From sequence record OR352947.1: a stretch of 64,000 nucleotides of DNA. The stretch is one strand, 5' to 3'. This DNA is from Escherichia phage AV117. A program made the translations under genes and the position numbers. The notes beneath the pieces were generated by a model. The model saw nothing but the letters and a program-made list of their open reading frames with translations. It was not told the origin of the DNA and ran no database searches. Below are positions 1 through 64,000 of the stretch, in pieces (within the stretch, counting starts at the first letter, position 1; every line of letters begins with the position of its first letter).

Positions 1-342
1 GTGTTGAAGTTTGCAGGCAAAGCATCTGATTTCGGTTTAGAAATAAATTTAGCGACGTTAGGATATGCCTTAAATGCTTCTTCTGCATCAGTACCACCAG
101 AAATCATAAATTTCCAGAAATCTTCAGCATATTCATAAGAGATGCGATTAATACGTGGGTCGGTCATTTTGAATGATGAAGGGGTATCAACAACTACTGT
201 CATAGACCCAATTTCATTACAACGTCCAATACGAGAATCAGTAACGAACTGTGGATTTTCTAAAATTTCACGATTGACAGCTTTAAATGCGGATTGAAAA
301 TCTTCGGCTTTAATATATTTCATTGTGTTATGTTTTCCCATG
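1..342 (-). CDS. hypothetical protein, N-terminal fragment (gene continues past window edge)
   Basis: ATG at 342..340 on minus strand, frame open to position 1 (114 codons, MGKHNTMKYIKAEDF...); only weak DxRxG/VVDTP resemblance to thymidylate-synthase-like dNMP hydroxymethylase N-termini. Confidence 0.4.
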
Positions 343-579
343 TTTACCTCAATACAGTTATTATATACTCAATTCATAAAGCTTATTTGAATTTCTTAGC
401 GATGTTGATATAACGTAGAGCTTCGGCTTAGTATTCCAATTGAACAGGTCCTTTAATCACTTTAGCCGCTTTAGTTTCAAAAAGGCCCTTATGGGCCTTT
501 TTAAGAATTTGTTCGTTGCTGTTAATTTTAATAGTCAAAATCTCTTCGTTAAGTTGGTGGTTAAAAGTTTTTCTAGAAA

Positions 580-1740
580 TCATTCTGGGTACCTCAAAGC
601 GTCATCAGAGTTAGTTATATCAATAATAGATATAGAGTTTTCTGATAACCCATTTTTAGATAACTGACGTTTATAATATCTTTCACAATATGTACACGTC
701 GTCCCACAGATTTCATTAGCACAATCGAAATCTGGATGTTTGAACCACCTTTTTTCTAAAAAGCCGTCTAACAAAGAGGTTTCAATATTTACCGTATGTG
801 AAAACTCAGTCTCATTTTCAAGAGTGAAAATGGTCTCTAAAGGCTTCCACAATTCCAACAAATTACCTTCAAATTTTTCAGAAGCATAAGCTTCAAGAAC
901 TTTCAAAATGTAGTCTGTGCTACCTGTACGTCCTGAAACTTTGAATTGAGTGATACCAATATCATTATAAAGTTTCAAATCTTGAGGACGAACAAAACGA
1001 GTTCTCAACCAGTTAAATGGGTCTGTATCACGAGCTTTAATACAGTGTTGCATTGGATATCCATTTAAGGATTTGGCATCATCTACTGTAACGTCAGTGC
1101 TATGGAAAATATAGCAAGAGTCACGATAGCTACAATGTGTTGTATACCCTTTACCAGCATTAGAACAGAACTCATTTACAAGAACTTCAAATATTATATT
1201 GTTCTTATTACAAAACTCTGCTGCACGTTTCAGGAAAGAAACTGAACGGTTCTTATGAATTCCACAGCAGACCTTTTTGATATTATATTGGTCATGCAAG
1301 TATTTGATTTGAGTTACAGCATCGACATGTAGAATTGTTGAAACTTCAATCTCAATGTCTTTATTGACTTCACGAACAATTTCCATAACAACAGGGTTAG
1401 CGATAGTAATACGCCATACGCCTATTGACCAAAGATACTGAACATAATCCTGAATAGCTTTCTTCTTCCACTCAACTAGTTCTCTTTTTGAACCAGGATT
1501 TATCGTGTTGAGTGTATAGTTAAAGCAAATACCTAATTCGTTACAACGTTTAACGTAATCTTCTAACATCTTTTTGTCAACGTCAGGAAGCCTAAAATCA
1601 GGTCTGGCTGCTACAAAAGCCATTTCTCTTGTAGAGCCGTATACTTCGTTTATCAAGCTATTAGGATAAGTTTTATTGAGCTCTACGATTTTATCAAGAA
1701 GAGCTAAATCAAAATTCGTTCCGATTTTAAAAGTATTCAT
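580..1740 (-). CDS. peptidase U32-family protein (Fe-S, RlhA/TrhP/UbiU-like fold)
   Basis: 386 aa; U32 blocks ITIANPVVMEIVREV...IEVSTILHV, Cys-rich EFCSNAGKGYTTHCSY signature region with four Cys, KVSGRTGSTDY motif. Confidence 0.75.
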   Translation of the reverse strand: MNTFKIGTNFDLALLDKIVELNKTYPNSLINEVYGSTREMAFVAARPDFRLPDVDKKMLEDYVKRCNELGICFNYTLNTINPGSKRELVEWKKKAIQDYVQYLWSIGVWRITIANPVVMEIVREVNKDIEIEVSTILHVDAVTQIKYLHDQYNIKKVCCGIHKNRSVSFLKRAAEFCNKNNIIFEVLVNEFCSNAGKGYTTHCSYRDSCYIFHSTDVTVDDAKSLNGYPMQHCIKARDTDPFNWLRTRFVRPQDLKLYNDIGITQFKVSGRTGSTDYILKVLEAYASEKFEGNLLELWKPLETIFTLENETEFSHTVNIETSLLDGFLEKRWFKHPDFDCANEICGTTCTYCERYYKRQLSKNGLSENSISIIDITNSDDALRYPE

Positions 1741-1800
1741 TTTTTTTTTTGCATCCCACGTTAATTGATGCGATGGTTTTTGCAGGTCTTACTTAAATTA

Positions 1801-2202
1801 TTATAGATTCGGTTTATATGATTTAAATGTTTCGAATTCGCCTTTATTCATAAGAGCTTTGAATTCGTCAGGACGCATAGCTTTGTCGTCGATAATCCAA
1901 TCATATACTGGTTTATGTGTTAGCAAATTATGGTACTTCAATCCAATGTTTGCCAAGTTCTGAATCAGACTTGGGAGAATGTCAATTGCTATACGACCAG
2001 GACCGACTGACTTCATACCGCGAGCAGTGTAAAGCGTTATGGTATGCCCTGCATCATACAGGGCATTAATGGCAGACACCATTTCGACGTCTGGTTTGAA
2101 GTTCACGTAATCACGATTGTTATTCCACTCTGTTATACAATCATCGACATCAAAACAAAGATTAAGCATGTTTTCTACACGGTGCATTAGATTCGTTCCC
2201 AT
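1801..2202 (-). CDS. HAD-superfamily phosphatase (small, KdsC-like)
   Basis: 133 aa; HAD motif I LCFDVDDCIT near N-terminus and C-terminal WIIDDK acidic motif; start overlaps 3' end of upstream kinase/NTase gene. Confidence 0.6.
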   Translation of the reverse strand: MGTNLMHRVENMLNLCFDVDDCITEWNNNRDYVNFKPDVEMVSAINALYDAGHTITLYTARGMKSVGPGRIAIDILPSLIQNLANIGLKYHNLLTHKPVYDWIIDDKAMRPDEFKALMNKGEFETFKSYKPNL

Positions 2203-3872
2203 TGATGAGTGATATCGCCACCGATTGGACGATAAGAAACACCGGTTTCTTTATCAGTTAGTACCCATTTACCAGGATTTTTTGTAATCAGAGTAGCCGT
2301 TACAGGTTCTGCTACGTCATAACTAATAGAGCCGTCCTGAAGTACACGGCCCATGTTACGTAATTGCTTAGTCAGAAGTTCCATACCTTTATAATATGCG
2401 GCTACCGCTTTAAGTGGATTATTCTTGAAATAACCACCTAATGCAATCCAGATAATTGCCGCTGCCAAATGATGATACTCGTTAAACGAACTCATCTTTC
2501 CATATTTGTAAACTAATGGATTGATGTTAATAGACACATTACAAGTTGTTTCATCGATAGTAAACTGTCCCCAGGTCGGATTAGCATTGAATTCATCATA
2601 ACCTGAAACAGCGTAAAGCACTTTAGCTTCATCATACAATTTTGGGCCGTAAATCTTGGTTTCGCCAAAATATCCACGAGGGTCGATAAACTTGACTTCG
2701 CCGTTATCAGTAATCATAGTATTACTGAAGTTCGGGTCACCATGAATAACAGAGTACTGTCCCTGAGAACGGTTATGATAACGAATAAGGTGTTCTAAAG
2801 CTTGTTTCAGCATTGGTTTCAGACGCCCAATCTTAGTGTAGTTCACATGTGTGATTTTACCAAATGAATCAATCAATGGTTGAATACTTTCACAACGATC
2901 AATGACTTTAGTATAGAATTCTTTAGTGAAATCACGACGAACAGTTTCAGGACTTACAAAATAAGTGTCTGTGCTGAATTTCAGTGCGTCTAAAATTGCA
3001 TCAACAATTTGTGGACGAGCAAGACTCGATTTGGATTTAATATATTCAAATGCTGGCTTACCTTTAATGCGTTCCATTTCAAAGTTATTTTCATTAACAG
3101 AAACTAACTGAGGAACTGAATCTGATTTCACTTTAAGATACCATGAAATCTCATCTTTCTGAAGAGCTCGACCCTGTTCGGTTAATGCGAATTTAGTTAC
3201 AGTTTCTTCACCAATTTCAACTGCATTAAAACTACGATTAAGTTCACGAACTTCATGAGCTTTTTCAAGTTTAGGCATATCACCTAAATCAATTAGATTC
3301 ATAAGCTCTGATTTATTGAATGCGCTGCCGTAAAGGAATTCTACGAAATCGCGTCCTTTGCAGTATTCATGAATTTCCTCATCAGTAGAACCCATATAGA
3401 ATTCCCAGTCTTTGAACTGATAAATTCCTACAACATTACCACCTGTTGAACCTACGTTAGTGATATTTTCACCGTCGAAATTATATCGACATTCGTCACC
3501 CTTAACATAGATTGCGTTAACATTCCAAGACCATGAACCAAAATCAGGAATAATATCACACCAGTTAACAATTACATTATGGCCGTCTAAATCTTTGTGC
3601 AATTTAGCAAGAGCATAAGCAGAACCATACGCTTCATCAACTGTACGAATAGTCACATTGAACCCTTCTTGCTCACAATAAGCTCGAACAGTTTCAGCAA
3701 ATTTTGAATGAACTACTACAATAATTTCATCTGCGCCAAGGTCAGAATAAATTGTATACAAATTGCTCAGAATAGTGTCTTGTTTATAATTAACAAGCAC
3801 CTTAGGAATATGATGCGTTATTGGATACAAACGAGTTGCCAGTCCAGCACCAAGAATAACAGCTTTTTTCAT
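2187..3872 (-). CDS. bifunctional sugar nucleotidyltransferase / sugar 1-kinase (NDP-sugar synthesis)
   Basis: 561 aa; N-terminal MKKAVILGAGLATRLYPIT is the GxGxR NTP-transferase signature (RmlA/GlmU-like); C-terminal HGDPNFSN and DPRGYFG resemble the catalytic loop of APH/choline-kinase-like kinases. Confidence 0.75.
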   Translation of the reverse strand: MKKAVILGAGLATRLYPITHHIPKVLVNYKQDTILSNLYTIYSDLGADEIIVVVHSKFAETVRAYCEQEGFNVTIRTVDEAYGSAYALAKLHKDLDGHNVIVNWCDIIPDFGSWSWNVNAIYVKGDECRYNFDGENITNVGSTGGNVVGIYQFKDWEFYMGSTDEEIHEYCKGRDFVEFLYGSAFNKSELMNLIDLGDMPKLEKAHEVRELNRSFNAVEIGEETVTKFALTEQGRALQKDEISWYLKVKSDSVPQLVSVNENNFEMERIKGKPAFEYIKSKSSLARPQIVDAILDALKFSTDTYFVSPETVRRDFTKEFYTKVIDRCESIQPLIDSFGKITHVNYTKIGRLKPMLKQALEHLIRYHNRSQGQYSVIHGDPNFSNTMITDNGEVKFIDPRGYFGETKIYGPKLYDEAKVLYAVSGYDEFNANPTWGQFTIDETTCNVSININPLVYKYGKMSSFNEYHHLAAAIIWIALGGYFKNNPLKAVAAYYKGMELLTKQLRNMGRVLQDGSISYDVAEPVTATLITKNPGKWVLTDKETGVSYRPIGGDITHQWERI

Positions 3873-3913
3873 GTTGTGGTCCTCATTGGTAAGTAGGAGT
3901 ATTGTACACTATT

Positions 3914-4057
3914 CTAGTTAAAGCATTCATACTTTGCTTGTAGTCCAATCATAATCCATCCGATTATAAGAGTCGGAACCATTACTGGAGCCGTTAAGCT
4001 CCAGTAGATAGTCATGACAAGCATCAATAGTAAAAGTCCTATTGTTATTGCTTTCAT
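3914..4057 (-). CDS. small hydrophobic membrane peptide (47 aa)
   Basis: ATG overlaps stop of upstream SIS gene (ATGA); MKAITIGLLLLMLVMTIYWSLTAPVMVPTLIIGWIMIGLQAKYECFN, two hydrophobic segments; below ORF-track size cutoff. Confidence 0.4.
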   Translation of the reverse strand: MKAITIGLLLLMLVMTIYWSLTAPVMVPTLIIGWIMIGLQAKYECFN

Positions 4058-4689
4058 TGTTCGCCTCGTAACATGGCACCTAGTGCACCGCCAGGGTGGA
4101 ACTTAAGGAAGTCATTAGAGGTAAATCCACGCTCAGACGAAAGGTTGATAGCAAACGTATCGATAAGCGCTAACAACAATGTAGTGGACATAGTCGGAGC
4201 CAGAGAATTCTCATCAACCTCTACTGCGATGCCTGTACAGAAAGAGTAATCAAAAAGGGCTTCATTTTCTTGTGGAATGTCTGGGTTACAATGCAACAGA
4301 ATCTGTTTGACGTTAGGACGAATCATTTTAAGATGCTTAGCCACGCCTATCATTTCTTCAGTTTTACCAGAACGACTAATATGAATCAACACATCATTAG
4401 GCGCAATGAATCCTGCATCACCGTGAGAATAATGCCCAGTGTTCAAGTACATACTCGGGATACCGAGTGAAGCAAATGTCTCAGAAGCTTTAGTTGCAAT
4501 ATTAGCATTCTTACCAACACCCGTAATAATTACTCGGCTTTCATAATTACTAAGTCCAGGGCGTCGAAGAGTTTCTAGAATAGCATTATAACGAGCAGGG
4601 TTTTGACTAATTACTTTGGCCATAGCGGCCAAAGAAGAAGCTTGTTTTATGATTGCGTCAATAGCGATAGTAATAGGAGTAGTTTTCAT
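4054..4689 (-). CDS. SIS-domain D-arabinose-5-phosphate isomerase (KdsD/KpsF-type, no CBS domains)
   Basis: 211 aa; ITGVGKNANIATK and LIHISRSGKTEE SIS motifs; C-terminal APTMSTT...RGFTSNDF...HPGGALG matches KdsD SIS domain. Confidence 0.8.
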   Translation of the reverse strand: MKTTPITIAIDAIIKQASSLAAMAKVISQNPARYNAILETLRRPGLSNYESRVIITGVGKNANIATKASETFASLGIPSMYLNTGHYSHGDAGFIAPNDVLIHISRSGKTEEMIGVAKHLKMIRPNVKQILLHCNPDIPQENEALFDYSFCTGIAVEVDENSLAPTMSTTLLLALIDTFAINLSSERGFTSNDFLKFHPGGALGAMLRGEQ

Positions 4690-4729
4690 ATTTCTCTCAT
4701 TTAATTAGTTTACCGTCCATGACATTATA

Positions 4730-7441
4730 TCAAAAATCGAACATATCGAACAGAGATGCTTTCTTCTCGTAATCGAGTTTCGCTGCTGATGTGAATCCTT
4801 CAAGTGGTTTAATAAATGTCTTCTCAAGGAGAACAGTGTAGTCCATCCAATGAAGTACGTCGTCTTTAATTAAATCTGTGATTTCAGTACCAGAAGGCCA
4901 TGCGATACATTTATCACCGAATGGGTTTCCTTCACGTAAAGGCAGAACATATACTTTTTCACCTTCTACAACTTGCGGTGCATCGATATTACCTTTGATA
5001 GCCCGGTTATACGTCAGAATTCCACGAATATGGAATGGACATTTAGGACCAGGGAATCCACCTACATCATATTTAGCAATGTTATTCGCAGAAGATACCG
5101 ACGCGATGCTAATATAATTCAATTGACGGAATTCTTTTTCAAACTCTTTAAAATATTCTTGTAATGATTCTTCACCTTCTTGAAGCATACGACGAATACA
5201 TTCTTTAAGAGCTTTCTGTACTGCTTTAGGAGTCGAAGATTTCTGAGTCTCTAGACCCATGATTTTGAGTTTAGGCTCAGCGTAACGAGTACCTTCCATA
5301 TCCCACACGTTTAATGCATAACGTTTCTTACCAGTCCAGAATCCGCCAATACCTTTAGAACCAAGCGGAGGCCCAGCGATAGCTTCTCGGTCCATGAACA
5401 TTAAGTGTTGTTTATTGTTCATGTATTCACACATTTCACGGAAACCTCTATCAATAGCTGGTTCCATACGTTCACGTGCAAACTTATCTAAGAAGTCTAC
5501 CCAATGGTTGGTATCACGGAATTTAGATTCACCAACCTTATCGATAATTTTATCAGCAGATACGTAAATAGAGTCTGTATCACCGTAAAGAACGAAAGCT
5601 TCACCTTCTGTGCCACAAACTTCATTCAGATATTCATTAACTTTACGTTCAATCCACTGTAAAGCCATTTGACCAAATGTTGTGATTGCAGTAGCATTAC
5701 GCAAATCATAATAACGGAACCAAACGTTTCCAAGTGCACCATAAAGTGAGTTGATAAGCAATTTACGGTTAATTTGGGCAGTCATACCTGCAACTTCAGT
5801 ACGTTGAGCTCTAAACAACATTTCATTAAGAGATTTAGCAGACAACTTTTTAATCTTTTCTTTAATCTCATCACTGAAGTCGAAACGATAATCAACATCT
5901 AATGGTTCGTCAACAGAAAGATTAGGATTATGCAATGCCTCTTTAATTATTTCACCATTACGTTGAGCTGCAAGCATGTAACCTTTATGTTCTTTACGTT
6001 GATTAAAGACCTTAGTGATTTCGGTTGGAACTACACCGTCACGGTCTTTATAATACATCATGCCGTTAGGAGAACAACTGTACACATCAGAAGGACGCTC
6101 AGCGATTGCGTTAATATAATCATGCAGTGGAGCTACTTTAAACGTTCCTGCTATTGTTTCTGGGCTAATATTCACTTGGCGAATAATACTTGGATACAGA
6201 GATGTAAGGTCGAAACTCATTACATATTTGTATCGATTTGGAATAGGTTCCTTAACAAAAGCGCCAGGATAAGGTTGAACCGGGTGAGAACGACCTTGTG
6301 GAATCACCTTGTTCTGCTCTTTAAGGCTATTAAAAATAATAGCATCCCATGTTTTAATTGGACTAAACACAGATTGAATCTGTATCTTAGCATAATAACC
6401 CATGTCCAAGCTCAAGTTAATGAACTGACGTTTACCATCAATTTGCAATACACGATACACGTCGATAATGTTATAAGAAATATATCGTTGGTGATTGCTT
6501 TCACGAAGCTTAGAAATAGGGCCGTCATATTTCAGTTTACCAACGTTCAATTCAAATTCTGAAATGTAATCCAGAGAATATGATGGTTGATTGGTAAAAG
6601 AGAATTTTTTGTAAAGGTCAATGTAATCAAGAACAGAGATACCGAACAATGTAATGATTTCACGAGAACCATACATGTTTTCGATAACTTTAACACGAGT
6701 TTTACGATGTGGTGACAACCGTTTTGCTGTGGATTCGCCAAAAATATTCTTGATTCGGTTATACACATATGGAATATCAAATGACTCAACGTTCCATCCA
6801 GTCAAAATGACAGGAGTTTTCTGTTGCCAGAAGTTGAGATATTCCATCAACAATTCTTTTTCGTTATCGAACGGCATATAAATGATTTTATCGATAATTT
6901 CGGATGGAACTTCATCACCACCTTGTTCTTGAAGCTTAGCCGCAATTTCGATAGACCATTCTTCTACATTACCATATGGAGAATTCAATAGATCAAATAC
7001 GTAGAACCTGTCGTCAATTGAGTCATAATGGGTGATAGCATCAATCGGATGTTTTGCTTGTGACGGCTCAGGGAACCCGTCCGGAGATGTTACTTCGATG
7101 TCGAAGTTAGCCACACGAATTTTTGTATGGTCGTATTTGATTTCATAGTTATAAGTGTCAGACAAATACGCTAATTTGAAATCGTCCATGCCAAGTGCTT
7201 CAAGTCCGATATCTTCCATGCGTTTAATCCATTGGGAGGCATCACGCATATTGGCGAACAACTTACGAGTACACGGCTTACCGTAGATATCGAAATATTT
7301 CGTAGCCTGACTTTCTGGACAATGAGCAAACAGTGATGGTTTATATTCTACTTCACGAGTACGTTCACGGCCATTAGAATCGATGTAACGTTCAAAAATT
7401 GAATCACCAATCTGTTCAACCGTTAAGTAAAATTCTTTCAT
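4730..7441 (-). CDS. 43: DNA polymerase gp43 (family B with 3'-5' exonuclease)
   Basis: 903 aa; exo motifs FDIEV and YNIIDV, pol motifs DLTSLYPSII, KLLINSLYGALG, YGDTDS; sequence reads as RB69-type gp43. Confidence 0.97.
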   Translation of the reverse strand: MKEFYLTVEQIGDSIFERYIDSNGRERTREVEYKPSLFAHCPESQATKYFDIYGKPCTRKLFANMRDASQWIKRMEDIGLEALGMDDFKLAYLSDTYNYEIKYDHTKIRVANFDIEVTSPDGFPEPSQAKHPIDAITHYDSIDDRFYVFDLLNSPYGNVEEWSIEIAAKLQEQGGDEVPSEIIDKIIYMPFDNEKELLMEYLNFWQQKTPVILTGWNVESFDIPYVYNRIKNIFGESTAKRLSPHRKTRVKVIENMYGSREIITLFGISVLDYIDLYKKFSFTNQPSYSLDYISEFELNVGKLKYDGPISKLRESNHQRYISYNIIDVYRVLQIDGKRQFINLSLDMGYYAKIQIQSVFSPIKTWDAIIFNSLKEQNKVIPQGRSHPVQPYPGAFVKEPIPNRYKYVMSFDLTSLYPSIIRQVNISPETIAGTFKVAPLHDYINAIAERPSDVYSCSPNGMMYYKDRDGVVPTEITKVFNQRKEHKGYMLAAQRNGEIIKEALHNPNLSVDEPLDVDYRFDFSDEIKEKIKKLSAKSLNEMLFRAQRTEVAGMTAQINRKLLINSLYGALGNVWFRYYDLRNATAITTFGQMALQWIERKVNEYLNEVCGTEGEAFVLYGDTDSIYVSADKIIDKVGESKFRDTNHWVDFLDKFARERMEPAIDRGFREMCEYMNNKQHLMFMDREAIAGPPLGSKGIGGFWTGKKRYALNVWDMEGTRYAEPKLKIMGLETQKSSTPKAVQKALKECIRRMLQEGEESLQEYFKEFEKEFRQLNYISIASVSSANNIAKYDVGGFPGPKCPFHIRGILTYNRAIKGNIDAPQVVEGEKVYVLPLREGNPFGDKCIAWPSGTEITDLIKDDVLHWMDYTVLLEKTFIKPLEGFTSAAKLDYEKKASLFDMFDF

Positions 7442-7453
7442 TTAATTTCCTTT

Positions 7454-7469
7454 AGACGAGTTATTGTCT
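7454..7469 (-). promoter_or_regulatory. putative gene 43 translational operator hairpin
   Basis: mRNA AGAC-AAUAACUC-GUCU hairpin immediately upstream of the AAAGGAAA Shine-Dalgarno of gene 43; loop matches the T4 gene 43 operator loop as recalled. Confidence 0.5.
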
Positions 7470-7488
7470 TTTGTTTGTTGATGAACTT

Positions 7489-7518
7489 ATTATACTCCAA
7501 ATGGGACCGAAGTCCCAT
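7489..7518 (-). promoter_or_regulatory. intercistronic GGGAC-UUCG-GUCCC stem-loop followed by TATAAT
   Basis: minus-strand AUGGGAC-UUCG-GUCCCAU hairpin (7501..7518) then TATAAT (7489..7494) between regA and gene 43. Confidence 0.45.
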
Positions 7519-7522
7519 TGCT

Positions 7523-7891
7523 TTAATTACCAATTGTATATTTTGCTTTCAAAGTCCAGTCATCTTTCTGTTTAAAAGAGATAACACGGAAGTTATTAGT
7601 CAAGCCAAACAGATCTTCACGAGCAGAGTCTTCAATAACAATCAATCCCCAGTCTTCAAGCAACTGAGCAATCGAATCACGTCGCTGATAGTCTTCACCG
7701 TCAATATCAACCAGACGTCCGTCCATACGCAGCATTTCTTTAAAGTGGACGATGTAATATTTACCTTGCTTTTGGAGGATATGACAAGACTGGTAAAGGA
7801 CTTTATCCTTGTTATTAGCGATGCCCATACGGGTCAAAGTCTCTTTGACTTTCAGAAAATCTTCAGGGTTCTTCAATTTAATTTCAATCAT
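7523..7891 (-). CDS. regA: translational repressor RegA
   Basis: 122 aa from MIEIKLKNPEDFLKVKETLTRMGIANNKDKVLYQSCHIL, matching T4 RegA; position between 62 and 43. Confidence 0.9.
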   Translation of the reverse strand: MIEIKLKNPEDFLKVKETLTRMGIANNKDKVLYQSCHILQKQGKYYIVHFKEMLRMDGRLVDIDGEDYQRRDSIAQLLEDWGLIVIEDSAREDLFGLTNNFRVISFKQKDDWTLKAKYTIGN

Positions 7892-7893
7892 TT

Positions 7894-8457
7894 TTACCAT
7901 TCCAATGCTAATTTTTTAAATTGTTTTTGTTCTTTCACATTTTTTGTAACTTCTTTGAGAAACTCATCAGTGACCATGGCCTTCAGTTCTTTAAGGACTA
8001 TTGGCAACTTGTTATTTTTTTCAAGGAGCCGCTTATACTCAGTAGCATCATTCATGTTGATTGTGTAATGTTTCATCAACAGTTTGATAACTAGTAACTC
8101 TGAAGTGTCTTCGACTAGTTTAGCCCATTTAGAGAATCGACGACCACGAGGAATTGCCGCCATCATATAGTTGAAGTGCGCTTCATCACTTAATTCAGAA
8201 CCGACTAAGTTCATCATGTAAACAGCTGGCATACATTCTGGGAACTGGGATAATGAGTTCTCAACCATAAATTTTGAGTAGTCGACCTGAGCAATTGACA
8301 TAGATTTCTTTTCATTAATAGCATTAATGATTTTAAAGAATTCATTCTCAGGTTTTTCTTTAAACATATCAGCACATTTTTGAATCGCATCAGCGTCATT
8401 AGACTTCCATGCAATTTGGTGCTCGTTAAGCCGGACGTCATCATCGAATAAGTTCAT
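7894..8457 (-). CDS. 62: clamp loader small subunit gp62
   Basis: 187 aa, same length and position as T4 gp62 between 44 and regA. Confidence 0.85.
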
Positions 8458-8458
8458 A

Positions 8459-9421
8459 TTATTTCCAAGTCAGTTCGCAGGTCAGTTGAAGAAGCATATA
8501 CATAACATGTAATTCAATATTACTTGCTAATCCATGAAACTTATTGTTTTCGCCTGCAATTTCATAAAGCGAAATAATACTTTTACCAGGTGCAACTTGG
8601 TCATAACATTCTGAAACTAATTTATCGATGAACCATGAATAATCTGCGGCATATTTTGGAGCTAATGCACGAAGCTGTTTGATATCTTTGTTCTTCATTG
8701 CTTCGATAACATCAGAGACTGTGCCACGGTCATTAGTTACGATAGACAAAATACCCGCATCAAGAACACCTTTAGACGAGTACTGGTCTAATTGACCAAT
8801 TGTGCGACGAAAGTCTGGGAAGTTCTTTTTAACCAGAGCTGCAACAACTTTCATATCAGCGATTTCGATATTTTCATTCTTACAGATTTCAACCATACGA
8901 TGAATCATTTTCTTCATCATCGAGATTTTATCTTCTTCGGTTGGACGTCCGAATTCGATAACTCGACAACGACTACGTAATGGTTCAATAATTCCATCGA
9001 TGTTGTTAGCAGTAATAATAATAGAACAGTTACTAGAGAATTCTTCCATAAACGTACGAAGGTGTCGTTGTGATTCGGCGAGGCCACTACGGTCAAATTC
9101 ATCAATAACAATAACTTTAGGCTTGCCTTCCATTGAGACTGAACGAGCGAATGCGGTTAACGGACCCCGCACAAAATCAATCTTACAATCAGAACCGTTG
9201 ACGAACATCATTTCGGCATTGATATCATTACATAATGCTTTTGCTACGGTTGTTTTACCTGTACCAGGAGAAGGAGAGTGCAAAATAATATGAGGAAGTT
9301 TTCCTTTAGATACTAAAGACTTGAATGTTTCATGGTCATACGCAGGCAGAATACATTCGTCAATGGAAGAAGGACGATATTTCTGTTCTAGAATGTGTTC
9401 TTTGGAATTGATAGTAATCAT
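8459..9421 (-). CDS. 44: clamp loader ATPase gp44
   Basis: 320 aa; Walker [11 protein letters not shown], Walker B VIVIDEFD; T4 gp44 position. Confidence 0.92.
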
Positions 9422-9496
9422 GTAATTTTCCTCATTATCATTAAACTGGAGGATTTCTCCTCCATAATCGTATCACAATAAACGTAAAGCTTTAAC

Positions 9497-10183
9497 TTAA
9501 AAGTCGTGAGTAGAATCGGCTTCCATCGCAATAACATAACTTACTTGAGAGCTTTCAAACTTGGCTGCAACTTTATCACCAGCTCCCCACAGCATTACTT
9601 TATAGTTACCTGGCTGGATTTTCATATTAGCCATATTGATTACGAAGTTAAAATTGTTAGAACCATCATAATCGGTAAGAGTCAAAGAATACTTAGGACG
9701 GGTTAGTCCAGAATCTTCAACTTTATTATAGCCATTGATAACAATTTTACCATCTTTATTTGTAATAGCAATTGTATCAATCTGAAGACCACGTGAAACT
9801 CGAAGCAATTGTTGAAGGTCTTCAGCTTTAATTTCAGTAATCACAGAAGCCACTGGGAATTGAATTGGCTTATTAGGAAAAACAATGGTGCTCTTGTCAG
9901 CGGCAGGCCAATAAACCGTGGAACGTGTATCTGCAATTTTAATATTGCCATCGGTGTGCATTGAAATTTCAGCATCATCAGACACTAAACTCAAAATGCT
10001 TAAGAAGCTATTCAAATCATAAAGTGCTACGTCAAAATCAATTTCATCAGAGATATTTGCTTCCGCATAAGTGGTGCCATTAACTGCACGAGTCATAATA
10101 AATTTACCTTGACTCAGCAGAATACCGGAGTTAATAGAGGCAAAGTTTTTCAGAATAGCGATAGTATCTTTAGACAGTTTCAT
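9497..10183 (-). CDS. 45: sliding clamp gp45
   Basis: 228 aa from MKLSKDTIAILKNFASINSGI; C-terminal EADSTHDF as in T4 gp45; start moved to internal ATG. Confidence 0.92.
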   Translation of the reverse strand: MKLSKDTIAILKNFASINSGILLSQGKFIMTRAVNGTTYAEANISDEIDFDVALYDLNSFLSILSLVSDDAEISMHTDGNIKIADTRSTVYWPAADKSTIVFPNKPIQFPVASVITEIKAEDLQQLLRVSRGLQIDTIAITNKDGKIVINGYNKVEDSGLTRPKYSLTLTDYDGSNNFNFVINMANMKIQPGNYKVMLWGAGDKVAAKFESSQVSYVIAMEADSTHDF

Positions 10184-10225
10184 TTTATTTCCTTTCAAGA
10201 CAATTCAAAGTTTATAACAAATTTA

Positions 10226-10642
10226 TTATGCAGCAACCATTTGCTTTTTAATAGCTTCAGGCAGTGATTCAATATATTCTGGAATTTTAGAAGCAACAAT
10301 TTCGCCAGCTGCAATTAGTTGTTCGTCGGCATCAACACAGTAGAGATCTTCCAGACGCTCAGAACCATCTTTATCAAGAACGATTTTTCCGCCGGCTTCA
10401 ATAGAATCTTTATAGTGCTTACGCATCAGATGAATCCACATATCAGATACATCGTTATCAATAAAACCATAAATCATAAAACGAGTTTCTTGTGGCAAAG
10501 ATTGGAGTTTTTTAGCACTTGCGTCATCACAATGCAGGACCCATGCTTTACGAACACGATTATGGTTATGTGGGTTAGCGTCAGTACGGATAGAAGTAAC
10601 TTTCAGATCAGCAGCAGTGAAACCTTTAGCAGTAGTAAACAT
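10226..10642 (-). CDS. rpbA: RNA polymerase binding protein RpbA
   Basis: 138 aa ORF in the T4 rpbA position between 46 and 45. Confidence 0.65.
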   Translation of the reverse strand: MFTTAKGFTAADLKVTSIRTDANPHNHNRVRKAWVLHCDDASAKKLQSLPQETRFMIYGFIDNDVSDMWIHLMRKHYKDSIEAGGKIVLDKDGSERLEDLYCVDADEQLIAAGEIVASKIPEYIESLPEAIKKQMVAA

Positions 10643-10654
10643 ATTATTTCTCTC

Positions 10655-10855
10655 TTATTCGTAGAAGTCGGTAACTGTCCATGCGGAATTGCGATTAGAC
10701 ATTATTTTATTATACTCATCTTTAAAAGCAGATTTGAGCATTTGTTCAGTAACAATATGTTCTTCGCCTGAAAACGTATTGGTCAAAACATATTTTTTAA
10801 TTTCAGGGACAACTAGAAGATGTTGTCCGGTTGAATACTCCATGTTGTTCTCCAT
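10655..10855 (-). CDS. hypothetical protein (45.2 position)
   Basis: 66 aa ORF tightly packed between gene 46 and rpbA. Confidence 0.5.
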   Translation of the reverse strand: MENNMEYSTGQHLLVVPEIKKYVLTNTFSGEEHIVTEQMLKSAFKDEYNKIMSNRNSAWTVTDFYE

Positions 10856-10897
10856 TTAATTTGATGTGGTCATTATAACCACATCGTGTTAAAGCGT

Positions 10898-12586
10898 TTA
10901 TGAAACAGTCATTACCGTAAATCGTCCAACTTTGCTCATCTGAAGATGTTGTCCGTACCGTTGAGGGTCATGGTCTCGATGGGAGATAATGAACACATTA
11001 GTATTTTGTAAACTTCCAAGGATGGTATCTATAGCCTTAACAGCCTCAGAATCGACAGCACCATCAAAAACCTCATCAAGAATCAGAGTGTTGATTTTAA
11101 CACCAGAGACCTTTTCAGCAATATCTCGCCATGTAAACAACAATGCGATATCGATACGTGCCTTTTCACCTTGACTAAATGAAGCATAACTAAAATCTTC
11201 ACGACCACGTGATTTTATAGATTCATTGAATTCTTCGTCAATAGAAAACACGTAATCAGCTTCCATGATTTTAAGATAATGGTTAATCTGCTTGTTGAAC
11301 AGAGGCACATATTTTTTAATGATAGCACCTTTAATACCAGAATCTTTTAACATATCTGTGATAATACCACGATGGTATTTTTCAAGAACGATATCTGATT
11401 TTGTTTTAATGATTTTATCAAGTTCTTTTTGAAGCAAAGCTATCTCATCGGCATGGTCGATAAATTCAGCTGAGGCTTGTTCTATTGCAGCTTTAACTTT
11501 CTTAGCTTTATCAATAGTGGCAATCATTGCTTGTTTCTTAGTACGAATATCAGATGCAAGGTCCTGTTTAGTCTTAACATTAGCTCTATATTCGTCAACT
11601 AGGACACTCAGATTATCTCTGTGACATGTAAGTTGCTCGAATGAGTGATTACATTCGTGAAGCTTATCGGTAATCTTAGAGACAATAGGGTCACCCTGGT
11701 GCAACTGTGATGCGCAAGTAGGACATGTACCACCATCATGATACATCTTAATAACTTTATTATATGAGTCAATTTTAGATTTAATCAAGAATGCTTCTTG
11801 TCCTATCTTGTTGAATGCCTCAGTAGGGTCTTCATCAAGAACGATATTAAGTAGTCGCTCATTAGCTTCTTCGATTTCTGCTTTTAATGAACGAGCTTCT
11901 TTGGCTAGGTCGTCATACATATTCTGTAGACGCGCTACATTATCACCAGATAATTTCTTTTGACGTTCGATATTCTCGTTATAAATCTTAATTTGTTGGA
12001 TAATACCATCTTTCTTGGCATCGAGAACTTGTCCCTGGGAATTAAGTTCTCGAACTTGAGACTTATTGATTTTATCCATTTCAGCGAGTGTGCCGACTTC
12101 TAAAAGGTCTTCGACAAGTTTTCTGCGAGCAGGGGTGCTAAGAGCCATGAAAGGGGTATACCCTGCCGTCCCAAGCACAACGATTTGTTTAAAAGACGCG
12201 TATGACATTCCGATGCTACGTTCAAATTCTTCTTGGAAGTCACGACTGCTGGCAGATTCATCAAGACGAACACCGTCAACGGAGATTTCGAAAATATTGG
12301 GTTTTTGGCCACGTTTAATGAAGTATTTTTTACCATCGAATTCCATCCAAAGCTCAACTAAGAGCTCTTTCTTGTTCGTGCTATTAATGATTTGCCCTTT
12401 CTTAACATCACGAAATGGTTTACCGAAAAGTCCGAAAGTAATGGCTTCTAACATCGTAGATTTACCACCACCATTTTTACCAGTGATTAATGTCTTTTGG
12501 ACTTTATCTAATTGGATGTCAATAGGATTCCCACCTACCGACATGATGTTTTGATAACGAACACGATTTAATTTAAATGATTTCAT
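10898..12586 (-). CDS. 46: recombination endonuclease subunit gp46 (Rad50/SbcC-like ATPase)
   Basis: 562 aa; Walker A GKNGGGKST, central coiled coil, C-terminal LILDEVFD; T4 gp46 is 560 aa. Confidence 0.93.
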   Translation of the reverse strand: MKSFKLNRVRYQNIMSVGGNPIDIQLDKVQKTLITGKNGGGKSTMLEAITFGLFGKPFRDVKKGQIINSTNKKELLVELWMEFDGKKYFIKRGQKPNIFEISVDGVRLDESASSRDFQEEFERSIGMSYASFKQIVVLGTAGYTPFMALSTPARRKLVEDLLEVGTLAEMDKINKSQVRELNSQGQVLDAKKDGIIQQIKIYNENIERQKKLSGDNVARLQNMYDDLAKEARSLKAEIEEANERLLNIVLDEDPTEAFNKIGQEAFLIKSKIDSYNKVIKMYHDGGTCPTCASQLHQGDPIVSKITDKLHECNHSFEQLTCHRDNLSVLVDEYRANVKTKQDLASDIRTKKQAMIATIDKAKKVKAAIEQASAEFIDHADEIALLQKELDKIIKTKSDIVLEKYHRGIITDMLKDSGIKGAIIKKYVPLFNKQINHYLKIMEADYVFSIDEEFNESIKSRGREDFSYASFSQGEKARIDIALLFTWRDIAEKVSGVKINTLILDEVFDGAVDSEAVKAIDTILGSLQNTNVFIISHRDHDPQRYGQHLQMSKVGRFTVMTVS

Positions 12587-12837
12587 ATGTATTCTCTTCG
12601 AATGAAGTCCTCTACATATTTTAACATGTCATCTCTATCAGCAAAATATTCATCTAGTTCTGCATACATAACAACACCTGGTGCGTACTCACAGGTAACG
12701 TACATTGTTCCAAAGAAACGAGGAGTTGATTCCTCGTAATTCTCAGTCCATTCAACGATACCAATATAACCATCACCAATACTAAACTCATGACGATGGA
12801 TTTCATAATCTGTCTTAGTCATTATATGCATCCTCAA
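12583..12837 (-). CDS. hypothetical protein (46.1 position)
   Basis: 84 aa ORF, start overlaps upstream gene, stop overlaps gene 46 start. Confidence 0.5.
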   Translation of the reverse strand: MRMHIMTKTDYEIHRHEFSIGDGYIGIVEWTENYEESTPRFFGTMYVTCEYAPGVVMYAELDEYFADRDDMLKYVEDFIRREYI

Positions 12838-13066
12838 TACACGCTTCAGCCATTTTAAGAATAGAGCCAGGAGTATCGTTGTCCATTATATTAAAGCTAA
12901 ATTCAATAGCCCAGTCGGTGCAGACATGAACTGCTTTAACTTCATTGCCTTCAACGCGTAATGGCTCAATCCAATACTTGATAGTGTTCTCGAATCCATC
13001 GTCATCTTTAACGTCCATTTCAACTTCAAGGTTGAGTCCAGCATTGTTAAATTCATCTAAAGTCAT
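12815..13066 (-). CDS. hypothetical protein (46.2 position)
   Basis: 83 aa ORF between 47 and 46, overlapping junctions. Confidence 0.5.
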   Translation of the reverse strand: MTLDEFNNAGLNLEVEMDVKDDDGFENTIKYWIEPLRVEGNEVKAVHVCTDWAIEFSFNIMDNDTPGSILKMAEACIEDAYND

Positions 13067-14082
13067 TGTGTTGCCTCAATATAAAGTTCGTTGGAATATT
13101 TGACCAGCGCTTCTCTGTCTTCGTCTGAGATATCTGGAATCGCGTCAATATATTCTTTAATGATATCTTGAAGTGATTTAATCTCGATTTCCTGGTCGTC
13201 ATCAGATTCAACACTGTTATCAACTTTAGAAACCATACGAAGAGAGTGAACTACTTTTTCAAGTTCAGATTCAAACTTAGTCAACTCTGAATCAATTTCT
13301 GATACTATAACACGTACGGCTAGATTAGTATAATCAGAATAATTGATTTTGCCTTTAAACGGATAAGTGATTCGTCGATGCCATGTTGTTTCATTAGGAA
13401 TAAATTCCATACGTTCAACATCGGTGTCAAATACCCAGAATCCTCGAGGGTCGTTTTCATCACCTGCAGTAAGGGTCCATGGTGTCCCAATATATTTGAC
13501 GTTAGCAGCTTCAGAGATTGTGTGGAAGTGGCCGGACCAGACTTGTTTATAGGTCTTTAAGAAATCAGGTTCAAGCCCATGAGACTTCATTCCTTTATAG
13601 AAATAAAAGCCATTCAGTTCCCAGTGCCCAACACAAAAAGAAGCAGATGAAGTTTTGATATGTTCAAGAATTTCACCAGTATTTTCTTCGCACATCCAAG
13701 GAATTAAATCAATCAAACATCCGTCAAAATCTACTGTAGTAGGCTTATCATATACTTTAACATTAGGATATTTAGCTAAAAGCTCAGTAGAAGCGTTTGG
13801 AGTTAAAGTATTTTTAAAGTGCATATCATGGTTTCCTACAACAGTATGTAGGGTAATACCAGCATCATCAAGCATTTGAACTATTTCACGTGCGAACTCC
13901 ATAGTTTTATGCGTGATTGCTTTTCGCACATCAAAAATATCACCGTATTGAATCCATGTAGTAATTCCATTTTTCTTGGAATATTCTATCGCCTGCTTAA
14001 TTCCATCCAACTGAATGGATTGAACCCACTCATCATCGGCTTTAACACCTAAATGCCAATCACCTAAATTTAAAATTTTCAT
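13063..14082 (-). CDS. 47: recombination endonuclease subunit gp47 (Mre11/SbcD-like nuclease)
   Basis: 339 aa; phosphoesterase motifs LGDWHLG, GDIFD, VVGNHD, GHFH; same length as T4 gp47. Confidence 0.93.
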   Translation of the reverse strand: MKILNLGDWHLGVKADDEWVQSIQLDGIKQAIEYSKKNGITTWIQYGDIFDVRKAITHKTMEFAREIVQMLDDAGITLHTVVGNHDMHFKNTLTPNASTELLAKYPNVKVYDKPTTVDFDGCLIDLIPWMCEENTGEILEHIKTSSASFCVGHWELNGFYFYKGMKSHGLEPDFLKTYKQVWSGHFHTISEAANVKYIGTPWTLTAGDENDPRGFWVFDTDVERMEFIPNETTWHRRITYPFKGKINYSDYTNLAVRVIVSEIDSELTKFESELEKVVHSLRMVSKVDNSVESDDDQEIEIKSLQDIIKEYIDAIPDISDEDREALVKYSNELYIEATQ

Positions 14083-14128
14083 ATTATTTCCTCATTAGTT
14101 AATTCATTCTATCATCCGTTTATAAAGC

Positions 14129-14153
14129 AAAAAAAGGAACTCCGAAGAGTTCC
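14129..14153 (-). terminator. rho-independent terminator
   Basis: minus-strand GGAACUC-UUCG-GAGUUCC hairpin followed by U7. Confidence 0.6.
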
Positions 14154-14329
14154 TATCCACATAGTACACCGTACAGAGGCTCATTTGAACTTTTAAATCG
14201 AATGGGCTTGTATGTAATAGTTCCTTCTGCTTTAGCTTTATCATGAGACTCTTTAAAACGTCTCATCATTTCTACTTTAGAGGAACGAATTTTATTATAA
14301 TCTATTTCAGAAGTCGGGATGTTCGTCAT
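14153..14329 (-). CDS. hypothetical small protein (58 aa)
   Basis: ATG at 14329, MTNIPTSEIDYNKIRSSKVEMMRRFKESHDKAKAEG...; ends at terminator hairpin; below ORF-track cutoff. Confidence 0.35.
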   Translation of the reverse strand: MTNIPTSEIDYNKIRSSKVEMMRRFKESHDKAKAEGTITYKPIRFKSSNEPLYGVLCG

Positions 14330-14368
14330 GCATAAGCACCTCTCAGAAAATGCCTAAATCAATTTCTC

Positions 14369-14575
14369 TCATCGTTTCCACCATTTCTTAACTTGAAATG
14401 AATCAACCCACACGAGTTGTTTTGGGTCTGCCTTTACAATAGGCGGACAAATTTCTGTAATAGAACCGTCGTGATATTCCTTTTCAGAGATTTTAACACA
14501 AAGAGGACCTCCCAATTTAAGGGTGAATCCTGCGTTCAGATTAAGACGTTTAAACTTTGTTTGAACTAGCGCCAT
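14369..14575 (-). CDS. hypothetical protein
   Basis: ORF in 47-55 interval; start set at internal ATG. Confidence 0.4.
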   Translation of the reverse strand: MALVQTKFKRLNLNAGFTLKLGGPLCVKISEKEYHDGSITEICPPIVKADPKQLVWVDSFQVKKWWKR

Positions 14576-14873
14576 TAATGATGTCCTCAATAGCCTGACG
14601 AGTAGTAACCCACTGGATTTTAATTAACTTGTCATTATATGGTTGTCGTAGAATATCCCGAGATTTCTTAATAGCATATTCGTAAGCTTCGAAGTTGTTT
14701 TGAATTGCTGCTTCTTGAGCATGAGCATAAAGACGGTTTAGTTCAAAACGATTCTTTTTAAGAATCTTTTCGGATTTTTTACGTGCTTCAGCTTCATTTT
14801 TCTTTTGGATTTCTTGTAGCATTTTAGCTACTGCATCTTCTGCTTCTTTATTTTCAATAATCTCGGTAGTCAT
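14550..14873 (-). CDS. hypothetical protein
   Basis: 107 aa lysine/glutamate-rich helical ORF in 47-55 interval. Confidence 0.5.
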   Translation of the reverse strand: MTTEIIENKEAEDAVAKMLQEIQKKNEAEARKKSEKILKKNRFELNRLYAHAQEAAIQNNFEAYEYAIKKSRDILRQPYNDKLIKIQWVTTRQAIEDIINGASSNKV

Positions 14874-14874
14874 A

Positions 14875-15084
14875 TTATCTCATTAAATTAAAATAAAAAC
14901 GTCCATCCTCTTCAATACAGAACTCATACTCGACCGGAGTCCCATTTATCGAAAATGACACGTCATGTGGGTTCAAAGGGTCGATGTCAAAATTAATTTT
15001 AAATTCACGACCCAACAGTTTTATCAAATAAGGGATTGCTTCGTCAAAAGGTTCTTCTAAGTAGTTAGAGATGTCAATTGTCAT
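14875..15084 (-). CDS. hypothetical protein
   Basis: ORF immediately downstream of gene 55; start set at internal ATG 15084 to limit overlap with gene 55. Confidence 0.45.
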
Positions 15085-15631
15085 CCTCATATAAAAAATC
15101 CAAACTAGGCGAATCGCTAACAACTTCCTTCTTTTCAGCCCCAGGAGCTTTATAAGCGGATTCTTCATAATGCGTCATTTTATCGTAGATGTCTTGAATA
15201 AACGTTTCATCTACCAACGCTACCATATCATCGTCATGACTGTCGTAGACGTTATGAACGAAGTAACTATATTTCTTTGCAACTTCCTTACGTTCTTTTT
15301 TGATACGTTGGACAAAAGCATTAAAACAAGCTCGAGTTATGTATGCATGTGGGTTATTGTACTTAGTTTCGTCGAAATTATGAAGTCCCTTAATAGAGGC
15401 TTCAATCCCATCTGCAATCATCTCCTGCTTCCAAGACTGGGTATATCCTGAAAAGTTGAAACGTTTGGACAGGCCTTCGGCGATAAGCATAATTGCTAAA
15501 CCGATGGTATCATTCTGACGAATAATTTTGTTTGGGTCTTTATTATTTAAGAGCTCCTTTTTCCACTCGATTATAGCGGCGAGAAGCTCTTTATTATTCA
15601 CATAGTTATTTTTAGGTTTTTGTTCAGTCAT
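15074..15631 (-). CDS. 55: late-transcription sigma factor gp55
   Basis: 185 aa; [20 protein letters not shown]...[45 protein letters not shown] matches T4 gp55 nearly throughout. Confidence 0.95.
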
Positions 15632-15703
15632 AAGTACCTCTTAGCTCAATTCATAGGTCTATTATATCATAATATTTAGAGACCTATCTTAAAGCACGAG
15701 ATA

Positions 15704-15973
15704 CTATCGGAGCAAACAATAAGCCTGAAACACTTTTTCCATTAAACGTTTGAACTCATGGATATCGATATAAAGCTCAGTAAGACCGGCATTATAAAGA
15801 AAATCTAAAAAGTTCTCATGTGTTTCGTTATAGTCGCCTTCGTTTAATTGAGATACATGAGTTTCCCAAAAACCAACACCTTTAACGAATGGAAAATACG
15901 TGACTTTCATGTATTCGTCAACATAAAATTCGCCCAGCTTTTCTTCAGTTATACTGATTCGAGTTAATTTCAT
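15704..15973 (-). CDS. hypothetical protein
   Basis: 89 aa ORF, stop-start overlap with neighbour. Confidence 0.5.
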   Translation of the reverse strand: MKLTRISITEEKLGEFYVDEYMKVTYFPFVKGVGFWETHVSQLNEGDYNETHENFLDFLYNAGLTELYIDIHEFKRLMEKVFQAYCLLR

Positions 15974-16197
15974 TCTAGTTCCTTTGCTGCTTCAAGAGCA
16001 TCATCCAACGAATCAAATTGGTCAACGAAATCGATATTCAACGCATCGTCAGCCGTAGCATATAGCCACCATTGTTTGAATTCATATTCTAGGATAAATC
16101 CAAGCCCTTCAATCTGAGAAAGACCTAGGCTATTTGTACCAACTTCGTAACCAGCTAGACGCAGGTCATTAATCAAAGATTCTGTTAATACGCTCAT
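15970..16197 (-). CDS. hypothetical protein
   Basis: 75 aa acidic ORF, overlapping junctions. Confidence 0.5.
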   Translation of the reverse strand: MSVLTESLINDLRLAGYEVGTNSLGLSQIEGLGFILEYEFKQWWLYATADDALNIDFVDQFDSLDDALEAAKELE

Positions 16198-16526
16198 TTT
16201 ACCGCCTTAACAATTTTCAGGTCAACGAATTTTTTCTTACGTTGATTTTTCATACGACGGATAGTCTTTTCAGAGATTTCATGTTTCTGATAAGCTTTAG
16301 ATTCAACACCAAATGCAGCAACGTCAAATTCAGAAAGAATATATTGTACTAGAATTTCACGAATAGAATTACGTCCAATTTTCTGGTCGTGTTTTTGCAT
16401 GATTTCATAAAGACGGAATTCCCATGCGTCAAGGACTTGAGGAGTAACAATATTGCCGGATTCCAGAAGAGCAACAACTTTATCGAAAGCGAAAGAATTA
16501 ACTACGTTTTTGATTTTAGTAGACAT
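16194..16526 (-). CDS. hypothetical protein
   Basis: start set at ATG 16526 (MSTKIKNVV) downstream of promoter -10 at 16564..16569. Confidence 0.5.
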   Translation of the reverse strand: MSTKIKNVVNSFAFDKVVALLESGNIVTPQVLDAWEFRLYEIMQKHDQKIGRNSIREILVQYILSEFDVAAFGVESKAYQKHEISEKTIRRMKNQRKKKFVDLKIVKAVK

Positions 16527-16544
16527 ATTATTTTCCTCGGTTAT

Positions 16545-16596
16545 TTTATTATCCAATGAGAGCATTATACTCTGCTCTCAAGAGTTTGTGCATTAT
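16545..16596 (-). repeat. 52-bp promoter-containing repeat, copy A
   Basis: tttattatccaa-gagagcattatactctgctctcaagagtttgt-attatt; 3 mismatches to copy at 46810..46861. Confidence 0.8.
16564..16592 (-). promoter_or_regulatory. early-type promoter (TATAAT -10, weak -35)
   Basis: minus-strand TGCACA-N17-TATAAT inside repeat copy A. Confidence 0.4.
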
Positions 16597-16832
16597 TCCG
16601 TGATAAGATAATGTAAATAGTTTGCTTGACGAACACTGATATCAACACCCATATCAAAGATACCTTTATAGAACGGGTATTTGTTTTCAGTAGAATCTAG
16701 ACTAAAAGCCTTTCCACCACAACTAACGGTAATAGCATCAGTTAAAGTGTCATATACAAACTTAATAGTTGAGCCATTCACTACGACTTCAAGACGTTTT
16801 TTCGATGTAATAACGTCTAATTCTTGTTCCAT
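16593..16832 (-). CDS. hypothetical protein
   Basis: 79 aa ORF. Confidence 0.45.
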   Translation of the reverse strand: MEQELDVITSKKRLEVVVNGSTIKFVYDTLTDAITVSCGGKAFSLDSTENKYPFYKGIFDMGVDISVRQANYLHYLITE

Positions 16833-16895
16833 GATATTTTCCTCATTTTAAGACGATAGGAAGATAATAACACGTCTTCCTATCGTTGTACATTA

Positions 16896-17096
16896 TTAAC
16901 CGAACTTTTTAGCGCCTTTCCAGCCTTCATACATAGCTGCACAAGTCAGTAGTACAGCGTGCTGGCATTCTTTGTATTTGTAAATCCAGAACCAACGTAA
17001 AAAGTCTTCGTCCTCAACGCCGTTGAGTTTCATATTGGCAAAGAATTCGGCACGTTCTTCACGAAGTTGCCATGACACAATATTTTCAGGATTCAT
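16896..17096 (-). CDS. hypothetical protein
   Basis: start set at ATG overlapping upstream stop (AAAATGA). Confidence 0.45.
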   Translation of the reverse strand: MNPENIVSWQLREERAEFFANMKLNGVEDEDFLRWFWIYKYKECQHAVLLTCAAMYEGWKGAKKFG

Positions 17097-17227
17097 TTTG
17101 TGTTCCACGTCCCATTTTCATCGATGAACTTAATCCAGTCATTTACAGACCATTTAGTTGTATCACCCTTTGGATTAACATTTAAAGTATATAATCCCTG
17201 CTTAAAAAGCATTCGTTTGATATTCAT
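17093..17227 (-). CDS. hypothetical small protein
   Basis: start at ATG 17227 preceded by GAGGAAATT; 44 aa. Confidence 0.35.
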   Translation of the reverse strand: MNIKRMLFKQGLYTLNVNPKGDTTKWSVNDWIKFIDENGTWNTK

Positions 17228-17234
17228 AATTTCC

Positions 17235-17555
17235 TCAACTGTAACGATAACATTCATTAGCTTTACGTTTGGCTTCAGTATGAGAAGTATTATAATCATA
17301 ATCTTCTTTACTGTAAACATCTTTTTTCAACTTACGAACTTCTTTGCGGAGTTGTCGATTCATTTCGTTCTTGACTTCGGAATCAACGCCTTTCATACGT
17401 TTCCATTTATCTGAGCGGAAAATGTTTTCAACCATGTCTTTGTGGCTAACACCGTCAGGAGCTTTACGTTTACCAAAATAGTCGTAATCACGAACTTTCA
17501 AATCTTTACGACGATACGTTTTACCCATAAGTACCTCAGAGGTTGATTGATACAA
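17235..17555 (-). CDS. hypothetical basic protein
   Basis: 106 aa, lysine/arginine-rich. Confidence 0.5.
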   Translation of the reverse strand: MYQSTSEVLMGKTYRRKDLKVRDYDYFGKRKAPDGVSHKDMVENIFRSDKWKRMKGVDSEVKNEMNRQLRKEVRKLKKDVYSKEDYDYNTSHTEAKRKANECYRYS

Positions 17556-17784
17556 TGCGTTTGATAAAATTCATTTCACTTACTGAAAGGTCTTTAAGAC
17601 CGATTGATTCTAAACGCTGAGTAAGCGTCAACATTGGGATATAGTCCCATTGTGTTTTAGACGTTTGATAAGTACGGACGCCATTAGCAATTTCAACATG
17701 CAAATCGGAAATGGTAACGAATACTGGACGTTCGTTGTTTACATTAAGAGTTAGAACAACTTTCTTTGAATCTAAACTAATCAT
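17536..17784 (-). CDS. hypothetical protein
   Basis: 82 aa ORF. Confidence 0.45.
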   Translation of the reverse strand: MISLDSKKVVLTLNVNNERPVFVTISDLHVEIANGVRTYQTSKTQWDYIPMLTLTQRLESIGLKDLSVSEMNFIKRIVSINL

Positions 17785-18083
17785 GGCTTAATTTCCTTCG
17801 CAATTGAACAGAAGATACCACGGTCACAAAGCATTTCACCAATTTCTGGATATTTGATTGAACGGTACCAAACATCCAGGCTTGAAACTCTGGTTATCTG
17901 TATTGCATTACCATTGACAGAATAGTACTGGTCGACCTTAATTTCTTTATCTTCAATTGTCATTTTATTTTCCTCTATAGTAGATGGTTTAATCTTAACA
18001 CATCTATTGAGGATGTAAACTGTTTTATGAAAATATTTTCGATTTGAGAGGGGCACAAGGAGATAGTGAAGTGAAGATTCCAA
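17781..18083 (-). CDS. hypothetical protein
   Basis: 100 aa ORF. Confidence 0.45.
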   Translation of the reverse strand: MESSLHYLLVPLSNRKYFHKTVYILNRCVKIKPSTIEENKMTIEDKEIKVDQYYSVNGNAIQITRVSSLDVWYRSIKYPEIGEMLCDRGIFCSIAKEIKP

Positions 18084-18099
18084 TGGATTATATTAGAAA

Positions 18100-18130
18100 T
18101 GAGATAAAGAAGACCAGGCGGCACCTGGTC
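18100..18130 (-). terminator. candidate terminator hairpin
   Basis: GACCAGG-N5-CCUGGUC perfect 7-bp stem overlapping stop of upstream gene, then U-rich tract. Confidence 0.4.
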
Positions 18131-18452
18131 AATCTTCTATGATATCAGAGTCATATCCTAATGAAATCAAGGACTTTTTAAACTCTGCAATATTCTTTTG
18201 TTTCTTATCATTTAAAAATATGACAGGATAACGAATATTAAGTGAAGTGAATCCTGCACGTTTAGCAAGAGATACGATTAAAGGACGGTCATATTCAATC
18301 TTACCATTATTAGTGAGGACTTTATAAAATGTATAAGGAGCATTGAGCTCCTTTAAAAGTTTTGTAACAGTATAACATCCCGGACAACGTCCTACTTCTT
18401 CAGGGATGCCATAAATTTCAATCTTGTTCTTTAAGTTCGAGTTTTGTTCCAC
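18129..18452 (-). CDS. thioredoxin/glutaredoxin-like protein (NrdH-like)
   Basis: CPGC redox motif in EIYGIPEEVGRCPGCYTVTKLL; start tentatively GTG 18452 after AAGGAA. Confidence 0.45.
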   Translation of the reverse strand: MEQNSNLKNKIEIYGIPEEVGRCPGCYTVTKLLKELNAPYTFYKVLTNNGKIEYDRPLIVSLAKRAGFTSLNIRYPVIFLNDKKQKNIAEFKKSLISLGYDSDIIED

Positions 18453-18735
18453 GAGAAATAATTCCTTGGTAAGCCCAATAAGGAGGATTAACAGAATCCT
18501 CGCCAGAGTTTTCTTCAGGAAAATAAACCTGGATAACAAATCCAGATGCATCAAAGGTAAAATAAACCGTAGGCAGTTCACCTAACAATTCGGCGCGAGC
18601 ATTAATTTCTTCGAGATCTCGTTCACGTCCAGCCCAAAAACTAGGATTTAGACTACATTCATAGAAATAATAGTCATTACCGAACATATCAAAACCTTTC
18701 CAACTCTCTACCACATACTGCTCAAAACTAATCAT
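18418..18735 (-). CDS. hypothetical protein
   Basis: 105 aa ORF. Confidence 0.45.
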   Translation of the reverse strand: MISFEQYVVESWKGFDMFGNDYYFYECSLNPSFWAGRERDLEEINARAELLGELPTVYFTFDASGFVIQVYFPEENSGEDSVNPPYWAYQGIISRGTKLELKEQD

Positions 18736-18737
18736 AA

Positions 18738-18977
18738 TTAAGCCTTTTTATCAAGAACAGAATTCAGTTTATTAGTAATTTTGTCCAAACGTTCATTGAA
18801 TTCGCTGGAGGATAAACCCTTTTCCGGAGAAATTAAACTAATCACGAAAAATACACCAGTAAAAGGAATAAGAAAAATAGCTCCAACTGCCATAAACAAA
18901 AAGAACGTTACAGTTGTAAGAAAATCAGCTAAACCTTTACGAAATTTATACATATTTACCCTTAATTGATTAACCAA
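18738..18977 (-). CDS. hypothetical membrane protein
   Basis: 79 aa with hydrophobic segment FLFMAVGAIFLIPFTGVFFVISLI. Confidence 0.5.
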   Translation of the reverse strand: MVNQLRVNMYKFRKGLADFLTTVTFFLFMAVGAIFLIPFTGVFFVISLISPEKGLSSSEFNERLDKITNKLNSVLDKKA

Positions 18978-19067
18978 ACATTGATAAACACTAAACTATA
19001 TTGCGAATAAAATTCTGGACCAAAACGAAAAATCATATCATTTATAGTATCCATAGTGTAATTCAAT

Positions 19068-19538
19068 TTAATCATGTTTCCACACCCCATCGGTATTTGA
19101 CCAAAGTCGCTGATTATCTGATCCTCGCCACAGTTTTTTGGTCGGAAGATTTTTCTCATACTTCCCATCAATAATAACATCAACATATTTAAGCATTTCT
19201 AGTTGTTTAATATCTTCAAACTTGTACCCTGTCCACAACCAAATGCTTTTATTGGGATAAAGATTTTTTACTGTTTGAGCAATGCAATGAACAACATCTC
19301 TGTTATCAGGATAAAGAGGGTCTCCTCCAGTTATAGTTAATCCTTCTATATAATCATTATTCAAACATTCAATTAATTGCTCTAGTGTTTCACCAGTGAA
19401 TGGAATACCATTTCTAGCGTTCCATGTTGATTTATTATAACACCCTTCACATTTATGCAAACAACCTGTAACGAAAAGAACGACCCTGCATCCAGGGCCA
19501 TTCACAAAATCACAGGGATAAAATCTATCATAATTCAT
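19068..19538 (-). CDS. nrdG: anaerobic ribonucleotide reductase activating protein NrdG (radical SAM)
   Basis: 156 aa; CLHKCEGC radical-SAM cysteine triad; same length as T4 NrdG. Confidence 0.92.
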   Translation of the reverse strand: MNYDRFYPCDFVNGPGCRVVLFVTGCLHKCEGCYNKSTWNARNGIPFTGETLEQLIECLNNDYIEGLTITGGDPLYPDNRDVVHCIAQTVKNLYPNKSIWLWTGYKFEDIKQLEMLKYVDVIIDGKYEKNLPTKKLWRGSDNQRLWSNTDGVWKHD

Positions 19539-21352
19539 TGGTGTTTAACCCTATGCATGATTTCTTTATTTTTGCCGAGATTAAATCCACGTTCATTCGG
19601 ATTTCCAAGATAACCGCATGTTCTTCTTATTGTGTTCATCTTTTTAGGATCAGTTTCTCCACAAATAGAACAAACAAATCCGTTTTCGGTAGGAGTCATT
19701 TCATGGGTACTTCCACACGTAAAACATTTATCTACTGGCATATTAACACCAAAATAATCTAAATGTTGCGCAGCATAATCCCAGACAGCCTCAAGACCTT
19801 TTAGGTTATTTTTCATATCAGGAAGTTCAACATAAGAAATGTGTCCACCGGTCGCAATGAAATGATATGGGGCTTCGCGAGAAATCTTTTCAAACGGAGT
19901 AATATTTTCTTCTACTGAAACGTGGAAACTATTAGTGTACCAGCCTTTATCAGTAACATCTTTTACACTTCCATATTTTTCGATATCAAGTTTACAGAAG
20001 CGATAGCACAGGTTTTCAGCAGGTGTAGAATACAAGCTAAAAGCAAAACCGGTTCTTTCGGTCCACTGCTTAAGACGAGCATTCATTTTAGTTAAAATTT
20101 CCTTTCCAATATCACGACCGACAAGAATATTCAATTCGTGAATACCAATGTATCCTAAGGACACTGAACTTCTACCGTTTTTAAATAACTCAATTATATC
20201 GTCCTCAGGTTTAAGACGAACCCCGAATGCACCTTCTTGGTAAAGAATAGGAGCAACAGTAGCTTTAACTCCTTTTAAGGAACTAATTCTACACATCAAA
20301 GCTTCAAAACACAGATCCATTCGTTCATTAAATAGCTCAACAAATTTCTGTTCATTGAATTGTGTTCCAATATAAGAATCTAACGCAATACGAGGAAGAT
20401 TCAGTGTTACAACACCAAGATTATTACGTCCATCAAGAATTTCATTACCGGTCGAATCTTTCCATACGCTCAAGAAACTACGGCAACCCATTGGAGAAAC
20501 AGGAACAGATGAACCGGTGATAGCTTTATTATTCTTAACTGAAATAATATCAGGATACATTCTTTTGCTTGCGCATTCTAAAGCAAGCTGCTTAATATCA
20601 TAGTTCGGGTCGTCTTTATAAAGATTGACACCCTCTTCAACGAACATAACAAGTTTAGGGAAAATAGGAGTTATTCCATCACGACCAAGACCTTTGATAC
20701 GATTTTTCAGAATTGCTTTCTGAATCATTCGTTCAGTCCAGTCAGTTCCCGTGCCAAATGTAATTGTTACAAAAGGCGTTTGTCCGTTTGAACTAAAGAG
20801 AGTATTTACTTCGTATTCATACGCTTGGAATGCATCGTATACGTCTTTTTCTGTTTTAGATTGGGCATAATTCAACGCATCAGCGATTTGCCATTTTTCT
20901 GCATCCTCAATATGTTTTGCATAGGTGCGTTTAACATAAGGAGAAAGTACTTTATCTACATTAGCAAAAGTCGTTCCGCCGTACTGATGTGAAGCAACTT
21001 GTGCAGTAATTTGTGCCATAATTGCAGTAGCAACGCCGATTGATTTAGGAGTTTCAATTTGAGCATTGCCTAATTTAAATCCATTCTCAAGCATCCCCTT
21101 TAAATCGACTAAACAGCAATTAGTAAATGGAAGAGCAGGAGAATAATCAATATCATGGAAATGGATAATTCCGCTTTCATGTGCTTTCATAATAAAAGAC
21201 GGGACCATATTTTTGGCAATGTGCTTAGACACAATACCAGCCATAAGGTCCCGTTGAGTTGGAAAAACACGAGAATCTTTATTAGCATTCTCGTTCAAAA
21301 GATCTTTATTAGTTTTATGAATTAATCCTTCAATTTCTTTTTCAATTTTCAT
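19535..21352 (-). CDS. nrdD: anaerobic ribonucleoside-triphosphate reductase NrdD
   Basis: 605 aa; C-terminal glycyl-radical motif RTCGYLG and Zn ribbon CFTCGS...CSICG; uninterrupted (no intron). Confidence 0.95.
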   Translation of the reverse strand: MKIEKEIEGLIHKTNKDLLNENANKDSRVFPTQRDLMAGIVSKHIAKNMVPSFIMKAHESGIIHFHDIDYSPALPFTNCCLVDLKGMLENGFKLGNAQIETPKSIGVATAIMAQITAQVASHQYGGTTFANVDKVLSPYVKRTYAKHIEDAEKWQIADALNYAQSKTEKDVYDAFQAYEYEVNTLFSSNGQTPFVTITFGTGTDWTERMIQKAILKNRIKGLGRDGITPIFPKLVMFVEEGVNLYKDDPNYDIKQLALECASKRMYPDIISVKNNKAITGSSVPVSPMGCRSFLSVWKDSTGNEILDGRNNLGVVTLNLPRIALDSYIGTQFNEQKFVELFNERMDLCFEALMCRISSLKGVKATVAPILYQEGAFGVRLKPEDDIIELFKNGRSSVSLGYIGIHELNILVGRDIGKEILTKMNARLKQWTERTGFAFSLYSTPAENLCYRFCKLDIEKYGSVKDVTDKGWYTNSFHVSVEENITPFEKISREAPYHFIATGGHISYVELPDMKNNLKGLEAVWDYAAQHLDYFGVNMPVDKCFTCGSTHEMTPTENGFVCSICGETDPKKMNTIRRTCGYLGNPNERGFNLGKNKEIMHRVKHQ

Positions 21353-21822
21353 TTTAAACTCTTTCTAAGCTGCTTTTTGAATGAAGCTATTAATTGTGTT
21401 TTGGTATCAGATTCATTATATTCAAATCCTCTTTGAAGCATCTCAGCCATCATTTCCTCTTTACCTAGTCTTGAGAACTCTTTAGTTTTGTCTGGAACAA
21501 AATTAGGATGGATATTATTATCAGAATAATCTTGTTTCAAATAAGCAAGAAGAGCTTCAAGCCATTCGAGGTAGTCGACATCACGTCCTTTAAGACCGGA
21601 ACGGTTGAACTTATGCTTCATTTGACCTTCTGCTGCGTTGCACAGATTACAGAGTAACCCACGAACTCTACCGGCTTGTGGCCCGTTTAATTCGTGGTCG
21701 TGGTCAAGGTGGTTACCTTGAACATCAGGGTCTAATTCACGGTGGCAAATAGGACACTTACCGTTCTGTGCATCATAAAATTTTTGTTTTTCTTCTTTAT
21801 ATTTTGCGCCTGATAATAACAT
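21349..21822 (-). CDS. 49: endonuclease VII (Holliday junction resolvase) gp49
   Basis: 157 aa; CPICHREL...HLDHDHELNG...CNLCNAAEG; near-identical to T4 gp49 over the C-terminal half. Confidence 0.95.
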   Translation of the reverse strand: MLLSGAKYKEEKQKFYDAQNGKCPICHRELDPDVQGNHLDHDHELNGPQAGRVRGLLCNLCNAAEGQMKHKFNRSGLKGRDVDYLEWLEALLAYLKQDYSDNNIHPNFVPDKTKEFSRLGKEEMMAEMLQRGFEYNESDTKTQLIASFKKQLRKSLK

Positions 21823-21861
21823 GATAAACCCTTACCTTAAATAGATAAGGGTATTTATAAT

Positions 21862-22041
21862 TTAGTAAACGTTATAAAAGTCTCGATGAAAACGTTTATA
21901 TTGGCGAATCATTCTTTTAGTAGGACGTGTTACCGAAATGATTGAAGTCCTCATGTTCGGATTGTTTGGAGCACCAATTATAACAAATTTCCAAGATTTT
22001 TGACCGTTTGTTCTTTCGCCAAAAAATAATGCAGTTTTCAT
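21862..22041 (-). CDS. hypothetical small basic protein (paralog of 22466..22663)
   Basis: 59 aa MKTALFFGERTNGQKSWKFVIIGAPNNPNMRTSIISVTRPTKRMIRQYKRFHRDFYNVY; shares VxRPTKR...KR.HR.FY tail with 22466..22663. Confidence 0.45.
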   Translation of the reverse strand: MKTALFFGERTNGQKSWKFVIIGAPNNPNMRTSIISVTRPTKRMIRQYKRFHRDFYNVY

Positions 22042-22050
22042 AATAAGCCC

Positions 22051-22464
22051 TTAACTTAAACGTCTTTCTAAATATTCAATGTATTCCGCTGCGGCTTGCA
22101 TCAGATTACCTTCATAACCGTCATTATTTTCTTGGGCGGCTAATTTAGCTAAAGCATAAGAAATACGTTCACCTTCGAATTCGCCAAGTCCACCATCACA
22201 AACTACTTGGTCAATTTCTTCGAGTTCATCTATTGAATGGGATTCCCAGAAGCACCAAAGAGAAGTATCACGGTCATAGATGCAAAGTTTCTCACCTGTG
22301 TTCAACATCACTTCGATAATGCCATGGTCGCCATAACCATCTTCGGCAGTAGTACCAATTACCTTGATGATCGTATCTTTCTTTAATTCGGGAAACTTAT
22401 CTTGGAGTTCTTCGTCTTCTTTAACAATCTTGAACCATTTACCGCGAGTTTCAGAAATATTCAT
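22051..22464 (-). CDS. hypothetical acidic protein
   Basis: 137 aa ORF flanked by two paralogous small basic ORFs. Confidence 0.55.
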   Translation of the reverse strand: MNISETRGKWFKIVKEDEELQDKFPELKKDTIIKVIGTTAEDGYGDHGIIEVMLNTGEKLCIYDRDTSLWCFWESHSIDELEEIDQVVCDGGLGEFEGERISYALAKLAAQENNDGYEGNLMQAAAEYIEYLERRLS

Positions 22465-22465
22465 A

Positions 22466-22663
22466 TCAATATTCTCTATAAAAGTTACGATGAGAACGTT
22501 TAGCTTTGCGAAGCTGACGTTTAGTAGGACGAACTGTAAATGGTTGTCCAGAGAAAAAATTTGGTTCAGTTTTAATCAACACATACCAATCGTGTTCGCC
22601 GCTTTTTAATAAACGATATAACAATTTAACTTGCATAATAATCTCTTCCAATTTCCAAATCAA
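22466..22663 (-). CDS. hypothetical small basic protein (paralog of 21862..22041)
   Basis: 65 aa; C-terminal FTVRPTKRQLRKAKRSHRNFYREY. Confidence 0.5.
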   Translation of the reverse strand: MIWKLEEIIMQVKLLYRLLKSGEHDWYVLIKTEPNFFSGQPFTVRPTKRQLRKAKRSHRNFYREY

Positions 22664-22764
22664 TCATATCGTTTACTGTAGGTTCATCATAACACGTTTC
22701 TTCGTCGTTGTAAACTGTTTCGACGTCTGGCTCGACAGTTTCCCATCGAGCCGAATACCATGGT

Positions 22765-23121
22765 TTAACCCCGGAGTTTATTGAGCTCTTCATAATCAAT
22801 CCAGGATTCTAGCCCTGACGGCAGGTCACATTCAATGTTCCACAGAAGCTCTTCAACGGCTTGCAGGCGATTATATTCTTCAACGGTAATGGTAACCATT
22901 GGTGCAACCGGTTCCGCCTTTTTAACCATCATATCGTTCATCAGGACGTAAAGGTCATCACGAACGACGGTGTCGTTCCAACCCCATGATTTGGCTTCGT
23001 AAGCTAATGATGAAGGGAGCACATTTAAAACTTCAATAATAGTTGGAGCATCAGGACCAAGTTCATTGGCACAAACTTCGTATACATCTTGGAAATCTTT
23101 AAGATTTAATGAATATGTCAT
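22765..23121 (-). CDS. hypothetical protein
   Basis: 118 aa ORF; stop overlaps nrdC start region. Confidence 0.5.
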   Translation of the reverse strand: MTYSLNLKDFQDVYEVCANELGPDAPTIIEVLNVLPSSLAYEAKSWGWNDTVVRDDLYVLMNDMMVKKAEPVAPMVTITVEEYNRLQAVEELLWNIECDLPSGLESWIDYEELNKLRG

Positions 23122-23396
23122 TTAAAATATTCTCGCAGTTGGTCAAATCCACCAATATGACTTCCATCAGGAGCAAACACTTGAGGCATAGTCAATCCGA
23201 CTTGTGATTCACGTCCAAGCTTAACCAGAAGCTCAGCAATTTTCTCATCATCAAAAACACCTTTTTCTGGCATAACATTAATGAATTCGAATGGCTGTTT
23301 CTTAACAGTCAGCAATCGTTTCGCATTATCACAATAAATGCATTTATGAATAGTAGAGTCATACCCGTACACTTTAAACATTATTTTTCCTTTCAT
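23118..23396 (-). CDS. nrdC: thioredoxin/glutaredoxin NrdC
   Basis: CIYC active site; MFKVYGYDS...HKCIYCDNAKRLLTVKKQPFEFIN matches T4 thioredoxin closely. Confidence 0.92.
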   Translation of the reverse strand: MKGKIMFKVYGYDSTIHKCIYCDNAKRLLTVKKQPFEFINVMPEKGVFDDEKIAELLVKLGRESQVGLTMPQVFAPDGSHIGGFDQLREYFK

Positions 23397-23787
23397 CGAT
23401 TAAATATGTAATGCCAAATACAATACATGTAATAAAACCTGTGATACAGATAGAAACCAACAACACTGTACCAAAGAACCAAATCAAGTTATCTTTAGTA
23501 GTTTGTTTGATATCCATCTCACGAATTTCTATAGCTATCGTATCACCTTTATTCAGAAGCGTATAAAACGACGGTGATACATGCCTGTCAAAAACACGGC
23601 CTTGTTCATCTTTATAAACTGCAATAAATTCCAATTTAGAATATTTTCCTGTAGATTGGCCTGAGATTAATTCCACTACCTCCACAGGAATTACTTTAGT
23701 TTCCATGTAAGTATTCTGGCTGTTCCAAATGAATGGAATAATAGCAAAAACTAAAGCTGCGATAAAACAACGAAGGCTATATCTCAT
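23374..23787 (-). CDS. hypothetical membrane protein
   Basis: 137 aa; N-terminal and C-terminal hydrophobic segments. Confidence 0.5.
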   Translation of the reverse strand: MRYSLRCFIAALVFAIIPFIWNSQNTYMETKVIPVEVVELISGQSTGKYSKLEFIAVYKDEQGRVFDRHVSPSFYTLLNKGDTIAIEIREMDIKQTTKDNLIWFFGTVLLVSICITGFITCIVFGITYLIDERKNNV

Positions 23788-24092
23788 TATAATGTTCTCT
23801 CAAATTTGTGGAAGCATTTACGGCATTTCAATTTCAAGTTATCAGTGGTCCAGTTAACCAGTTGGACTTGGATAGTTCCACATTCCGGGCACGGATGTTT
23901 TGCTGCCGTTTTGGCAGCATTTTCACGTCGTTCAACCATTTTCATTATTTCGTTCCATGCCGGAGGAACGAACTCTCCTTCACCGTGGATTTTATCTCGC
24001 TGAACAAATTCAATCTTTGAACTATCGTCAATAAACTTAACCAAGCCGTGATTAGTGCTCATATCAATATCCTCTAAAAGACGTAGTTTCAT
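23787..24092 (-). CDS. hypothetical zinc-ribbon protein
   Basis: 101 aa; CPECG...CRKC four-Cys motif. Confidence 0.5.
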   Translation of the reverse strand: MKLRLLEDIDMSTNHGLVKFIDDSSKIEFVQRDKIHGEGEFVPPAWNEIMKMVERRENAAKTAAKHPCPECGTIQVQLVNWTTDNLKLKCRKCFHKFERTL

Positions 24093-25036
24093 TATAAAAC
24101 CTCAATGGCATTTCGTAAACCATCAGCTTTTGCATTCAGAGCTTTTAATGATTTAGTTTGTTCTGCAATCTGGGCTTCGACTTCTTTCAGGCGAGATTTG
24201 AGATATTCGCGTTCTTCTCTTAAGTTATCAACTTTTTCTGCTTTAGGCTCTTTAATAGGCTTATACTCGTTAGGGTTCTTCAACTTAATTTGAATGCGAG
24301 AACTGTATAACATTGAACCATTATCTTCGGTTTCATCATACATTTCTACCACGTCCATGATTCTTAACATCATGCGAAGTTTATAAGACAGCGAACGAAT
24401 GGTTTTGTTGTGCTTATTAATTTCTTCGGCTTTCATGGTACCGAGATTACGTGAGTAGTAATAAGGAACCTGGATATCAATTGATAATGATGCGGTACCA
24501 TTACCTGTTGGTTTGAACACTGCAGTAACCCAATCTTTAGCATGAACTGTATTTGTACGATCATCGCCACCTGTGAATAATTTACGTGAATGTTTAAAAA
24601 GCATATTCACTTGGTTATTGAATTCACAAGCAAATTTATCAGCAAATTTAGTTTCAGGAATGGTAGTTAACCAATCAGCCAAATGAGTCTTTTTAACATC
24701 ATTAACAATAGTGAATTCAACCAAATCGGTTTTAGATGTCACAGATTTAATAAAGCTCGGCTTCATAAAGTTTTTAATGTTATCGCGAGCTACAGTAGAA
24801 GATAATAAACGAGAACGTTTGAACCATTGAAGCAGTGTCCCTAATGAATGAGAATACGCATTCTGAGTATCTTTACAGATATGATTTTCTTGGCCTGTGT
24901 ATGTACCAAAATCGCGAAGAATACCACTTACTACATCTCGGTGTGGAACATCAAATCCTAGTGCACCAGTAGCGCGCTGAGCATGAACGTTAGCGATAAG
25001 ACCTGCAAAATAATCAATGTAATGTGAACGTGTCAT
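24092..25036 (-). CDS. hypothetical protein with C-terminal coiled coil (paralog family member 1)
   Basis: 314 aa; C-terminal heptad-rich tail; own upstream early promoter. Confidence 0.55.
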   Translation of the reverse strand: MTRSHYIDYFAGLIANVHAQRATGALGFDVPHRDVVSGILRDFGTYTGQENHICKDTQNAYSHSLGTLLQWFKRSRLLSSTVARDNIKNFMKPSFIKSVTSKTDLVEFTIVNDVKKTHLADWLTTIPETKFADKFACEFNNQVNMLFKHSRKLFTGGDDRTNTVHAKDWVTAVFKPTGNGTASLSIDIQVPYYYSRNLGTMKAEEINKHNKTIRSLSYKLRMMLRIMDVVEMYDETEDNGSMLYSSRIQIKLKNPNEYKPIKEPKAEKVDNLREEREYLKSRLKEVEAQIAEQTKSLKALNAKADGLRNAIEVL

Positions 25037-25064
25037 AATATTTTCCTCTCGTTAAGATAGAAAG

Positions 25065-25094
25065 ATTATACTCCAACCATCCTTGGTTGTAAAC
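25065..25094 (-). promoter_or_regulatory. early-type promoter
   Basis: minus-strand GTTTAC-N18-TATAAT with embedded CAACCA/TGGTTG inverted repeat. Confidence 0.5.
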
Positions 25095-25098
25095 TGAT

Positions 25099-26031
25099 TT
25101 ATGATTTTAATGCATTCATTGCGTTAAAAAGTTTAGAGTACTGCAACTGGAGCTTGGTAACTACTTGTTGAGCATCACGAAGCTTAGCTTGTGCTTTGTC
25201 AAGTTCAACAGACAGTTGGTCCGCAGTGGCTTTGATTTGATTATAATAGTAATCTTCGGCAGGAAGAAGACCGTTAGAGATTTCCAGTTTAGTCGACGGT
25301 GTGCCATTAAACATAACAGGTTGTGCTGAAGCCGCATTAATCTTACCGATAGTCGGGGCGACAATAATTGACGCTTCGAACGTTGCATTTTCCTTTTTAA
25401 GATTTTTATAATATTCAGAGTCTTTGTGCCACCATGGCGCAGGAACCTTTTTACCAATAGATACACGAGCCTGGATAGCGATATGGCCCTTATTCTTGAT
25501 AACGTCGATAATATTAAGCTCACGAGAATAAATTGCTTTAATCTGGTAAATATTATCACCTAACACTTCCAACGCTTGGTGGAATACACGAGCAACGTTA
25601 TCATTCTTAGGTTTATACGTAAGAGTGAACTCGTTCTCACTGATAACCATGATTTCTAACTTATCGTAAGTATATTTCAAATGTTTCATGTTAATTGCTT
25701 GAGGACGAATACGAGAAGCAATGGCCATCAGATTGTTAAGGTTATTTCTGAACTGTTTAGCAAAATATTGTCCTTCACCGCCAATACAAAAATTACGAAG
25801 TTTCTGTTTGGCTAATAAACGACTGAACTCGCCATTTTTAATGAACTCTTTAACTGGTGTGTTAGTAACGCATTCAAATTGAGTAAACTTACGAGAAGTA
25901 ATCCCATAATATGAACAGATTTCCTCAATCTCTTCAGGAGTCTTTACAGGCATACGGATAGGATTAGGTCCTGGGGTATATGCGTTCGAGGTAAATTCTT
26001 TGATAAGTTCTCTACGTGTAATAAAAGCCAT
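25099..26031 (-). CDS. hypothetical protein with C-terminal coiled coil (paralog family member 2)
   Basis: 310 aa; NNLMAIASRIR block resembles FMAVSARLQ of 26087..27082. Confidence 0.55.
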   Translation of the reverse strand: MAFITRRELIKEFTSNAYTPGPNPIRMPVKTPEEIEEICSYYGITSRKFTQFECVTNTPVKEFIKNGEFSRLLAKQKLRNFCIGGEGQYFAKQFRNNLNNLMAIASRIRPQAINMKHLKYTYDKLEIMVISENEFTLTYKPKNDNVARVFHQALEVLGDNIYQIKAIYSRELNIIDVIKNKGHIAIQARVSIGKKVPAPWWHKDSEYYKNLKKENATFEASIIVAPTIGKINAASAQPVMFNGTPSTKLEISNGLLPAEDYYYNQIKATADQLSVELDKAQAKLRDAQQVVTKLQLQYSKLFNAMNALKS

Positions 26032-26057
26032 TTTATATTCCTCATGTTGAAAAATTT

Positions 26058-26087
26058 ATTATACTCCAACCATCCCTGGTTGTACAT
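26058..26087 (-). promoter_or_regulatory. early-type promoter (variant -35)
   Basis: near-copy of the 25065 cassette (ttatactccaaccatccctggttgtaca). Confidence 0.45.
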
Positions 26088-27082
26088 CATTCCTTAAGAA
26101 GTTTTACTACTTGAATAAGATTAGCTCGTTCCGTTTTATTTTTACCATTTAAGCCTGCTAATCGTGAGATTTCATCATCAGTCTGTTGAATAGTTACATT
26201 AAGTTCGTTAATCAAAGCTTCAAAGTATTTGATTTGCTCAGCATGTTTTGATTCAAATTTCTGAACCGGAATAACGTCTTGGTTCAGTTCATCAATAAGG
26301 TCTTTAAGAGCATCTTCTTGGTTGATATCATATTCAACTTCTTTTATTTCTTCAACGAGCTCGTCTTTATATCTAACGTCTTTTAGTCCTGGTGCTGGTC
26401 CTGAAATCTCTTCTTTAAGAGTACAAACATATCCAATACGGTATCCAATGCCGTCTCGCTTGATATCAACTTCGTCAATAAATCCACAATGTTTAAGACC
26501 AGAGCCGATTAGGTCAAAATATCCTTGACGTCGTCCTTCAAACGTTACACGAACTACTAAGACAGTTTTACCTGCAACCTTTTGAAGCTCACATTTATAA
26601 AAGTTTGTTGAACCTGAATACCGTGGATGAGTTTTAAAGTTCATCTGACGATCTAGGCCCATTTGTAAGCGTGCTGATACGGCCATAAAACGTGTTTGGT
26701 TCTCGTTAAGATGAGCAACAATCCATTTCAAAGGCATTTTACACTGTTCACGACCGAACAAATCAGTACGTCCTAGATTACGCAGAATGTTGTTAGAGTT
26801 AATCATCGACAGAACGTTAAGTTTATTCAGCGCGCTGAAGATTCCATCAGCCATTGATTTTCCGTAACCTTTACACGCTTTAATAAGCGCTCGCGGTAGA
26901 TTAGTATAAATTTCAGACGGCATATGAAAATCAAATTTACTAGTCAGTAATTGATGAACTTGGATAGCAATTTGCTCATAATTAAGTGCTCTGCGATCAT
27001 TATGGTCTTTAAACCACACTTTAATCTGTGAAGCACATAAACCGTTAATTTCATGTTTTACCGCATCAGATGTAATGCTCAT
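26087..27082 (-). CDS. hypothetical protein with C-terminal coiled coil (paralog family member 3)
   Basis: 331 aa; C-terminal heptad-rich tail. Confidence 0.55.
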   Translation of the reverse strand: MSITSDAVKHEINGLCASQIKVWFKDHNDRRALNYEQIAIQVHQLLTSKFDFHMPSEIYTNLPRALIKACKGYGKSMADGIFSALNKLNVLSMINSNNILRNLGRTDLFGREQCKMPLKWIVAHLNENQTRFMAVSARLQMGLDRQMNFKTHPRYSGSTNFYKCELQKVAGKTVLVVRVTFEGRRQGYFDLIGSGLKHCGFIDEVDIKRDGIGYRIGYVCTLKEEISGPAPGLKDVRYKDELVEEIKEVEYDINQEDALKDLIDELNQDVIPVQKFESKHAEQIKYFEALINELNVTIQQTDDEISRLAGLNGKNKTERANLIQVVKLLKE

Positions 27083-27144
27083 AACTATTTCCTCAGATTG
27101 AATTGGAACTCAAAACCATTATAACCCGTCCTTGGGTAAAGCGT

Positions 27145-27672
27145 TTATGCGTGAACCGTCTTTAAACGTTCTTCAAATTTCCGAAGAGTACTAATACGTT
27201 CTGCTTTCTGTTTTGTATAGTTTGCAATACGTTCTGAAGTGAGAGCGTATCGTTCATTTACTGTTTCTTTCATGAAGTCAGGGATTTCACGAGAAGCTTT
27301 AATTTCATCAAACTTATCGAGTACTGCCTGGTCTTCAGCGATTAAATTTTCGTACATCTCGATATCTTTCTTGATAAACTCGATATCTTCCTGGGTTACT
27401 TTGGATAAACGAGATGCTTTATCCTTTTTGTACTGCTCGTTAGTTTCACGAGACCAGAATAATGTACGTTTTTTGTTAGTGTTTTTGTAGACTTCCACAA
27501 TTCCAACTGAATCGATGATAGCAATCCAATTCCAGCGAGATTTGAAAATCTGACCTCCGTCTACGGTAATCTCGTTACCATAAGCAACGTCATTAAAGAA
27601 CTTGCTTTGTGCTTCAGATTTAAATTTACCGTCGTTATAATTTACCAGGTTGAAAATATCTTTAGCGTTCAT
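27145..27672 (-). CDS. hypothetical protein
   Basis: 175 aa ORF with helical C-terminus. Confidence 0.5.
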   Translation of the reverse strand: MNAKDIFNLVNYNDGKFKSEAQSKFFNDVAYGNEITVDGGQIFKSRWNWIAIIDSVGIVEVYKNTNKKRTLFWSRETNEQYKKDKASRLSKVTQEDIEFIKKDIEMYENLIAEDQAVLDKFDEIKASREIPDFMKETVNERYALTSERIANYTKQKAERISTLRKFEERLKTVHA

Positions 27673-27699
27673 GTTTTACCTCCAGTAGTTGATAGGTCT

Positions 27700-27728
27700 A
27701 TAATAACATAACCATAGACCTTGTAAAC
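27700..27728 (-). promoter_or_regulatory. early-type promoter
   Basis: minus-strand GTTTAC-N17-TATTAT; AGGTCTAT/ATAGACCT inverted repeat spans the -10. Confidence 0.55.
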
Positions 27729-27730
27729 AA

Positions 27731-28018
27731 CTAAAAGAAACTTTTTTCGGTATTTTTTCCACTGAACCAAACCGATTTCGGAATTTTCTGTAATTTTTCA
27801 GATTTAAGTTTCTCTTCCTGTTCTTTCTTATATGCATCCTTGTCGTACTGGAACAACTCTAGGGCATTCTTTTGCAAACGATCTAAGGTAATTAAGGCTT
27901 TAGTTTTTCCTTTCAAGGAAGAGTCCTGGCGAACCTCCTCGCTGTATTGCATCGTAGAACTAACCATACGATGAGCATACAGTTCGACTGCGGCTTTAAT
28001 TTTTTGCATAAAATCCAT
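27731..28018 (-). CDS. hypothetical protein
   Basis: 95 aa ORF. Confidence 0.45.
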   Translation of the reverse strand: MDFMQKIKAAVELYAHRMVSSTMQYSEEVRQDSSLKGKTKALITLDRLQKNALELFQYDKDAYKKEQEEKLKSEKLQKIPKSVWFSGKNTEKSFF

Positions 28019-28156
28019 AACATATCCTCTTTGATTTGTATACCATTATTTTTAAATATTTCTATGCCCTCAGTAGGTTCCTGGTGTCCTTCTTTGAGGT
28101 AAGCCATATGATTATTCATCTTTATGGCTTTTGTTACCTCAGAACTTCCTATAAGC

Positions 28157-29158
28157 TTATTTCAGTAAAGTTACTTCAGAGATTTCCTCCCAACCATCTT
28201 TATCAGTTGAAATAAAATCTGCTACATAAAGAGCCGTACGTAATGATACATTGCGAAGACGAGATACGTTGGCCTTCATCCAGGACAATGCTTTATACGT
28301 TTCTGCATCTGTCAGACCACGTTTCTGCATCATGTCAGTAGATAATATTACATCTTCAACTCGAACCATAATCTCTTCATTAGAGTGTACTCCGAGGTCG
28401 AGATACACTGAACGAGATACTAAAGCTTGAAGGTGTGGGGCAAGTTTCGAACCGCGTTCTAACTCTTTATCGATATCAACGTTTGTAATGAAAACGATAG
28501 TACCTTCAAACTCAAATTCTTTATCAATACCCTTATCATCGAGATAAGATGACGCAGTGCTCCAGCAAACTTTGCGTTTATCTCCAGTATCTAATGCTGC
28601 TTTAAGAAGGTTCAAGATGTCCATATCCGAGAATACGTCAACGTCGTCGATTAAGAGAACGCTGTCTGCATCACGGTTGAGCCAAAGTTGTTCGTAAAGG
28701 CCAATACCAGAGATTTTACCATTAATGCTTTTGTATTTGATGAAACCATTATCATTAGCATTATTAAGTGCTTTATCCAGAGAATACGTCTTACCAATAC
28801 CAGCTGCACCTGAAATAATGAGTGAACGAATTTTGCCATCGATAATGCCATTCGTCATCATGTTCATTACTTTAAAGCGTTTGTTGATACGAGTTTTCAT
28901 ATCTTCAGTGCTTTCAACAACTGCAACTGGTGATGTCTCAACTCCTTCCATTACGATGTCTGATTTGAAGACCCATACTCCACGTTCAGAACCATCAATC
29001 ATAACGAAAATTTTACCATCACCTAAGTGGGAACATTCAGGATTAAGCTTTGCCGGGAACCATGTCTTTGTGGCAACATAAGAACCAGAGATTTCGTTAT
29101 TACGATAGATACCTTTTTTGATTTGAACGTTGAACATTTTATTCTCCAATTTACTCAT
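28157..29158 (-). CDS. AAA+/P-loop ATPase
   Basis: 333 aa; Walker A GAAGIGKT, Walker B VLLIDDVD. Confidence 0.65.
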   Translation of the reverse strand: MSKLENKMFNVQIKKGIYRNNEISGSYVATKTWFPAKLNPECSHLGDGKIFVMIDGSERGVWVFKSDIVMEGVETSPVAVVESTEDMKTRINKRFKVMNMMTNGIIDGKIRSLIISGAAGIGKTYSLDKALNNANDNGFIKYKSINGKISGIGLYEQLWLNRDADSVLLIDDVDVFSDMDILNLLKAALDTGDKRKVCWSTASSYLDDKGIDKEFEFEGTIVFITNVDIDKELERGSKLAPHLQALVSRSVYLDLGVHSNEEIMVRVEDVILSTDMMQKRGLTDAETYKALSWMKANVSRLRNVSLRTALYVADFISTDKDGWEEISEVTLLK

Positions 29159-29175
29159 TTCGTTTCGATAGGTCT

Positions 29176-29204
29176 ATAATAACATATCCTAAAAGCATGT
29201 ACAC
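29176..29204 (-). promoter_or_regulatory. early-type promoter
   Basis: minus-strand GTGTAC-N17-TATTAT upstream of the ATPase gene. Confidence 0.45.
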
Positions 29205-29235
29205 TACTTTTTTAAAAATATTTTAACCCCCTAAA

Positions 29236-29251
29236 GGGACCCGAAGGTCCC
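29236..29251 (-). repeat. GGGACC-UUCG-GGUCCC stem-loop (copy of 47735..47750 element)
   Basis: cccccctaaagggacccgaaggtcccc shared with 47726..47751; lies 3' of upstream gene and 5' of a promoter. Confidence 0.6.
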
Positions 29252-29256
29252 CACAT

Positions 29257-29520
29257 TTACTTATCGCACTTAGCAACATAATTAGGCATATCACAGAATA
29301 CGGAGCGAGTAACTACTCGGCCCTTTGACCATGCTTCAGTTGCTTGTCCGGCTGTGCTATTAATATAGCTTGATCTAATGTTCTCAATACCCTGAGAATG
29401 TGATGCATTTACAGAACCATTAGAAGTCCCAGAAGACTGGTTACTACCAGCTGCACCCGTGGTAGCACCAACAGAGAATGCCATCATTACTGCGAATAAA
29501 CCAATTACTAATTTTTTCAT
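29257..29520 (-). CDS. hypothetical secreted protein
   Basis: 87 aa; N-terminal signal-like MKKLVIGLFAVMMAFSVGA; Ser/Gly/Asn-rich. Confidence 0.5.
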   Translation of the reverse strand: MKKLVIGLFAVMMAFSVGATTGAAGSNQSSGTSNGSVNASHSQGIENIRSSYINSTAGQATEAWSKGRVVTRSVFCDMPNYVAKCDK

Positions 29521-29551
29521 ATTTACCTCAAGTTAATGGTTATTTATCTAC

Positions 29552-30541
29552 TTATTTATAGTAAGAATTATGATTTTCGAGATAGACTTGTTCAAGGAAG
29601 TCATCCCAGAAACTCATATCTACTTTTTGTTGCATACCGTTCTTGGCAGCTTGTTCTGACGCATGTTCAACTTGGTCAACGATATCTTCTAGGAATTCTT
29701 GAACAGTTTTAAACGTATGTTTACCAAGCTTAACATCGAGAATAAATGGAGCATCCTGAAGTGGGTAAACCAGGTCGCCTGTTTTGTAAATTTCCAATAA
29801 TTGAAGTCCACCACGACATGCATGACTCAATGCTTTCCAGTCAATACCTTCGTTAGCTTCTGCCTTACGAGCACGTTCACCATAGTTCTCTTCCAGTTTA
29901 ACCAGGATGGCATTGAACTCTTTATTGGTTAACGTGTCTTGGAATTTACGGTCTAACAGATTATAGAATGTTTGCTTACCTGTTTTCTCGTTTTCAGTTT
30001 CAACCCACGAAGCAAATTCACCTACAGGCAGAACATTCTTCATATGTGATAAACGAATTACCGCACCATTATCAAAGTATTGTCCCCATTCATTAGAACG
30101 TTTAAGGGCTTGACGAAGAACAGCCAGTCGAGAACCCTTGACACCGTATTTAGAAGCTTGCTTACGGACATACCCTAAATAAGATTTCATGTTAGTGGTA
30201 TAGAAACGAGACCTGTTATCTTGAATATACTTCCATACATCAGGCAAATCAGATTTAACTACTAAACTTGGTGGAGTGTGAAGCATATCTAATGCGACGG
30301 TTTCACCATCCGCCGCTAATTTAAAGAAATATTTGAGACTATACAACTCATGGTCTACGTCGTCTTTTGTGTTCTTAGAAGATGTGTTATTCGTGTTCTT
30401 GCTCATGTGTTCTTTAACGTTACCGGTCAAGATATCACGAGCGTGAGGGACATAAATTTCTTTAAAATCGACGTCAGATTCAGGAGTAGACGTTCCGTAA
30501 AGGTGGCTACCAAAGTAGCCTTTCATAATTGTTTTCATCAT
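29552..30541 (-). CDS. Pol-beta-superfamily nucleotidyltransferase
   Basis: 329 aa; N-terminal GSHLYGTSTPESDVDF fits G[GS]-x(9-13)-DxD NTase motif; ATGA overlap with upstream membrane-protein gene. Confidence 0.55.
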   Translation of the reverse strand: MMKTIMKGYFGSHLYGTSTPESDVDFKEIYVPHARDILTGNVKEHMSKNTNNTSSKNTKDDVDHELYSLKYFFKLAADGETVALDMLHTPPSLVVKSDLPDVWKYIQDNRSRFYTTNMKSYLGYVRKQASKYGVKGSRLAVLRQALKRSNEWGQYFDNGAVIRLSHMKNVLPVGEFASWVETENEKTGKQTFYNLLDRKFQDTLTNKEFNAILVKLEENYGERARKAEANEGIDWKALSHACRGGLQLLEIYKTGDLVYPLQDAPFILDVKLGKHTFKTVQEFLEDIVDQVEHASEQAAKNGMQQKVDMSFWDDFLEQVYLENHNSYYK

Positions 30542-31011
30542 TTAGCCTTATATTCAAGAGTAGGACAGATTTTTTCTTTACGAGCTTTAAGGTATTCACC
30601 TATTAATGATTTCTTACGTTCAATAGGTTCAAGTCCGTTTTTAATTCGTTCTTGGTTTTGCGCAATGAGCTCAATTTCTTTATAATATTTTCTGTCGTTA
30701 TATTTGTCTAACAACCAAGACGGACCAATTACCAACCCGGCAGAAATAAAAGCCATGACTGCTACCATTAAAATGCCTACACCAATTGAGGCCGGAACTA
30801 ATGTCCATAGACTGCTAAAAACAAAGAATCTAGTTAAAATTTCTTGGCCAATGATTGTTACTGCTGCTAAAATCGCAAATCCAATAATTGAAACAGCCAA
30901 TACCGGGATTAACGTTTTCCAAAAATAAGCACACAACGTTTTCGGACGATTCCATGTACTATTGAACGCGGCATAAATTTTAAAGTGCCAAGAGTTTTCA
31001 TTGATAATCAT
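30538..31011 (-). CDS. hypothetical membrane protein
   Basis: 157 aa; two long hydrophobic segments then basic C-terminus; translationally coupled to NTase gene. Confidence 0.55.
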   Translation of the reverse strand: MIINENSWHFKIYAAFNSTWNRPKTLCAYFWKTLIPVLAVSIIGFAILAAVTIIGQEILTRFFVFSSLWTLVPASIGVGILMVAVMAFISAGLVIGPSWLLDKYNDRKYYKEIELIAQNQERIKNGLEPIERKKSLIGEYLKARKEKICPTLEYKAK

Positions 31012-31020
31012 AATAATTCC

Positions 31021-31563
31021 TTATTTCAAAGTCGGGATAATAGAATCAAGATAAGCTTTAAGAGCAACTGCTTCATCTTTGTCTAATGTAACGATATGTT
31101 GACGAAGGTCATCAATTTGACGAATAACTACGACATCACCATCTTCATAAGAAGGATTAACGCCTAGGACTGTTGTATAGTCAGGGCGGTCCTGATTTGT
31201 AATAAAAGCATTACGGCATTTAGCCCATTGAAGTTTGGCCTTTTTGGCTGTTTCAGATTCCATGAATTCTTTCACTTTAGCGACGAATGTTTTCCAATTA
31301 TTAATAGAAAAACATTCGTCTTCAGTTTCGATATTAACCCCACTATAAAGTCCATGATAAAAACGAACTTGAAGGTCTTCGTTAATGTTAATTACAGATG
31401 CATGACCCGGTGGATTGAGTTTCAAAATCTTGTCTAGTTCCATAGGAAGAATAGTAGCAGCATCATCTTCTTGTGTCAGAACATACACATAACCACGTTT
31501 TTCGATACATAAATCACCAAACAACTCGGTTGTTTCAATTACAGTTTTCATATTATTCACCAA
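31021..31563 (-). CDS. hypothetical protein
   Basis: 180 aa ORF. Confidence 0.5.
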   Translation of the reverse strand: MVNNMKTVIETTELFGDLCIEKRGYVYVLTQEDDAATILPMELDKILKLNPPGHASVININEDLQVRFYHGLYSGVNIETEDECFSINNWKTFVAKVKEFMESETAKKAKLQWAKCRNAFITNQDRPDYTTVLGVNPSYEDGDVVVIRQIDDLRQHIVTLDKDEAVALKAYLDSIIPTLK

Positions 31564-31732
31564 TTAAAGTTTCAACAAAATTCACCAAAGCATTCTGACA
31601 AGCATCAACCTGATTTTCATAAAAGTCTACATTATCATTTACCGCATGATAAGCTACATCATTCAAATCTGAATCGGCTTCACGTAAGTCACGGATAAGG
31701 TCCATCAATTTATTAGCTTGTTCACGGGTCAT
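31553..31732 (-). CDS. hypothetical small acidic protein (59 aa)
   Basis: ATG 31732, MTREQANKLMDLIRDLREADSDLNDVAYH...; below ORF-track cutoff. Confidence 0.3.
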   Translation of the reverse strand: MTREQANKLMDLIRDLREADSDLNDVAYHAVNDNVDFYENQVDACQNALVNFVETLIGE

Positions 31733-31867
31733 TTTACCATACTCGTTTCAATAAGATTCACTATGCCGTTTACCATGTTATAAGTAAACATCGGATAATT
31801 GTATTGTACTACAACATAAGCGATAAGCAAAAGTTTCATTTTGTTCTCCATTTGTTTTGGTAGGACT

Positions 31868-31897
31868 ACTATAACATAGTCCTACCAAGACGTAAAC
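31868..31897 (-). promoter_or_regulatory. early-type promoter with perfect palindrome
   Basis: GTTTAC-N18-TATAGT; GGTAGGACTA-ctataacat-AGTCCTACC palindrome 31859..31886. Confidence 0.55.
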
Positions 31898-32157
31898 TAC
31901 CGATTGTGTTTTAAATGTTGATAAAGCTCTTCAACTTGTTTGGGGTCCAAAACAATTAAGTCATTTTCTTGGCGAAGATAAATCCATCCCTTATCCCCAG
32001 GGCCATTTTTACAAAACATCACCACCACCATATCATCATCTTCAGCGCTTTCAGGTAAAAGTTCAAGTACACCGTCTTCAGATTTTCCAGTATAATCGTA
32101 AAGCATAATATCCTCACATAATCTCGTTAACATACATTTGCAATTCGGTGTGGGCAT
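31897..32157 (-). CDS. hypothetical protein
   Basis: 86 aa ORF. Confidence 0.45.
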   Translation of the reverse strand: MPTPNCKCMLTRLCEDIMLYDYTGKSEDGVLELLPESAEDDDMVVVMFCKNGPGDKGWIYLRQENDLIVLDPKQVEELYQHLKHNR

Positions 32158-32293
32158 CGGCCATCTTTTTCATAGCTCTGTTAATGTCGATGTCTCCATC
32201 TTCGCAACCATGAGCATTTTCCCAATCAGATACCGCATTAGCGTACTCTTCAATCAAAAACATTAACTTAGAAATTTTTTCTTTACGTGACAT
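32114..32293 (-). CDS. hypothetical small protein
   Basis: start set at ATG 32293 (MSRKEKISKL) after GAGGAG, downstream of promoter 32321..32349. Confidence 0.4.
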   Translation of the reverse strand: MSRKEKISKLMFLIEEYANAVSDWENAHGCEDGDIDINRAMKKMADAHTELQMYVNEIM

Positions 32294-32320
32294 AACGTTC
32301 TCCTCTAGTAAGTAAAGACT

Positions 32321-32349
32321 ACTATAACACAACCTGAGGAGAAGTAAAC
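32321..32349 (-). promoter_or_regulatory. early-type promoter
   Basis: minus-strand GTTTAC-N17-TATAGT. Confidence 0.5.
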
Positions 32350-32359
32350 TGCTAAATGC

Positions 32360-32388
32360 AAAAAAGCCCCAACCGTAAGGAAGGGGCT
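32360..32388 (-). terminator. rho-independent terminator
   Basis: minus-strand GCCCC-N12-GGGGC hairpin followed by U6. Confidence 0.6.
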
Positions 32389-32394
32389 AGTAAA

Positions 32395-32697
32395 TTAGAT
32401 AGATGTAGGCTCTAATTTTATTTTCATGAACTCGGCAAATTGTCTGGCAGTTTTTATGCCTTGTTCATGACATTCAAATGCATCATCACAGGGGCTATTT
32501 TTGTAATGCTTTGCCATATACTTATAGAATTTTTCAGAATTCTCGACATTTTGAATTTCAAACAAAGTATATACGTTTTTAATCCCTGATTCCATAAAGT
32601 TGTCAAAATATGGGTCAGTATACGCAGTACCAACGATAGGAGTTGTTGCTGCAAAAAACCCCAGCATCGCCATGACAGCTATCGCTCTTAAGGCCAT
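32395..32697 (-). CDS. rI: lysis inhibition regulator RI
   Basis: 100 aa; signal-anchor MALRAIAVMAMLGFFAA then DPYFDNFMESGIKNVYTLFE...NSPCDDAFEC matching T4 RI. Confidence 0.85.
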   Translation of the reverse strand: MALRAIAVMAMLGFFAATTPIVGTAYTDPYFDNFMESGIKNVYTLFEIQNVENSEKFYKYMAKHYKNSPCDDAFECHEQGIKTARQFAEFMKIKLEPTSI

Positions 32698-32709
32698 ATA
32701 GGCCTCCTG

Positions 32710-32922
32710 TTAATTTTGGCCAGTATTTATTTTTCGCCTTTGGACGGCCTTAACATCTGTGAGGTATTTTTCCAGCTTGCGCTTGCGTGTATAATCAGCT
32801 TTAGAACCAGTTTGACGGATATCCTCGTTTAAATGAGAAATAGAATGTCCTAATTCTCTTCGGATTTCATCCAATTGGGTTACAGTAAGATTACGAAGTT
32901 GTCTTTCGTTTAATTGCTGCAT
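32710..32922 (-). CDS. hypothetical protein (rI.1 position)
   Basis: 70 aa basic ORF between tk and rI. Confidence 0.5.
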
Positions 32923-32949
32923 ATATACCTCTTGGTTAGATATTAGTAT

Positions 32950-33531
32950 TTATAACAACCCTGTCAAATCATTCCAATGCTTCCGGCATAATGACACATA
33001 TCTATCGGTATCACCAATTTCAATTTGACTGCCATCCGTAATTGGAAGTCCGTCTTCCGTGACTCTAGCTACCATTGTGGCCTTTTTACCACAATGACAG
33101 ACACCTTTAAGTTCAACAAGCTTATCGGCAATAGCCATTAATGCTTGAGAACCTTCAAATAGATTACCTTTAAAATCTGTTCGTAGTCCATATGCCATTA
33201 CTGGCACATTGTATACGTCAACAATACGACTAAGTTGATACACCTTTTCAGTAGTTAAGAACTGAGCTTCGTCAACAAATACACAATGAATATCCTTTTG
33301 TGCTGCAGCCCATTTATAGAATTCAAAGATATCCATGTCTTTTGTAATTATATTGGCGTCCTGACGAATACCAATACGGGAGACTATTTCACCTTTTGAA
33401 TCGCGAGTATCAATAGCCGGTTTAAGAACTAATACACCCATGCCACGTTCTTTATAGTTATGTGCGGCAGTAAGTAATGAAGCAGACTTACCAGCGTTCA
33501 TAGCGGCATATGTAAAAATTAAACTAGCCAT
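32950..33531 (-). CDS. tk: thymidine kinase
   Basis: 193 aa; P-loop AMNAGKS, Zn site CHCGKKA...C; same length as T4 Tk. Confidence 0.93.
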   Translation of the reverse strand: MASLIFTYAAMNAGKSASLLTAAHNYKERGMGVLVLKPAIDTRDSKGEIVSRIGIRQDANIITKDMDIFEFYKWAAAQKDIHCVFVDEAQFLTTEKVYQLSRIVDVYNVPVMAYGLRTDFKGNLFEGSQALMAIADKLVELKGVCHCGKKATMVARVTEDGLPITDGSQIEIGDTDRYVSLCRKHWNDLTGLL

Positions 33532-33540
33532 AAGAGTCCC

Positions 33541-33723
33541 TTATAGTGAATTCACGTAGTCAATGAGTTCTTGTTCTTTCCTGTCAAATGATTCCAACAA
33601 TGCTTGATATTCTTCATCTGTTAAAGGAGCATATTCATCGTACGCATTGGTGGCTGCTTGCTCATCCAATAGGTCATGGATAAGTTCGAACAGTTTAGCT
33701 TTCTCTTCTTTAGTTAATTTCAT
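33541..33723 (-). CDS. hypothetical protein
   Basis: 60 aa acidic ORF. Confidence 0.4.
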   Translation of the reverse strand: MKLTKEEKAKLFELIHDLLDEQAATNAYDEYAPLTDEEYQALLESFDRKEQELIDYVNSL

Positions 33724-33947
33724 TTAGGTTCACCTTCTTTAACGAAATCCGGGTAAGGGTAAAATCCTGAGTAAAACCCTTCACCTTTATGATTGCTACA
33801 ACCTTTGTTCGAACAGTAACACCAATAATCAAAATCACAAGCCATTTCGTCATTGCATAAAGCAAAAACTACAGGCCATTCGCATTTTTCGCATTTAGCA
33901 CCTGTAAGAATTTTTGTTTGACTCATAGCCATGTCACCTTTAAGCAA
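33720..33947 (-). CDS. hypothetical Cys-rich protein
   Basis: 75 aa with CEKCEW...C...C..C..C pattern. Confidence 0.45.
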   Translation of the reverse strand: MLKGDMAMSQTKILTGAKCEKCEWPVVFALCNDEMACDFDYWCYCSNKGCSNHKGEGFYSGFYPYPDFVKEGEPK

Positions 33948-34150
33948 TATTCTTCTATATGTTGTTTACGGCCTTTCTTATCAATAAAGGTATATTCAAC
34001 GAATGTTCCGATGTAGTCTTTATCTACATCATGTGGACTATTAATTGGACATTTGGTACGACAAATGCGTTCCCATTGACGAATAATTACTGCCTTATTC
34101 TTTGGGTCATATGGATGTGGATAATGTATATTCATAATAATGGTTCCCAA
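33923..34150 (-). CDS. hypothetical protein
   Basis: 75 aa ORF. Confidence 0.45.
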   Translation of the reverse strand: MGTIIMNIHYPHPYDPKNKAVIIRQWERICRTKCPINSPHDVDKDYIGTFVEYTFIDKKGRKQHIEEYCLKVTWL

Positions 34151-34629
34151 TCAACAATCACAATTTCTAGTTTAGTGGAATACGTATCTAAAATCTCTTC
34201 GATGACATCCCAGTTTCCACCACCAATACCTGCACCAATTCTTGGCATATAAATTACAGGCTTTGTTATCTTATTCTTTCCGAATTCATTTAATTCTATT
34301 ATACAATTCATTAAAGCAGAGTACTCAAAATTAGGTCCCGGCTCAAACTGTGTATAAAGATTAAAGCAATAAGCTTTATGGGTCTTAAAATATTTTTCAT
34401 AAACCGAATAAGTCCCGAGTTTAGACTCGTCTCCAAATTCGGTTTGAAGTTTATCGGCTTCCAGAATTTTTGGATAAGCCTTTGCTAATTGTCCTGCCAC
34501 GCCAGCGCCCATTGTATGAAAACAATTACACCCATGAGCGATATTATTACCTTTAGAAAACAGGGCGACAATATCGCCCTTGATATAGTTTTTAATCACT
34601 TGCTGCAAGTCCTCTATTATAAGAGTCAA
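34132..34629 (-). CDS. macro-domain-like protein (ADP-ribose binding/processing fold)
   Basis: 165 aa; glycine-rich HGCNCFHTMGAGVAGQLAKAYP and RIGAGIGGGNWD loops typical of macro domains. Confidence 0.55.
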   Translation of the reverse strand: MTLIIEDLQQVIKNYIKGDIVALFSKGNNIAHGCNCFHTMGAGVAGQLAKAYPKILEADKLQTEFGDESKLGTYSVYEKYFKTHKAYCFNLYTQFEPGPNFEYSALMNCIIELNEFGKNKITKPVIYMPRIGAGIGGGNWDVIEEILDTYSTKLEIVIVDWEPLL

Positions 34630-34939
34630 CTAGACGGTCCACCATAGAATTGCATGCTGCCTTATCTTTAGGTTCCGCCACCGAGCATTCTAATATTTGC
34701 CATTTTTTATAGTATCTTTTAATTAAGGTAGACGCCTTGAACCTACTAGACGCCCCATCTTTTTCTCCGTCTTTATACGCATATAACAATTTTTGTGAAA
34801 AATCTACTTTACACTCTTGACTTTTACCACAATAATCAGACGCTGTTCTGTTTGTATACTCCGTTACATCAGTATATGTAGTATTAGCAAGAGCGTTAAA
34901 TGAAACCAAGCCAACTATTAAAGCCAACATTTTGGTCAT
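34592..34939 (-). CDS. hypothetical secreted protein (vs position)
   Basis: 115 aa; signal-like MTKMLALIVGLVSFNALA; four Cys. Confidence 0.5.
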   Translation of the reverse strand: MTKMLALIVGLVSFNALANTTYTDVTEYTNRTASDYCGKSQECKVDFSQKLLYAYKDGEKDGASSRFKASTLIKRYYKKWQILECSVAEPKDKAACNSMVDRLVDSYNRGLAASD

Positions 34940-35478
34940 TCTTTTATTTCCAGTAGTTTGTTTGATTTAAGGTAATTAGCCTTTTCTAGGACTTCAGAAG
35001 CATATTTACTTCCAGCACTTGTCTTCCATCCCGCATTATATGAGGATATAGCTTTTCTTATATCCCCGTTATGTATATTTAACCAATAAGAAAATTCGAT
35101 ATAAGCCCATCTGGCTGAATTAGACCGCTTAGATAGCATTTTCTTAATTTGGGCATCAGACATATTATAACCAAGCTGGTTAATTCTTGCCCTCATTGTT
35201 GGTAGATAATTTTGGAACATTCCATACGCATGGTGACCTTTCTTATCTTTAAGATTAATACCGGCAGATGATTCCTGCCATAGTATTGCGGCCATTATGT
35301 ATCCAAGTCCTTTCTTATGCATATTTTCATGCGTTTTAAATTTTCCGTCCTTAGAAAACTGTTCCCCAAACTGATAAGCATAATTCAAGTTATCGAGTTG
35401 GACATTACTAAAAGTATGCTCGGAGCTATGTGCTGATAATGAAAGAGCAAATAGACCAGCGAGTAGTGCTTTTCTCAT
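34936..35478 (-). CDS. periplasmic lytic transglycosylase-like protein (SLT domain)
   Basis: 180 aa; signal peptide; ILWQESSAG catalytic Glu-Ser motif, AYGMFQ, YNAG. Confidence 0.6.
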   Translation of the reverse strand: MRKALLAGLFALSLSAHSSEHTFSNVQLDNLNYAYQFGEQFSKDGKFKTHENMHKKGLGYIMAAILWQESSAGINLKDKKGHHAYGMFQNYLPTMRARINQLGYNMSDAQIKKMLSKRSNSARWAYIEFSYWLNIHNGDIRKAISSYNAGWKTSAGSKYASEVLEKANYLKSNKLLEIKE

Positions 35479-35486
35479 GTTTACCT

Positions 35487-35945
35487 CTAGATTTTAATCA
35501 CTGCTTTAGAAGCTTTTCCTGGTAGTCGTTTACTGTTAATAATAGCCATTCTGCATTGAAGAGTCTTCATTTTGAATGCTGGATTTTCGCGACAAACTGT
35601 AAGTCCTAACCAAAGATTTCCGTCAGTTATTTCTAAACGGCCTGGGCGATATTCGACACCTTCGACAAAATCTTCATCAACATCTGGACGTGCCGGCATT
35701 GATAAAAATTCTGCAACTTCTTTAACATGATTTTTTACTTTACGAAATAATTCAAAAACGTAGTTCTCATCTATTTCTCTCTGGATGGCACGATCTAAGA
35801 GATGTTGAGAATACTTGATATGAAAGCCTGGTAATCCAAGAGACTTTGCAGCATCTTTTATACTGGCATTTATTTTGCGGAACTCCGTTTCAAAGATTCG
35901 ACGGAGTTTATTACGGCGGATAAAAACGTCTGAATTGATAGTCAT
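35487..35945 (-). CDS. regB: site-specific endoribonuclease RegB
   Basis: 152 aa; position and length match T4 RegB (153 aa); sequence recognised from memory. Confidence 0.8.
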   Translation of the reverse strand: MTINSDVFIRRNKLRRIFETEFRKINASIKDAAKSLGLPGFHIKYSQHLLDRAIQREIDENYVFELFRKVKNHVKEVAEFLSMPARPDVDEDFVEGVEYRPGRLEITDGNLWLGLTVCRENPAFKMKTLQCRMAIINSKRLPGKASKAVIKI

Positions 35946-35973
35946 TTTGATTTCTCCTCTAGTTGACAGGTCT

Positions 35974-36002
35974 ATAGTAACACATCTAGAGGAGAAGTAA
36001 AC
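35974..36002 (-). promoter_or_regulatory. early-type promoter (regB)
   Basis: minus-strand GTTTAC-N17-TACTAT. Confidence 0.55.
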
Positions 36003-36301
36003 TACTCTTTGAAAGGAATTAACTTTTTAACTGCTTTAGATACTTCGTCACGAACCTGGTGGAAGTTCTTGAGCTGTTCAAGGCGTTGTTCGTAATACGC
36101 AATCTCATCTTCTTCAAGACAATCGTCAGCGTCTTCTTTCAGATATGCCTTGTACTCATTAAAGAGGGCCCATAGGCGATTCTCAAAGTCATCAAGGCTT
36201 TGAATTTTCTTGTGCTTCGGAACAAGGCCAAAAGGATTGCTTTCAGTTATGCGTCGAGATGCTTCATAATGAGTTCCAAAGCCTGATAGGATTTGAGCCA
36301 T
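36002..36301 (-). CDS. hypothetical protein
   Basis: start set at ATG overlapping upstream stop (TAATG). Confidence 0.45.
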
Positions 36302-36546
36302 TAGTATTTTTCCTCTGGTTGAAATACCGCACGACAAGCCCACATACTAGCTTCCTTTAGGCGTTCTTTAGCACAGTTCAATTGGGACAAAGCAGTCAGA
36401 GCTTCAGGAGTATTTGCTGATAATGCTTCTTCTGCCAGGGCGTCTAGAATAAGTCCTAAACGAACTTCGGCATCTTTAATAGCGTTCACTTTACCGATTT
36501 TATCATCGGTATGCGGTTTGTAGCCTTTGATGTCTTCAATCGACAT
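36301..36546 (-). CDS. hypothetical protein
   Basis: start set at ATG 36546 preceded by GAGGAAA inside 3' end of upstream gene. Confidence 0.45.
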
Positions 36547-36760
36547 AAGGAATTTCCTCATCTGTGGCAAGGTCATATTCGACCAATTGGATAGGCTCAT
36601 TAATACCATATCCGCGTACAGTGATATCAGTTGTCGGATAGTTTCCAGTAATATCACCCGTTCTAAATGCTTCAATGAATGATTGCTCGCCTGAGCAACT
36701 AAACCAGGCGGCAAAACATTTTAAAACATCTTCAGACCCTTCTATAATCAATTTAGCCAT
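36536..36760 (-). CDS. hypothetical acidic protein
   Basis: 74 aa ORF directly downstream of GrcA-like gene. Confidence 0.45.
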   Translation of the reverse strand: MAKLIIEGSEDVLKCFAAWFSCSGEQSFIEAFRTGDITGNYPTTDITVRGYGINEPIQLVEYDLATDEEIPYVD

Positions 36761-37122
36761 TATAGACTCTCAGTAAAGGTACGAGCGATAACATCGCGCT
36801 GCTGTTCCGGAGTCAGAGAGTTAAAGCGAACTGCATAACCTGATACACGGATGGTCAGCTGCGGATATTTTTCCGGATGCTTAACTGCATCTTCCAGAGT
36901 TTCACGACGCAGAACGTTAACGTTCAGGTGTTGACCACCTTCAATTTTAACTTTAGGTTGATGTTCAATTTCAATTTCACGAGCATTCAAACCGTAGAAA
37001 ATTTCTGGGTCTACAATAGCGTCTTCTTTAAAAGTCTTAGAGACAATAATCCGGGCTTGAGTACCGTCTTCAAAATAAATAGTGCCTTTATGTTCACCTT
37101 CAAGAATTTGATATGCTTTCAT
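36760..37122 (-). CDS. autonomous glycyl-radical cofactor (GrcA/YfiD-like, T4 Y06I-type)
   Basis: 120 aa; glycyl-radical motif RVSGYAV; C-terminal ~60 aa ([59 protein letters not shown]) identical to E. coli GrcA as recalled. Confidence 0.85.
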
Positions 37123-37128
37123 ATAACC

Positions 37129-37437
37129 TCAATTAGAAAATAAATTTATCCAAGATTTTTCTTTAATCAAAAATGGGTCGGAATTAAACGCCATTAAACT
37201 TTGAGTGATTAATCCCTTAAATGGCCCATCAATAAATTCCATTTTGAAATGCGGAATACTAGTCATCAACCGTGCATTAGGAGCAGTACAAAGAACCTGC
37301 TGCCCTGCGAACGGACCTTTAGTCAAACGATATCGTTTAGGTTTAAAATGGTAAATCTCGTAATTTTCTACAAGAGCCCTTTTATTGCATACTTGGCTGT
37401 TATAACAATACTCAAAAACTTCAATAGTGGTCATCAT
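37129..37437 (-). CDS. hypothetical protein
   Basis: start set at ATG overlapping upstream stop. Confidence 0.45.
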   Translation of the reverse strand: MMTTIEVFEYCYNSQVCNKRALVENYEIYHFKPKRYRLTKGPFAGQQVLCTAPNARLMTSIPHFKMEFIDGPFKGLITQSLMAFNSDPFLIKEKSWINLFSN

Positions 37438-37973
37438 TGCATTCCAATCACAAAAAATTGAGGACGAGCAATACCGCCGATGCAATATTTACTTTTGCAG
37501 CAGTGCTGTACTGTTTTAATATGGACATTGTAAATCTTATCCATATCAGGAGCTTTAATAGGCTCATCAATTATATACAGAATACGAGAAAGCGTTAATC
37601 CACGGAATTTAGAACCTTCATTGCCAATAAAACTACGGACAGAATCAGTAAATAAACGGAATCGAATATCGTCGCTAGAATAACGTGAAAATTCTTTTTC
37701 AATGTTGCCAGCAGAAATTTTAGCATAAGCTGAAGTATTAGAAAGAACAATAACTGTTCCACCGTCATACAGCCAATTAGCAGCAAAGTTAGTCACAGCA
37801 ATTGATTTACCTGATTGTCTGCCACCGTCTAAACGAAGTGTACAGTACTGCTTGAGTACGTCTTCAAATGGTGGGACATAACCGTTCTTACAAATTTCTT
37901 CTACTCTAGCATCAGAATGGTGTGTAAAAGCATTCATCAGGGATAGATAAGGTCCAGTTAAAAATGTTCTCAT
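37434..37973 (-). CDS. hypothetical P-loop protein
   Basis: start at ATG 37973 (MRTFLTG); Walker-A-like GGRQSGKS. Confidence 0.5.
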   Translation of the reverse strand: MRTFLTGPYLSLMNAFTHHSDARVEEICKNGYVPPFEDVLKQYCTLRLDGGRQSGKSIAVTNFAANWLYDGGTVIVLSNTSAYAKISAGNIEKEFSRYSSDDIRFRLFTDSVRSFIGNEGSKFRGLTLSRILYIIDEPIKAPDMDKIYNVHIKTVQHCCKSKYCIGGIARPQFFVIGMQ

Positions 37974-38246
37974 ATTATTTCTCTTAAGGTTTGGGCCATT
38001 CCGTGGCACATGAATTGTCCATTTCTGTATTTACCCATTACCGCACTTGGGCTCGACCTTATTACAGGTTGGCGGGAATCCCTCATAGAATCATGAGGTC
38101 CAGGTTGTTCCCATGTTATTTGAATGTAAATATTTTTGCCGTAATACTTATACTAGTGTGGCTTCATTAAAATTTTTTCATCGAGTCATTTCACCTCTCC
38201 AAGTAATTATGAATATACTATCACAATTTTAGGAGAAAGTAAACTG

Positions 38247-38549
38247 TTATTTACCTTTAATTACTTTAGCTGCTTCGATAGCCGCTTGCTGAAGGTCATC
38301 CATAGACATACCGAATTTAGAAGCAAAGTTATCAATTTTCCTTTCGACAGCATTCAAAGGCTTGGCCTGTTTACCTTCATTAGCGCCAGGAAGAGCGAGA
38401 ATACGCTCTTTGTCAATATAAAGGCTTACAAGTTTCTTACGGTCTTTATCGGACAAATCATGAAATGAATGGGCCTTTTTATTTATAGCGGCTTCTAATT
38501 TACCTGCACTCACTCGCGCTTCAGTAATAAATTCTTGATATGTTTTCAT
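38247..38549 (-). CDS. internal (capsid-packaged) protein with CTS
   Basis: 100 aa; N-terminal MKTYQEFITEA capsid-targeting sequence characteristic of T4 IP proteins. Confidence 0.7.
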   Translation of the reverse strand: MKTYQEFITEARVSAGKLEAAINKKAHSFHDLSDKDRKKLVSLYIDKERILALPGANEGKQAKPLNAVERKIDNFASKFGMSMDDLQQAAIEAAKVIKGK

Positions 38550-38575
38550 TTTTGTTCCTATTGGTTTAATTTATG

Positions 38576-38890
38576 TTATTCTTTAGGGAAGTTTTTAGAG
38601 TATGCATCATAAAGTTTATTACCGATGCGACGGAAGACTTTAGCTGCAAAACGGTTTTCAGGGTTTTTAATCATGATTTGCATCATGTAAGTTCCTGCAT
38701 CCGAAAGAGCTTCTTCATAGTACCCATTAATTTCTTTAAGGGTTCTACGTTTACCACCAGGTCCATCAACAGTAATTTTCCATTTACCTGTAGAAGTGCG
38801 GCTCGGTGGTTCAACTTGTTCAATCCAAATATAACCGCCTTCAACGCGTTGGTTGGCGGATTCTGCAATAAATTCTTTATACGTTTTCAT
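38576..38890 (-). CDS. internal (capsid-packaged) protein with CTS
   Basis: 104 aa; N-terminal MKTYKEFIAESA. Confidence 0.7.
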   Translation of the reverse strand: MKTYKEFIAESANQRVEGGYIWIEQVEPPSRTSTGKWKITVDGPGGKRRTLKEINGYYEEALSDAGTYMMQIMIKNPENRFAAKVFRRIGNKLYDAYSKNFPKE

Positions 38891-38953
38891 TTTTGTTTCC
38901 TTGTTTGTTTTGATAGAGTAATTATACCATATTAATACTTAAGCGTAAACAAT

Positions 38954-39214
38954 TTAAGCTTTACCGCCAGAAATAATTCCGAAGTTGTTAAAATCGTATC
39001 CAATATCGTCAACATCTACTTTAGGGCTTGCTACAACATAAGCAATTTCACTACGTTTTGCATAGGTGTTGATTTCTTTACCATCGTCACCTAAGAAAGA
39101 ATACCCATTACGTTTTAATGAGCCAAAGTCTTCCGCATCACCAATGAAAGCTTTAACTTTAAATTTAGGACCTTTGGCATCTGCGTCAATGATAAATTCT
39201 TGATACATTTTCAT
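38954..39214 (-). CDS. internal (capsid-packaged) protein with CTS
   Basis: 86 aa; N-terminal MKMYQEFIIDA. Confidence 0.65.
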   Translation of the reverse strand: MKMYQEFIIDADAKGPKFKVKAFIGDAEDFGSLKRNGYSFLGDDGKEINTYAKRSEIAYVVASPKVDVDDIGYDFNNFGIISGGKA

Positions 39215-39220
39215 TTTTCC

Positions 39221-39634
39221 TTAGTAAATTGATTTACCATAGTATTTGTACCAAGTCGGACGTTGAGCAATTTTTTCATCTAAGCGTGCTTGACTTATCG
39301 CAATGGACGCTTCGGACGGGACATAATTATTACGAAATTCGGCAGGGATGTCGGAAATATCCTGGACTGTCGTGTCCTTGATTTTGAAACCACGTTTCAA
39401 ACATTCAGCGATTAGCTCGATTTGTCGTAAACGTAAAAATTCGAGTTTGTCGTAAAAGAATGTTACGTGACCTGTGCCTAAGATAAATGTTGGAGAGATT
39501 TTAAAATCCTTTACACGTTTACCGTTTTGAACATGTTTACGGACTGCACCAAATACGCGTGGTAATTCACGATACTCAGCCATAAGATGTTGGTCGGTCA
39601 GTTCAGAAACAAGTGTTAAATTGATACGAGTCAT
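39221..39634 (-). CDS. denV: endonuclease V (pyrimidine dimer DNA glycosylase) DenV
   Basis: 138 aa from [35 protein letters not shown]; near-identical to T4 DenV. Confidence 0.95.
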
Positions 39635-39661
39635 AATTTCCTCCAAGTAGTTGATGAATGT

Positions 39662-39691
39662 ATAGTATCAAAACCCTTGGAGGAAGTAAAC
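39662..39691 (-). promoter_or_regulatory. early-type promoter (denV)
   Basis: minus-strand GTTTAC-N18-TACTAT. Confidence 0.5.
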
Positions 39692-39692
39692 A

Positions 39693-39974
39693 CTATTTTT
39701 CTGAAGCGCCCGAAATATATTTTTCAAGACGTTGTTTCATCAGCGAGCCGTTCTTAGCGATTTCTTCCGGTTTATCGCACATGCGCAACAAGGCTTCAAG
39801 CTTAACGATATCACTGGTACGTTCAAATTTGCGAGTATCTATCTTACTAGCAAGTTCAGAAATACGTGCTAATAGACTTTCAGCTTCAACCAAAGCTGCA
39901 CCTAGCTTAGTCGCAAATGTGTCAGTAGCTTCGTTAAGAATAGATTCTGATAAAAATTCACTATATGTTTTCAT
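39693..39974 (-). CDS. internal (capsid-packaged) protein with CTS
   Basis: start at ATG 39974 giving [11 protein letters not shown]; ATGA overlap with lysozyme stop. Confidence 0.65.
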
Positions 39975-40459
39975 ATATACGCTTTCCAAGTTCCTGTTTT
40001 AAATGTTGAGATTACGCGTTTCGCTCGATTAGGTGTCTGACGATACCATTTAGATTGGGCTAGATTTACTGCCGCTTCATCCCAACGTTTCTGTTGAAGC
40101 ATACGAAGAGAATTAGTAAAACCAGCGACGCCTGCTACACCCATTTGGAAGACCATATTGACCAATGCACATCGACGAACTGCATCTAAAGAATCATATA
40201 CCGGTTTAAGTTTAGCATTACCCAAGATTCCGCGAACAGCTTTATCAACGTCTTCATTAAATAACTTTTCAGCCTCATCAAGGGTAATTGTACCGTTGCA
40301 TTTACGTCCGATCATTCTGTCAAGTTCAGCTTTAGCTACGGTTAAAGACGGGTTCTTTGTTACTAAATGACCTATGCCAATCGTCCAAAAGCCTTCAGTG
40401 TCTTTGTATAAAGACAGTCTAAGACCTTCGTCATTACGAAGCATTTCAAATATATTCAT
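39971..40459 (-). CDS. e: lysozyme (endolysin) e
   Basis: [31 protein letters not shown] with catalytic E11/D20/T26 context; T4 lysozyme homolog. Confidence 0.95.
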
Positions 40460-40493
40460 AATACCTCCCACGTTTATAGGAGGTATTTATTAC

Positions 40494-40967
40494 TTATAGG
40501 ATGGTAGTGAGCACCTTATATAATGATTTGCCCATTACATATTCCCATTGAGAAGGTTTAATTAAAGCGAATGCATCAAATTCAGGAATCTGTCGTCCGT
40601 CTTGGAACGTATGATAGGAATTACAAACACTGTTTCTGAATTGCTCGTGCTCTACAGGGATGGTATATAGGAACAGATGAATATTCTTATTGTCTGAGTA
40701 ACGATGTTCACCTAGGTCTTTCAGGAAGGCAGGGTCATATTGTGTAAACCCAGTTTCTTCTTCGCATTCACGAATAGCGGCTTCGATAGGAGATTCACCT
40801 GGCTCGACACGGCCTTTAGGAATATCCCACCGATGAGCTAAAGAACCTTTAGGACGAGAACCAGTTACACGCCCCATGAATAATTCTTTATCTTCGGTAA
40901 GGAAAATAATACCGGCTGATAGTTCTTTCACTTTATTTTTCTTACTCATCATCTCAAATTCCTGCAT
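40494..40967 (-). CDS. nudE: Nudix hydrolase NudE
   Basis: Nudix box GRVEPGESPIEAAIRECEEETG; true start may be an internal ATG (MSKK). Confidence 0.88.
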   Translation of the reverse strand: MQEFEMMSKKNKVKELSAGIIFLTEDKELFMGRVTGSRPKGSLAHRWDIPKGRVEPGESPIEAAIRECEEETGFTQYDPAFLKDLGEHRYSDNKNIHLFLYTIPVEHEQFRNSVCNSYHTFQDGRQIPEFDAFALIKPSQWEYVMGKSLYKVLTTIL

Positions 40968-41440
40968 TCGGTAATAAAACGTTCAACTTCATTATTCTTG
41001 GCCTTTATCTTGTCTTTACGTTCCTGTAAACTACTTTTAACAAGATTAATAATGATGGCGGCGGTACCGCCGCCAATGATGCCACCAACAACACTTATGA
41101 TACTAGATGCTAATAAGATAGCAATAATATCAACAAAACCGAAAGAACTCACCTTAGTACTGAAAAACCATATAGATGGTACAAATATAATCCATCCTGT
41201 TATCCATTGGCACTTATTGAAAAACCTTTCAAGCTCAGCTTGAGTTGTTCGTATTACTTCATCGATAGGTTGATATCCATTAATGTATCTGTTCACGATA
41301 ATACCTGCTGGCTGGTCGATTTTAAATTCTTGGCAAATATGTTTCACTAAGTAGGATGGACAGGATGTCCAATCTACTGAATAGTATGAAATACCTTCAT
41401 TGCCATCGTCTATATTAGACCAATATGTTTTGTTAATCAT
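40949..41440 (-). CDS. hypothetical membrane protein (C-terminal ERFITECR motif)
   Basis: 163 aa; hydrophobic core, Gly-rich TM, C-terminus carries motif overlapping downstream RBS. Confidence 0.5.
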   Translation of the reverse strand: MINKTYWSNIDDGNEGISYYSVDWTSCPSYLVKHICQEFKIDQPAGIIVNRYINGYQPIDEVIRTTQAELERFFNKCQWITGWIIFVPSIWFFSTKVSSFGFVDIIAILLASSIISVVGGIIGGGTAAIIINLVKSSLQERKDKIKAKNNEVERFITECRNLR

Positions 41441-42126
41441 TACCAGCCTTCCATAGGGAATTCCAGATAAACTTGAGCATTGACACGAATTTCATTGGTA
41501 ATCTTTTTAACTCGGTCTGTATTACGAGATACACGTCCGAACCAACGCCATCCATTACTAATTGCACGAGAACCAGTGTGCCATGTTTGCCAATCAAACT
41601 GAAGAAGAGTACGATCTGGAGCTTCCCATTTCTCTAGTTCACCTTTTTCGATTTTTTCGAGGACTTCTTTGTGCCACTGGCGATAGATAAGTTCGCCATC
41701 AGGAATCTGACTGAACTCTGCAGTTCCTGTTGCAAAATGAGTAGGACACACATCAGCGTTAACAAGACCAAGAATATGTTCAGAATGGTAACGAGGGTTG
41801 TCATAGTCAGGTTGTCCTGCAGTAATAAAGTGTTGACCAACTGGAATATCAGGGCGTGGTACGTCATCATGGTGATAGCCTGGGATTGCAGGATACCAAC
41901 CAGGCATCAGCATGTGGACTCGTGAATCAAATACAACCTGGTCGGTGTTCCAATCATCCGGCAAGTTCATAATGAAAGAGCGAGTAATAGGACCGCCATT
42001 ATTATAAGCAAATTCTAAACTACAGTTGAAGAACATAGGCTCGTTCTTGATTTTATCATTAGAAATACCGCCAGCAAAACCACCTACTGCACGAGCTTGA
42101 CTATTAAACACTTTAGAACTATTCAT
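41440..42126 (-). CDS. hypothetical protein
   Basis: 228 aa; His-rich GYHHDD...H segment (possible metal site, unverified). Confidence 0.5.
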   Translation of the reverse strand: MNSSKVFNSQARAVGGFAGGISNDKIKNEPMFFNCSLEFAYNNGGPITRSFIMNLPDDWNTDQVVFDSRVHMLMPGWYPAIPGYHHDDVPRPDIPVGQHFITAGQPDYDNPRYHSEHILGLVNADVCPTHFATGTAEFSQIPDGELIYRQWHKEVLEKIEKGELEKWEAPDRTLLQFDWQTWHTGSRAISNGWRWFGRVSRNTDRVKKITNEIRVNAQVYLEFPMEGW

Positions 42127-42127
42127 A

Positions 42128-42433
42128 TTATTTTCCTCGACATTCTTTAATGAAATTTTCTAGATTGGTAGATTCAATAGCTTTTTTACGAGCTTCTGCG
42201 TGTTCTTCTTCGGACAATTTACGTTTATAATTGACCCAGACATTATGGTCGAAACCAGTCGTGGCATATAATAACAATGCTCCAACGAATAGCAAAAACG
42301 GCGATAAGAATACAAAACCAGGAACACCATCCATATCGTAAGCCTTTTGTAATACTGCAACAGAAAGAGCTACGTAAAAAGGTGATGCAAGTATTGTTAA
42401 AAGACCAATTCGGTTGGTTTCTGTTAATTTCAT
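42128..42433 (-). CDS. hypothetical membrane protein (C-terminal ENFIKECR motif)
   Basis: 101 aa; two TM segments; C-terminal ENFIKECRGK. Confidence 0.5.
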   Translation of the reverse strand: MKLTETNRIGLLTILASPFYVALSVAVLQKAYDMDGVPGFVFLSPFLLFVGALLLYATTGFDHNVWVNYKRKLSEEEHAEARKKAIESTNLENFIKECRGK

Positions 42434-42459
42434 AATATTCTCCTCAAGTTGATAGGACT

Positions 42460-42487
42460 ACTATAACATAGCCCTATCAGTTTGTAC
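42460..42487 (-). promoter_or_regulatory. early-type promoter with palindrome
   Basis: GATAGGACTA-ctataacat-AGCCCTATC around -10; variant -35. Confidence 0.45.
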
Positions 42488-42489
42488 AC

Positions 42490-42690
42490 TTATTTTGACA
42501 TTTCTTCGATGTCACGACGATACCCATCACGAACTTCACGAAGAGCTTCAAGGCCACACATAGGCTCGATACCAGTAATGTGAACTTGATTAATCTGATA
42601 CTCTACATCTTCTAACTGAGCGAAAACATAACGACGTTCTGCTGCACAACCAGGTTTAGCTTTACCGAAACGTTTATTCAAAGTAGTCAT
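42490..42690 (-). CDS. hypothetical protein
   Basis: start set at ATG 42690 (MTTLNKRF) downstream of promoter. Confidence 0.4.
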   Translation of the reverse strand: MTTLNKRFGKAKPGCAAERRYVFAQLEDVEYQINQVHITGIEPMCGLEALREVRDGYRRDIEEMSK

Positions 42691-42728
42691 TTTTATATCT
42701 CCATTCACTCATTTGTTTTGATAGGTCT

Positions 42729-42758
42729 ATAGTATCAACAACTACAGACCTTGTAAAC
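42729..42758 (-). promoter_or_regulatory. early-type promoter
   Basis: minus-strand GTTTAC-N18-TACTAT; AGGTCT/AGACCT inverted repeat. Confidence 0.5.
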
Positions 42759-42771
42759 AGTTTTTGCGAAA

Positions 42772-43728
42772 TTATTTGAAAGGTTTTACCATATGAAAGT
42801 TTTGTTTGAAACGCTTGACGTAATCGTCATGTCCTAAGCTTTGGTACATACTTACTACTTTGCTATAATTTTCCCAAGCGAACTCACGGAACCAACCGGA
42901 GGTGATGCTTGTGCAGACTTTTTCTAATGCCATCATGAAACTGGCTTCAGGGTTAATTTCAAAGTTATTAGGAATCTGAGAACGTTCTAACGCTAGTACA
43001 CATGATTCTTCGTATACACCGGCCAATTTGACCATTTCTGGTAACGATTCGAACTTCTCGCGTGAGGTCATGACTTCAGAACCGTCTTTCATGTAAAACG
43101 TATATGCTGGACGGTCTGTTAGTGCAATGGCTTCATGAATAGTATCATGGTCATATGTATAGATATCATCTTTAAAGAACGCACTTTTAGAAGTGTCAAG
43201 AACTGGGTGAGCATAGTTCAAGGTTTCTTTCTGGCGTTTCAGCATAATTTCAGTAAGTTCATCGTTCAGTATAACACCTTTACCACGAAGATACTGAATA
43301 TGGTTCATAGTCTTTAAAAAGAATGGATTATTTTTCTTGAAACGATGAGACATCTTAATTGCAAGGCACATCTCAGGAGTTGCCCAGTAAAACCCGTTCA
43401 AACGGTCTTTAGTCAAATTTTTCTTGGCGTATTTTAAAAGGTCATAAGAAGACGTGAAATCTTCAGGAGTGAGTTCACCGACCAATTCACGGACATTAGT
43501 GATTGCCGGAACAATATATGCTTCAAAATGAGTTTCGCGTCCATTATGGAAGCATTTGAAAACTTGGACATCAGGGTTATCTTGATGAACATATACACCC
43601 ATCATTTGATTTTTAAATGCATTCCAAGAACTTTGGTCTGCAATAAAGTCCCAATCACTATTTTTGATAGCGTTAGAATCAATAAGACCGTGATAGTGAA
43701 GTGCACGAGAACCAATAACTAACATCAT
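42772..43728 (-). CDS. hypothetical protein with weak nucleotidyltransferase-like N-terminus
   Basis: 318 aa; IGSRALHYHG...SDWDF loosely fits GS...DxD. Confidence 0.45.
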   Translation of the reverse strand: MMLVIGSRALHYHGLIDSNAIKNSDWDFIADQSSWNAFKNQMMGVYVHQDNPDVQVFKCFHNGRETHFEAYIVPAITNVRELVGELTPEDFTSSYDLLKYAKKNLTKDRLNGFYWATPEMCLAIKMSHRFKKNNPFFLKTMNHIQYLRGKGVILNDELTEIMLKRQKETLNYAHPVLDTSKSAFFKDDIYTYDHDTIHEAIALTDRPAYTFYMKDGSEVMTSREKFESLPEMVKLAGVYEESCVLALERSQIPNNFEINPEASFMMALEKVCTSITSGWFREFAWENYSKVVSMYQSLGHDDYVKRFKQNFHMVKPFK

Positions 43729-43752
43729 AATATTTTCCTCGGATTAATTAAC

Positions 43753-43992
43753 TTAAATTTCACGACATGCGATATTATATTCATCCCAGAGGTCATCGTG
43801 TGAAGCCTCTACCAATGGAACGATTGTACCATTTATATCTTCATTATAAGGGCAAATTGTACAATGTGCATCTTCGAATCGGATGCCTTTGTGTTCAGAT
43901 TTTTTATAACGCATATCGAATATCTTTGCAAACTTTTCACGAGTAATGGTTTTAGCAACCACTTCGGTTCCAACACTTTCATAATAAATCAT
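43753..43992 (-). CDS. hypothetical protein
   Basis: start set at ATG 43992; C-terminal NIACREI. Confidence 0.45.
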   Translation of the reverse strand: MIYYESVGTEVVAKTITREKFAKIFDMRYKKSEHKGIRFEDAHCTICPYNEDINGTIVPLVEASHDDLWDEYNIACREI

Positions 43993-44020
43993 TGTGGACT
44001 CCATTTAATTTGATAGGACT

Positions 44021-44050
44021 ACTATAACATAGTCCTATCTTGTTGTAAAC
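44021..44050 (-). promoter_or_regulatory. early-type promoter with perfect palindrome
   Basis: GTTTAC-N18-TATAGT; GATAGGACTA-ctataacat-AGTCCTATC identical to cassette at 50742..50769. Confidence 0.55.
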
Positions 44051-44054
44051 TGTT

Positions 44055-44252
44055 TTAGCAAGAATAACTAGATGATACCCAGCCTTGAACAGTGATACTA
44101 TTGTGGGATAATGAGATCGCGTCCTGGAGATTCAGACCTGCGTTATCTTCAATCCATAACGTAACTTCTTCGCGTTCTTCTGTTGCAATTTGGAACAGGT
44201 TTTCCAGAGCAGCTACTGCCGTACGTACAGCACAATCTAATTCACGAGACAT
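44055..44252 (-). CDS. hypothetical protein, SSxxC-tail family member
   Basis: 65 aa; C-terminal QGWVSSSYSC. Confidence 0.5.
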   Translation of the reverse strand: MSRELDCAVRTAVAALENLFQIATEEREEVTLWIEDNAGLNLQDAISLSHNSITVQGWVSSSYSC

Positions 44253-44261
44253 ATGGTTTCC

Positions 44262-44534
44262 TTAACAAGTGTGAGAAGATGCGATCCAACCACCAGTTTC
44301 GAGGCTCAGGTTGTAGTCGTATTGGTAAACGTCGGCCCATTCAGCATAGCCATTTTTTGTACAACGTTCAAGATCGGCTTTAAGTTGTCCGGGTGAATGA
44401 TAGGTTCCACCCATACCATAAGCTGGACACAAGTCGAATGATGTGTTTTGTTTATCAGCAATTTCTTTGGCAGCCTCAATAGCTGCATAGATTTTTGCTA
44501 CAGCTTCAGCCAGTTCGGTTTGTTCTTTAGACAT
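44262..44534 (-). CDS. hypothetical protein, SSxxC-tail family member
   Basis: 90 aa; C-terminal GGWIASSHTC. Confidence 0.5.
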   Translation of the reverse strand: MSKEQTELAEAVAKIYAAIEAAKEIADKQNTSFDLCPAYGMGGTYHSPGQLKADLERCTKNGYAEWADVYQYDYNLSLETGGWIASSHTC

Positions 44535-44543
44535 AGTGATTCC

Positions 44544-44849
44544 TTAGCACAACGCAGAAGACGAAACCCAAGCACCTTCAGTAATAATGTAACCATTACC
44601 TTCACGCTTAACATCGCCACCATTATTTTCAATTTCATCTTTCATCCACTGGGATACGATTTCACCCTTAGGATAATAAGTACGACCACTACCATAATCA
44701 CCTACAGAAAATGATACGGCATATTGGTCTGCGATCTTTGTTGCTTCTTCTTCGATACGTTCAGCTTGATTCAGAAGTTTATAAATTGCATCTGAAGCGG
44801 ATTTGGCATCATTAAACTCTGGTACTTTAATTTCAATAATCTTACTCAT
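44544..44849 (-). CDS. hypothetical protein, SSxxC-tail family member
   Basis: 101 aa; C-terminal GAWVSSSALC; ATGA overlap with upstream gene. Confidence 0.5.
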   Translation of the reverse strand: MSKIIEIKVPEFNDAKSASDAIYKLLNQAERIEEEATKIADQYAVSFSVGDYGSGRTYYPKGEIVSQWMKDEIENNGGDVKREGNGYIITEGAWVSSSALC

Positions 44850-45205
44850 TTTCTACATTCCTTAATAAAGTTTTCGATTGTTTCATTTTCACGTCTAGCT
44901 AGGAGTTCATTATAACTAATCATTTGAGAAGCGTAAACCTTTTTATTTTTCTTGTTATGGTTTATAAAATCGTAGTAAAAATAGACTACAGTACAAAATG
45001 ATGCGATGGATGCAAAGGCTTGTGTATACCGTAAGTCCTGCCATTGGTCTGTGAATCCGCCAGTGTTCCCTATAAATCCTAACACAACGCCGTCAATAAG
45101 AAATCCAACTAATCCAAAGGCAAATCCCATGCCAATACTCATAATAAAAATTAGAATGTTCTCACCAAGAGAAGGCCATACGGTTAAGAGTTGAGGCTTT
45201 TGCAT
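44846..45205 (-). CDS. hypothetical membrane protein (C-terminal ENFIKECR motif)
   Basis: 119 aa; three hydrophobic segments; C-terminal ENFIKECRK. Confidence 0.5.
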   Translation of the reverse strand: MQKPQLLTVWPSLGENILIFIMSIGMGFAFGLVGFLIDGVVLGFIGNTGGFTDQWQDLRYTQAFASIASFCTVVYFYYDFINHNKKNKKVYASQMISYNELLARRENETIENFIKECRK

Positions 45206-45579
45206 CTTATTTCCTTAACGAATTCCATAGCTTCTTCATATTCATACTTTTTAACAGCTTCATCATACTGAGCTTGGGCTTTTGCGCACTGAACTTTCCA
45301 CTCACGAACTCGAGCTCTGTGATGACGGCCTTGGTGCCAATATCCTGCCCAATTAATAGGCATTAATAAAAACGGTACAATAAGTGGTGCGACGAACATT
45401 AATGAAAACGCTGCATCAGACGATATAACTTTATTGGAATCTAAAACAGCTCCTATAATCATAAAGATTAAAAACGCTAAAGCTAAAATAGGGCCAAATA
45501 GTACTTCATTTGGGATTAATTTACGTTTGTATTCGTATGCCCAGGGCTTAATTGGCATGTACAGGGTTGGCTTTGACAT
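45184..45579 (-). CDS. hypothetical membrane protein
   Basis: start set at ATG 45579; TM segment; C-terminal EFVKEIRCK. Confidence 0.45.
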   Translation of the reverse strand: MSKPTLYMPIKPWAYEYKRKLIPNEVLFGPILALAFLIFMIIGAVLDSNKVISSDAAFSLMFVAPLIVPFLLMPINWAGYWHQGRHHRARVREWKVQCAKAQAQYDEAVKKYEYEEAMEFVKEIRCKSLNS

Positions 45580-46144
45580 ATTCTCTACATTCCATAATAA
45601 ATTGCTCAAGGATTAAATTGTTAGTGAAATTAGGACTAACAACCATGGTTTCATAAAGCGCATCAATAGCACTTAAAGCATCAACTCTTTTAAGCAAAGG
45701 CTTGCCTTCATACATAGTTTCAGAATCGACGATTAACGTAAAGTAATATTTTTTATTATCGACTAGAACTTCAGTATCGATATAAAACATGTTAGACCTT
45801 AAAAGCTTGTCTCTAAAGCCTAAGTAATCATCTGAACGTTCACTGATATAGTCCCATTCAGTGTTTAAACAACAAACAGACCACGTAGGAGCAACGAAAT
45901 CAGTGAATCTAATATCATGGTCTGCAACTAGTTTAGCAATAGCTCCGATATCATGAATCATAATACCTGGGGCTAATAAAGATTTTCGGTTATTTGCATA
46001 TTCAGTTGTCTCATAAGAAGACGACCAGTACCATTTACGTCCAGTTGCAACATATCGTAATGAATCAACTAAAGACGTAGGTGGATTTACCTTATTTCGG
46101 AACTCTTCGAACATTGAGTCAATATCATTATTTTGGTTTCGCAT
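45548..46144 (-). CDS. hypothetical protein
   Basis: start set at ATG 46144; contains EQFIMECRE near C-terminus. Confidence 0.45.
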   Translation of the reverse strand: MRNQNNDIDSMFEEFRNKVNPPTSLVDSLRYVATGRKWYWSSSYETTEYANNRKSLLAPGIMIHDIGAIAKLVADHDIRFTDFVAPTWSVCCLNTEWDYISERSDDYLGFRDKLLRSNMFYIDTEVLVDNKKYYFTLIVDSETMYEGKPLLKRVDALSAIDALYETMVVSPNFTNNLILEQFIMECREYVKANPVHAN

Positions 46145-46159
46145 GTTAACTCCTTTATT

Positions 46160-46185
46160 ATCCAAAAGGAGGACCGGAGTCCTCC
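46160..46185 (-). terminator. candidate terminator hairpin
   Basis: GGAGGAC-N4-GUCCUCC hairpin with U4 (minus) and U-rich tract (plus); possibly bidirectional. Confidence 0.45.
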
Positions 46186-46193
46186 GTATTATT

Positions 46194-46802
46194 TTATTTC
46201 AAAGAGTTAATATATTCTTGTACATCGGCAGAAGTGGTTTCGACACCGGTTGGAGTGCCATTGAACGTTTCAACACGAGTCAGAGTGTCTTCGATATCAA
46301 CCTTAGTTAGTGCAGCGATTTCAATTACATCATCGGCCGTAGAGATACCAAGGGCATTGGCTGCTCGAGTTTCACGAATGTATTCGAGTTTGATTGCCAG
46401 ATTCTGACGAGCATCATCAAGTTCAACCACCTTACGAGCAATTTCAATTCGCATAGCGGCATACCCGTCAGCTTTTGTATTAAGTTGTTCGGCAGTTCGA
46501 CGATACAGAAGACCAAGCTTAGCATGCATGGTAACATCTTGTCCTTCAGCCAGGAGCTTACGAATTTCACGTTCCTTAGAAGCTGCTTGCTTGTTCTTTT
46601 CATTAACAAGTTCGCGAATACGTTTTTCTTCATTAATAGATTTAACAGAAGCCGTTTTTAGTTCTTTGATTTGGGTAATCAACTTATCTGCAGCTGCGTT
46701 ATACTGTTCTTCGACAGTCAGATTTTTAGCCATAGCAGTACCCAGTTTAGTGCGGATGAATTCAACAAGTTTCTTCAGTGTGTTCATATTATTACCTTTC
46801 AA
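46194..46802 (-). CDS. coiled-coil protein, PspA/IM30-like pattern
   Basis: 202 aa; continuous heptad-type helices resembling phage-shock protein A; no enzymatic motif. Confidence 0.5.
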
Positions 46803-46809
46803 TTGGTGG

Positions 46810-46861
46810 TTTATTATCCAACGAGAGCATTATACTCTGCTCTCAAGAGTTTGTAAATTAT
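46810..46861 (-). repeat. 52-bp promoter-containing repeat, copy B
   Basis: matches 16545..16596 with 3 mismatches. Confidence 0.8.
46829..46857 (-). promoter_or_regulatory. early-type promoter
   Basis: minus-strand TTTACA-N17-TATAAT inside repeat copy B. Confidence 0.55.
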
Positions 46862-47085
46862 TTTTTAATCAAATTGACATAAAACTCGGCGTCTTCTGGG
46901 TGCATGCCTTCGCAGTATTCTTCAACCATGAACTTCTTAACAGCTTCATAAGGACCGCTCAGATTAAGCTCAGTTGTCCAGAATTTGGAATCTTGGACTG
47001 AATCGATACGAACTTCAGGGTGACGGTTGCGAATAACTTCTTCGGTGTATTCATAATCAACGACATCAATACTAACTGTAGCCAT
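46858..47085 (-). CDS. hypothetical protein
   Basis: 75 aa acidic ORF. Confidence 0.45.
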   Translation of the reverse strand: MATVSIDVVDYEYTEEVIRNRHPEVRIDSVQDSKFWTTELNLSGPYEAVKKFMVEEYCEGMHPEDAEFYVNLIKK

Positions 47086-47114
47086 TTTGTTTCTCCTCTG
47101 TAGTTGATAAGTCT

Positions 47115-47143
47115 ATAGTATCACCATCCTTGGTGTTTGTACA
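47115..47143 (-). promoter_or_regulatory. early-type promoter (variant -35)
   Basis: TGTACA-N17-TACTAT; shares ccatccttgg core with 25065 cassette. Confidence 0.45.
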
Positions 47144-47647
47144 TCATTTATTTTTAATTTTGCAAATTTTTTCTGCTTCAACAATTGCAGCGTCAATGAT
47201 GCTTTGTGCAATTTTATTACTAGTTGACCTGGCAATCACACTAAGAACAATTTCTTTTTCTTCACCACCCCAACCCCAAGTCCTTTGTTCGTGGGTACCT
47301 TTAACTACAGCTGAAACTTCAACAGAACGTCCACCATCAGAAGTTTTAACATCTACAACCCAATCACCATCTTTCTCTTCTACCCTTGATTTATCCCAAG
47401 AAATACTAATATATGATTCGCTATCAATAGAAGTCGCCGGGTTTTTCTCTACCGTAAGACCTTCACTTTCCAGCCATTCAATAGTATTTGCGCATAAATC
47501 TGAAGAACACCTAATCGGAAACCGGCAAGATTTTTCACCTTTAGCTGCAGCGTTATACATCTTTTCTAAAATACGCTTTTGCACGTTTTTAAAAATAGTT
47601 TCAGCAGATTCTTCAGATTTTTTATTCAGTTCAGTGTAAAGACTCAT
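47144..47647 (-). CDS. hypothetical protein
   Basis: 167 aa ORF. Confidence 0.5.
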   Translation of the reverse strand: MSLYTELNKKSEESAETIFKNVQKRILEKMYNAAAKGEKSCRFPIRCSSDLCANTIEWLESEGLTVEKNPATSIDSESYISISWDKSRVEEKDGDWVVDVKTSDGGRSVEVSAVVKGTHEQRTWGWGGEEKEIVLSVIARSTSNKIAQSIIDAAIVEAEKICKIKNK

Positions 47648-47674
47648 AATATTCTCCCCATGTTTTGATAGGTC

Positions 47675-47703
47675 TATAGTAACACATCTAGGGAAGAAGT
47701 AAA
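47675..47703 (-). promoter_or_regulatory. early-type promoter
   Basis: minus-strand GTTTAC-N17-TACTAT. Confidence 0.55.
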
Positions 47704-47734
47704 CAACTTTTTCAGTAAGTTATAGACCCCCTAA

Positions 47735-47750
47735 AGGGACCCGAAGGTCC
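47735..47750 (-). repeat. GGGACC-UUCG-GGUCCC stem-loop (copy of 29236..29251 element)
   Basis: 26-nt ccccctaaagggacccgaaggtcccc identical to 29226..29251. Confidence 0.6.
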
Positions 47751-47757
47751 CCATTCT

Positions 47758-48384
47758 TTACTTACGAGTTTTTGCATACTGAGCAGCGTCAGCAGCCAAA
47801 CGACCTGCCTGACGAAGTTTTTCTTTAATCGCATCGTGAAGTGGTTGAGTATACTTCAAACCTTCGATAGTCAAATAAAGACGATAAAGGTCTGGGGTAT
47901 CAAGGTTGTTGATATGTTGGCCATTGCGAAGAATATTGAATTCACGAACGAGTGAAGATGTATCGGATTCAATATCGCGAACAAGCGAAGATAGTTGTTT
48001 ATATTTTTTTTCCAGGCTAGAAGTATCAAACTTAAGAGCAGGAGCTTTAGGAGTTGCTTTTACTTCCGGCTTAGGCTCAGGTTTTGCTATTGCTTTAGGG
48101 GTCGCAGGTTTAGGAATGGTAGGAGCAGGTTTTACTTTAGGCGAACCCGATTTAGCAGAAACACCACCACTAACAATATCTTTGAATGCTTTAGAAGCTC
48201 TGTAATATTCTTTTTGGCTGGAAGTGTCGATACCGTACATGGCTTGAACGTTTTTGAAAAACTCTGTACTAGTTTTTGTACCAGAAATAGCATCGTAAGC
48301 AGCTTGCCATTTCTCTTTTGTCATACGTATACCGGCTTCGGTGATTACTTCCGTTTCGGCTAAAAATTCATTAAAAGTATACAT
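47758..48384 (-). CDS. internal-protein-like protein with variant CTS and Pro/Lys-rich linker
   Basis: 208 aa; N-terminal MYTFNEFLAETE resembles MKTYxEFIxE CTS; central PKVKPAPTIPKPATPKAIAKPEPKPEVKATPK repeats. Confidence 0.55.
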   Translation of the reverse strand: MYTFNEFLAETEVITEAGIRMTKEKWQAAYDAISGTKTSTEFFKNVQAMYGIDTSSQKEYYRASKAFKDIVSGGVSAKSGSPKVKPAPTIPKPATPKAIAKPEPKPEVKATPKAPALKFDTSSLEKKYKQLSSLVRDIESDTSSLVREFNILRNGQHINNLDTPDLYRLYLTIEGLKYTQPLHDAIKEKLRQAGRLAADAAQYAKTRK

Positions 48385-48428
48385 TGATGGTCCTTAGAAA
48401 GTAGGTTTATTGTTTACTATATTTATAC

Positions 48429-48456
48429 AAAAAAGCCCCAACCTTTCGGAAGGGGC
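48429..48456 (-). terminator. rho-independent terminator
   Basis: minus-strand GCCCC-N12-GGGGC hairpin followed by U6; near-copy of 32360..32388 terminator. Confidence 0.6.
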
Positions 48457-48499
48457 TATATACCTTGTCGGGGTTTCCACCTACTAGGTAAGTGTTTTT

Positions 48500-48657
48500 A
48501 CGAAACGCCGGGATTCGAACCCGGTTATTAAGCAGTTGACGCTACTCAATATTTTTAAAAGGCCATATCTCGACCATATCCGAACGTTCCGTCAAAAACG
48601 CTACTCGGCTTACGGCAAAGATATTTCCTCGAATCGATAATTCTGTGCGCCGTTTCT
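48500..48657 (-). ncRNA. candidate tRNA-like small stable RNA
   Basis: minus-strand CCGGG-UUCGAAU-CCCGG T-arm with adjacent CGUUUCG acceptor strand and distal complementary GAAACG; about 158 nt, too long for a canonical tRNA. Confidence 0.25.
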
Positions 48658-48759
48658 GCTGTGATGTAAGGGGGTATTAACAAATCGTAAAGATTTATTA
48701 AGACCAGTCCTTACTCAGGGAACATCAGTCCGACGTCTTGCCGGTAGCGACCCGGCTTC

Positions 48760-49104
48760 TTATTTTGGCATATCATCAATTTGCTCTCGACGCCGACGCC
48801 ATAGATTAATCGCTTCATAAACACATTCAGCATTTGGTATATGGCGACAATAGTATAGTGATTCGCGTTTCTGGAACCGATGTTGTAATGGAATTTCGTT
48901 TAAAAGGTCTTTACGGTCAAAGTATTCAAAACTAGTTAACCCGGAACGGTTTTTAAGAAACTTCCAATGTCCGAATTCATTTTGAAAATAAACGTAATCA
49001 GCGTGTTGATATAACGAATTAATCAACCGGTCGGAAATAACTGTATCCTGTTCGTTAAAATAAAACGTTAAATCATGAACTACCAAATAAATATTGCCTT
49101 TCAT
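48760..49104 (-). CDS. hypothetical protein
   Basis: start set at ATG 49104 (MKGNIYLVVHDL) after GAGGAAAA, avoiding overlap with tRNA. Confidence 0.5.
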   Translation of the reverse strand: MKGNIYLVVHDLTFYFNEQDTVISDRLINSLYQHADYVYFQNEFGHWKFLKNRSGLTSFEYFDRKDLLNEIPLQHRFQKRESLYYCRHIPNAECVYEAINLWRRRREQIDDMPK

Positions 49105-49122
49105 ATTTTCCTCACTTGAAGT

Positions 49123-49199
<77 letters not shown>

Positions 49200-49202
49200 G
49201 AT

Positions 49203-49277
49203 TGGTGACCCTGGCTGGTTTCGATCCAGCTACCTATCAGTTATGAGCTGACAGCTCTCCCATTGAGCTACAGGGCC
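49203..49277 (-). tRNA. tRNA with CAU anticodon (Met or lysidine-type Ile)
   Basis: 75 nt cloverleaf: acceptor GGCCCUG/CAGGGUC, anticodon loop CUCAUAA, T-arm GCUGG-AUCGAAA-CCAGC, encoded CCA. Confidence 0.7.
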
Positions 49278-49356
49278 TTAATAACTTTCTATTATGAAAG
49301 GCACTTTAGAGCACCTTTGGTAATAGAGGGTATGAATTAATAATAACACATAATTC

Positions 49357-49872
49357 TTAAAGCAAATCAACCATTTTAACGGTTGGCAAAACAATTTCTT
49401 TTTCAATATAAGCAAATTCGACACGTTCAACTACACGCAAGAAATCGTAATCATAGTATTCAGAAGCATAACCAAGAATATCAATAAGACCTTGAGATAT
49501 CTCATCGCCTTTCACAAAGAACAGGTCGAATACACGTGATTCATCTTCTTCAGATTTATTACCGAGGTCGACTTCAATATCAAAGACCTTTTTAATAAAT
49601 TCCGGATAAAGCTGGTCTGAGAACAGCCCTTCAACCAAGTATTCATAGATTAAAAGCGAGCAATCACTGAATGGTGTATTACCACAATAACGTTCGGCTT
49701 TGGTGCTAGAATGACGGCTCTTAAATTTCTTCAAGAGATATTTAAACTGTTGGAGCTCATGCTCTTCCACTTCAAACAATGTTTTGGTTTTATAGTTGTC
49801 ACCATCATTTTCATAGGTAGTGACATCAATTACGTAACCCTTAGGAATTGTACTGCCTAAACAAATATTCAT
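49357..49872 (-). CDS. hypothetical protein
   Basis: 171 aa ORF. Confidence 0.5.
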   Translation of the reverse strand: MNICLGSTIPKGYVIDVTTYENDGDNYKTKTLFEVEEHELQQFKYLLKKFKSRHSSTKAERYCGNTPFSDCSLLIYEYLVEGLFSDQLYPEFIKKVFDIEVDLGNKSEEDESRVFDLFFVKGDEISQGLIDILGYASEYYDYDFLRVVERVEFAYIEKEIVLPTVKMVDLL

Positions 49873-49876
49873 TTAC

Positions 49877-50167
49877 TCACCGTACCATATTAATGTAATT
49901 ATATTCAATGCAACGTAATTTCAAAGGATTCTTGAAAATATCATATTCAAGAGGACCTTTTTCTGTTTCAATAAAGAAATCAAAGTTCACACTATTAAAT
50001 TTGCGGTCTTCCCAAAGTAATTTAACCTGTGAAGATGAACGGTCGACGTAAACCTTTTCAACTTCAAAGTGGGTCAAAATACCATAGTAATCGACTAGTG
50101 CTTTAGCTGCAGCTCGGTCGCTTTCATATCCATTCTCAACGGATTTTACCTTAGCATAAAGAATCAT
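49877..50167 (-). CDS. hypothetical protein
   Basis: 96 aa ORF. Confidence 0.45.
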   Translation of the reverse strand: MILYAKVKSVENGYESDRAAAKALVDYYGILTHFEVEKVYVDRSSSQVKLLWEDRKFNSVNFDFFIETEKGPLEYDIFKNPLKLRCIEYNYINMVR

Positions 50168-50526
50168 GAATGTTCCACCATTTCAAAGGTATGAGCATCA
50201 ACAATATGATACCAGTCAAAATTTTCTTCTGCGTTTTTATAAATTTCGCGAAGAGCCTCAACAGTTTTTCCTGTAGCAACAAGGTCGTCAATACCACCAA
50301 GAGGATAACAGTCATAACCAGCAAACAGAAGGAAATTAATAGTTTCTGTAGGTTCTGGATGCAGAACTCCGTTATCGTCTACCACTTCAAAGAAAGTGTA
50401 AGAAGGAGTACAAGTTTTAATCCAGGCCCATGCTTGAGCTGCTGAATCAAACGGATTACGGAATAAACGACAATCAGGGTCTTTAGAAGGATTTGCTTCA
50501 AAATCAGCATATACATGATATTTCAT
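50164..50526 (-). CDS. hypothetical protein
   Basis: start set at ATG 50526 (MKYHVYADF). Confidence 0.45.
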   Translation of the reverse strand: MKYHVYADFEANPSKDPDCRLFRNPFDSAAQAWAWIKTCTPSYTFFEVVDDNGVLHPEPTETINFLLFAGYDCYPLGGIDDLVATGKTVEALREIYKNAEENFDWYHIVDAHTFEMVEHS

Positions 50527-50527
50527 T

Positions 50528-50734
50528 TTACTCACCTTTTGCAATTTTATCCATAACGATAGCGATTAAGCCGATTAGAAATGCTACTACCAATGAGATA
50601 GAGTTTTCAGTTGTTGTCAGTAGTCCACAAATGAATCCTACAAACATCGAAAAACTAAAAGCCATTGAAGCAATTACTACAGCAACATTACGAATCAGTT
50701 CAGCGCGTTTCATTTTATTTCTCCATTTACTCAT
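50528..50734 (-). CDS. hypothetical membrane protein
   Basis: 68 aa; two hydrophobic segments. Confidence 0.45.
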   Translation of the reverse strand: MSKWRNKMKRAELIRNVAVVIASMAFSFSMFVGFICGLLTTTENSISLVVAFLIGLIAIVMDKIAKGE

Positions 50735-50750
50735 TTGATTTGATAGGACT

Positions 50751-50780
50751 ACTATAACATAGTCCTATCGTGTTGTAAAC
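50751..50780 (-). promoter_or_regulatory. early-type promoter with perfect palindrome
   Basis: GTTTAC-N18-TATAGT; cassette identical to 44012..44050. Confidence 0.55.
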
Positions 50781-50783
50781 TAC

Positions 50784-51071
50784 TTACAGAAGAGTTTTTG
50801 CAATAATTTTAAGCTGAGCTACAGAAATATGCTTAGCTTTAAACAGTGCAGTCTCTTCAGCCGGAGAGATAACAATAGTAGCGCCATCTTTCTTAGCAGA
50901 CCATCCATCCCCTAAGTAAACAGTACCTTTTACTTCTTCGCCGTCAACCAGACTAATCATTGGTTTACCCTCACGTCCTTTATTTGCTTTAATAACTTCG
51001 GAAGTAAGGGTTGCTTCAGTCAGAGTAGAAACGTTAGCAACAGGTGATATAAATTCTTTATAGGTTTTCAT
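50784..51071 (-). CDS. ipI: internal protein I-like (capsid-packaged, CTS)
   Basis: 95 aa; N-terminal MKTYKEFISPVA; sits next to 57B as ipI does in T4. Confidence 0.7.
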   Translation of the reverse strand: MKTYKEFISPVANVSTLTEATLTSEVIKANKGREGKPMISLVDGEEVKGTVYLGDGWSAKKDGATIVISPAEETALFKAKHISVAQLKIIAKTLL

Positions 51072-51105
51072 TTTATTTCCTTGAGGTCGTTTATTTGATA
51101 GGATG

Positions 51106-51135
51106 ATAGTATCACGCCATCATCCTTATGTAAAC
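51106..51135 (-). promoter_or_regulatory. early-type promoter
   Basis: GTTTAC-N18-TACTAT with AGGATGAT/ATCATCCT inverted repeat. Confidence 0.5.
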
Positions 51136-51147
51136 TGTTTTGTGAAA

Positions 51148-51833
<686 letters not shown>

Positions 51834-51837
51834 TTTA

Positions 51838-52572
51838 TTACCTTAAGATTGTTTCAATTTTAGAATAAAGCTCTTCTAAAGAGCCGTCGTTTGTAATAAC
51901 TAAATCGCCTTCTTCAATAGGCAATCCAGCTTCTGTAATATGTTTATCGGTGGATTCCGTACCAGAGCGAACCACATGAATAACTGTAGCACCCATCGCT
52001 CTAGCGGTTTCCATTTCATGGACTTGGCGTGTATCGGTTACAACATAGTAATCGAAATCACTTCCAATATAATCCATATAGTTTAATGCAAAAAGTTTAA
52101 CCCAATACATACGGTCAAATAAATTAACGACAACATCCGTACCGAGGGCTTGCATAAGACGGCGGATTGACCATGTGTCGTTGATATTATTTATAGCTTC
52201 ACGCAGGGCTTCATATGGTTTAATATCTAGATATGAATACCCACCTTCTAATGATGATAATACTTTAACATTATTAATTGGTAAATATTGGCTTTGTAAA
52301 TAAATTAGCGTTTCTTCCATTAATTCAATAACATCCAACTTATTGATATTTAATGGTGTTTCACGGTCGTATCCAACACCTTCAAAGTATTCATATTTCA
52401 ACTCGGTGAATACATCAGGGTTTTCGGCGTGTTTACGCTCCCAAGCTATTGCTAGAGCGTCTTTAATCGGATATGCCAATTGGTATTTTACGGATTTAAA
52501 GTTTGAATTGATGTAATCAGCAGTAGTGTCTTTACCACTACGTTTGATGCCGCTTAAAAAGATTAGCTCCAT
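51838..52572 (-). CDS. 1: deoxynucleoside monophosphate kinase gp1
   Basis: 244 aa; P-loop GIKRSGKDTTADYI; ...MGATVIHVVR...GLPIEEGDLVITNDGSLEEL as in T4 gp1. Confidence 0.93.
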   Translation of the reverse strand: MELIFLSGIKRSGKDTTADYINSNFKSVKYQLAYPIKDALAIAWERKHAENPDVFTELKYEYFEGVGYDRETPLNINKLDVIELMEETLIYLQSQYLPINNVKVLSSLEGGYSYLDIKPYEALREAINNINDTWSIRRLMQALGTDVVVNLFDRMYWVKLFALNYMDYIGSDFDYYVVTDTRQVHEMETARAMGATVIHVVRSGTESTDKHITEAGLPIEEGDLVITNDGSLEELYSKIETILR

Positions 52573-52625
52573 AGGTTTTCCTCATATAATTTATGAGTGA
52601 TTATAACATACGGAGCTAGAAGCGA

Positions 52626-53210
52626 TTATCGCAAGGAAGGGTGTCTAGAAATGGATTTAGATTCGACTGCTTGACGTGGTTGTTGAGATACAATGACTTC
52701 GCCATCCTTTTCTATTGTCATATACGCGTAGTGAATAGTTGCTACGCACGTAACGGCAGGGTCAGAGTCTTCAGTGTAACTAAATTCAATTTCACTCAAA
52801 TCAGAAATCCATGGTTTATAGAAATTTGCCGTCAAAACTACTTCGGTCTTATTGTTGTTTAAAATGTGCAAAGTCACAAACTCAGGACCATCTGAGTGGG
52901 CCGTATTATGTCCGGTTATATAGTTATTAGTGCTGAGCATCCATTTATACATGTTCATCCAGGACGTCATGTCTTCATCAACTATAAATCGTACAATAAA
53001 AGGGTCATATTCAAATGTGGTGCCTGCGCGCATTGCACGTCCTAACCCCATTGTGCCTGTCACAGTTTCAACAACAGGAATTCTCACACCTGGCAATGGT
53101 GCCGTTTGGGCATTGAGCACAAAACCTGAAGTTCGTGTACTATCTGGGATATCCACAACAAAGTTTGTTATATTTGTTTGGTTAAAAATCTGTCTCGCTG
53201 GACGAGTCAT
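52626..53210 (-). CDS. 3: tail completion / sheath stabiliser gp3
   Basis: start set at ATG 53210 preceded by GAGGTG; T4 gene 3 position. Confidence 0.8.
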   Translation of the reverse strand: MTRPARQIFNQTNITNFVVDIPDSTRTSGFVLNAQTAPLPGVRIPVVETVTGTMGLGRAMRAGTTFEYDPFIVRFIVDEDMTSWMNMYKWMLSTNNYITGHNTAHSDGPEFVTLHILNNNKTEVVLTANFYKPWISDLSEIEFSYTEDSDPAVTCVATIHYAYMTIEKDGEVIVSQQPRQAVESKSISRHPSLR

Positions 53211-53312
53211 AAGCACCTCAAAAACGCTTTAATAAAAATGCAGTATAATGGTTTTAGGTCTCTTCCATTAATCCGGTTCAACAGAATATCAGAAGAACGG
53301 AAGAGAATAGAA

Positions 53313-54134
53313 TTAAGATTTCCAAACAGTATTCGCAGAGAAACGTTTTCCTTTTGACATAAACTGTTGAGTAGGTAACATGATTATGTTAGCCCAGTCT
53401 TTAGGAGCTATTTCTGTTATTGTTCCTCTAATGTGGCCTGGCAGGTATGCTTTAATCATTTTGTCAGCACCTTGAAATCCTTTCACCTTGCTCCAGTCTA
53501 TCTTCAACTTTGTGTTATTAGTAATAGTAGTTGTGCTAGCATATTGCTTCAGCAATTCTTCAAGAAACTGTTGTCGTGCTTTAGGCGGGATATAGTGCAA
53601 GTTTAACCCATACATCAAATTATGTTTACCTAATCCTAAATAAATAATCAAAGGATATCGGTCCCAATACGGCAGAGTATCTTTATGTTTAGCATCATAC
53701 ACGTAAGTATAAATTTTGCCTGGCGTAGGCTTGACTACTTTATGACCTTTTACACTTTTCTTAATTGTTTCAACAAACCATTTAGATGATTTGTTGTTTA
53801 CTGCTGCGCCTTCATTTCTAATCTTTTCTCGTATTGAACTGCGAAACGAGTTTATCATCAGAAGTTGACGTTCTTGCTTATTGAGTTTATTTTTAGGTTT
53901 AGATTCAAGCGTTTCAATTTTCTGTGCAGTCTTAATAGATGATGCATATCTAGACATTGCAGATGTAAACGACGAGTATTTTATTCCTTTTGATTCTGCA
54001 AATGCTTTTGCCGTGATTCCTTTCTCTTTAGCTTTCTTGTATTCTAATCCTATCTCAATCCATTTTCTTTCATTCATAGACTGAGCAATCTTAGGGGCTT
54101 GTACGCCTTCAGATATAATTTGGAATATGCTCAT
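53313..54134 (-). CDS. 2: DNA end protector gp2
   Basis: 273 aa; T4 gp2 is 274 aa; position between 3 and 4. Confidence 0.85.
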
Positions 54135-54136
54135 AA

Positions 54137-54586
54137 TTACCCCTTGTATCCGAGTTTTCTAAGACCATCTTCGGTTAGAACTCGGAATTTTATATTTCTC
54201 TTTTCAGCAACAGCTGAGGCAGCTTTCCATTTGTCACAGTTCACAGACCAGGTATATATTTCATTCATATAACGTTTCTTTGCTGCAGTCGTAAGATTTG
54301 CAGGCTTAATAGGTGGTTGAGTTTCTTTCTTTGGTTTTATTTCTACAAAGAACTCTTGACCTGATGCATCTTTCATCCATATGTCCATATAGTATCGACG
54401 TTTCTTACCTTCAGCATTACAAAAATATGGAATTACTGCTGTTTCACTACCCCATGCAATAATTTCTGGATTTTTATCCAACCATTCGAAAAAGAATTTT
54501 TCCCAGTTTGAACGATACGTTATTTTGGTATGGTCTCCACGGTATTTTTTTAAATTTTTTGGGACCCATTTACCAGAGTAGGCCAT
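54137..54586 (-). CDS. 4: head completion protein gp4
   Basis: 150 aa from [40 protein letters not shown] matching T4 gp4. Confidence 0.88.
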
Positions 54587-54597
54587 GTTGTCCTCCT

Positions 54598-54605
54598 TAT
54601 AAATA
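54598..54605 (+). promoter_or_regulatory. late promoter TATAAATA (gene 53)
   Basis: exact T4 late-promoter octamer 43 nt upstream of gene 53 start. Confidence 0.6.
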
Positions 54606-54612
54606 GTATTAT

Positions 54613-54620
54613 TATTTATA
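54613..54620 (-). promoter_or_regulatory. late promoter TATAAATA (gene 4, divergent)
   Basis: minus-strand TATAAATA 27 nt upstream of gene 4 start codon. Confidence 0.5.
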
Positions 54621-54647
54621 CCAATTTCATATTGGAAGGAGACTATC

Positions 54648-55223
54648 TTGTTATTTACATTCTTCGACCCAATAGGATATAGTGCTAAAACAGTTGATAA
54701 GAATGCACCTACTATTCCTATGACAGACATATTTCGTAACTATAAAGAGTACTTTAAGCGTGTTGCTGCCAATTATAGATTACGTTCTTATTATATTAAA
54801 GGCTCTCCGCGTCCTGAAGAACTAGCAAACATAATTTATGGCAACCCTCAATTATACTGGGTCCTTTTGATGTGTAATGATAACTACGATCCGTATTATG
54901 GTTGGATTACATCTCAGGAAGCAGCGTATCAAGCTTCTATTCAGAAATATGCTAATGCTGGTGGCGACCAAGTTCTTTATCATATTAATGAAAATCGTGA
55001 GAAATTTTACAATTTGGTTTCATATCCGGACGAGCCTTTAGTGTGGTACGATAAAGGTGATGAAGCTCGTAAGTATCCGCAATATAAAGGACCTTTAGCT
55101 GCAGTGGATACTTATGAAGCGGCAGTATTAGATAATGAAAAACTTCGTAAAATAAAAATTGTTGCAAAAGAAGATATAAACTCGTTTATCACAGATTTGA
55201 TTCGTGAGATGGAGATTGCATAA
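54648..55223 (+). CDS. 53: baseplate wedge protein gp53
   Basis: 191 aa MLFTFFDPIGYSAKTV...; apparent TTG start after GGAAGGAG; T4 gp53 position. Confidence 0.85.
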   Translation: MLFTFFDPIGYSAKTVDKNAPTIPMTDIFRNYKEYFKRVAANYRLRSYYIKGSPRPEELANIIYGNPQLYWVLLMCNDNYDPYYGWITSQEAAYQASIQKYANAGGDQVLYHINENREKFYNLVSYPDEPLVWYDKGDEARKYPQYKGPLAAVDTYEAAVLDNEKLRKIKIVAKEDINSFITDLIREMEIA

Positions 55224-56956
55224 TGGAAATGATTAGCAGTAGCCTTAATTGGTTCGTGGGTGTTGTCGAGGACAGAATGGACCCATTAAAACAAGGGCGA
55301 GTTCGAGTTCGAGTCGTTGGTCTTCATCCGGCACAGAGAGCACAAGGTGATGTACAAGGTATTCCTACAGAAAAACTTCCATGGATGACTGTTATTCAAC
55401 CTATTACGTCTGCATCAATGTCAGGTATTGGCGGTTCTGTTACAGGTCCTGTTGAAGGAACTCGAGTATATGGTCATTTCTTAGACAAATGGAAAACAAA
55501 CGGGATTGTACTTGGTACATACGGCGGAATAGTACGTGAAAAGCCTAATAGACTTGAAGGTTTTTCAGACCCGACAGGCCAGTATCCGCGACGTTTAGGT
55601 AGTGATACTAACGTATTAAACCAAGGTGGTGAAGCTGGTTATTATTCAAACTCTAACGTAATTCAAGATAACAACTTGGATTATGGTATAAACCCAGACG
55701 ACACAGATTTAGCAAATATTCCAGAAGATGATGACCCTAATTTTACAATAACGGAAATGTTACGTCGTGACGAAGGTCTTCGTGATAAAGTGTATTGGGA
55801 CCATCTCGGATATCCTACAGTAGGTATTGGACACCTTATCGTAATGGAAAAGACCCGAGATATGTCTCGAATTAATAAATTGTTATCTGATCAAGTAGGG
55901 CGTGAAGTAACAGGAAATCCGGGAACTATTACATTAGAAGAAGCAACAGCGTTATTTGAGAAGGACCTTGCTAAGATGCAGAAAGACATTCGTTCTAATT
56001 CTAAAGTAGGTCCTGTTTATGCTAAAATGAACAGATCTCGCCAAATGGCATTAGAAAACATGTGCTTCCAGATGGGCGTCGGCGGTGTAGCAAAATTCAA
56101 TACTATGCTTAAAGCAATGGCCACAGGCGATTGGAAAACCGCATACAAATCTGGGCGTGATTCGTTATGGTTCCAACAGACTAAAGGGCGTGCTTCACGT
56201 GTAACAACAATTATTTTAACTGGTAACATGGAATCATATGGCGTTCCTGTTAAAACACCACCTTCACCAGGAGTTGGTGCCGATTTAGTTACTAGAAATA
56301 CTGATCCAGAAGACCCAGCTGGTCCTCCTGTTCCGTTAGATTCACGTATCCTTTTTAAAGAACCTGAATCAAGTTATCGTGGTGAGTATCCATACGTTCA
56401 TGCTATGGAAACAGAAAGTGGTCATATCCAAGAATTTGACGATACTCCAGGTAATGAACGTTATCGCTTAGTTCATCCAACAGGGTCATATGAGGAAGTT
56501 TCTCCGTCTGGGCGTCGTACTCGTAAAACTGTAGAAGACCTTTTTGACATCACTAATGGCGACGGGAACTTCTTGATTTCTGGCGATAAGCTTGTTAACG
56601 TTGGTGCTAATGAAATATATTATAACATGGCAGACCGCCTCCATCAAATAGACGGCAATGATACAATCTTTATTCGTGGTAACCAATCTAAAACTGTTGA
56701 AGGCGATGGAACTCTTTACGTTAAGGGCAATATCAAAATAGTCGTTGACGGAAATGCAGATATTCTTGTTAAAGGCGATGCTAAAACTCAGGTCGAAGGG
56801 AATCATGATTACACCGTAAACGGAAACGTTAAATGGACTGTTAATGGTAATGTTGATATGACTGTTGCTGGGGATTGGGCAGAAACAATGTCTACAATGA
56901 GCTCAGTAGCTTCAGGACAATACACTGTTGACGGATCTCGTATTGATATTGGGTAA
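55223..56956 (+). CDS. 5: baseplate hub and tail lysozyme gp5
   Basis: 577 aa; N-terminal OB domain, internal T4-lysozyme-like MLRRDEGLRDKVYWDHLGYPTVGIGHL, C-terminal VxGxxxx beta-helix repeats. Confidence 0.95.
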   Translation: MEMISSSLNWFVGVVEDRMDPLKQGRVRVRVVGLHPAQRAQGDVQGIPTEKLPWMTVIQPITSASMSGIGGSVTGPVEGTRVYGHFLDKWKTNGIVLGTYGGIVREKPNRLEGFSDPTGQYPRRLGSDTNVLNQGGEAGYYSNSNVIQDNNLDYGINPDDTDLANIPEDDDPNFTITEMLRRDEGLRDKVYWDHLGYPTVGIGHLIVMEKTRDMSRINKLLSDQVGREVTGNPGTITLEEATALFEKDLAKMQKDIRSNSKVGPVYAKMNRSRQMALENMCFQMGVGGVAKFNTMLKAMATGDWKTAYKSGRDSLWFQQTKGRASRVTTIILTGNMESYGVPVKTPPSPGVGADLVTRNTDPEDPAGPPVPLDSRILFKEPESSYRGEYPYVHAMETESGHIQEFDDTPGNERYRLVHPTGSYEEVSPSGRRTRKTVEDLFDITNGDGNFLISGDKLVNVGANEIYYNMADRLHQIDGNDTIFIRGNQSKTVEGDGTLYVKGNIKIVVDGNADILVKGDAKTQVEGNHDYTVNGNVKWTVNGNVDMTVAGDWAETMSTMSSVASGQYTVDGSRIDIG

Positions 56957-56959
56957 TAT

Positions 56960-57475
56960 ATGGCACAAATACTTCCTTTAAATACCGACTTAGGAGAAGA
57001 CATGGAAGGGGCGTCTATTGACGTCCTTTTTACTCCACAGTTAGAACCAACCGAAACTTTAGTGTCAATAAATATAACAGATTATGAACCGACACAAGGC
57101 ATTACGGTAGATGGTAATCGTTTATATGGAACATATGAAAGCGTGTTTAGCTTTTCTTCGGATGCATTGAAATACCGATTAAATGATGATTTTGAAACCG
57201 CATCTTCATGGGATGATTTACCAAAAGATGAATCCACACAGTTATATTTGTGGAGAGCTCCTCAGAATCTTCGTAAAGTGTTTAGTTATACGGTTGAAAT
57301 GATTTATAACTACCAAGAAGAAAGTTCATCAGGCGGTTCTAGAAGTGACTCTGGTACAGAACCTCCACCGGCTCCAGTACAAAAAACTCTTACTAAGGTT
57401 TATACAAAAACTATAGTAGGAAATTGGAGCAAATGGGCTCAACAATTACGAAACTATGTTTATGTGAGGCCGTGA
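56960..57475 (+). CDS. hypothetical protein downstream of gene 5 (5.1 position)
   Basis: 171 aa ORF. Confidence 0.6.
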
Positions 57476-57477
57476 AA

Positions 57478-57771
57478 ATGTCTGGCTTAAGTTACGACAA
57501 GTGCGTTACAACAGGTCATGAAGCATGGCCTCCTACTGTAATAAATGCTTCCCAATCTAAAGTGTTCACCGGTGGTATTCCTGTTCTTGTGGCAGGAGAC
57601 CAAATAACACCTCATACAGAAATTAAAAAACCATACGAGACTCATGGAGGTGTTACTGAACCTCGTACATCCAAAGTATACGTCACCGGTAAAAAGGCCG
57701 TTCAAATGGCCGACCCAATTTCATGCGGGGATACTGTTTCTCAGGCCTCGTCAAAAGTCTTTATAAAATAG
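57478..57771 (+). CDS. 5.4: PAAR-repeat spike tip protein gp5.4
   Basis: 97 aa from [14 protein letters not shown]; start set at ATG 57478 just after upstream stop. Confidence 0.8.
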
Positions 57772-57779
57772 GAATTAAA

Positions 57780-59753
57780 ATGGCAAACACTCCTGTAAAT
57801 TATCAATTAACACGAACAGCGAATGCTATTCCCGAGATTTTTATCGGGGGCACATTTGCCGAAATCAAACAGAACATTATCGAATGGCTCAATGGACAGA
57901 ATGAATTTCTTGATTATGATTTTGAAGGTTCGCGTTTAAACGTATTATGTGACCTTTTAGCATATAACACTCTTTACATCCAACAGTTTAGTAATAGTGC
58001 AGTGTATGAAAGTTTTATGCGTACTGCAAACTTGCGTAGTTCTGTTGTACAAGCGGCTCAAGATAACGGATATCTGCCTTCATCTAAATCAGCAGCACAA
58101 ACAGAAATTATGCTCACATGTACGGATGCATTAAATAGAAACTATATCACCATTCCACGTGGCACTCGTTTCTTAGCATACGCTAAAGATACTTCTGTTA
58201 ACCCGTATAACTTTGTTTCTACTGAAGATGTCATTGTAGTTAAAGACAAAAATAACCAATATTTTCCACGTCTTCGATTAGCTCAAGGACGTATTGTTCG
58301 CACTGAATTAACATTTGATAGATTAAAACCTATCATTATTCGTGATAAGAATATTGACCGTAATTTGGTTAAGTTGTATGTTGACGGAGCAGAATGGATT
58401 AACTGGACTCGTAAGTCGATGGTTCACGCTGGTTCTACGTCAACAATCTATTATATGCGTGAAACAGTTGATGGGAACACCGAATTTTATTTTGGTGAAG
58501 GCGAAATCTCTATTAACACATCAGAAGGTGCGTTAACATCTAACTATATTGGTGGCCTTAAACCTGTTCAGGGTTCTAAAATCGTAATTGAGTATATTTC
58601 TACTAACGGCGCAGATGCTAACGGTGCTGTAGGATTTTCTTATGCCGATACATTAGCTAATATCACGGTAATCGGTATTAACGAGAACCCTAGCAATAAC
58701 CCAGACTTTGTTGGGGCTGATGGTGGTGGCGACCCTGAAGATATTGAACGTATCCGCGAATTAGGCACAATTAAACGCGAAACTCAACAACGTTGTGTAA
58801 CAGCTTCCGACTATGACACATTCGTCTCTGAGCGGTTTGGCTCTATTATTCAAGCGGTTCAAACATTCACAGATTCATCTAAACCAGGGTACGCATTTAT
58901 TGCTGCTAAACCTAAGTCTGGGTTGTATTTGACTTCTGTTCAACGTGATGATATCAAAAACTATTTAAATGATTATAACTTAGGGACTATTACACCTGTT
59001 GTTATTTCACCTGATTATTTGTTTATCAAAATGAATATCAAAGTCACATACGCGTTGAATAAACTCCAAGAATCAGAACAATATCTTGAAGGGCAGATTA
59101 TTAATAAAATAGACCGTTATTATATTGAAGATGTAGAAATTTTTAACTCATCGTTTGCAAAATCTAAAATGCTAACTTATGTCGATGATGCAGATATTTC
59201 TATTATTGGTTCTTCAGCTACTATTCAAATGGTTCGCGAAGTACAAAACTTCTATAAAACGCCTGAGGCCGGTATTAAATACAATAATCAGATTAAAGAT
59301 AGATCGATGGAATCTAATATATTCTCGTTTGATTCGCACAGACCTAATCCAGAAAATGCAAACGAAACTATTAAATATGGTGTTCGCATAGTATCTTCTG
59401 ACCGTAATGACCGTGGCATAGGTCAAGTTATTATTGGTCCATTTGCAGACGGTGATGTTGTTGAAAACGAAAATATACAACCTTATACAGGTAATGATTT
59501 TAATAAACTTACTGTTACTGACGGACGAAACAAATACTATTCAATTGGTGAAGTGAATTATCCTGCCGATTCGATTTATTGGAACATTGCTAAAATTGAC
59601 CTCACTTCAGACCGTTTTGAAGTTCAAACAATTGAACTTTATTCCGACCCTGCAGATGATATTATTTTTACAAAGGATGGTTCTTTAATCGTATTCGAAA
59701 ATGACTTACGCCCTCAGTACTTAACTATAGATTTGGAGCCTATTTCACAATGA
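57780..59753 (+). CDS. 6: baseplate wedge protein gp6
   Basis: 657 aa from MANTPVNYQL; AGGAA RBS; T4 gp6 is 660 aa. Confidence 0.88.
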   Translation: MANTPVNYQLTRTANAIPEIFIGGTFAEIKQNIIEWLNGQNEFLDYDFEGSRLNVLCDLLAYNTLYIQQFSNSAVYESFMRTANLRSSVVQAAQDNGYLPSSKSAAQTEIMLTCTDALNRNYITIPRGTRFLAYAKDTSVNPYNFVSTEDVIVVKDKNNQYFPRLRLAQGRIVRTELTFDRLKPIIIRDKNIDRNLVKLYVDGAEWINWTRKSMVHAGSTSTIYYMRETVDGNTEFYFGEGEISINTSEGALTSNYIGGLKPVQGSKIVIEYISTNGADANGAVGFSYADTLANITVIGINENPSNNPDFVGADGGGDPEDIERIRELGTIKRETQQRCVTASDYDTFVSERFGSIIQAVQTFTDSSKPGYAFIAAKPKSGLYLTSVQRDDIKNYLNDYNLGTITPVVISPDYLFIKMNIKVTYALNKLQESEQYLEGQIINKIDRYYIEDVEIFNSSFAKSKMLTYVDDADISIIGSSATIQMVREVQNFYKTPEAGIKYNNQIKDRSMESNIFSFDSHRPNPENANETIKYGVRIVSSDRNDRGIGQVIIGPFADGDVVENENIQPYTGNDFNKLTVTDGRNKYYSIGEVNYPADSIYWNIAKIDLTSDRFEVQTIELYSDPADDIIFTKDGSLIVFENDLRPQYLTIDLEPISQ

Positions 59754-62700
59754 CAGTAAAAGCGCCAGCAGTCACAAGTCTCAGAATATCCAAGTTGTCC
59801 GCTAACCAAGTTCAAATACGCTGGGATGACGTTGGTGCTAATTTCTACTATTTCGTAGAAATCGCTGAGACTAAAACGGCAGACGGGGAAATAATTCCCC
59901 CTGCCAGCTACAGATGGACAAATTTAGGATATACTCCTAATAGCGACTGGTTCGAAAGTAGCTTAGACCCATTAACTTCTTATATTATTCGTGTATCAAC
60001 TGCCGCCGAAGGCTTCGAGAGATCTGATTGGGTATATACCGAAATATTTGAATCATTTCAGACCAACGCGTATACATTTCAACATATGATTGAAATGCAA
60101 TTGGCTAACACTTTTATTAGAGAAAAATTTACAAATAACAACATGGCTTATGTCGATTTTAATAACGACACTATAATGGCAGCTCTAATGAATGAATCGT
60201 TCCAATTTAGCCCTGCTTATGCTGATATTTCATCTATTAAAAATTTCATTATTGGCGAAAATGAGTATCATGAAATTCAAGGTTCGATTCAACAGGTGTG
60301 TCATGATATAAACCGTGTTTATTTGATGGAATCTGAAGGAATTCTTTATTTGTTTGAACGGTATCAGCCTGTGGTTAAAGTCTCTAATGATAAGGGACAA
60401 ACCTGGAAATCGGTTAAATTGTTTAATGACCGTGTAGGGTACCCTGTATCAAGAACAGTGTATTACCAGACAGATCACACCACATATGTTCTTGGGTATG
60501 ATAAATTATTTTACGGCCGTAAATCAACAGACGTTCGTTGGTCTGCTGATGATGTGAGATTTAGTTCTCAAGATATAACATTTGCTAAAATTGGCGACCA
60601 ATTAAATTTAGGATTTGATGTAGAAATATTTGGTAACTACGCATCATTACCTGCTAACGTATCGCGTATTGCAGAAGCTATCGTTTGCAATGACGATTAT
60701 GTATACGTTGCTGCTCGAGATAAAGTTCGTTTTATTAAAACTAGTAATGCCCCTATTGATTCGGACCCATTATCTCCGACATATTCCGAACGTTTGTTTG
60801 AACAAGAAACATTTAACATCACAGGTAACCCTAAGGCAGTTTGCTATAAAATGGATTCTGTCGGTGGTAAAATATTTGCACTGATTATCGGTGAAGTTGT
60901 TAATCTTAATGACGACCCGAGGACCACTCCTATTGTTGATTCTGTTGATAAGGGTGTTTACGTTCTAGACCATGATGCTGGCACATTTAAACGTGTGTTT
61001 GGTAATACTGAAGAAGAACGCCGTCGTATTGAACCTGGGTACACCAGTATGTCTACTGATGGTGTTGAGTTATCTATTTCATCTAGTAATTTTAAATTTT
61101 TAGAATCAGATATTGTTGATGACCCAAAAACACAAGCCAAGTACGGTTTAATCGGTGCTGTTAAATACGAGTATCCTCGAGAATGGTTGGCTGATAAACA
61201 TTATCATATGATGTCATTTATTTCAACCGAAGACTCTCAATGGGAATCGTTCACTCCCCAACCGATGGAATACTATGCTGAGCCATTCTTTAGTTATTCT
61301 AGAAAGTCTGGTACTCGTTGTTGGATTAATAACTCAGACAAGGTCGTTGTAATTTATTCTGATTTACTTTACACTAAGGTTATTGAGAGTCATCCACTTA
61401 GTTCTCCAGACCGTGAAGTTCATGAATATTGGAAGGACGGTGACTGTACAATAGTGATGCCTAACGTAGATTTCACCGGATTTAAAAAATATGCATCCGG
61501 CATGATTTTCTATAAAGCATCAGGTGAGATTATTTCTTATTATGATTTTAGTTACCGTGTTAGAGATAATGTTTCTATAATTTGGAAGCCTACTAATGTA
61601 TTCTTAACAGCATCGTTACAAAACCAAGAAAAAGATACCACATGGTCTCCTGTGGAAGAGAACGGTATTGCGGACCCAGATTTACGACCATTGCTCACTA
61701 CAATGATGCCGGAGTCTTATCTTTTAGATAATACAAACTTCGAAGCATTCTGCGAGGCCTATATTCAGTATCTTTCTGACGGTTATGGGACCCATTATAA
61801 CAACCTTTTAAATCTTATTAAAAATCAATATCCGCGAGAAGAACATGCGTGGGAATATTTATGGTCTGAGATTTATAAACGAAACATTTACTTAAACGCC
61901 GAAAAACGCGATTTAGTGTCTCGTTTCTTTGAATCAAGAAGTTATGACTTCTATTCAACTAAAGGAACTGAAGCATCATATAAATTCTTGTTTAAAGTGC
62001 TTTATAATGAAGATGTTGAAATTGAAATTGAATCTAGTTCCGGGACCGAATATGATATCATCATTGAATCTGATTCGTTGACAGAAGATTTGGTCGGACA
62101 AACTATATACACCGCGACAGGACGTTGTAATGTGACGTATATCGAGAGAAGTTACTCTAAAGGTAAATTACAATGGGCTGTAACAATTCACAACCTCTTA
62201 GGTCGTTTAATCCAAGGACAGGAAGTTAAAGCTGAAAGACTCCCTGGTTTTGAAGGTGAAATTGTTCGTGGTATTAAAGGTAAAGAGCTTTCTCAGAACA
62301 ACATCGATTACATAAATCGTGGTAGAGCATACTACGTAATGAAGATTAAATCTAAACTTCCATCATCTCGTTGGAAATCAGACGTATTACGTTTTGTTCA
62401 TCCGGTTGGATTTGGATTTATCGCAATTACCCTTCTCACAATGTTTATTAACACCGGATTAACACTTAAACATGTTGAAACCATTATTAATAAATACAAA
62501 AACTATAAGTGGGATTCTGGATTACCAACTAAATATGCAGACCGAGTGGCTAAATTAGACCCACAAGGAAATGTTGAGTTTGACCCTATTACAGGTGAAG
62601 CGATATATGAAATAGGCCCTATGGCTGGTCAAGATTATCCATTGCCTGAAGATTATAACGCTGAAAACAATAACTCCATATTTCAAGGTCAACTTCCATC

Positions 62701-62848
62701 GGAACGACGTAAACTGATGAGCCCATTATTTGATGCGTCCGGAACAACATTCTCTAGATTTAGAGATTTGGTTGAACAGCGGTTAATCGATAATGTAGGA
62801 AATCCAAGAGACCCCGTGAATCCACCACAGGTTAAATTAGATGAATGA
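59750..62848 (+). CDS. 7: baseplate wedge initiator gp7
   Basis: 1032 aa, same length as T4 gp7; ATGA overlap with gp6 stop. Confidence 0.9.
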   Translation: MTVKAPAVTSLRISKLSANQVQIRWDDVGANFYYFVEIAETKTADGEIIPPASYRWTNLGYTPNSDWFESSLDPLTSYIIRVSTAAEGFERSDWVYTEIFESFQTNAYTFQHMIEMQLANTFIREKFTNNNMAYVDFNNDTIMAALMNESFQFSPAYADISSIKNFIIGENEYHEIQGSIQQVCHDINRVYLMESEGILYLFERYQPVVKVSNDKGQTWKSVKLFNDRVGYPVSRTVYYQTDHTTYVLGYDKLFYGRKSTDVRWSADDVRFSSQDITFAKIGDQLNLGFDVEIFGNYASLPANVSRIAEAIVCNDDYVYVAARDKVRFIKTSNAPIDSDPLSPTYSERLFEQETFNITGNPKAVCYKMDSVGGKIFALIIGEVVNLNDDPRTTPIVDSVDKGVYVLDHDAGTFKRVFGNTEEERRRIEPGYTSMSTDGVELSISSSNFKFLESDIVDDPKTQAKYGLIGAVKYEYPREWLADKHYHMMSFISTEDSQWESFTPQPMEYYAEPFFSYSRKSGTRCWINNSDKVVVIYSDLLYTKVIESHPLSSPDREVHEYWKDGDCTIVMPNVDFTGFKKYASGMIFYKASGEIISYYDFSYRVRDNVSIIWKPTNVFLTASLQNQEKDTTWSPVEENGIADPDLRPLLTTMMPESYLLDNTNFEAFCEAYIQYLSDGYGTHYNNLLNLIKNQYPREEHAWEYLWSEIYKRNIYLNAEKRDLVSRFFESRSYDFYSTKGTEASYKFLFKVLYNEDVEIEIESSSGTEYDIIIESDSLTEDLVGQTIYTATGRCNVTYIERSYSKGKLQWAVTIHNLLGRLIQGQEVKAERLPGFEGEIVRGIKGKELSQNNIDYINRGRAYYVMKIKSKLPSSRWKSDVLRFVHPVGFGFIAITLLTMFINTGLTLKHVETIINKYKNYKWDSGLPTKYADRVAKLDPQGNVEFDPITGEAIYEIGPMAGQDYPLPEDYNAENNNSIFQGQLPSERRKLMSPLFDASGTTFSRFRDLVEQRLIDNVGNPRDPVNPPQVKLDE

Positions 62849-63845
62849 TTCAAGTGTTATCTATCGTGCAATAGTTACATCAAAATTTAGAACAGAGAAA
62901 ATGCTGAATTTTTATAATTCAGTTGGGGATGGAGATGATAAGAACTCCATTTATATTACGTTTGGACGTTCAGAGCCTTGGGCGTCAAATGAAAATGAGG
63001 TGGGCTTCGCCCCACCTTATCCTACAGATTCTGTTCTTGGTGTTACTGATATGTGGACCCATATGATGGGTATCGTTAAAGTTTTACCTTCAATGTTAGA
63101 TTCTGTTATTCCTAGACGTGATTGGGGAGATGTGCGATATCCAGACCCTTACACGTTTAGAATTAACGATATAGTCGCATGTAATACTGCTCCGTACAAC
63201 GCGACAGAAGTTGGAGCTGGTTGGTTAATTTACCGTTGTTTAGATGTCCCTGACGTAGGGCTCTGTTCAATAGAATCTTTAGATAATAAAGATGAATGTC
63301 TTAAATTAGGTGGTAAATGGACTCCGTCTGTTCGTTCTATGTCTCCTCCTGAAGGCAGAGGCGATGCTAATGGGGTTATCGAAACCGGTGATGGGTATAT
63401 TTGGGAATACCTTTATGAGATTCCTGCCGATGTGTCAATTAACCGTTGCACTAATGAATATCTTGTAGTTCCATGGCCGGAAGAAATTAAAGAAGACCCC
63501 ACCCGTTGGGGATATGAAAATAACTTAACTTGGCAACAAGATGACTACGGCTTGATTTACCGTGTTAAAGCTAATACGATGCGGTTTAAAGCATATTTTG
63601 ATTCTGTTTATTTCCCTGAGGCAGCTTTGCCTGGTAACAAGGGTTTTAGACAGATATCAATTATCGCAAACCCGTTAGAAGCTAAGAAAAATCCAAATGA
63701 CCCTAATGTTAAAGCAGAAAAGGATTATTATGACCCTAGAGACCTGCAGCGTCATTCCGGTGAAATGATTTATATGGAAAACCGACCACCTGTTATTATG
63801 GCAATGGACCAAACAGAAGAAATTAACATTTTGTTTATGTTTTAA
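62841..63845 (+). CDS. 8: baseplate wedge protein gp8
   Basis: 334 aa, same length as T4 gp8. Confidence 0.88.
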   Translation: MNDSSVIYRAIVTSKFRTEKMLNFYNSVGDGDDKNSIYITFGRSEPWASNENEVGFAPPYPTDSVLGVTDMWTHMMGIVKVLPSMLDSVIPRRDWGDVRYPDPYTFRINDIVACNTAPYNATEVGAGWLIYRCLDVPDVGLCSIESLDNKDECLKLGGKWTPSVRSMSPPEGRGDANGVIETGDGYIWEYLYEIPADVSINRCTNEYLVVPWPEEIKEDPTRWGYENNLTWQQDDYGLIYRVKANTMRFKAYFDSVYFPEAALPGNKGFRQISIIANPLEAKKNPNDPNVKAEKDYYDPRDLQRHSGEMIYMENRPPVIMAMDQTEEINILFMF

Positions 63846-63848
63846 TTA

Positions 63849-63874
63849 GGGAGCCTTCGGGCTCCCATTTTTGT
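63849..63874 (+). terminator. rho-independent terminator
   Basis: GGGAGCC-UUCG-GGCUCCC hairpin then U-rich tract after gene 8. Confidence 0.6.
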
Positions 63875-63877
63875 ATC

Positions 63878-63885
63878 TATAAATA
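63878..63885 (+). promoter_or_regulatory. late promoter TATAAATA (gene 9)
   Basis: exact octamer 33 nt upstream of gene 9 ATG. Confidence 0.6.
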
Positions 63886-63917
63886 GAATATAATATAGGA
63901 CAACAAAAGGCAGAATT

Positions 63918-64000
63918 ATGGCATTTTTTAAGCAAACTCCTAAACAATTAATCGATACCGGCGAAATCGGTAATGCCTCAACAGGTGATATCTTATTCGA
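63918..64000 (+). CDS. 9: baseplate wedge / long tail fiber connector gp9 (5' fragment)
   Basis: MAFFKQTPKQLIDTGEIGNASTGDILF matches T4 gp9 N-terminus; runs off window end. Confidence 0.85.
   Translation, partial: MAFFKQTPKQLIDTGEIGNASTGDILF

What the first reader, a model, noticed from the sequence alone, without database searches (positions are those of the whole stretch)
14083..15073. No alpha-glucosyltransferase between genes 47 and 55
In T4 the alpha-gt gene (about 400 codons) lies between 47 and 55. Here that interval holds only four short ORFs of 58 to 107 codons. This fits a phage that does not glucosylate its DNA and is independent support for the arabinose module.
Basis: partly seen in the sequence, partly recalled or inferred. 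Interest (0 to 1): 0.6.

Follow-up and report, generated by a model that had tools for sequence, protein, structure and literature searches.

The report
RB69-type phage lacks alpha-glucosyltransferase cassette
The window comes from an RB69/JS09-like (Mosigvirus) T4-type phage in which the gap between genes 47 and 55 holds only the four small conserved genes a-gt.2 to a-gt.5 and no alpha-glucosyltransferase, a published trait of this arabinose-modifying group, so the finding is correct but ordinary.

Summary
Window 14083-15073 is exactly the interval between gene 47 and gene 55. It holds four short minus-strand genes, the orthologs of T4 a-gt.2, a-gt.3, a-gt.4 and a-gt.5. T4 has an extra 2.2 kb here (47.1, a-gt, mobB). 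In the window that stretch is replaced by a 70-bp spacer carrying one terminator hairpin and one MotA-type middle promoter.

The window is 97-99% identical to Mosigvirus phages (JS09, ST0, PNJ-6, DCP548). No a-gt, b-gt or T2 ba-gt homolog is found by tblastn in the window or in the complete JS09 genome. Published work already states that RB69 lacks both glucosyltransferases and carries arabinose on its cytosines.

An a-gt-less 47-55 interval also occurs in VR7, which has no arabinose module, so it is not specific evidence for arabinosylation. RB69-type phages do encode GT-B-like arabinosyltransferases, outside this window.

Two additions. T4 and Klebsiella phage Mineola carry the hairpin/promoter unit on both sides of a-gt, and lab strain T4(147) lost a-gt and mobB by a deletion joined inside those hairpins. 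The first ~445 bp of gene 47 here is a Tequatrovirus-like recombination patch that ends at the cassette boundary.

Novelty: already known. Interest: low.

The parts
13063..14082 (-). Gene 47 (SbcD-like recombination endonuclease subunit), 339 aa
   Evidence: 86% identical to T4 gp47; phrog_100, E 5e-141.
13637..14071 (.). Tequatrovirus-like recombination patch inside the 5' part of gene 47. Its right breakpoint (14071-14086) lies at the gene 47 start codon, the edge of the a-gt cassette site.
   Evidence: At sites where phiD1 and HX01 differ, the window equals phiD1 at 124 of about 129 sites here. It equals HX01 at about 208 of 213 sites to the left and 35 of 35 to the right.
14083..14152 (-). 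70-bp spacer that stands where T4 has 47.1 + a-gt + mobB. Read on the minus strand it holds a terminator-like hairpin AGGAACTC-TTCG-GAGTTCCT (14154-14135) with a T-run, a Mot box TGCTTTA (14129-14123), an 11-nt spacer, a -10 element TAGAAT (14111-14106), a Shine-Dalgarno GAGG (14092-14089) and the ATG at 14082.
   Evidence: Terminator scan. Sequence. The Mot-box plus -10 pattern occurs 14 times in the window against 2.4 expected. The T4/window alignment breaks at 14084 and resumes at 14119.
14153..14329 (-). a-gt.2 ortholog, 58 aa, function unknown
   Evidence: 91% identical to T4 a-gt.2; Pfam DUF5486, E 4e-38; phrog_2140.
14369..14575 (-). a-gt.3 ortholog, 68 aa from the ATG (the raw ORF runs to a TTG at 14590), function unknown
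   Evidence: 69% identical to T4 a-gt.3; phrog_1648; no Pfam family; start as annotated in ST0.
14550..14873 (-). a-gt.4 ortholog, 107 aa, function unknown
   Evidence: 58% identical to T4 a-gt.4; Pfam DUF2654, E 1e-27; phrog_951.
14875..15084 (-). a-gt.5 ortholog, 69 aa from the ATG at 15084, overlapping the end of gene 55 by 11 nt (the raw ORF extends to 15168), function unknown
   Evidence: 45-47% identical to T4 a-gt.5; Pfam DUF5491; start as annotated in ST0 and JS09.
15074..15631 (-). Gene 55, late sigma factor, 185 aa
   Evidence: 91% identical to T4 gp55; phrog_234.
3..341 (-). N-terminal 113 codons of the RB69 ORF048c-type thymidylate-synthase homolog (published as a 5-hydroxy-dCMP synthase), cut by the window edge
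   Evidence: 95.6% identical to JS09_0136. The JS09 protein hits Pfam Thymidylat_synt and is only 25% identical to T4 gp42. Function from PMC13326640.
580..4689 (-). Sugar-nucleotide part of the arabinose module: U32-like protein (580-1740), HAD-like phosphatase (1801-2202), NTP-transferase plus kinase fusion (2187-3872) and SIS arabinose-5-phosphate isomerase (4054-4689). It lies just upstream of gene 43 (4730-7441).
   Evidence: Pfam Peptidase_U32, NTP_transferase and SIS. PHROGs including arabinose 5-phosphate isomerase, E 4e-116. JS09 annotation. Roles as proposed in PMC13326640 Table 1.

Best explanation
The window is part of a Mosigvirus genome, an RB69/JS09-like T4-type coliphage. In this lineage the 47-55 interval carries only the conserved genes a-gt.5, a-gt.4, a-gt.3 and a-gt.2, which are named for their position in T4 and have no known link to glucosylation.

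The T4 block 47.1 + a-gt + mobB is absent cleanly. a-gt.2 is followed by one terminator hairpin and one MotA-type middle promoter that reads into gene 47. The phage has no alpha-, beta- or beta-alpha-glucosyltransferase. Per the literature, it modifies cytosine through a thymidylate-synthase homolog that makes 5-hydroxy-dCMP, followed by arabinosylation from a phage-made sugar nucleotide. An enzyme that glucosylates hmC would therefore have no substrate.

The a-gt gene behaves as a cassette bounded by repeated hairpin/promoter units (PmSL/PeSL-type). Recombination between those units can remove or insert it and leave exactly the single-unit junction seen here.

Shown here: gene content, orthology, the junction anatomy, the absence of detectable homologs, and the repeat-flanked cassette in T4 and Mineola. 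Taken from the literature: the DNA chemistry. Inferred: that the Mosigvirus state arose by recombination at these units, and whether it was a loss or a never-gained state.
For: Taxon: 97.5-98.7% nucleotide identity to PNJ-6, DCP548, ST0 and JS09, all Mosigvirus.

Orthology of the four ORFs and their flanks to T4.

Junction: the T4 alignment stops at 14084 and resumes at 14119, which skips T4 L001 3450-5703.

No glucosyltransferase: tblastn with T4 a-gt, b-gt, mobB and 47.1 and with T2 ba-gt gives nothing better than E 0.28 in the window or in the whole JS09 genome. No Pfam glycosyltransferase family matched in the scanned window ORFs of 120 aa or more: all of those lying between 580 and 53216 except genes 43, 46, 47, 62, 44 and 45; ORFs in the baseplate block (gene 2 onward, beyond 53316) were also not scanned.

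Lineage-wide: 141 records carry the uninterrupted junction.

Literature: RB69 has no a-gt or b-gt homolog and its DNA carries arabinose (PMC6024577). RB69 and DLP3 lack both glucosyltransferases, and the base is arabosylated 5-hydroxycytosine made through gp48 (PMC13326640).

Cassette model:
- T4 has hairpin + Mot box + -10 both after a-gt.2 and after a-gt, and Mineola likewise.
- T4(147), a viable HMC-only lab strain (PMC4471564), has a 2081-bp deletion of a-gt + mobB. Its junction AGGAGC-TTCG-GCCCTTT is a hybrid of the two hairpins.
- PeSL/PmSL elements are published mediators of modular shuffling in T4-type phages (PMC2839356, PMC4122927).
Against: Only 64 kb of a roughly 170-kb genome is visible. 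The T4 b-gt neighbourhood (uvsX to 42) lies just beyond the left edge, so absence of other glucosyltransferases in this particular phage is inferred from JS09 and RB69.

Pfam negatives are weak: the known RB69-type arabinosyltransferases also give no Pfam hit. One lineage-specific 318-aa ORF of unknown function (42772-43728) could not be modelled (pLDDT 36).

The direction of change is unresolved. a-gt sits at the same site in Tequatrovirus and Jiaodavirus, with divergence like that of its flanks (66% against 67-77%). That favours an old cassette and loss in Mosigvirus. But four genera lack it, so gain or transfer is also possible.

Promoter and terminator calls are consensus matches only.
Confidence: 0.9

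Rival explanations
1. The phage still glucosylates its DNA using a glucosyltransferase encoded elsewhere: outside the window, or a divergent GT-B protein inside it that sequence methods miss.
For: About 60% of the genome is not in the window. Thomas et al. list natural phages without a-gt but with b-gt and ba-gt. RB69-type GT-B enzymes escape Pfam, so hidden glycosyltransferases are possible in principle. ORF 42772-43728 remains unclassified.
Against: The complete JS09 genome (97.6% identical over the first 25 kb) has no a-gt, b-gt or ba-gt homolog. The left edge of the window shows the RB69-type ThyA homolog and arabinose module where T4 has 42, imm and imm.1. RB69 DNA hydrolysates contain arabinose, not glucose (PMC6024577). 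Published structure-based screening of RB69 found only gp3 and gp46:47 as glycosyltransferases, and both were assigned to arabinose.
Confidence: 0.04
2. The missing a-gt is a recent deletion or a laboratory or assembly artefact of this one isolate, like the deletion in T4(147), and not a lineage trait.
For: T4(147) shows that such a deletion arises and is viable.
Against: 141 independent phage records share the uninterrupted junction. The 30 best matches, from many countries and hosts, align in one piece. The spacer is identical in type to that of HX01, a different Mosigvirus species. No remnant of a-gt, 47.1 or mobB is detectable.
Confidence: 0.02
3. Mosigviruses never had a-gt. The cassette was inserted at the a-gt.2|47 hairpin/promoter site in the Tequatrovirus lineage and, separately or by transfer, in Jiaodavirus. 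The window would then show the ancestral empty site and not a deletion scar.
For: Four of the six genera examined lack a-gt at this site (and the window). The site attracts mobile DNA: mobB in T4, a homing endonuclease in LC53, and HNH endonuclease genes next to gene 47 in several Tequatroviruses.
Against: T4 and Mineola a-gt differ about as much as their flanking core genes do (66% against 67-77%). Both have a-gt at the identical position flanked by the same kind of unit. This fits long vertical residence. Tequatrovirus is the closest of the sampled genera to the window (gp46, gp47 and gp55 at 83-91% against 65-77%), so an outgroup sharing a-gt with T4 favours loss.
Confidence: 0.4

Closest known systems
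Escherichia phages RB69, JS09, ST0, HX01 (genus Mosigvirus)
   Same: Identical gene order 46, 46.1, 46.2, 47, a-gt.2, a-gt.3, a-gt.4, a-gt.5, 55 with no a-gt. Same arabinose module upstream of gene 43. 95-99% nucleotide identity.
   Different: Only allelic differences. The window, JS09, ST0 and DCP548 carry a Tequatrovirus-like patch in the 5' part of gene 47 that HX01 and most other Mosigviruses lack.
Phage T4 47-55 interval (47.1, a-gt, mobB, a-gt.2 to a-gt.5)
   Same: Same flanking genes and the same four small genes in the same order and orientation. Same type of hairpin + Mot-box unit after a-gt.2.
   Different: T4 has an extra 2.2 kb (47.1, the 400-aa alpha-glucosyltransferase, the HNH endonuclease mobB) and a second copy of the hairpin/promoter unit. 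The interval is 3152 bp against 991 bp here.
Laboratory strain T4(147), KJ477685 (HMC-only DNA)
   Same: a-gt.2 is followed directly by a single hairpin + Mot-box promoter. a-gt and mobB are absent.
   Different: It is a recent deletion in a T4 background and keeps 47.1. The hybrid hairpin shows the crossover point. It still makes hmC, whereas RB69-type phages make a different base (PMC4471564, PMC13326640).
PeSL/PmSL promoter-stem-loop cassettes of T4-type phages (Arbiol 2010; Comeau 2014)
   Same: A stem-loop joined to a promoter, sitting at the boundary of an insertion/deletion between related genomes and repeated on both sides of the variable module.
   Different: Here the promoter is of the middle (Mot-box) type, which the 2014 paper describes for the nt-1 pair. 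This particular unit at the a-gt site is not mentioned in the passages I read, and its activity was not tested.

Membership tests
T4-type DNA alpha-glucosyltransferase (Pfam AGT, PF11440) | An ORF of about 400 aa between a-gt.2 and gene 47 | tested here: not met
   Only a 70-bp spacer lies between a-gt.2 (ends 14153) and gene 47 (starts 14082).
T4-type DNA alpha-glucosyltransferase (Pfam AGT, PF11440) | Sequence similarity to T4 a-gt anywhere in the window or in the closest complete genome | tested here: not met
   Best tblastn E is 0.53 in the window and 1.4 in JS09. No AGT hit among the scanned window ORFs, while T4 a-gt itself scores 862 bits.
T4 beta-glucosyltransferase (PF09198) and T2/T6 beta-alpha-glucosyltransferase | Sequence similarity in the window or in the JS09 genome | tested here: not met
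   Best tblastn E-values are 1.6 and 4.3 for b-gt and 8.0 and 0.85 for ba-gt. The T4 b-gt locus itself lies outside the window.
Mosigvirus / RB69-type arabinose-modifying phage | High nucleotide identity and synteny with RB69/JS09-type genomes | tested here: met
   97.5-98.7% identity over 3.5 kb and 25 kb stretches, and the same gene order.
Mosigvirus / RB69-type arabinose-modifying phage | Arabinose-nucleotide module (API/SIS, NTP-transferase plus kinase, phosphatase, U32-like) and the ThyA homolog between uvsX and gene 43 | tested here: met
   Pfam and PHROG hits at 580-4689. The first 113 codons of the ORF048c homolog are at 3-341.
Mosigvirus / RB69-type arabinose-modifying phage | Arabinosyltransferases (homologs of RB69 gp46:47 and gp3) | not testable with these tools
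   Both loci fall outside the 64-kb window. They are present in JS09 (JS09_0137, JS09_0177).
Mosigvirus / RB69-type arabinose-modifying phage | Arabinosylated cytosine derivative in virion DNA | not testable with these tools
   Known for RB69 only, from the literature (PMC6024577, PMC13326640).
PeSL/PmSL regulatory cassette | A stem-loop immediately followed by a promoter consensus | tested here: met
   Hairpin 14154-14135 with T-run, Mot box 14129-14123, -10 element 14111-14106. The pattern is enriched 14 against 2.4 expected.
PeSL/PmSL regulatory cassette | Located at an indel boundary and repeated on both sides of the variable module in related genomes | tested here: met
   T4 and Mineola have the unit on both sides of a-gt. 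The T4(147) deletion joins the two hairpins.
PeSL/PmSL regulatory cassette | Actual termination and MotA-dependent transcription | not testable with these tools
   Consensus matches only.
T4 a-gt.2 / a-gt.3 / a-gt.4 / a-gt.5 small-protein families | Sequence similarity, order and orientation as in T4 | tested here: met
   BLASTP identities of 91/69/58/47%. DUF5486, DUF2654 and DUF5491. PHROGs 2140, 1648, 951 and 1169.

The most novel reading that the evidence does not exclude
The a-gt.2|47 junction may be a recombination hot spot where DNA-modification cassettes are swapped between T4-type genera. It is bounded by hairpin/middle-promoter repeats and visited by homing endonucleases.

The JS09 subclade, including this window, has taken up a 435-bp stretch of gene 47 from a glucosylating Tequatrovirus. 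That stretch stops exactly at the start codon, the last base of shared homology before the a-gt cassette.

This would mean that arabinose-type and glucose-type phages do exchange DNA in nature, despite the proposed genetic isolation of RB69. It would also mean that a-gt is left out because the homology ends there, or because the gene is useless or harmful in a phage that makes 5-hydroxycytosine instead of hmC.
Probability: 0.3. Interest if true: 0.35.

Novelty: already known. Interest (0 to 1): 0.1.

Why it matters
It matters little beyond correct annotation. The finding confirms that this window belongs to the RB69/JS09 group, whose lack of T4 glucosyltransferases and arabinose-based cytosine modification are already published. 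Such phages are expected to behave differently from T4 toward restriction systems, type IV nucleases and CRISPR.

Two practical cautions follow. First, the 'a-gt.N' gene names are positional, and these genes persist without a-gt. Second, absence of a-gt alone should not be used to predict the type of DNA modification. The uvsX-43 region and the divergent GT-B genes must be examined, and Pfam does not recognise those genes.

The cassette anatomy and the Tequatrovirus patch give small, testable examples of how modification genes are gained, lost or excluded during recombination between T4-type genera.

Tried and rejected
1. Pfam as a screen for hidden glycosyltransferases. No GT family was found in the scanned window ORFs of 120 aa or more. 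The control showed that the known RB69-type arabinosyltransferases (JS09_0137, JS09_0177) also get no Pfam hit. I treat this negative as weak.

2. Single-sequence AlphaFold2 of the only lineage-specific unknown ORF above 250 aa (42772-43728). Mean pLDDT was 36, which is unusable, so no fold search was run. Its PDB sequence search gave nothing and its PHROG families have unknown function. I ran no further search on this side issue.

3. Function of a-gt.2 to a-gt.5. There are no PDB relatives, only DUF or unknown-function PHROG families, and no paper in the library mentions these names. The phrog_17354 label 'head maturation protease' for a 35-residue stretch of a-gt.2 is not credible for a 58-aa protein, so I ignored it.

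4. Parsimony for gain against loss. Six genera gave a mixed pattern and the question stays unresolved.

5. Decayed remnant of a-gt, mobB or 47.1 in the spacer. Rejected: the spacer is 70 bp and tblastn finds nothing.

6. Uniqueness of the gene 47 patch. Rejected: other stretches at or above 92% identity to T4 exist in the window, notably nrdG/nrdD.
Full report
**What is at the coordinates.** All genes in this part of the window are on the minus strand. Gene 46 is 10898-12586, 46.1 is 12583-12837, 46.2 is 12815-13066, gene 47 is 13063-14082 and gene 55 is 15074-15631. The finding's interval, 14083-15073 (991 bp), is therefore exactly the space between the start of gene 47 and the stop of gene 55.

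It holds four ORFs: 14153-14329 (58 aa), 14369-14590 (73 aa, or 68 aa from the ATG at 14575), 14550-14873 (107 aa) and 14875-15168 (97 aa as a raw ORF, or 69 aa from the ATG at 15084, which overlaps the stop of gene 55 by 11 nt). BLASTP against the T4 proteins of the same region pairs them one to one with a-gt.2 (91%), a-gt.3 (69%), a-gt.4 (58%) and a-gt.5 (47%). The flanks match gp46 (83%), gp47 (86%) and gp55 (91%). Pfam assigns DUF5486, DUF2654 and DUF5491 to a-gt.2, a-gt.4 and a-gt.5, and all four fall into PHROG families of unknown function.

**What T4 has there.** The T4 record shows, between 47 and 55: 47.1 (46 aa), a-gt (400 aa), mobB (an HNH homing endonuclease), a-gt.2, a-gt.3, a-gt.4 and a-gt.5. 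That is 3152 bp against 991 bp here. A nucleotide alignment of the window with T4 stops at window 14084 and resumes at 14119, which skips T4 locus positions 3450-5703. The window therefore lacks exactly 47.1 + a-gt + mobB and keeps everything else.

**Which phage this is.** The region is 98.7-97.6% identical to phages PNJ-6, DCP548, ST0 and JS09 (genus Mosigvirus, the RB69 group) and aligns with them in one piece. The first and last 25 kb of the window behave the same way. On the JS09 annotation the window runs from the RB69ORF048c homolog, through the arabinose-related genes, gene 43, 46/47, 55, nrdD, tk and e, to baseplate genes 5 to 8.

The left end of the window carries these features:
- The first 113 codons of the ORF048c-type thymidylate-synthase homolog (3-341; 95.6% identical to JS09).
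- A U32-like protein (580-1740).
- A HAD-like phosphatase (1801-2202).
- An NTP-transferase/kinase fusion (2187-3872).
- A SIS arabinose-5-phosphate isomerase (4054-4689).

**Is any glucosyltransferase present?** tblastn with T4 a-gt, T4 b-gt, T4 mobB, T4 47.1 and T2 ba-gt found nothing better than E = 0.28, either in the window or in the complete 169,148-bp JS09 genome that I assembled from four fetched pieces. T4 gp42 matches JS09 only weakly (25% identity to ORF048c).

A Pfam scan covered the window ORFs of 120 aa or more that lie between 580 and 53216, except genes 43, 46, 47, 62, 44 and 45; ORFs in the baseplate block (gene 2 onward, beyond 53316) were also not scanned. It found no glycosyltransferase family. 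This negative must be read with care. As a control I scanned the two JS09 proteins that the literature regards as arabinosyltransferases (JS09_0137 and JS09_0177), and they also give no Pfam hit, while T4 a-gt and b-gt score strongly. One lineage-specific 318-aa ORF of unknown function (42772-43728) could not be classified. Its PDB sequence search was empty, its PHROGs are uninformative, and a single-sequence AlphaFold model was unusable at pLDDT 36.

**What the literature already says.**
- Thomas et al. 2018 (PMC6024577) report that BlastP from T4 a-gt, T4 b-gt and T2 ba-gt finds no homolog in RB69. They found that RB69 DNA contains arabinose instead of glucose. They proposed ORF003c as a GT-B-like arabinosyltransferase with homologs in JS09, and ORF052/053c and ORF055c as sugar-nucleotide genes.
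- Lee et al. [quoted passage not shown] They show that the base is mono- or di-arabinosylated 5-hydroxycytosine, and that gp48 makes 5-hydroxy-dCMP. They assign gp46:47 and gp3 as arabinosyltransferases and extend the cluster to Mosigviruses, Dhakaviruses and other groups.

The finding is therefore a rediscovery of a published trait.

**How specific is the absence of a-gt?** tblastn of T4 a-gt against the phage collection finds 657 records. These are mainly Tequatroviruses (90% identity or more) and Klebsiella phages of the Jiaodavirus type (about 66%).

| Phage (genus) | 47-55 interval | uvsX-43 region |
|---|---|---|
| Mineola (Jiaodavirus) | a-gt between a-gt.2 and 47 | not examined |
| WG01 (Dhakavirus) | a-gt.5 to a-gt.2 plus 47.1, no a-gt | not examined here; Lee et al. 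list Dhakaviruses among groups with the cluster |
| VR7 (Gaprivervirus) | a-gt.5 to a-gt.2, no a-gt | no gene 42, no b-gt, no arabinose module |
| LC53 (Winklervirus) | small ORFs plus a homing endonuclease, no a-gt | full arabinose-type module |

Thomas et al. also list phages with b-gt and ba-gt homologs but no a-gt. An empty a-gt site is therefore compatible with arabinosylation, with unmodified cytosine, or with glucosylation by other enzymes. It is consistent with the arabinose module but is not independent evidence for it.

**Anatomy of the junction and a mechanism.** Read on the minus strand, the 70-bp spacer after a-gt.2 contains these elements in order:
- the hairpin AGGAACTC-TTCG-GAGTTCCT (14154-14135) followed by a T-run;
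- a Mot box TGCTTTA (14129-14123);
- 11 nt of spacing;
- a -10 element TAGAAT (14111-14106);
- a Shine-Dalgarno GAGG;
- the gene 47 ATG.

The Mot-box plus -10 pattern occurs 14 times in the window against 2.4 expected. T4 carries the same kind of unit twice, once after a-gt.2 (reading into mobB) and once after a-gt (reading into 47.1 and 47). Mineola likewise has one on each side of a-gt.

The sequenced laboratory strain T4(147), which has HMC-only DNA because of changes in its glucosyltransferase genes (PMC4471564), has a 2081-bp deletion of a-gt and mobB. Its junction, AGGAGC-TTCG-GCCCTTT, is a hybrid of the two hairpins. This is a direct precedent: recombination between the flanking units removes the cassette and leaves a single unit, which is the architecture seen in the window. 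Such promoter-stem-loop units (PeSL, and PmSL for the Mot-box form) are already described as mediators of modular shuffling in T4-type phages (PMC2839356, PMC4122927).

Whether Mosigviruses lost a-gt or never had it is not settled. T4 and Mineola a-gt are 66% identical, similar to their flanking core genes (67-77%). The window is closer to T4 (83-91%) than to Mineola (65-77%). This favours an old cassette and a loss, but four genera lack it.

**Seen in passing.** A 100-bp identity profile showed that 13600-14100, the 5' part of gene 47, is 93-99% identical to Tequatroviruses (T4, phiD1). The Mosigvirus HX01 is only 67-86% identical there, whereas elsewhere in the region HX01 is mostly 97-100% identical and T4 about 50-90%.

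At sites that distinguish phiD1 from HX01, the window follows HX01 up to 13633. It follows phiD1 at 124 of about 129 sites between 13637 and 14071, and HX01 again from 14086 onward (35 of 35). The right breakpoint is the gene 47 start codon, the last shared base before Tequatroviruses diverge into 47.1 and a-gt.

Only about 15 records share this gp47 allele. It is therefore a recent import from a Tequatrovirus into the JS09 subclade that stops at the cassette edge. It is not unique: other stretches at or above 92% identity to T4 exist, notably nrdG/nrdD at 18800-21400, against a window median of 76%.

**Verdict.** The feature is a known property of RB69-type phages. Interest is low. The only modest additions are the repeat-flanked cassette anatomy with the T4(147) precedent and the intergeneric recombination patch that abuts the site.

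Noticed in passing
window 13637-14071: The first ~445 bp of gene 47 is a Tequatrovirus-like patch (93-99% identical to phiD1 and T4) in an otherwise Mosigvirus-type region. Its breakpoints lie at about 13635 and at the gene 47 start codon (14071-14086). Only about 15 phage records share this gp47 allele. It indicates natural recombination between a glucose-type and an arabinose-type phage that ends at the a-gt cassette edge.
   Followed up: yes
window 18800-21400, 33900-34200, 36800-37000, 37900-38500, 48400-48700: Further stretches at or above 92% identity to T4, against a window median of 76%. The largest covers nrdG/nrdD, where T4 carries mobC and the I-TevII intron. They may be more intergeneric exchange or homing-associated gene conversion.
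   Followed up: partly
L012 (T4 strain 147, KJ477685) 1567-1606; T4 L001 3596-3630 and 5703-5735: The lab strain T4(147) lacks a-gt and mobB through a 2081-bp deletion. Its junction is a hybrid of the two terminator hairpins that flank the cassette in wild-type T4.
   Followed up: yes
window 42772-43728 (-): A 318-aa ORF (RB69ORF134c homolog; Pfam DUF7277 + DUF7275; phrog_2141) with no T4-named counterpart and no known function. The single-sequence structure model was unusable.
   Followed up: partly
window 51148-51603, 36301-36714 and 34132-34629 (-): Pfam hits to the anti-CBASS protein Acb1 (the 57B position), to an Acb2/Tad1 hairpin-domain protein, and to a macro-domain protein (tk.4). These are counter-defence genes shared with T4.
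   Followed up: no
window 10800-11100: At the 3' end of gene 46 and just downstream, the window matches JS09 (97-98%) but is only 62-84% identical to HX01 and ST0. This is another mosaic boundary among Mosigviruses.
   Followed up: no
L003 45978-46877 and L007 17653-18753 (JS09): The two published RB69-type arabinosyltransferase homologs give no Pfam hit at E <= 0.01. Pfam-based screens will therefore miss this class of DNA glycosyltransferase.
   Followed up: yes
L013 (phage VR7) 8133-9345: Gaprivervirus VR7 has neither gene 42, nor b-gt, nor an arabinose module between uvsX and gene 43, and it also lacks a-gt. It is an example of an a-gt-less T4-type phage without cytosine hypermodification genes at these loci.
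   Followed up: partly

Follow-up and report, generated by a model that had tools for sequence, protein, structure and literature searches.

Genes 55.2 and e.6 of Escherichia phage AV117 (sequence record OR352947.1) sit on the minus strand among the early genes, that is, on the early-gene strand, and each of them is preceded by a copy of the same short cassette in which a predicted early promoter is combined with a hairpin (copy A before 55.2, copy B before e.6; Table 1). The window, by which we mean the whole stretch of 64,000 nucleotides that was analyzed, can be assigned to a Mosigvirus (RB69/JS09 group of T4-type phages) with a T4-like gene order. Around copy A it is 99.5% identical to Escherichia phage vB_EcoM-RPN187 (RPN187 hereafter), a Mosigvirus and the closest relative of the window, and with the RB69 annotation as a guide its early genes run on the minus strand in T4 order. 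The RB69 counterpart of the copy A site lies between RB69ORF075c and gp55.2. In the window, the RB69ORF075c-like ORF of 79 aa has no Pfam match, and it is missing from the equivalent position in another T4-type genus. The 30-kb interval between the two copies holds nrdH, nrdG, nrdD, gene 49 (endonuclease VII), pin, nrdC, tk, regB, denV, e (lysozyme), and nudE.

Table 1. Coordinates in the window of the two cassettes, their parts, and the adjoining genes
Feature	Position	Strand	Basis or product
Copy A, early promoter/hairpin cassette before gene 55.2	16545..16597	-	alignment, repeat search
Copy A -35, TGCACA	16587..16592	-	promoter scan
Copy A -10, TATAAT, 17-nt spacer	16564..16569	-	promoter scan
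Copy A hairpin, 8 bp: TGAGAGCA, loop GAGTATAA, TGCTCTCA	16557..16580	-	RNA fold, covariation
Copy B, early promoter/hairpin cassette before gene e.6	46810..46862	-	alignment, repeat search
Copy B -35, TTTACA	46852..46857	-	promoter scan
Copy B -10, TATAAT, 17-nt spacer	46829..46834	-	promoter scan
Copy B hairpin, like that of copy A except outermost pair T-G	46822..46845	-	RNA fold
Upstream ORF of copy A	16593..16832	-	79 aa, RB69ORF075c-like; TAA stop inside repeat
Gene 55.2, downstream of copy A	16194..16526	-	110 aa, Pfam DUF7570
frd.3 homolog, upstream of copy B	46858..47085	-	75 aa, full-length Pfam Phage_FRD3; swapped between isolates
Gene e.6, downstream of copy B	46194..46787	-	197 aa

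Realignment of 16545-16597 with 46810-46862 gave 50 identical positions of 53 in direct orientation; the 52-bp direct repeat 30 kb apart that a first-pass annotation of the window had described is thus real, though one nucleotide longer, at 53 nt. The minus-strand sequence is AATAATGCACAAACTCTTGAGAGCAGAGTATAATGCTCTCATTGGATAATAAA for copy A (16597->16545) and AATAATTTACAAACTCTTGAGAGCAGAGTATAATGCTCTCGTTGGATAATAAA for copy B (46862->46810). A repeat search of the window returned them as a two-copy family of 53 nt with 94% identity and a spacing of 30265 nt, and a search allowing three mismatches matched only these two sites, with 0.00 matches expected from 100 dinucleotide-preserving shuffles. 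Two of the three differences fall within the -35 hexamer (TGCACA in A, TTTACA in B), as the annotation had also stated, and the third is an A/G just past the core six pairs of the hairpin, in the outermost pair (T-A in A, T-G in B). In the alignment the similarity ends at both repeat edges, and the ORFs that flank A are unrelated to those that flank B by alignment and by Pfam, indicating that the repeat is purely intergenic.

Each copy is packed into an intergenic gap of roughly 70 nt, in which the upstream stop codon, the -35 box, a 17-nt spacer, the -10 box, a leader, a Shine-Dalgarno sequence, and an ATG follow one another in this order. The TAA stops of the upstream ORFs lie inside the repeat, in an AT-rich stretch (16593-16595 in A, 46858-46860 in B), and the Shine-Dalgarno sequence (GAGG or AAGG) followed by the ATG is found 37-41 nt past the -10 box. 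The promoter scan matched the consensus at 10 of 12 positions in copy A (TGCACA-17-TATAAT at 16592-16564, minus strand) and at 11 of 12 in copy B (TTTACA-17-TATAAT at 46857-46829, minus strand), which bears out the earlier description of the repeat as a promoter; in the record of phage NBG1, the counterpart of copy B carries a promoter annotation by its depositors. In copy A, the -10 box occupies the hairpin loop plus the first base of the 3' arm. RNA folding of the 53-mers gave -13.8 kcal/mol (z -3.5) for copy A and -12.6 kcal/mol (z -3.1) for copy B. At gathering thresholds Rfam returned nothing at either copy and two tRNAs only in the window. A terminator scan had no match at either copy and no U-run follows the hairpin, so that a classical intrinsic-terminator role is doubtful, and with no support from the scans at A or B this candidate was set aside.

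Mosigviruses differ to an unusual degree in the -35 box of the 55.2 promoter (TGCACA, CGCACA, TATACA, TGTACA), which adjoins two different allelic 3' ends of ORF075c. It looks as if a boundary of exchanged DNA might run through the -35 hexamer of copy A.

The layout of both gaps is reminiscent of the promoter-early stem-loop (PeSL) cassettes of T4-type phages (Arbiol et al. 2010, PMC2839356). A PeSL begins with the stop codon of the upstream gene in AT-rich sequence, continues with a sigma-70-like pair of -35 and -10 boxes and with a stem-loop, and closes with a Shine-Dalgarno sequence and a start codon; its stem-loop lies mostly between the boxes or overlaps the -10 box, G-T pairs included, but may also overlap the -35 box or flank the promoter; and PeSLs cluster in hyperplastic regions, in association with insertions and deletions of ORFs (PMC2839356). 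They were described there for RB49/phi1, with no mention of RB69; the class was later extended to PST/T4 and nt-1/KVP40 (Comeau et al. 2014, PMC4122927). Two further traits connected with PeSLs are termination or attenuation of upstream transcription by the stem-loop and recombination between nearby cassettes that yields mini-circles or deletions. Copies A and B match this consensus, both being intergenic, with the upstream stop in an AT-rich stretch and then the two boxes, the stem-loop, the Shine-Dalgarno sequence, and the start codon. Moreover, the cassettes of the window are clustered, with 20 predicted early promoters in 16-51 kb, and they adjoin ORF insertions, deletions, and replacements between close relatives. 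Terminator activity was measured for one phi1 PeSL stem-loop, and PeSL stems frequently have polyG...polyC tracts (PMC2839356), whereas the A/B stem is short, is not of the GGGG...CCCC form, and has no U-run; therefore, the terminator activity of the phi1 cassette cannot simply be assumed here.

T4 early promoters belong to an extended UP/-35/TGn/-10 class, and the review that describes them has no mention of dyad symmetry (Hinton 2010 review, PMC2988021). Copies A and B resemble them in the TTTACA-type -35 box, the 17-nt spacer, the TATAAT, and their location on the same strand before prereplicative genes, but the -35 box of copy A (TGCACA) departs more from the consensus, and both copies lack TG ahead of the -10 box. 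In the T4 genes e, soc, 49, and I-TevI, hairpins that contain a promoter hide the ribosome-binding site in read-through RNA, with a 3' arm that covers the Shine-Dalgarno sequence or the AUG and an internal promoter that is late. The A/B cassettes are like these in that the promoter lies inside the hairpin, so that their own transcripts would be without the 5' arm and only read-through RNA would fold; in contrast, about 25 nt lie between the 3' arm of A and B and the Shine-Dalgarno sequence, and their promoter is an early one.

Beyond what the first-pass annotation had reported, we find that the pair belongs to a family of four copies, that this family is old and common to other T4-type genera, and that its hairpin is under selection. 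The rebuilt RPN187 genome has four occurrences of the family core, all of them on the early-gene strand, preceding 55.2, e.6, ndd (164.6 kb), and a 99-aa gene of the pseT region (137.0 kb). An exact-core scan of IMG/VR found 6 loci only, too few for analysis, and the relaxed pattern ACAAACTCT-N7-AGAGTATAAT found 37 loci, of which seven loci with five sequence types, being without the stem and without a T4-like context, were taken as unrelated and excluded from the alignment. In other T4-type genera the cassette stands before orthologs of motB, 55.2, ndd, and the pseT-region gene as well as before several variable genes, and the 55.2 orthologs behind it begin with MSQAIKNVLNSFAFDK. T4 itself carries the cassette before motB (ACAAACTCTTGGGACCAGAGTATAATGGTCCC), with the same spacer and loop; this match, of about 80%, sits between motB.1 and motB. 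The cef-motB gap was considered as the T4 cassette site and rejected, for a different dyad promoter lies there. The T4 RefSeq record has no promoter features, a literature search with the cassette sequence found nothing, and in the consulted sections of PMC2839356 and PMC4122927 we found no tracing of orthologs across genera with compensatory stem changes.

Across the family the spacer and the loop are nearly invariant and the stem varies. The stems include GAGAGC/GCTCTC, AGGAGC/GCTCCT, GGGACC/GGTCC(C/T), GGGAGC/GCTCC(C/T), GGGGTC/GACCCC, GGGGCC/GGTCCC, and GGGATC/GGTCCT. In the alignment used for covariation, which holds 17 distinct family members, the 8-pair helix shows a standard pair in 99.3% of cells, and four of the eight stem pairs are changed on both sides (16 cells); in controls with the 3' partner slid by 1-3 columns, 35-53% of cells were paired. 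Two more compensated pairs are present within the genus in the copy A allele of RB69, CGAGAGA/TCTCTCG. The stem is thus kept by compensatory changes and is under selection. Furthermore, its wobble cells number 12 for G-U/U-G against 1 for C-A in the same alignment, an asymmetry which favours a structure of the sense strand, either RNA or single-stranded non-template DNA, over a symmetric duplex binding site.

Hairpins of this kind are not restricted to the A/B family. A search for early promoters that required the motif together with a downstream Shine-Dalgarno sequence and an ORF gave 20 candidates at 16-51 kb of the window; it replaced a first, stricter pattern whose 17 sites included matches in coding regions. 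Perfect stems of at least 6 bp are present in 12 of the 20 candidates and of at least 7 bp in 8 (the longest 12 bp), against a shuffle expectation of 1.5 and 0.37 promoters, respectively, and a 7-bp stem occurs in 3% of random genomic 39-mers. The loop overlaps the -10 box in most of the stemmed candidates, and in three the hairpin lies within the spacer.

Similar dyads can be seen in T4: inverted repeats of 6-11 bp surround the -10 box in the promoter-like stretches of the cef-motB gap and ahead of motB, e.6, and e.7 (6483-6652, 7142-7290, 69906-69967, and 70304-70359), for example CAGTAGTTGAT..ATCAACTACTG and, where the record has N, ATAGGCTNAT..ATGAGCCTAT. The dyads of the T4 e.6 and e.7 promoters are unrelated in sequence to the A/B family. 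Two G+C-rich, terminator-like hairpins are also repeated in the window, namely GGGGACCTTCGGGTCCC at 29162-29253 and 47662-47753 and GCCCCAACC..GGGGC at 32356-32389 and 48425-48458. The GGGGACCTTCGGGTCCC-type pair lies directly upstream of an early promoter, in the GGGG...CCCC style of PeSLs, and has an 80% match in RPN187 between frd.2 and gene 32.

How the hairpin acts can be approached from where transcription would begin. As predicted promoters, copy A would drive 55.2 and copy B would drive e.6, and by analogy with T4 and phi1/RB49 the host RNA polymerase should start about 7 nt past the -10 box, at the end of the 3' arm. With such a start the promoter's own transcript would be without the 5' arm, and the hairpin would form only in RNA that reads through from the upstream gene. 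In that RNA it may serve as an attenuator or as a 3'-end stabiliser that insulates each small gene module; attenuation of the read-through RNA or protection of its 3' end is the most likely role of the hairpin, with a probability that we put close to, and slightly under, one half. With somewhat less assurance we suggest that the hairpin is dual-coded, its loop being the -10 box in the DNA, and the folded form, present only in read-through RNA, being a U-run-free signal for processing, stability, or attenuation that insulates the modules. If the dual-coded reading is true, the sense-strand covariation seen across T4-type genera would mark the hairpin as a conserved cis-acting RNA motif that the promoter family shares and that gene conversion keeps uniform within genomes.

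It is also conceivable that the dyad works at the level of the DNA, either as a palindromic operator through which a dimeric phage regulator shuts off early promoters or as a cruciform that assists promoter melting or draws in a structure-specific nuclease with which recombination would begin. Such a function would fit the dyads centred on the -10 box in many early promoters and would offer an answer to the shut-off of T4 early transcription, which is still unexplained (PMC2988021), and the PeSL authors themselves speculated on a protein that targets the stem-loop (PMC2839356). However, stems are wholly different between promoter families (GAGAGC, GATAGGACTA, ACGATAGGAAGA, AGGTCTAT), which makes one sequence-specific binder unlikely, and the covariation, with its excess of G-U/U-G over C-A cells, favours the sense strand over both a duplex site and a two-strand cruciform. 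We therefore regard a DNA-level element as improbable, though less so than the other alternatives treated below.

Gene exchange takes place at the cassettes. In blastn comparison with RPN187, homology at 96% identity extends through a 4.1-kb block and stops exactly at 46863, the 5' edge of the copy B core (at the -35 box), to be picked up again at 47083, beside the start codon of frd.3 (ATG at 47085); this stop and restart indicate that exactly one ORF has been swapped. The slot upstream of copy B holds the frd.3 homolog in the window, an unrelated 82-aa ORF in RPN187, and e.7 in T4. The frd.3 homolog of the window has 58.7% identity to T4 frd.3. A frd.3 ORF of at least 90% identity is present in 138 records, adjoining copy B in those with coordinates checked, and the homolog sits in the e.6-e.8 region in the window, in RB69, and in the other Mosigvirus records checked. 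Matches to the frd.3 homolog in T4 and in most of the other T4-type genera fall at about 142-147 kb, which we take to be the frd-gene 32 region of the T4 map. These different positions among genera indicate that the ORF has moved between cassette-bounded slots.

Breakpoints of homology lie within 30 nt of a predicted cassette in 45% of cases against RPN187 and 40% against RB69, compared with 7% for random positions, and since the list of 20 promoters misses some cassettes (e.g., 31836-31898) this enrichment is an underestimate. Copy A adjoins the ORF075c insertion relative to another T4-type genus; its surroundings are colinear in both Mosigvirus genomes compared in full, with an isolate-level breakpoint at copy B only. 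Two more clear cases come from other cassette families. At 53877-54285 of RPN187, an 89-aa ORF, gp094, is flanked by two promoter cassettes of another family, and the counterpart of this region in the window is a single hybrid cassette (29133-29253, minus strand) with the crossover inside a shared ATGTTATTATAGACCTATC, which points to a repeat-mediated deletion or insertion of one ORF module. An extra cassette with a 66-aa ORF (N-terminus MTTLNKRFGKAKPGC) at 42490-42750 on the minus strand is missing from RPN187 and RB69; promoter cassettes at about 42489 and 42758 enclose this module. Taken as genome comparisons, these cases establish the cassettes as places where exchange happens.

The copies also appear to exchange sequence with each other. 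Copies A, B, and C of Mosigviruses have an identical 33-nt core; of these 33 positions, 5-6 are different when the orthologous 55.2 and ndd cassettes from other genera are compared with the Mosigvirus copies or with one another. In phage F2, copy A has RB69-type flanks and the core of copy B, with three linked changes within 13 nt, and the copy A alleles of further Mosigviruses are set apart by linked patches matching copy B. At the A/G position past the stem, A and B carry the same base within RPN187 (A, A) and within F2 (G, G); in the window they differ. From this handful of alleles, it is likely that the copy A patches were converted from copy B.

All of these observations lead us to a reading that we hold to be highly probable: the two copies are paralogs within a hairpin-bearing, PeSL-type family of sigma-70-type early promoters, they mark swaps of small genes, and no viable 30-kb crossover takes place between A and B. 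An identity of about 45 nt would suffice for T4-type recombination, allowing short conversion tracts and swaps of neighbouring ORF modules, while crossing over between A and B would entail the loss or doubling of 30 kb, and its products would presumably not be viable. The first-pass annotation had proposed that the direct repeats can mediate deletion of the intervening 30 kb or gene exchange between isolates. Gene exchange is retained in part, as the one-ORF swap at copy B and the conversion-like patches in copy A.

The proposed deletion is not supported by the comparison with related genomes, which the annotation had itself named as a check. If the A/B pair were a recombination substrate whose main outcome is deletion or duplication of 30 kb, deletion variants would be expected. 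In favour of this, the copies are in direct orientation with near identity over 45-50 nt, neighbouring cassettes of another family have recombined with the loss of one ORF, and T4-type recombination is said to need <50 bp of homology (PMC2839356). Yet neither recombinant junction was found in about 160 Mosigvirus records: a chimeric query for the frd.3/55.2 deletion junction gave 162 matching Mosigvirus records and one for the reciprocal ORF075c/e.6 junction gave 161, and none of them covered at least 80% of the query at a single place. The interval, moreover, contains genes 49 and e, both of which are essential in T4, together with nrdD, nrdG, tk, regB, and denV, and a 30-kb duplication would, we infer, exceed the headful capacity. 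That deletion or duplication is the main outcome of the pair therefore seems very improbable.

Even less credible is a convergence in which two strong promoters of separate origin came to resemble each other by approaching the T4 early-promoter consensus. The extended consensus common to T4 early promoters does reach past the -35 and -10 boxes (PMC2988021), and many other promoter-like repeats are found in the window, but the identity between A and B spans the whole 17-nt spacer and about 19 nt past the -10 box, which the polymerase leaves unspecified, and the other early promoters of the window have quite different spacers and stems. Chance expectation is zero in the shuffles, and the same spacer precedes orthologous genes in other genera. 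The shared non-consensus spacer and leader sequence indicates that the copies descend from a common cassette rather than from convergence on a consensus. The weakest candidate takes the copies for what is left of a segmental duplication, or for the two ends of a mobile 30-kb island: direct repeats do bracket a 30-kb segment rich in small ORFs of unknown function, but the flanking ORFs are unrelated (DUF7570 vs. e.6; an ORF of no family vs. Phage_FRD3), the segment follows a T4-like gene order (nrdH, 49, tk, regB, denV, e), RPN187 has two further copies, at 137 kb and 164.6 kb, and neither the RB69 nor the RPN187 annotation shows an integrase or transposase within the interval.

Understood as paralogous PeSL-type promoters, the A/B pair is ordinary T4-type regulatory architecture and neither a deletion-prone structure nor the boundary of a mobile element. 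The cassette is of a known kind, found here in an RB69-like phage, and will be no surprise to a T4 specialist. It offers, though, a clean and alignable PeSL example, a promoter family that can be traced as orthologs (55.2, ndd, motB) across genera and in which the same 45-nt core marks both an exact one-ORF swap and conversion-like patches. The family may thus provide a simple test system for the function of PeSL stems and for the short-homology shuffling of small phage genes.

Several other features of the window were noted in the same comparisons. The stretch at 47710-51049 (minus strand) is its most divergent part relative to RPN187, and the tRNA genes at 49123-49277 (minus strand) are two only, Arg-tct and Met-cat, as in RB69, compared with ten in RPN187. 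Between gene 49 and pin, about 190 nt at 21859-22050 are missing in RPN187, and RB69 has the small ORF087c there; a 55-nt direct repeat of 80% identity (21873-21927 and 22477-22531) lies near this gap. Repeated segments of 30-37 nt on the minus strand (38520-38556, 38861-38897, 39185-39221, and 51042-51078) cover the starts of several small ORFs, and one translated ORF of this group has an N-terminus like MKTYKEFI. These repeated starts (38520-39221, 51042-51078) look like shared capsid-targeting N-termini of T4-type internal proteins. The gene content of the block differs from both RPN187 and RB69, with breaks at 38072-38862.

Follow-up and report, generated by a model that had tools for sequence, protein, structure and literature searches.

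Two short-form members of the TifA family flank the Lon inhibitor gene pin in an RB69/JS09-type phage

The two small basic ORFs on either side of the pin gene in the 64-kb window (the whole stretch of DNA analysed here, from a T4-like Mosigvirus of the RB69/JS09 type), hereafter ORF A and ORF B, are confidently identified as real paralogous genes. Profile comparisons and predicted structures allow us to state with confidence that Pfam family DUF7279, to which both belong, is the family of TifA, the protein by which T4-like phages inhibit the toxin ToxN, and that ORF A and ORF B are short-form members of it. They are thus an uncharacterised new subgroup of a known family, which does not overturn the current understanding. 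TifA is among the few phage inhibitors of toxin-antitoxin (TA) defence with a worked-out mechanism, and the forms studied so far are only the long ones encoded next to dmd.

Organization of the locus and relationship of the two small genes

Over the region 21300-23400, the window shares 97.5% identity with phage vB_EcoM-pEK20, about 97% with JS09 and 96% with RB69. The genes lie on the minus strand in the order nrdD, gene 49, ORF A, pin, ORF B, gene 49.1, a 118-aa ORF and nrdC (Table 1). By its sequence the acidic ORF in the middle is PinA, a Lon inhibitor of known family: it matched Pfam PF10465 (Inhibitor_I24) with 160.1 bits (cut-off 27) over profile positions 2-136 of 136 and phrog_2167 with E = 4.6e-51, its counterparts in RB69 and JS09 are annotated as pin, and its position between gene 49.1 and gene 49 is syntenic with T4, RB69 and PP01. 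Lon inhibition has been shown for T4 PinA only.

Table 1. Coordinates of the features at the pin locus in the window
Feature	Position	Strand	Remarks
ORF A	21862..22041	-	59 aa; = RB69ORF087c / JS09_099; short-form TifA family (DUF7279)
ORF B	22466..22636	-	56 aa; = RB69ORF089c / JS09_097; short-form TifA family (DUF7279)
pin (PinA, host Lon protease inhibitor; assigned by sequence)	22051..22464	-	137 aa, acidic, pI 4.34
gene 49 (endonuclease VII), downstream neighbour	21349..21822	-	ORF list and relatives
gene 49.1 homolog, upstream neighbour	22626..22799	-	ORF list, relatives, phrog_2382
Helix-coding 'tail' repeat of ORF A, TRPTKRMIRQYKRFHRDFYNVY	21865..21930	-	ORF A codons 38-59
Helix-coding 'tail' repeat of ORF B, VRPTKRQLRKAKRSHRNFYREY	22469..22534	-	ORF B codons 35-56; DNA alignment
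TATAAATA and hairpin, context element	21825..21859	-	directly after the ORF A stop

The first-pass annotation had described two small basic ORFs bracketing an acidic ORF of 137 aa, and this arrangement holds. Its coordinates were right for ORF A, for the acidic ORF and for the end of ORF B, although it started ORF B at a TTG at 22663, which gives 65 aa. Since the ATG at 22636 (MQVKLL..., with GGAAGAG upstream) is the start in all homologs, ORF B is better given from that codon, as in Table 1. The description of ORF A as unannotated has to be corrected, as both small ORFs are already present in the public records of the relatives RB69 and JS09 as hypothetical proteins; our literature search found no mention of DUF7279 or of RB69ORF087c/089c. 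The identity of the acidic ORF as PinA and the relationship of the small ORFs to TifA had both been missed at that stage.

Shine-Dalgarno-like sequences were found 6-7 nt upstream of ORF A and ORF B. The genes are tightly packed: ORF B overlaps gene 49.1 by 11 nt, a single nucleotide separates its stop codon from the ATG of pin, and 9 nt separate the stop codon of pin from the ATG of ORF A. This packing on one strand suggests that ORF B, pin and ORF A are co-transcribed. A scan for sigma-70 promoters and terminators gave no excess over the shuffle expectation, and no conclusion on transcription units was drawn from it. Immediately past the ORF A stop codon lies TATAAATA (21852-21859 in plus-strand numbering), which we take to be a T4-type late promoter motif, together with a hairpin with a 10-bp stem (folding energy -12.9 kcal/mol, z = -2.5) whose end lies just ahead of the gene 49 start codon (ATG 21822-21820). 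This element is kept upstream of gene 49 in T4, RB32 and PP01, and an Rfam search gave no match near threshold.

The coding status of the two ORFs was assessed from dN/dS values, calculated by the Nei-Gojobori method with pairs from three genera. The values were 0.06-0.17 for ORF A within Mosigvirus, 0.02-0.25 for A-type genes among nine distinct sequences from Tequatrovirus and Dhakavirus, and 0.12-0.19 for ORF B in informative pairs, with values up to about 0.5 in B-type pairs that have very few substitutions. As the values are mostly 0.02-0.2, ORF A and ORF B are real genes, and they are under purifying selection. The RB69 copy of B carries a +1 A frameshift in a poly-A run, and the L009 copy of A carries a +1 T.

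The paralogy proposed in the first-pass annotation was borne out. BLASTP aligned ORF A and ORF B over their full length with 21/59 identities (36%, E = 3e-10), and their local alignment score of 88 was reached by none of 5000 shuffles (22.7 +/- 4.4, maximum 57). The tail alone scored 73 (20.7 +/- 4.4 in shuffles, 0/5000), and the N-terminal halves alone scored 32 (16.9 +/- 3.7), which was also significant (14/5000). Both proteins are very basic (pI 11.4 for ORF A and 10.5 for ORF B) and share their Pfam family (DUF7279) and their PHROG (phrog_3272). Each is the best non-orthologous match of the other, with scores to TifAs of 41-72. No third site with the tail motif was found in the six-frame translation of the window, and profile searches of all ORFs in the window gave no family match besides ORF A and ORF B.

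In the N-terminal halves, none of the five identical residues is encoded by an identical codon, so that synonymous sites between the two genes look saturated. In the helix-coding part, 10 of 13 codons are identical (6.1 expected, P about 0.03), and 43 of its 54 nucleotides are identical between ORF A and ORF B, against 34-35/54 with canonical tifA. Judging from this difference in codon identity (0/5 against 10/13), the duplication appears to be ancient, and the similarity of the helix-coding parts would fit maintenance by constraint or gene conversion, acting singly or together. The suggestion of a local duplication is therefore retained insofar as the two genes are each other's closest family members, although the N-terminal codons indicate that the duplication is old.

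Membership of the TifA family and predicted fold

The first lead to TifA was a weak tblastn match of ORF A to 'gp61.4', which is the TifA of T4-like phages (PMC9391042). Against the DUF7279 model (PF23945, cut-off 24.5 bits), ORF A scored 53.8 bits and ORF B 52.4 bits; T4 TifA scored 72.7 bits, RB69 TifA 63.0 bits and four other homologs from the TifA paper 62-71 bits on the same model. ORF A and ORF B matched phrog_3272 with E = 2e-30 and E = 7.9e-26, respectively, and TifA itself matched this PHROG with E = 1e-8. With hhalign, the alignment of ORF A and ORF B matched TifA with 96% probability (E = 4e-9) and an alignment of eight TifA homologs, taken from Table S2 of the 2023 NAR paper, with 97% (E = 1e-10). 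When the profile of these eight homologs was searched against the 1240 ORFs of the window, exactly ORF B (1.5e-7) and ORF A (1.4e-6) were found; canonical tifA lies outside the window. Pairwise similarity to TifA is mostly in the helix, and since the N-terminal halves have no significant pairwise similarity, the homology of the sheet to that of TifA rests on the profiles and the predicted structures.

TifA consists of a three-stranded sheet packed on a basic C-terminal helix with a conserved Pro-Thr cap, and a less conserved loop of about 20 residues is predicted from AlphaFold models to face ToxN (Guegler et al., PMC10853763). The AlphaFold2 models of ORF A (strands 2-9, 15-22 and 31-36, helix 42-58, pLDDT 89.9) and ORF B (strands 2-9, 15-24 and 27-33, helix 39-55, pLDDT 85.0) have the same predicted architecture, a three-stranded sheet followed by a C-terminal helix. 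In the models, the loop between strands 2 and 3 has about 8 residues in ORF A and about 2 in ORF B, against about 20 in TifA; in the hhalign comparison with TifA, ORF A/B have 3-4 residues fewer in the loop region and about 10 fewer in the N-terminal segment.

The substitutions P53A/T54A and K55A/R56A/R59A in TifA abolish RNA co-purification, ToxN neutralisation and co-precipitation of ToxN (PMC10853763). The equivalents of these residues are P40, T41, K42, R43 and R46 in ORF A and P37, T38, K39, R40 and R43 in ORF B. In ORF A, P40-T41 cap the helix and K49, R50 and R53 complete the same i, i+3/4 basic stripe (K42, R43, R46, K49, R50 and R53); in ORF B, P37-T38 cap a helix with the basic residues K39, R40, R43, K44, K46, R47 and R50. 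In the 14 family members aligned, the Pro-Thr and basic positions are invariant or K/R only. The earlier suggestion that the basic tails bind nucleic acid thus gains support by homology, as the tail corresponds to the basic helix that a Pro-Thr pair caps in TifA. Within the family, binding of RNA in vitro (KD of 0.4-2 uM) and co-purification with RNA have been shown for TifA(RB69) only, and the in vitro affinity of TifA for ssDNA and dsDNA is similar (PMC10853763). A C-terminal Lon degron as in SulA was also considered for the tail and was dropped, as the homology to TifA explains the motif.

Word-indexed protein searches found nothing beyond close relatives. An exhaustive profile search of 1.84 billion representatives returned 7 proteins at E <= 1e-3, 3 of which were repetitive or long unrelated sequences, so that the short-form subfamily is tiny; this search provided no functional lead. 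A scan of IMG/VR gave 12 loci only, mostly from known isolates, and NCBIfam had no match for ORF A, ORF B or Pin. Foldseek against BFVD returned only uncharacterised small proteins of T4-like phages (E >= 0.017), and the structure searches gave no diagnostic functional match for ORF A/B. PDB sequence searches with Pin and the ORF A/B profile found no solved structure for the family or for Pin. DUF7279, which is labelled as of unknown function in the Pfam copy searched, is now linked to a characterised protein, TifA.

Rearrangements of the cassette and the C-terminal extension of T4 PinA

Sequences matching the cassette were found in 150 phage records, 53 of which covered at least 80% of it, and an evenly spaced sample of 40 was classified. 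The complete arrangement B-pin-A was present in 14 of the 40 (about 35%), B-pin without A in 16 (about 40%) and A-pin without B in 2; 7 records (about 18%) had a single chimeric gene only, and the remaining record covered 22% of the query, at its B end only. The B/A chimera (AV109, phiE142, ST0 and others) follows B to ...HRNFY and continues with the NVY codons of A and the sequence downstream of A, which corresponds to a precise deletion of pin by a crossover inside the two helix-coding repeats; the reading frame remains intact in these chimeras. F2-type phages show a clean deletion of A.

Gene 49 is directly preceded by an A-type gene in Mosigvirus, in some Tequatrovirus phages (RB32, PP01) and in Dhakavirus (JS10, IME281, QL01 and others), and in the latter two genera the A-type copy stands alone in this position. 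Among the loci read, B-type genes occur only in regions from JS09/RB69-like phages. In the Salmonella phage S16 lineage (L027), a short TifA-like gene is followed by a 119-aa ORF and then by an intact pin; in S16 itself, a fusion (gp48.2) joins the first 18 pin codons to a TifA-like tail lying downstream. Since a TifA-like gene precedes pin and a TifA-like tail follows it, pin is bracketed in this lineage as well. The proposal that S16 gp48.3 is a diverged Pin, for which a weak FeoA match was the sole support, was rejected. Other T4-like contigs carry pin without a TifA-like neighbour, and QL01-like and AV109-like phages carry A-type genes without any pin. As each of A, B and pin occurs without the others in related phages, all combinations of the three being found in nature, they do not form an obligate unit, and we are confident that ORF A and ORF B are accessory genes.

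T4 PinA, the form studied biochemically, has an unusual C-terminal extension, which is accounted for by the capture of a piece of a neighbouring TifA-like gene. The Pin of the window ends with ...EYLERRLS, and nothing in it corresponds to residues 142-161 of the 161-aa T4 PinA. Of these residues, the final 15, MIQQYKRLHQMFYNT, are codons 44-58 of an A-type gene, and the approximately 6 residues preceding them are the ancestral end of Pin. In PP01, pin encodes 148 aa and overlaps A at TAATG; compared with PP01, T4 has lost the end of pin and codons 1-43 of A, a deletion that accounts for the origin of MIQQYKRLHQMFYNT, and T4 has no A gene. The ORF A/B profile detects this tail, which lies outside the Pfam Pin model, at E about 1e-5, and two of its basic residues are now Gln. 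The 148-aa and 161-aa forms of Pin are both common, the T4-type fusion being represented by clusters of 460 and 144 member sequences. Metagenomic sequences include a Mosigvirus-type Pin fused to FHRDFYNVY (P0050) and a complete B::Pin fusion (P0049). The two helix-coding repeats of about 60 nt are substrates for recombination that gives rise to deletions and fusions, and the locus is a compact documented case in which repeats have mediated the loss and fusion of phage accessory genes. Microhomology recombination readily fuses adjacent genes in T4-like phages (PMC9391042).

Possible function and comparison with known systems

The explanation that we consider fairly likely is that ORF A and ORF B, as short-form TifA-family proteins, are RNA-binding accessory factors of counter-defence or host takeover. 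Each would bind RNA (or another nucleic acid) through the basic face of its helix, and could plausibly neutralise a host toxin or nuclease that is associated with RNA and distinct from the ToxN variants handled by TifA. Because the putative specificity loop is nearly absent in ORF A and ORF B, the targets may be RNase toxins other than those of TifA. B-pin-A may then be a small variable counter-defence cassette with a putative functional link to Pin. The patchy presence and absence of A, B and pin in the sampled records are as expected of accessory counter-defence genes. In this respect ORF A and ORF B are probably additional counter-defence proteins and not a new kind of system. A more far-reaching version, which we regard as doubtful, is that B-pin-A is a second, unrecognised anti-TA cassette of T-even-type phages in which Pin preserves host antitoxins and ORF A/B neutralise RNase toxins of new specificity, and that the TifA-derived helix on T4 PinA is functionally relevant (for example, in contact with nucleic acid or with Lon) and not a neutral scar.

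It is rather improbable, in our judgement, that ORF A and ORF B, or their helices, instead work with Pin on Lon, the helix being a module for binding Pin or Lon that Mosigvirus would provide in trans and T4 PinA would carry in cis. Genes of the family are neighbours of pin in Mosigvirus, Tequatrovirus, Dhakavirus and the S16 lineage, at least three natural fusions (T4-type PinA, P0050 and P0049) arose independently, and the T4-type fusion has been fixed in a large clade, as its two clusters show, all of which would be in keeping with such a partnership. However, the same helix acts in RNA binding in canonical TifA, which lies by dmd and not by pin; A-type genes persist in the QL01-like and AV109-like phages that have no pin, other T4-like contigs have pin but neither small gene, and about 40% of the Mosigvirus relatives are without A. 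The replacement of two basic residues by Gln in the T4 PinA tail also looks more like a tolerated remnant, and neighbouring genes of T4-like phages are readily fused through microhomologies (PMC9391042). We therefore favour the view that the recurrent Pin fusions are by-products of adjacency and T4 microhomology recombination over a functional link.

General nucleic-acid-binding regulators, acting on phage or host mRNA or DNA or on the expression of gene 49 and having no counter-defence role, are an unlikely alternative identity of ORF A and ORF B. Their very basic composition, the similar in vitro affinity of TifA for ssDNA and dsDNA, and the fact that in three genera an A-type copy directly precedes the control region of gene 49 would suit this reading, but a regulator of an essential gene would not be absent from roughly 60% of the close relatives, and the sole characterised members of the family are toxin inhibitors. 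That the ORFs are decaying duplicates or recombination scars without protein function, of which only the DNA repeats matter, is highly improbable: the frequent losses, the chimeras, the frameshifts in the RB69 copy of B and the L009 copy of A, and the slightly raised nucleotide identity of the helix-coding part could be so explained, but dN/dS stays well under 1 in all informative comparisons in the three genera, the key residues are invariant, AlphaFold predicts a confident compact fold for both proteins, and the chimeras retain an intact reading frame. 

According to the models, ORF A and ORF B of RB69/JS09-like phages are minimal, natural 'core-only' variants that have kept the helix by which TifA binds RNA and lost most of the proposed specificity loop, and such variants would be useful for examining the roles of the helix and the sheet and for finding new toxin targets.

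ORF A and ORF B resemble TifA (T4 gp61.4 and RB69 TifA) in that all are small accessory proteins of T4-like phages which match DUF7279 above threshold, have the same predicted topology, and share the Trp of strand 2, the Pro-Thr cap and the K-R-x-x-R-x-x-K-R stripe. They differ from it in length (56-59 aa against 68-98 aa), the N-terminal segment being shorter and the beta2-beta3 loop, the proposed ToxN contact of TifA, much shorter; in their conserved terminal H-R-x-F-Y motif, which TifA does not have; in their PHROG (phrog_3272 against phrog_2375); and in their position by pin and gene 49, between 49.1 and 49, whereas canonical tifA lies by dmd (61.5) in the 61.x region. Of ten TifA homologs tested, six had no neutralising effect on any ToxN or TenpN, and the tested panel contains no short form of 56-61 aa (PMC10853763); because most of the tested homologs neutralised no toxin, family membership predicts no target. 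T4 PinA resembles the Pin of the window in its full-length Inhibitor_I24 match and in its place between 49.1 and gene 49, and differs from it in the C-terminal extension described above.

The dmd-tifA-adfA region of T4-like phages has been called an 'anti-TA island' (Srikant et al. 2022). Like the B-pin-A cassette, this island consists of small early accessory genes, each related to an anti-TA factor, and both are highly variable among relatives and reshaped by recombination at short homologies. B-pin-A differs from the island in lying in the nrdC-49 region and in that a biochemical activity is known for Pin only. Reviews regard the inhibition of Lon by PinA and T7 gp4.5 as an anti-TA strategy (PMC10286901). 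The position of ORF A and ORF B around pin is suggestive, and we hypothesize that the B-pin-A cassette may have an anti-TA role.

Fusion and loss of pin and the TifA-like genes

The 161-aa PinA of T4 is a chimera of pin, the Lon inhibitor gene, and an A-type TifA-like gene. Comparison with PP01 showed that its C-terminal 15 residues, MIQQYKRLHQMFYNT, correspond to codons 44-58 of the A-type gene, the fusion having arisen by a deletion that took out the end of pin together with A codons 1-43. PP01-type phages retain a separate A gene and a 148-aa pin, and RB32 has an intact A alongside the fused PinA tail, with a 22-nt segment of the pin end duplicated. Two more natural fusions were found among metagenomic proteins (P0049 and P0050): one is a 191-aa B::Pin fusion, in which the stop of the other TifA-like paralog, B, has been lost via a 1-nt change, and in the other, of 141 aa, a Mosigvirus-type Pin is joined to the last 9 residues of A and the protein terminates in ...EYLERRFHRDFYNVY.

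Deletion of pin was found in AV109 and phiE142, where a single B/A chimeric gene lies immediately upstream of gene 49. This chimera arose by a crossover inside the pair of helix-coding repeats, one in B and one in A, and the form is present in approximately 18% of the sampled Mosigvirus-type records. B itself is altered in the RB69 reference: its poly-A run is one A longer there (A7 vs A6), which shifts the reading frame after codon 10 and accounts for the annotated length of just 38 aa for RB69ORF089c. The gene could genuinely be a pseudogene, or the frameshift could stem from a sequencing error in the homopolymer.

Features around pin in the window and in loci from related phages (L numbers, own coordinates)
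Feature	Location	Strand
T4 PinA fusion	T4 (L003, AF158101.6) 1398-1883; compared with PP01 (L023) 255-877	
Single B/A chimeric gene (...HRNFYNVY)	AV109 (L007) 2001-2171; phiE142 (L020) 2974-3168	
Poly-A run of B	RB69 (L001) ~2800-2840; window 22600-22610	
Split Pin, Dhakavirus	JS10 (L005) 1529-2004; IME281 (L006) same coordinates	
DUF7279 genes and pin remnant	Salmonella phage S16 (L024) 1501-2197; relative (L027) 14-988	
Homing-endonuclease genes	AV109 (L007) 2683-3504; L029 2071-3150; F2 (L008) 3890-4153	
118-aa ORF between 49.1 and nrdC	window 22765-23121	-
TATAAATA and hairpin	window 21825-21859	-

Pin and TifA-like genes in other genera

In the Dhakavirus phages JS10 and IME281, Pin is encoded as two ORFs in permuted order, the first (57 aa) matching positions 88-136 of the Pin profile and the second (100 aa) positions 3-74, an arrangement suggestive of two separable modules in Pin. 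In Salmonella phage S16, the 116-aa unknown ORF gp48.3 lies between gp48.1 and gp48.2, each of which belongs to DUF7279. Residues 1-18 of gp48.2 are identical to the Pin N-terminus of a related phage, indicating that the body of pin was lost in S16 via fusion to the downstream TifA-like tail.

Flanking regions

The insertion points of homing-endonuclease genes around gene 49, nrdD and pin vary among the relatives, underlining the high plasticity of this region; in one of them (L029), a SegE-like GIY-YIG gene directly follows pin. Between 49.1 and nrdC lies a 118-aa ORF whose C-terminal half matched phrog_3402 (E=3e-32), annotated as 'antitoxin from a toxin-antitoxin system', and very weakly matched the T7 gp5.9 RecBCD-inhibitor family. 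This ORF, which in RB69 is divided in two as 091c and 092c, is possibly a further counter-defence gene of the same stretch.

On the other side, TATAAATA lies immediately 3' of the A stop and is followed by a hairpin with a 10-bp stem (-12.9 kcal/mol, z=-2.5), whose end lies immediately 5' of the ATG of gene 49. This element is kept in T4, RB32 and PP01, and is reminiscent of T4 gene 49, for which control by a late promoter and a hairpin has been described.

Follow-up and report, generated by a model that had tools for sequence, protein, structure and literature searches.

The window analysed here, a 64,000-nucleotide stretch of DNA from Escherichia phage AV117, comes from a Mosigvirus, a T4-type coliphage resembling RB69 and JS09, and is 96 to 98% identical to Mosigvirus genomes. 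It contains three consecutive ORFs on the (-) strand (g1, g2 and g3; Table 1), whose limits are exactly those of the tandem trio described in a first-pass annotation of this DNA. In RB69-like phages and Mosigvirus genomes these genes are annotated as NrdC.3 (g1), NrdC.5 (g2) and NrdC.6 (g3). The trio represents, in Mosigvirus, the accessory-gene array nrdC.3-nrdC.6 of the T-even phages, which is a known kind of array and not a new system.

Table 1. Genes, cassettes, hairpins, motifs and tails at the locus (positions in the window)
Feature	Position	Strand	Details
g1	24092..25036	(-)	314 aa; NrdC.3/NrdC.4 family; phrog_1435, precomputed Pfam PF26897
g2	25099..26031	(-)	310 aa; NrdC.5 family; DUF7235 PF23882, phrog_2351
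g3	26087..27082	(-)	331 aa; NrdC.6 family; phrog_2257, precomputed Pfam PF26899
PeSL-type cassette upstream of g1	25065..25093	(-)	TTTACA, 17-nt spacer, TATAAT; 11/12 consensus positions
g1-cassette hairpin	25074-25089		CAACC-AAGGAT-GGTTG; inside promoter spacer
PeSL-type cassette upstream of g2	26058..26086	(-)	TGTACA, 17-nt spacer, TATAAT; 10/12 consensus positions
g2-cassette hairpin	26067-26082		same stem as g1 cassette, loop AGGGAT
Diverged cassette upstream of g3	27118..27146	(-)	aaaCGCTTTA, 13 nt, TATAAT; MotA-box-like
g3-cassette hairpin	27124-27137		ACCC-AAGGAC-GGGT
g1 motifs 1 and 2	24578..24823	(-)	SRLLSSTVARDNIKNF and NQVNMLFKHSRKLFTGGDDRT, insertion between; residues 72-153; hhalign; model helices 76-90, 128-149
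g2 motifs 1 and 2	25705..25854	(-)	SRLLAKQKLRNF and FRNNLNNLMAIASRIR; residues 60-109; hhalign
g3 motifs 1 and 2	26660..26839	(-)	LNVLSMINSNNILRNL and NENQTRFMAVSARLQMG; residues 82-141; hhalign
g1 C-terminal heptad-rich tail	24095..24244	(-)	residues 265-314; heptad score; predicted helix 273-313
g2 C-terminal heptad-rich tail	25102..25254	(-)	residues 260-310; heptad score; phrog_26858 matches 255-309
g3 C-terminal tail	26090..26242	(-)	residues 281-331; heptad window 281-309; predicted helices 281-308, 313-330

Each protein belongs to a family with members in T4. The match of g1 to the phrog_1435 profile is full-length (E 3e-104), and two T4 proteins, NrdC.3 (E 6e-101) and NrdC.4 (E 6e-168), match the same profile. 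NrdC.4 of JS98 matches T4 NrdC.4, T4 NrdC.3 and g1. Residues 15-309 of g2 align with model positions 1-307 of DUF7235 (366.8 bits, cut-off 30), which T4 NrdC.5 matches over its full length (420.6 bits) and which is matched by neither g1 nor g3. For g3 there is a full-length match to phrog_2257 (residues 1-331, E 2e-127), a profile also found by T4 NrdC.6 (E 6e-126). An exhaustive HMM search of 1.84 billion proteins yielded only six cluster representatives of the g3 family, so no deep g3 alignment could be made; searching viral contigs with the g2 alignment added two near-identical loci and no depth. No functional family emerged for the trio when Pfam, NCBIfam and PDB were searched by sequence, and there were no Rfam matches in positions 23000-28500.

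The trio diverges fast relative to its flanking genes. Identity to the T4 counterparts is 56% for g1 (with NrdC.3), 25% for g2 (with NrdC.5; 308 aa, E 2e-9) and 38% for g3 (with NrdC.6; 127 aa, the conserved N-terminal half), compared with 92% for NrdC, 83% for NrdC.8 and 78% for NrdC.10. The order g1-type, g2-type, g3-type is constant in the four coliphage genera examined (Tequatrovirus, Mosigvirus, Dhakavirus and Gaprivervirus).

Relationship among the three proteins

The proteins g1, g2 and g3 are strongly diverged paralogues of one superfamily, detectable at the profile level but not by pairwise alignment. BLASTP of the three against each other found nothing (E 0.25 to 3.7), and PHROGs and Pfam keep them as separate families. 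Early hhalign runs, whose alignments were shallow and made up of close relatives, tied the g1 family to T4 NrdC.4 only, and the g3 runs were not significant. Such results are what would be seen if the three were unrelated ORFans of like length with coiled-coil ends, their shared motifs having arisen by chance. That is highly improbable given the profile comparisons, and for g1 and g2 it is largely refuted. When the cores of the g1 and g2 families were aligned with tails removed, hhalign gave a local score of 35.1 (block-shuffle null 14.9 +/- 2.6, z ~8) and a global score of 39.7 (null 5.1 +/- 3.3, z ~10); none of 60 shuffles reached either score.

The g3 family, once extended with syntenic homologues, scored 22-24 globally against the g1 family (null 4-5, z 6-11) and 32.9 locally against the g2 family (null 14.4 +/- 2.7). 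The extended profiles align co-linearly with the other families (z 4-11 overall); hhalign's own probabilities for the g3 links are low (0.5-33%). The motif alignments agree around the g1-g2-g3 triangle. Bridging sequences are recognised by the HMMs of two families: gene 092 of Pectobacterium phage PM2 (PM2_092) reached 22.8 bits with the g2-family HMM and 28.4 bits with that of the g3 family, the maximum over 500 shuffles being 7.3 bits. As PM2_092 combines a g3-like core with a g2-like tail, it hints at recombination between paralogues. When the 64 window ORFs that encode 120 aa or more were searched, g1 came second for the g2-family HMM (E 0.0012) and g3 came second for the g1-family HMM.

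AlphaFold2 models, which cover g1 and g3 at moderate quality (mean pLDDT 57 and 67) and were compared by means other than direct superposition, agree in the order of their elements: five helices come first, then two further helices, two strands, one helix, another two strands, a linker and a terminal helix. Foldseek targets common to both are E5EYP0 (2e-5 and 5e-6), CBH8 and Aeromonas 65.2 proteins, all of T4-like phages. Because the g1 model is poor at residues 86-185 (pLDDT 24-42), its Foldseek result was used for shared targets only. Single-copy homologues adjoin nrdC.2 in Karamvirus, Jiaodavirus, Mosugukvirus and Acinetobacter phages, and the superfamily is confined to T4-like phages (Straboviridae). 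Taking together the empirical null, these single-copy bridging homologues, the moderate-quality models and the shared helix/strand order, g3 probably joins g1 and g2 in it. Profile-profile search, the check that the first-pass annotation had proposed for its paralogues, thus makes homology among the three formally detectable; neither it nor the models gave a clear structural family.

In the common architecture, a helical N-domain is followed by two conserved helices and a strand-strand-helix-strand-strand unit; a variable linker (residues 221-280 in g2, 221-260 in g3) then leads to a heptad-rich tail of 40-50 aa. A shared central block had been noticed earlier in the strings NNLMAIASRIR (g2), FMAVSARLQ (g3) and STVARDNIKNF (g1). 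The first two do align with each other by profile-profile comparison, as motif 2, but the g1 string belongs to motif 1, where g2 has SRLLAKQKLRNF and g3 has LSMINSNNILRNL; in g1, motif 2 corresponds to NQVNMLFKHSRKL. In the family alignment of NrdC.6, g3 residues 82-141 are the most conserved stretch, and the model helices at 90-101 and 129-139 have pLDDT above 80.

The heptad-rich tails seen in the first pass are borne out. On a crude, home-made heptad score the best window of each of g1, g2 and g3 falls within the final 30-50 residues and scores above the 95th percentile (200 shuffles), and the models of g1 and g3 have long terminal helices there. The tails have similar endings (LRNAIEVL, LFNAMNALKS and LIQVVKLLKE), and phrog_26858 and DUF7235 weakly touch the tails of the other families.

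Promoter cassettes

A near-identical cassette was said to precede each gene. This is so for g1 and g2: copies of the repeat ATTATACTCCAACCATCC(T/C)TGGTTGTA lie at 25065-25091 and 26058-26084 and agree in 26 of 27 nt, and 100 shuffles produced no match. No copy of it was found upstream of g3, whose cassette shares only the hairpin core and TATAAT with the other two. By their sequence, the g1 and g2 cassettes are PeSLs (promoter-early stem-loops), known elements of T4-type phages in which an early promoter is combined with a hairpin (Arbiol et al. 2010, PMC2839356; Comeau et al. 2014, PMC4122927).

The independent early transcription proposed for all three genes is likewise expected for g1 and g2, which have sigma-70-like -35 and -10 elements at a 17-nt spacing, but not for g3. 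Upstream of g3 the TTTAC box lies about 6 nt closer than in the other two, and the spacer of 11 nt after TTTACC does not have early-promoter length. The MotA box follows the rule (a/t)(a/t)(a/t)TGCTTtA, 12 +/- 1 bp upstream of TAtaaT (PMC2988021). The g3 box differs from it by one mismatch (T to C), with the GCTT centre intact, and the same arrangement is found upstream of T4 nrdC.7, JS98 nrdC.6 and VR20 nrdC.6. The g3 cassette therefore looks like a MotA-type middle promoter and not an early one.

A hairpin is present in the minimum-energy fold of all three gaps. Across 11 homologous sites its stem shows covariation (score 0.69; shuffles 0.15), with four Watson-Crick pair types at one stem position; the hairpins were chosen for at least four pairs, which inflates the 'percent paired' figure. 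Folding energies of the gaps are unexceptional (z -0.7, -2.8 and +1.4). The cassettes were considered as intrinsic terminators; a pattern scan gave no support and no T-run follows the stem. GGAU in the hairpin loop and GGAG after the hairpin are candidate RegB sites.

Function and comparison with known systems

T4 NrdC.5 is the only member of these families with a known role. A T4 deletion clone regains the ability to plate on MG1655 with dsr1 of ECOR17 when T4 nrdC.5 is supplied in trans (Srikant, Guegler and Laub, eLife 2022, PMC9391042). Literature searches on nrdC.5, DUF7235 or an anti-Dsr1 protein returned nothing later than that paper. No experimental work on the NrdC.3, NrdC.4 or NrdC.6 families is known. 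The first-pass annotation had proposed host-takeover or anti-defence roles for the whole trio. Anti-defence applies to the g2 family; for g1 and g3 it is putative. By analogy with T4 NrdC.5, g2 may itself act against Dsr1, although at only 25% identity the specificity for Dsr1 may not carry over.

We favour, with some confidence, the explanation that the locus is a diverged paralogue array of immune-neutralising phage proteins with their own expression modules. Each gene would sit in its own small module, bounded by a promoter-plus-hairpin cassette, and the products would be pre-replicative, not essential, and serve to neutralise host immunity. Dsr1, a SIR2-domain NAD-depleting defence protein, would be countered by the g2 clade (DUF7235, NrdC.5), and g1 and g3 may be directed at different defence proteins or at different variants of the same proteins. 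The globular part would bind the host protein directly, with the tail making the inhibitor an oligomer.

The similar coiled-coil tails could instead hold the three proteins in one hetero-oligomeric complex, perhaps a host-takeover scaffold, in which case they would not be three independent inhibitors. The gene order kept in all four genera, the like endings of the tails and the weak contacts of phrog_26858 and DUF7235 across families would all fit, as would the finding that nearly all NrdC.8 genomes also have a g2-family gene (132 plus 582 records against 745). We regard such a complex as unlikely, since plasmid-expressed T4 nrdC.5 alone rescued the deletion phage (PMC9391042), other genera have a single copy and the laboratory T4 reference tolerates a frameshifted NrdC.6 tail with no obvious harm. 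The likeness of the tails could be mere coiled-coil composition.

Action on nucleic acids, as host-takeover factors that destabilise host mRNA or bind DNA and are not immune inhibitors, is less likely still. It is prompted by a T4 deletion from tk to nrdC.2, which includes nrdC.3-nrdC.6 and abolishes host-transcript destabilisation; the review that describes it does not name the gene responsible (PMC3014915). The deletion removes about 25 genes, however, no nucleic-acid-binding family was matched in Pfam, NCBIfam or PDB sequence searches, and the sole family member tested acts against Dsr1 (PMC9391042).

The immune-neutralising array may be part of something wider. A tentative and rather doubtful extension is that NrdC.3/4, NrdC.5, NrdC.6 and the single-copy homologues represent a Straboviridae-wide counter-defence scaffold, with a fold absent from solved structures. 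The T-even phages would have expanded it to three or four paralogues, with recombination at cassettes or conserved tails swapping heads and tails, and each copy would be tuned to a different immune protein. Although the trio reveals no new kind of system, a single scaffold would be reason to try g1-type and g3-type proteins against defence-system libraries. It would also make the conserved two-helix segment and the variable linker candidate functional surfaces, and the paralogues a natural series for mapping determinants of target specificity.

The T4 nrdC array has the gene order of g1-g2-g3, but four genes in place of three, as NrdC.3 and NrdC.4 are both g1-type; its reference NrdC.6 has a frameshifted tail. 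T4 NrdC.5 resembles g2 in size, array position, full-length DUF7235 match, a tail ending in KLxNAxNAL and an early-type promoter upstream. In contrast to g2, which has its own PeSL, T4 nrdC.5 follows nrdC.6 after a gap of 11 nt (frameshift corrected) and so has no cassette of its own.

Garb et al. are said to have found in 2022 that the phage protein DSAD1 blocks DSR2. By analogy, g2-type proteins would likewise be small early phage proteins neutralising a sirtuin-domain NADase defence, but no sequence or fold relation of DSAD1 to NrdC.5 is known.

Like described PeSLs, the g1 and g2 cassettes are intergenic, lie in a hyperplastic region and flank an ORF as near-identical copies. They have a T4-type -35 (TTTAC(A/T), N17, TATAAT), and a stem-loop between -35 and -10 is a described PeSL subclass. 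They differ in their loop, which is a conserved AAGGA(T/C), in their stems, which are short and covary whereas those in RB49 are of G-run/C-run type, and in the missing T-run after the stem-loop; terminator activity is only putative. A variant with a MotA box, the 'PmSL', is known from a Vibrio phage, and the g3 cassette resembles it.

Setting and divergence of the array

Positions 23000-29500 of the window are 96-98% identical to many Mosigvirus genomes (RB69/JS09-like T4-type coliphages). The three genes g1, g2 and g3 are labelled NrdC.3, NrdC.5 and NrdC.6 in the JS09 RefSeq record, where nrdC.2 and nrdC.8 flank them and the strand is the same throughout. ORF calls agree with the genes and lengths given in the first-pass annotation. 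The counterpart array in T4 has four consecutive genes: nrdC.3 (308 aa), nrdC.4 (333 aa), nrdC.5 (340 aa) and nrdC.6 (275 aa).

Coordinates of the trio and of associated features (window positions unless a comparison locus, L, is named)
Feature	Position	Strand	Remark
g1	24092-25036	minus	ORF, 314 aa
g2	25099-26031	minus	ORF, 310 aa
g3	26087-27082	minus	ORF, 331 aa
Cassette copy	25065-25091		upstream of g1
Cassette copy	26058-26084		upstream of g2
Hairpins with loop AAGGA(U/C)	25074-25089; 26067-26082; 27124-27137; 47122-47135
Second promoter-cassette family	27691-27732; 29167-29208; 32312-32353		similar sites near 35974, 42729, 47676
nrdC.2-like gene	23787-24092		zinc ribbon
Early-promoter match	24091-24119		within g1 3' end
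Small paralogous ORFs	21862-22041; 22466-22663	minus	59 and 65 aa
Inserted ORF	L005 6101-6377; L006 5980-6258; L007 3375-3590; L008 3382-3597		about 71 aa
nrdC.6 deletion, T4 NC_000866.4	L002 11997-12160	minus	1 nt
Gene 092, Pectobacterium phage PM2	L012 2571-3500

Judged by divergence from T4, the trio evolves far faster than its neighbours: identity is 56% (g1), 25% (g2) and 38% (g3), compared with 92% for NrdC, 83% for NrdC.8 and 78% for NrdC.10. Variation within Mosigvirus falls mostly in the pre-tail linker of g2 and g3 and at the N-terminus of g1.

Several local features accompany the array. Compared with Serratia phage PhiZZ30, nrdC.6 of the T4 reference is missing 1 nt (GAGCTG-ATATT versus GAGCTGAATATT); this frameshifts the coiled-coil tail, so that the annotated protein of 275 aa lacks it; intact nrdC.6 encodes 295 aa, its stop 11 nt ahead of the nrdC.5 start codon. 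An inserted small ORF whose translation is hydrophobic separates the NrdC.5-type gene from the NrdC.6-type gene in Dhakavirus and Gaprivervirus; the VR25, WG01 and KIT01 records annotate it, whereas those of JS98 and VR20 do not. The final base of the g1 stop codon is also the first base of the nrdC.2-like gene, and the 3' end of g1 contains a sequence that matches the early promoter well (TTTACG, 17 nt, TATAAT), suggesting both read-through coupling to g1 and an internal promoter. The two small ORFs flanking the pin-like gene are paralogues with a common C-terminal RPTKRxxRxxKRxHRxFYxxY block and a 55-nt DNA repeat (80% identical).

Relationship of the three families

Coiled-coil tails, as originally proposed, were recovered: the best heptad window lies in the last 30-50 residues of all three proteins (> 95th percentile of shuffles on a crude score), and the AlphaFold2 models of g1 and g3 end in long helices. 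Paralogy was not visible by pairwise BLASTP, which gave no match among g1, g2 and g3, and the proteins are assigned to three PHROG and three Pfam families; it was, however, supported by profile comparison, bridging homologues and models.

Nine Tevenvirinae genomes from four genera (T4, PhiZZ30, JS09, moha, JS98, WG01, KIT01, VR20 and VR25) supplied nrdC-region ORFs, which were grouped into families A (NrdC.3 and NrdC.4), B (NrdC.5) and C (NrdC.6). JS98 NrdC.4 matches T4 NrdC.4, T4 NrdC.3 and g1, and NrdC.3 and NrdC.4 are already merged in PHROGs. With tails removed beforehand, A against B scored 35.1 (local) and 39.7 (global) in hhalign, values reached by none of 60 block-shuffled controls (14.9 ± 2.6 and 5.1 ± 3.3); with tails, hhalign's own global estimate was 96% probability (E 2e-9). 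Unextended family C was marginal (local 21-24, null 15 ± 2), the same 50-residue segment aligning in both comparisons.

Other genera have a lone gene of 294-335 aa directly upstream of nrdC.2, and these syntenic single-copy homologues bridge the families. PM2_092 scored 22.8 bits with profile B and 28.4 bits with profile C (shuffle maximum 7.3); VPA32_085 is a match to C and VMC05_82 to A, and Minot_115 is a weak match to B. Adding these homologues to C raised its score against A to 22-24 (global, null 4-5) and against B to 32.9 (local, null 14.4 ± 2.7). Among 64 window ORFs, the next-best match was g1 for the B profile and g3 for the A profile.

The g1 and g3 models (pLDDT 57 and 67) have a common order of five helices, two helices, two strands, a helix, two strands, a linker and a terminal helix, with two conserved motifs on equivalent helices. 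Both give the same Foldseek matches, namely proteins of 300-350 aa from T4-like phages of Acinetobacter, Serratia and Aeromonas, all uncharacterised. Thus g1 and g2 are confidently regarded as diverged paralogues, and g3, with reasonable confidence, as a diverged paralogue of both.

PM2 gene 092 has a core nearest the NrdC.6 family and an NrdC.5-like tail ending KLFAALSALK, suggesting a mosaic of paralogues or an intermediate form.

Promoter cassettes

A near-identical cassette had been described before each gene. This is true of g1 and g2, where ATTATACTCCAACCATCC(T/C)TGGTTGTA occurs in two copies identical at 26 of 27 nt (none expected by chance), but g3 is preceded by no more than TATAAT and a related hairpin. 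Read along the coding strand, (G)TTTACA or TGTACA is followed in the g1 and g2 cassettes by a 17-nt spacer that contains a hairpin (CAACC-A(A/G)GGAT-GGTTG), and then by TATAAT. The same hairpin precedes family members in T4, JS98, KIT01 and VR20 with a conserved AAGGA(T/C) loop, and its stems covary (four Watson-Crick pair types at one position; score 0.69 versus 0.15 in shuffles, at sites picked for ≥ 4 pairs). A terminator role is unproven since no T-run follows the hairpin and folding energies are ordinary.

The g3 cassette (aaaCGCTTTA, 13 nt, TATAAT) is conserved upstream of T4 nrdC.7, JS98 nrdC.6 and VR20 nrdC.6. It fits the MotA-box rule (PMC2988021) with one mismatch, so g3 may be a middle-mode rather than an early gene.

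A second, more numerous cassette family (GTTTAC..., TA(T/C)TATAGACCTATC) precedes nrdC.8 and nrdC.10 among other early genes. The hairpin loop AAGGA(U/C) contains GGAU, and GGAG follows the stem in early-type cassettes; both tetranucleotides are cut by T4 RegB (PMC3014915).

Function of the array

A T4 clone with compensatory deletions lost infection of ECOR17, which was restored by deletion of host dsr1; plasmid-borne dsr1 protected MG1655 against this clone, and T4 nrdC.5 in trans restored its plating (Srikant, Guegler and Laub, eLife 2022, PMC9391042). A literature search found no later work on the NrdC.5 mechanism. Because g2 and T4 NrdC.5 are both DUF7235 members over their full length and T4 nrdC.5 counters Dsr1, the reading with most support is that these are early counter-defence proteins: the g2 type would be aimed at Dsr1-like sirtuin NADases and the g1 and g3 types at other, putative targets. 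The globular part would bind the target directly and the tail would drive oligomerisation. The anti-defence role first proposed therefore holds for the NrdC.5 family, while for g1 and g3 it is putative.

The tails of the three proteins are alike, as they would be if they held the trio in a single complex, though the probability of this is low. A role in host mRNA destabilisation is likewise improbable; it would accord with the T4 tk2 deletion (tk to nrdC.2, 11.3 kb, including nrdC.3-nrdC.6), which abolishes the destabilisation that T4 induces, an effect for which the review (PMC3014915) could not yet name the gene.

Observation and interpretation in the first-pass annotation are both partly confirmed. 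Earlier work had already described the genes, the cassettes and what one of the families does; new here is evidence for one paralogous superfamily of three families, represented by a single copy in other T4-like genera.
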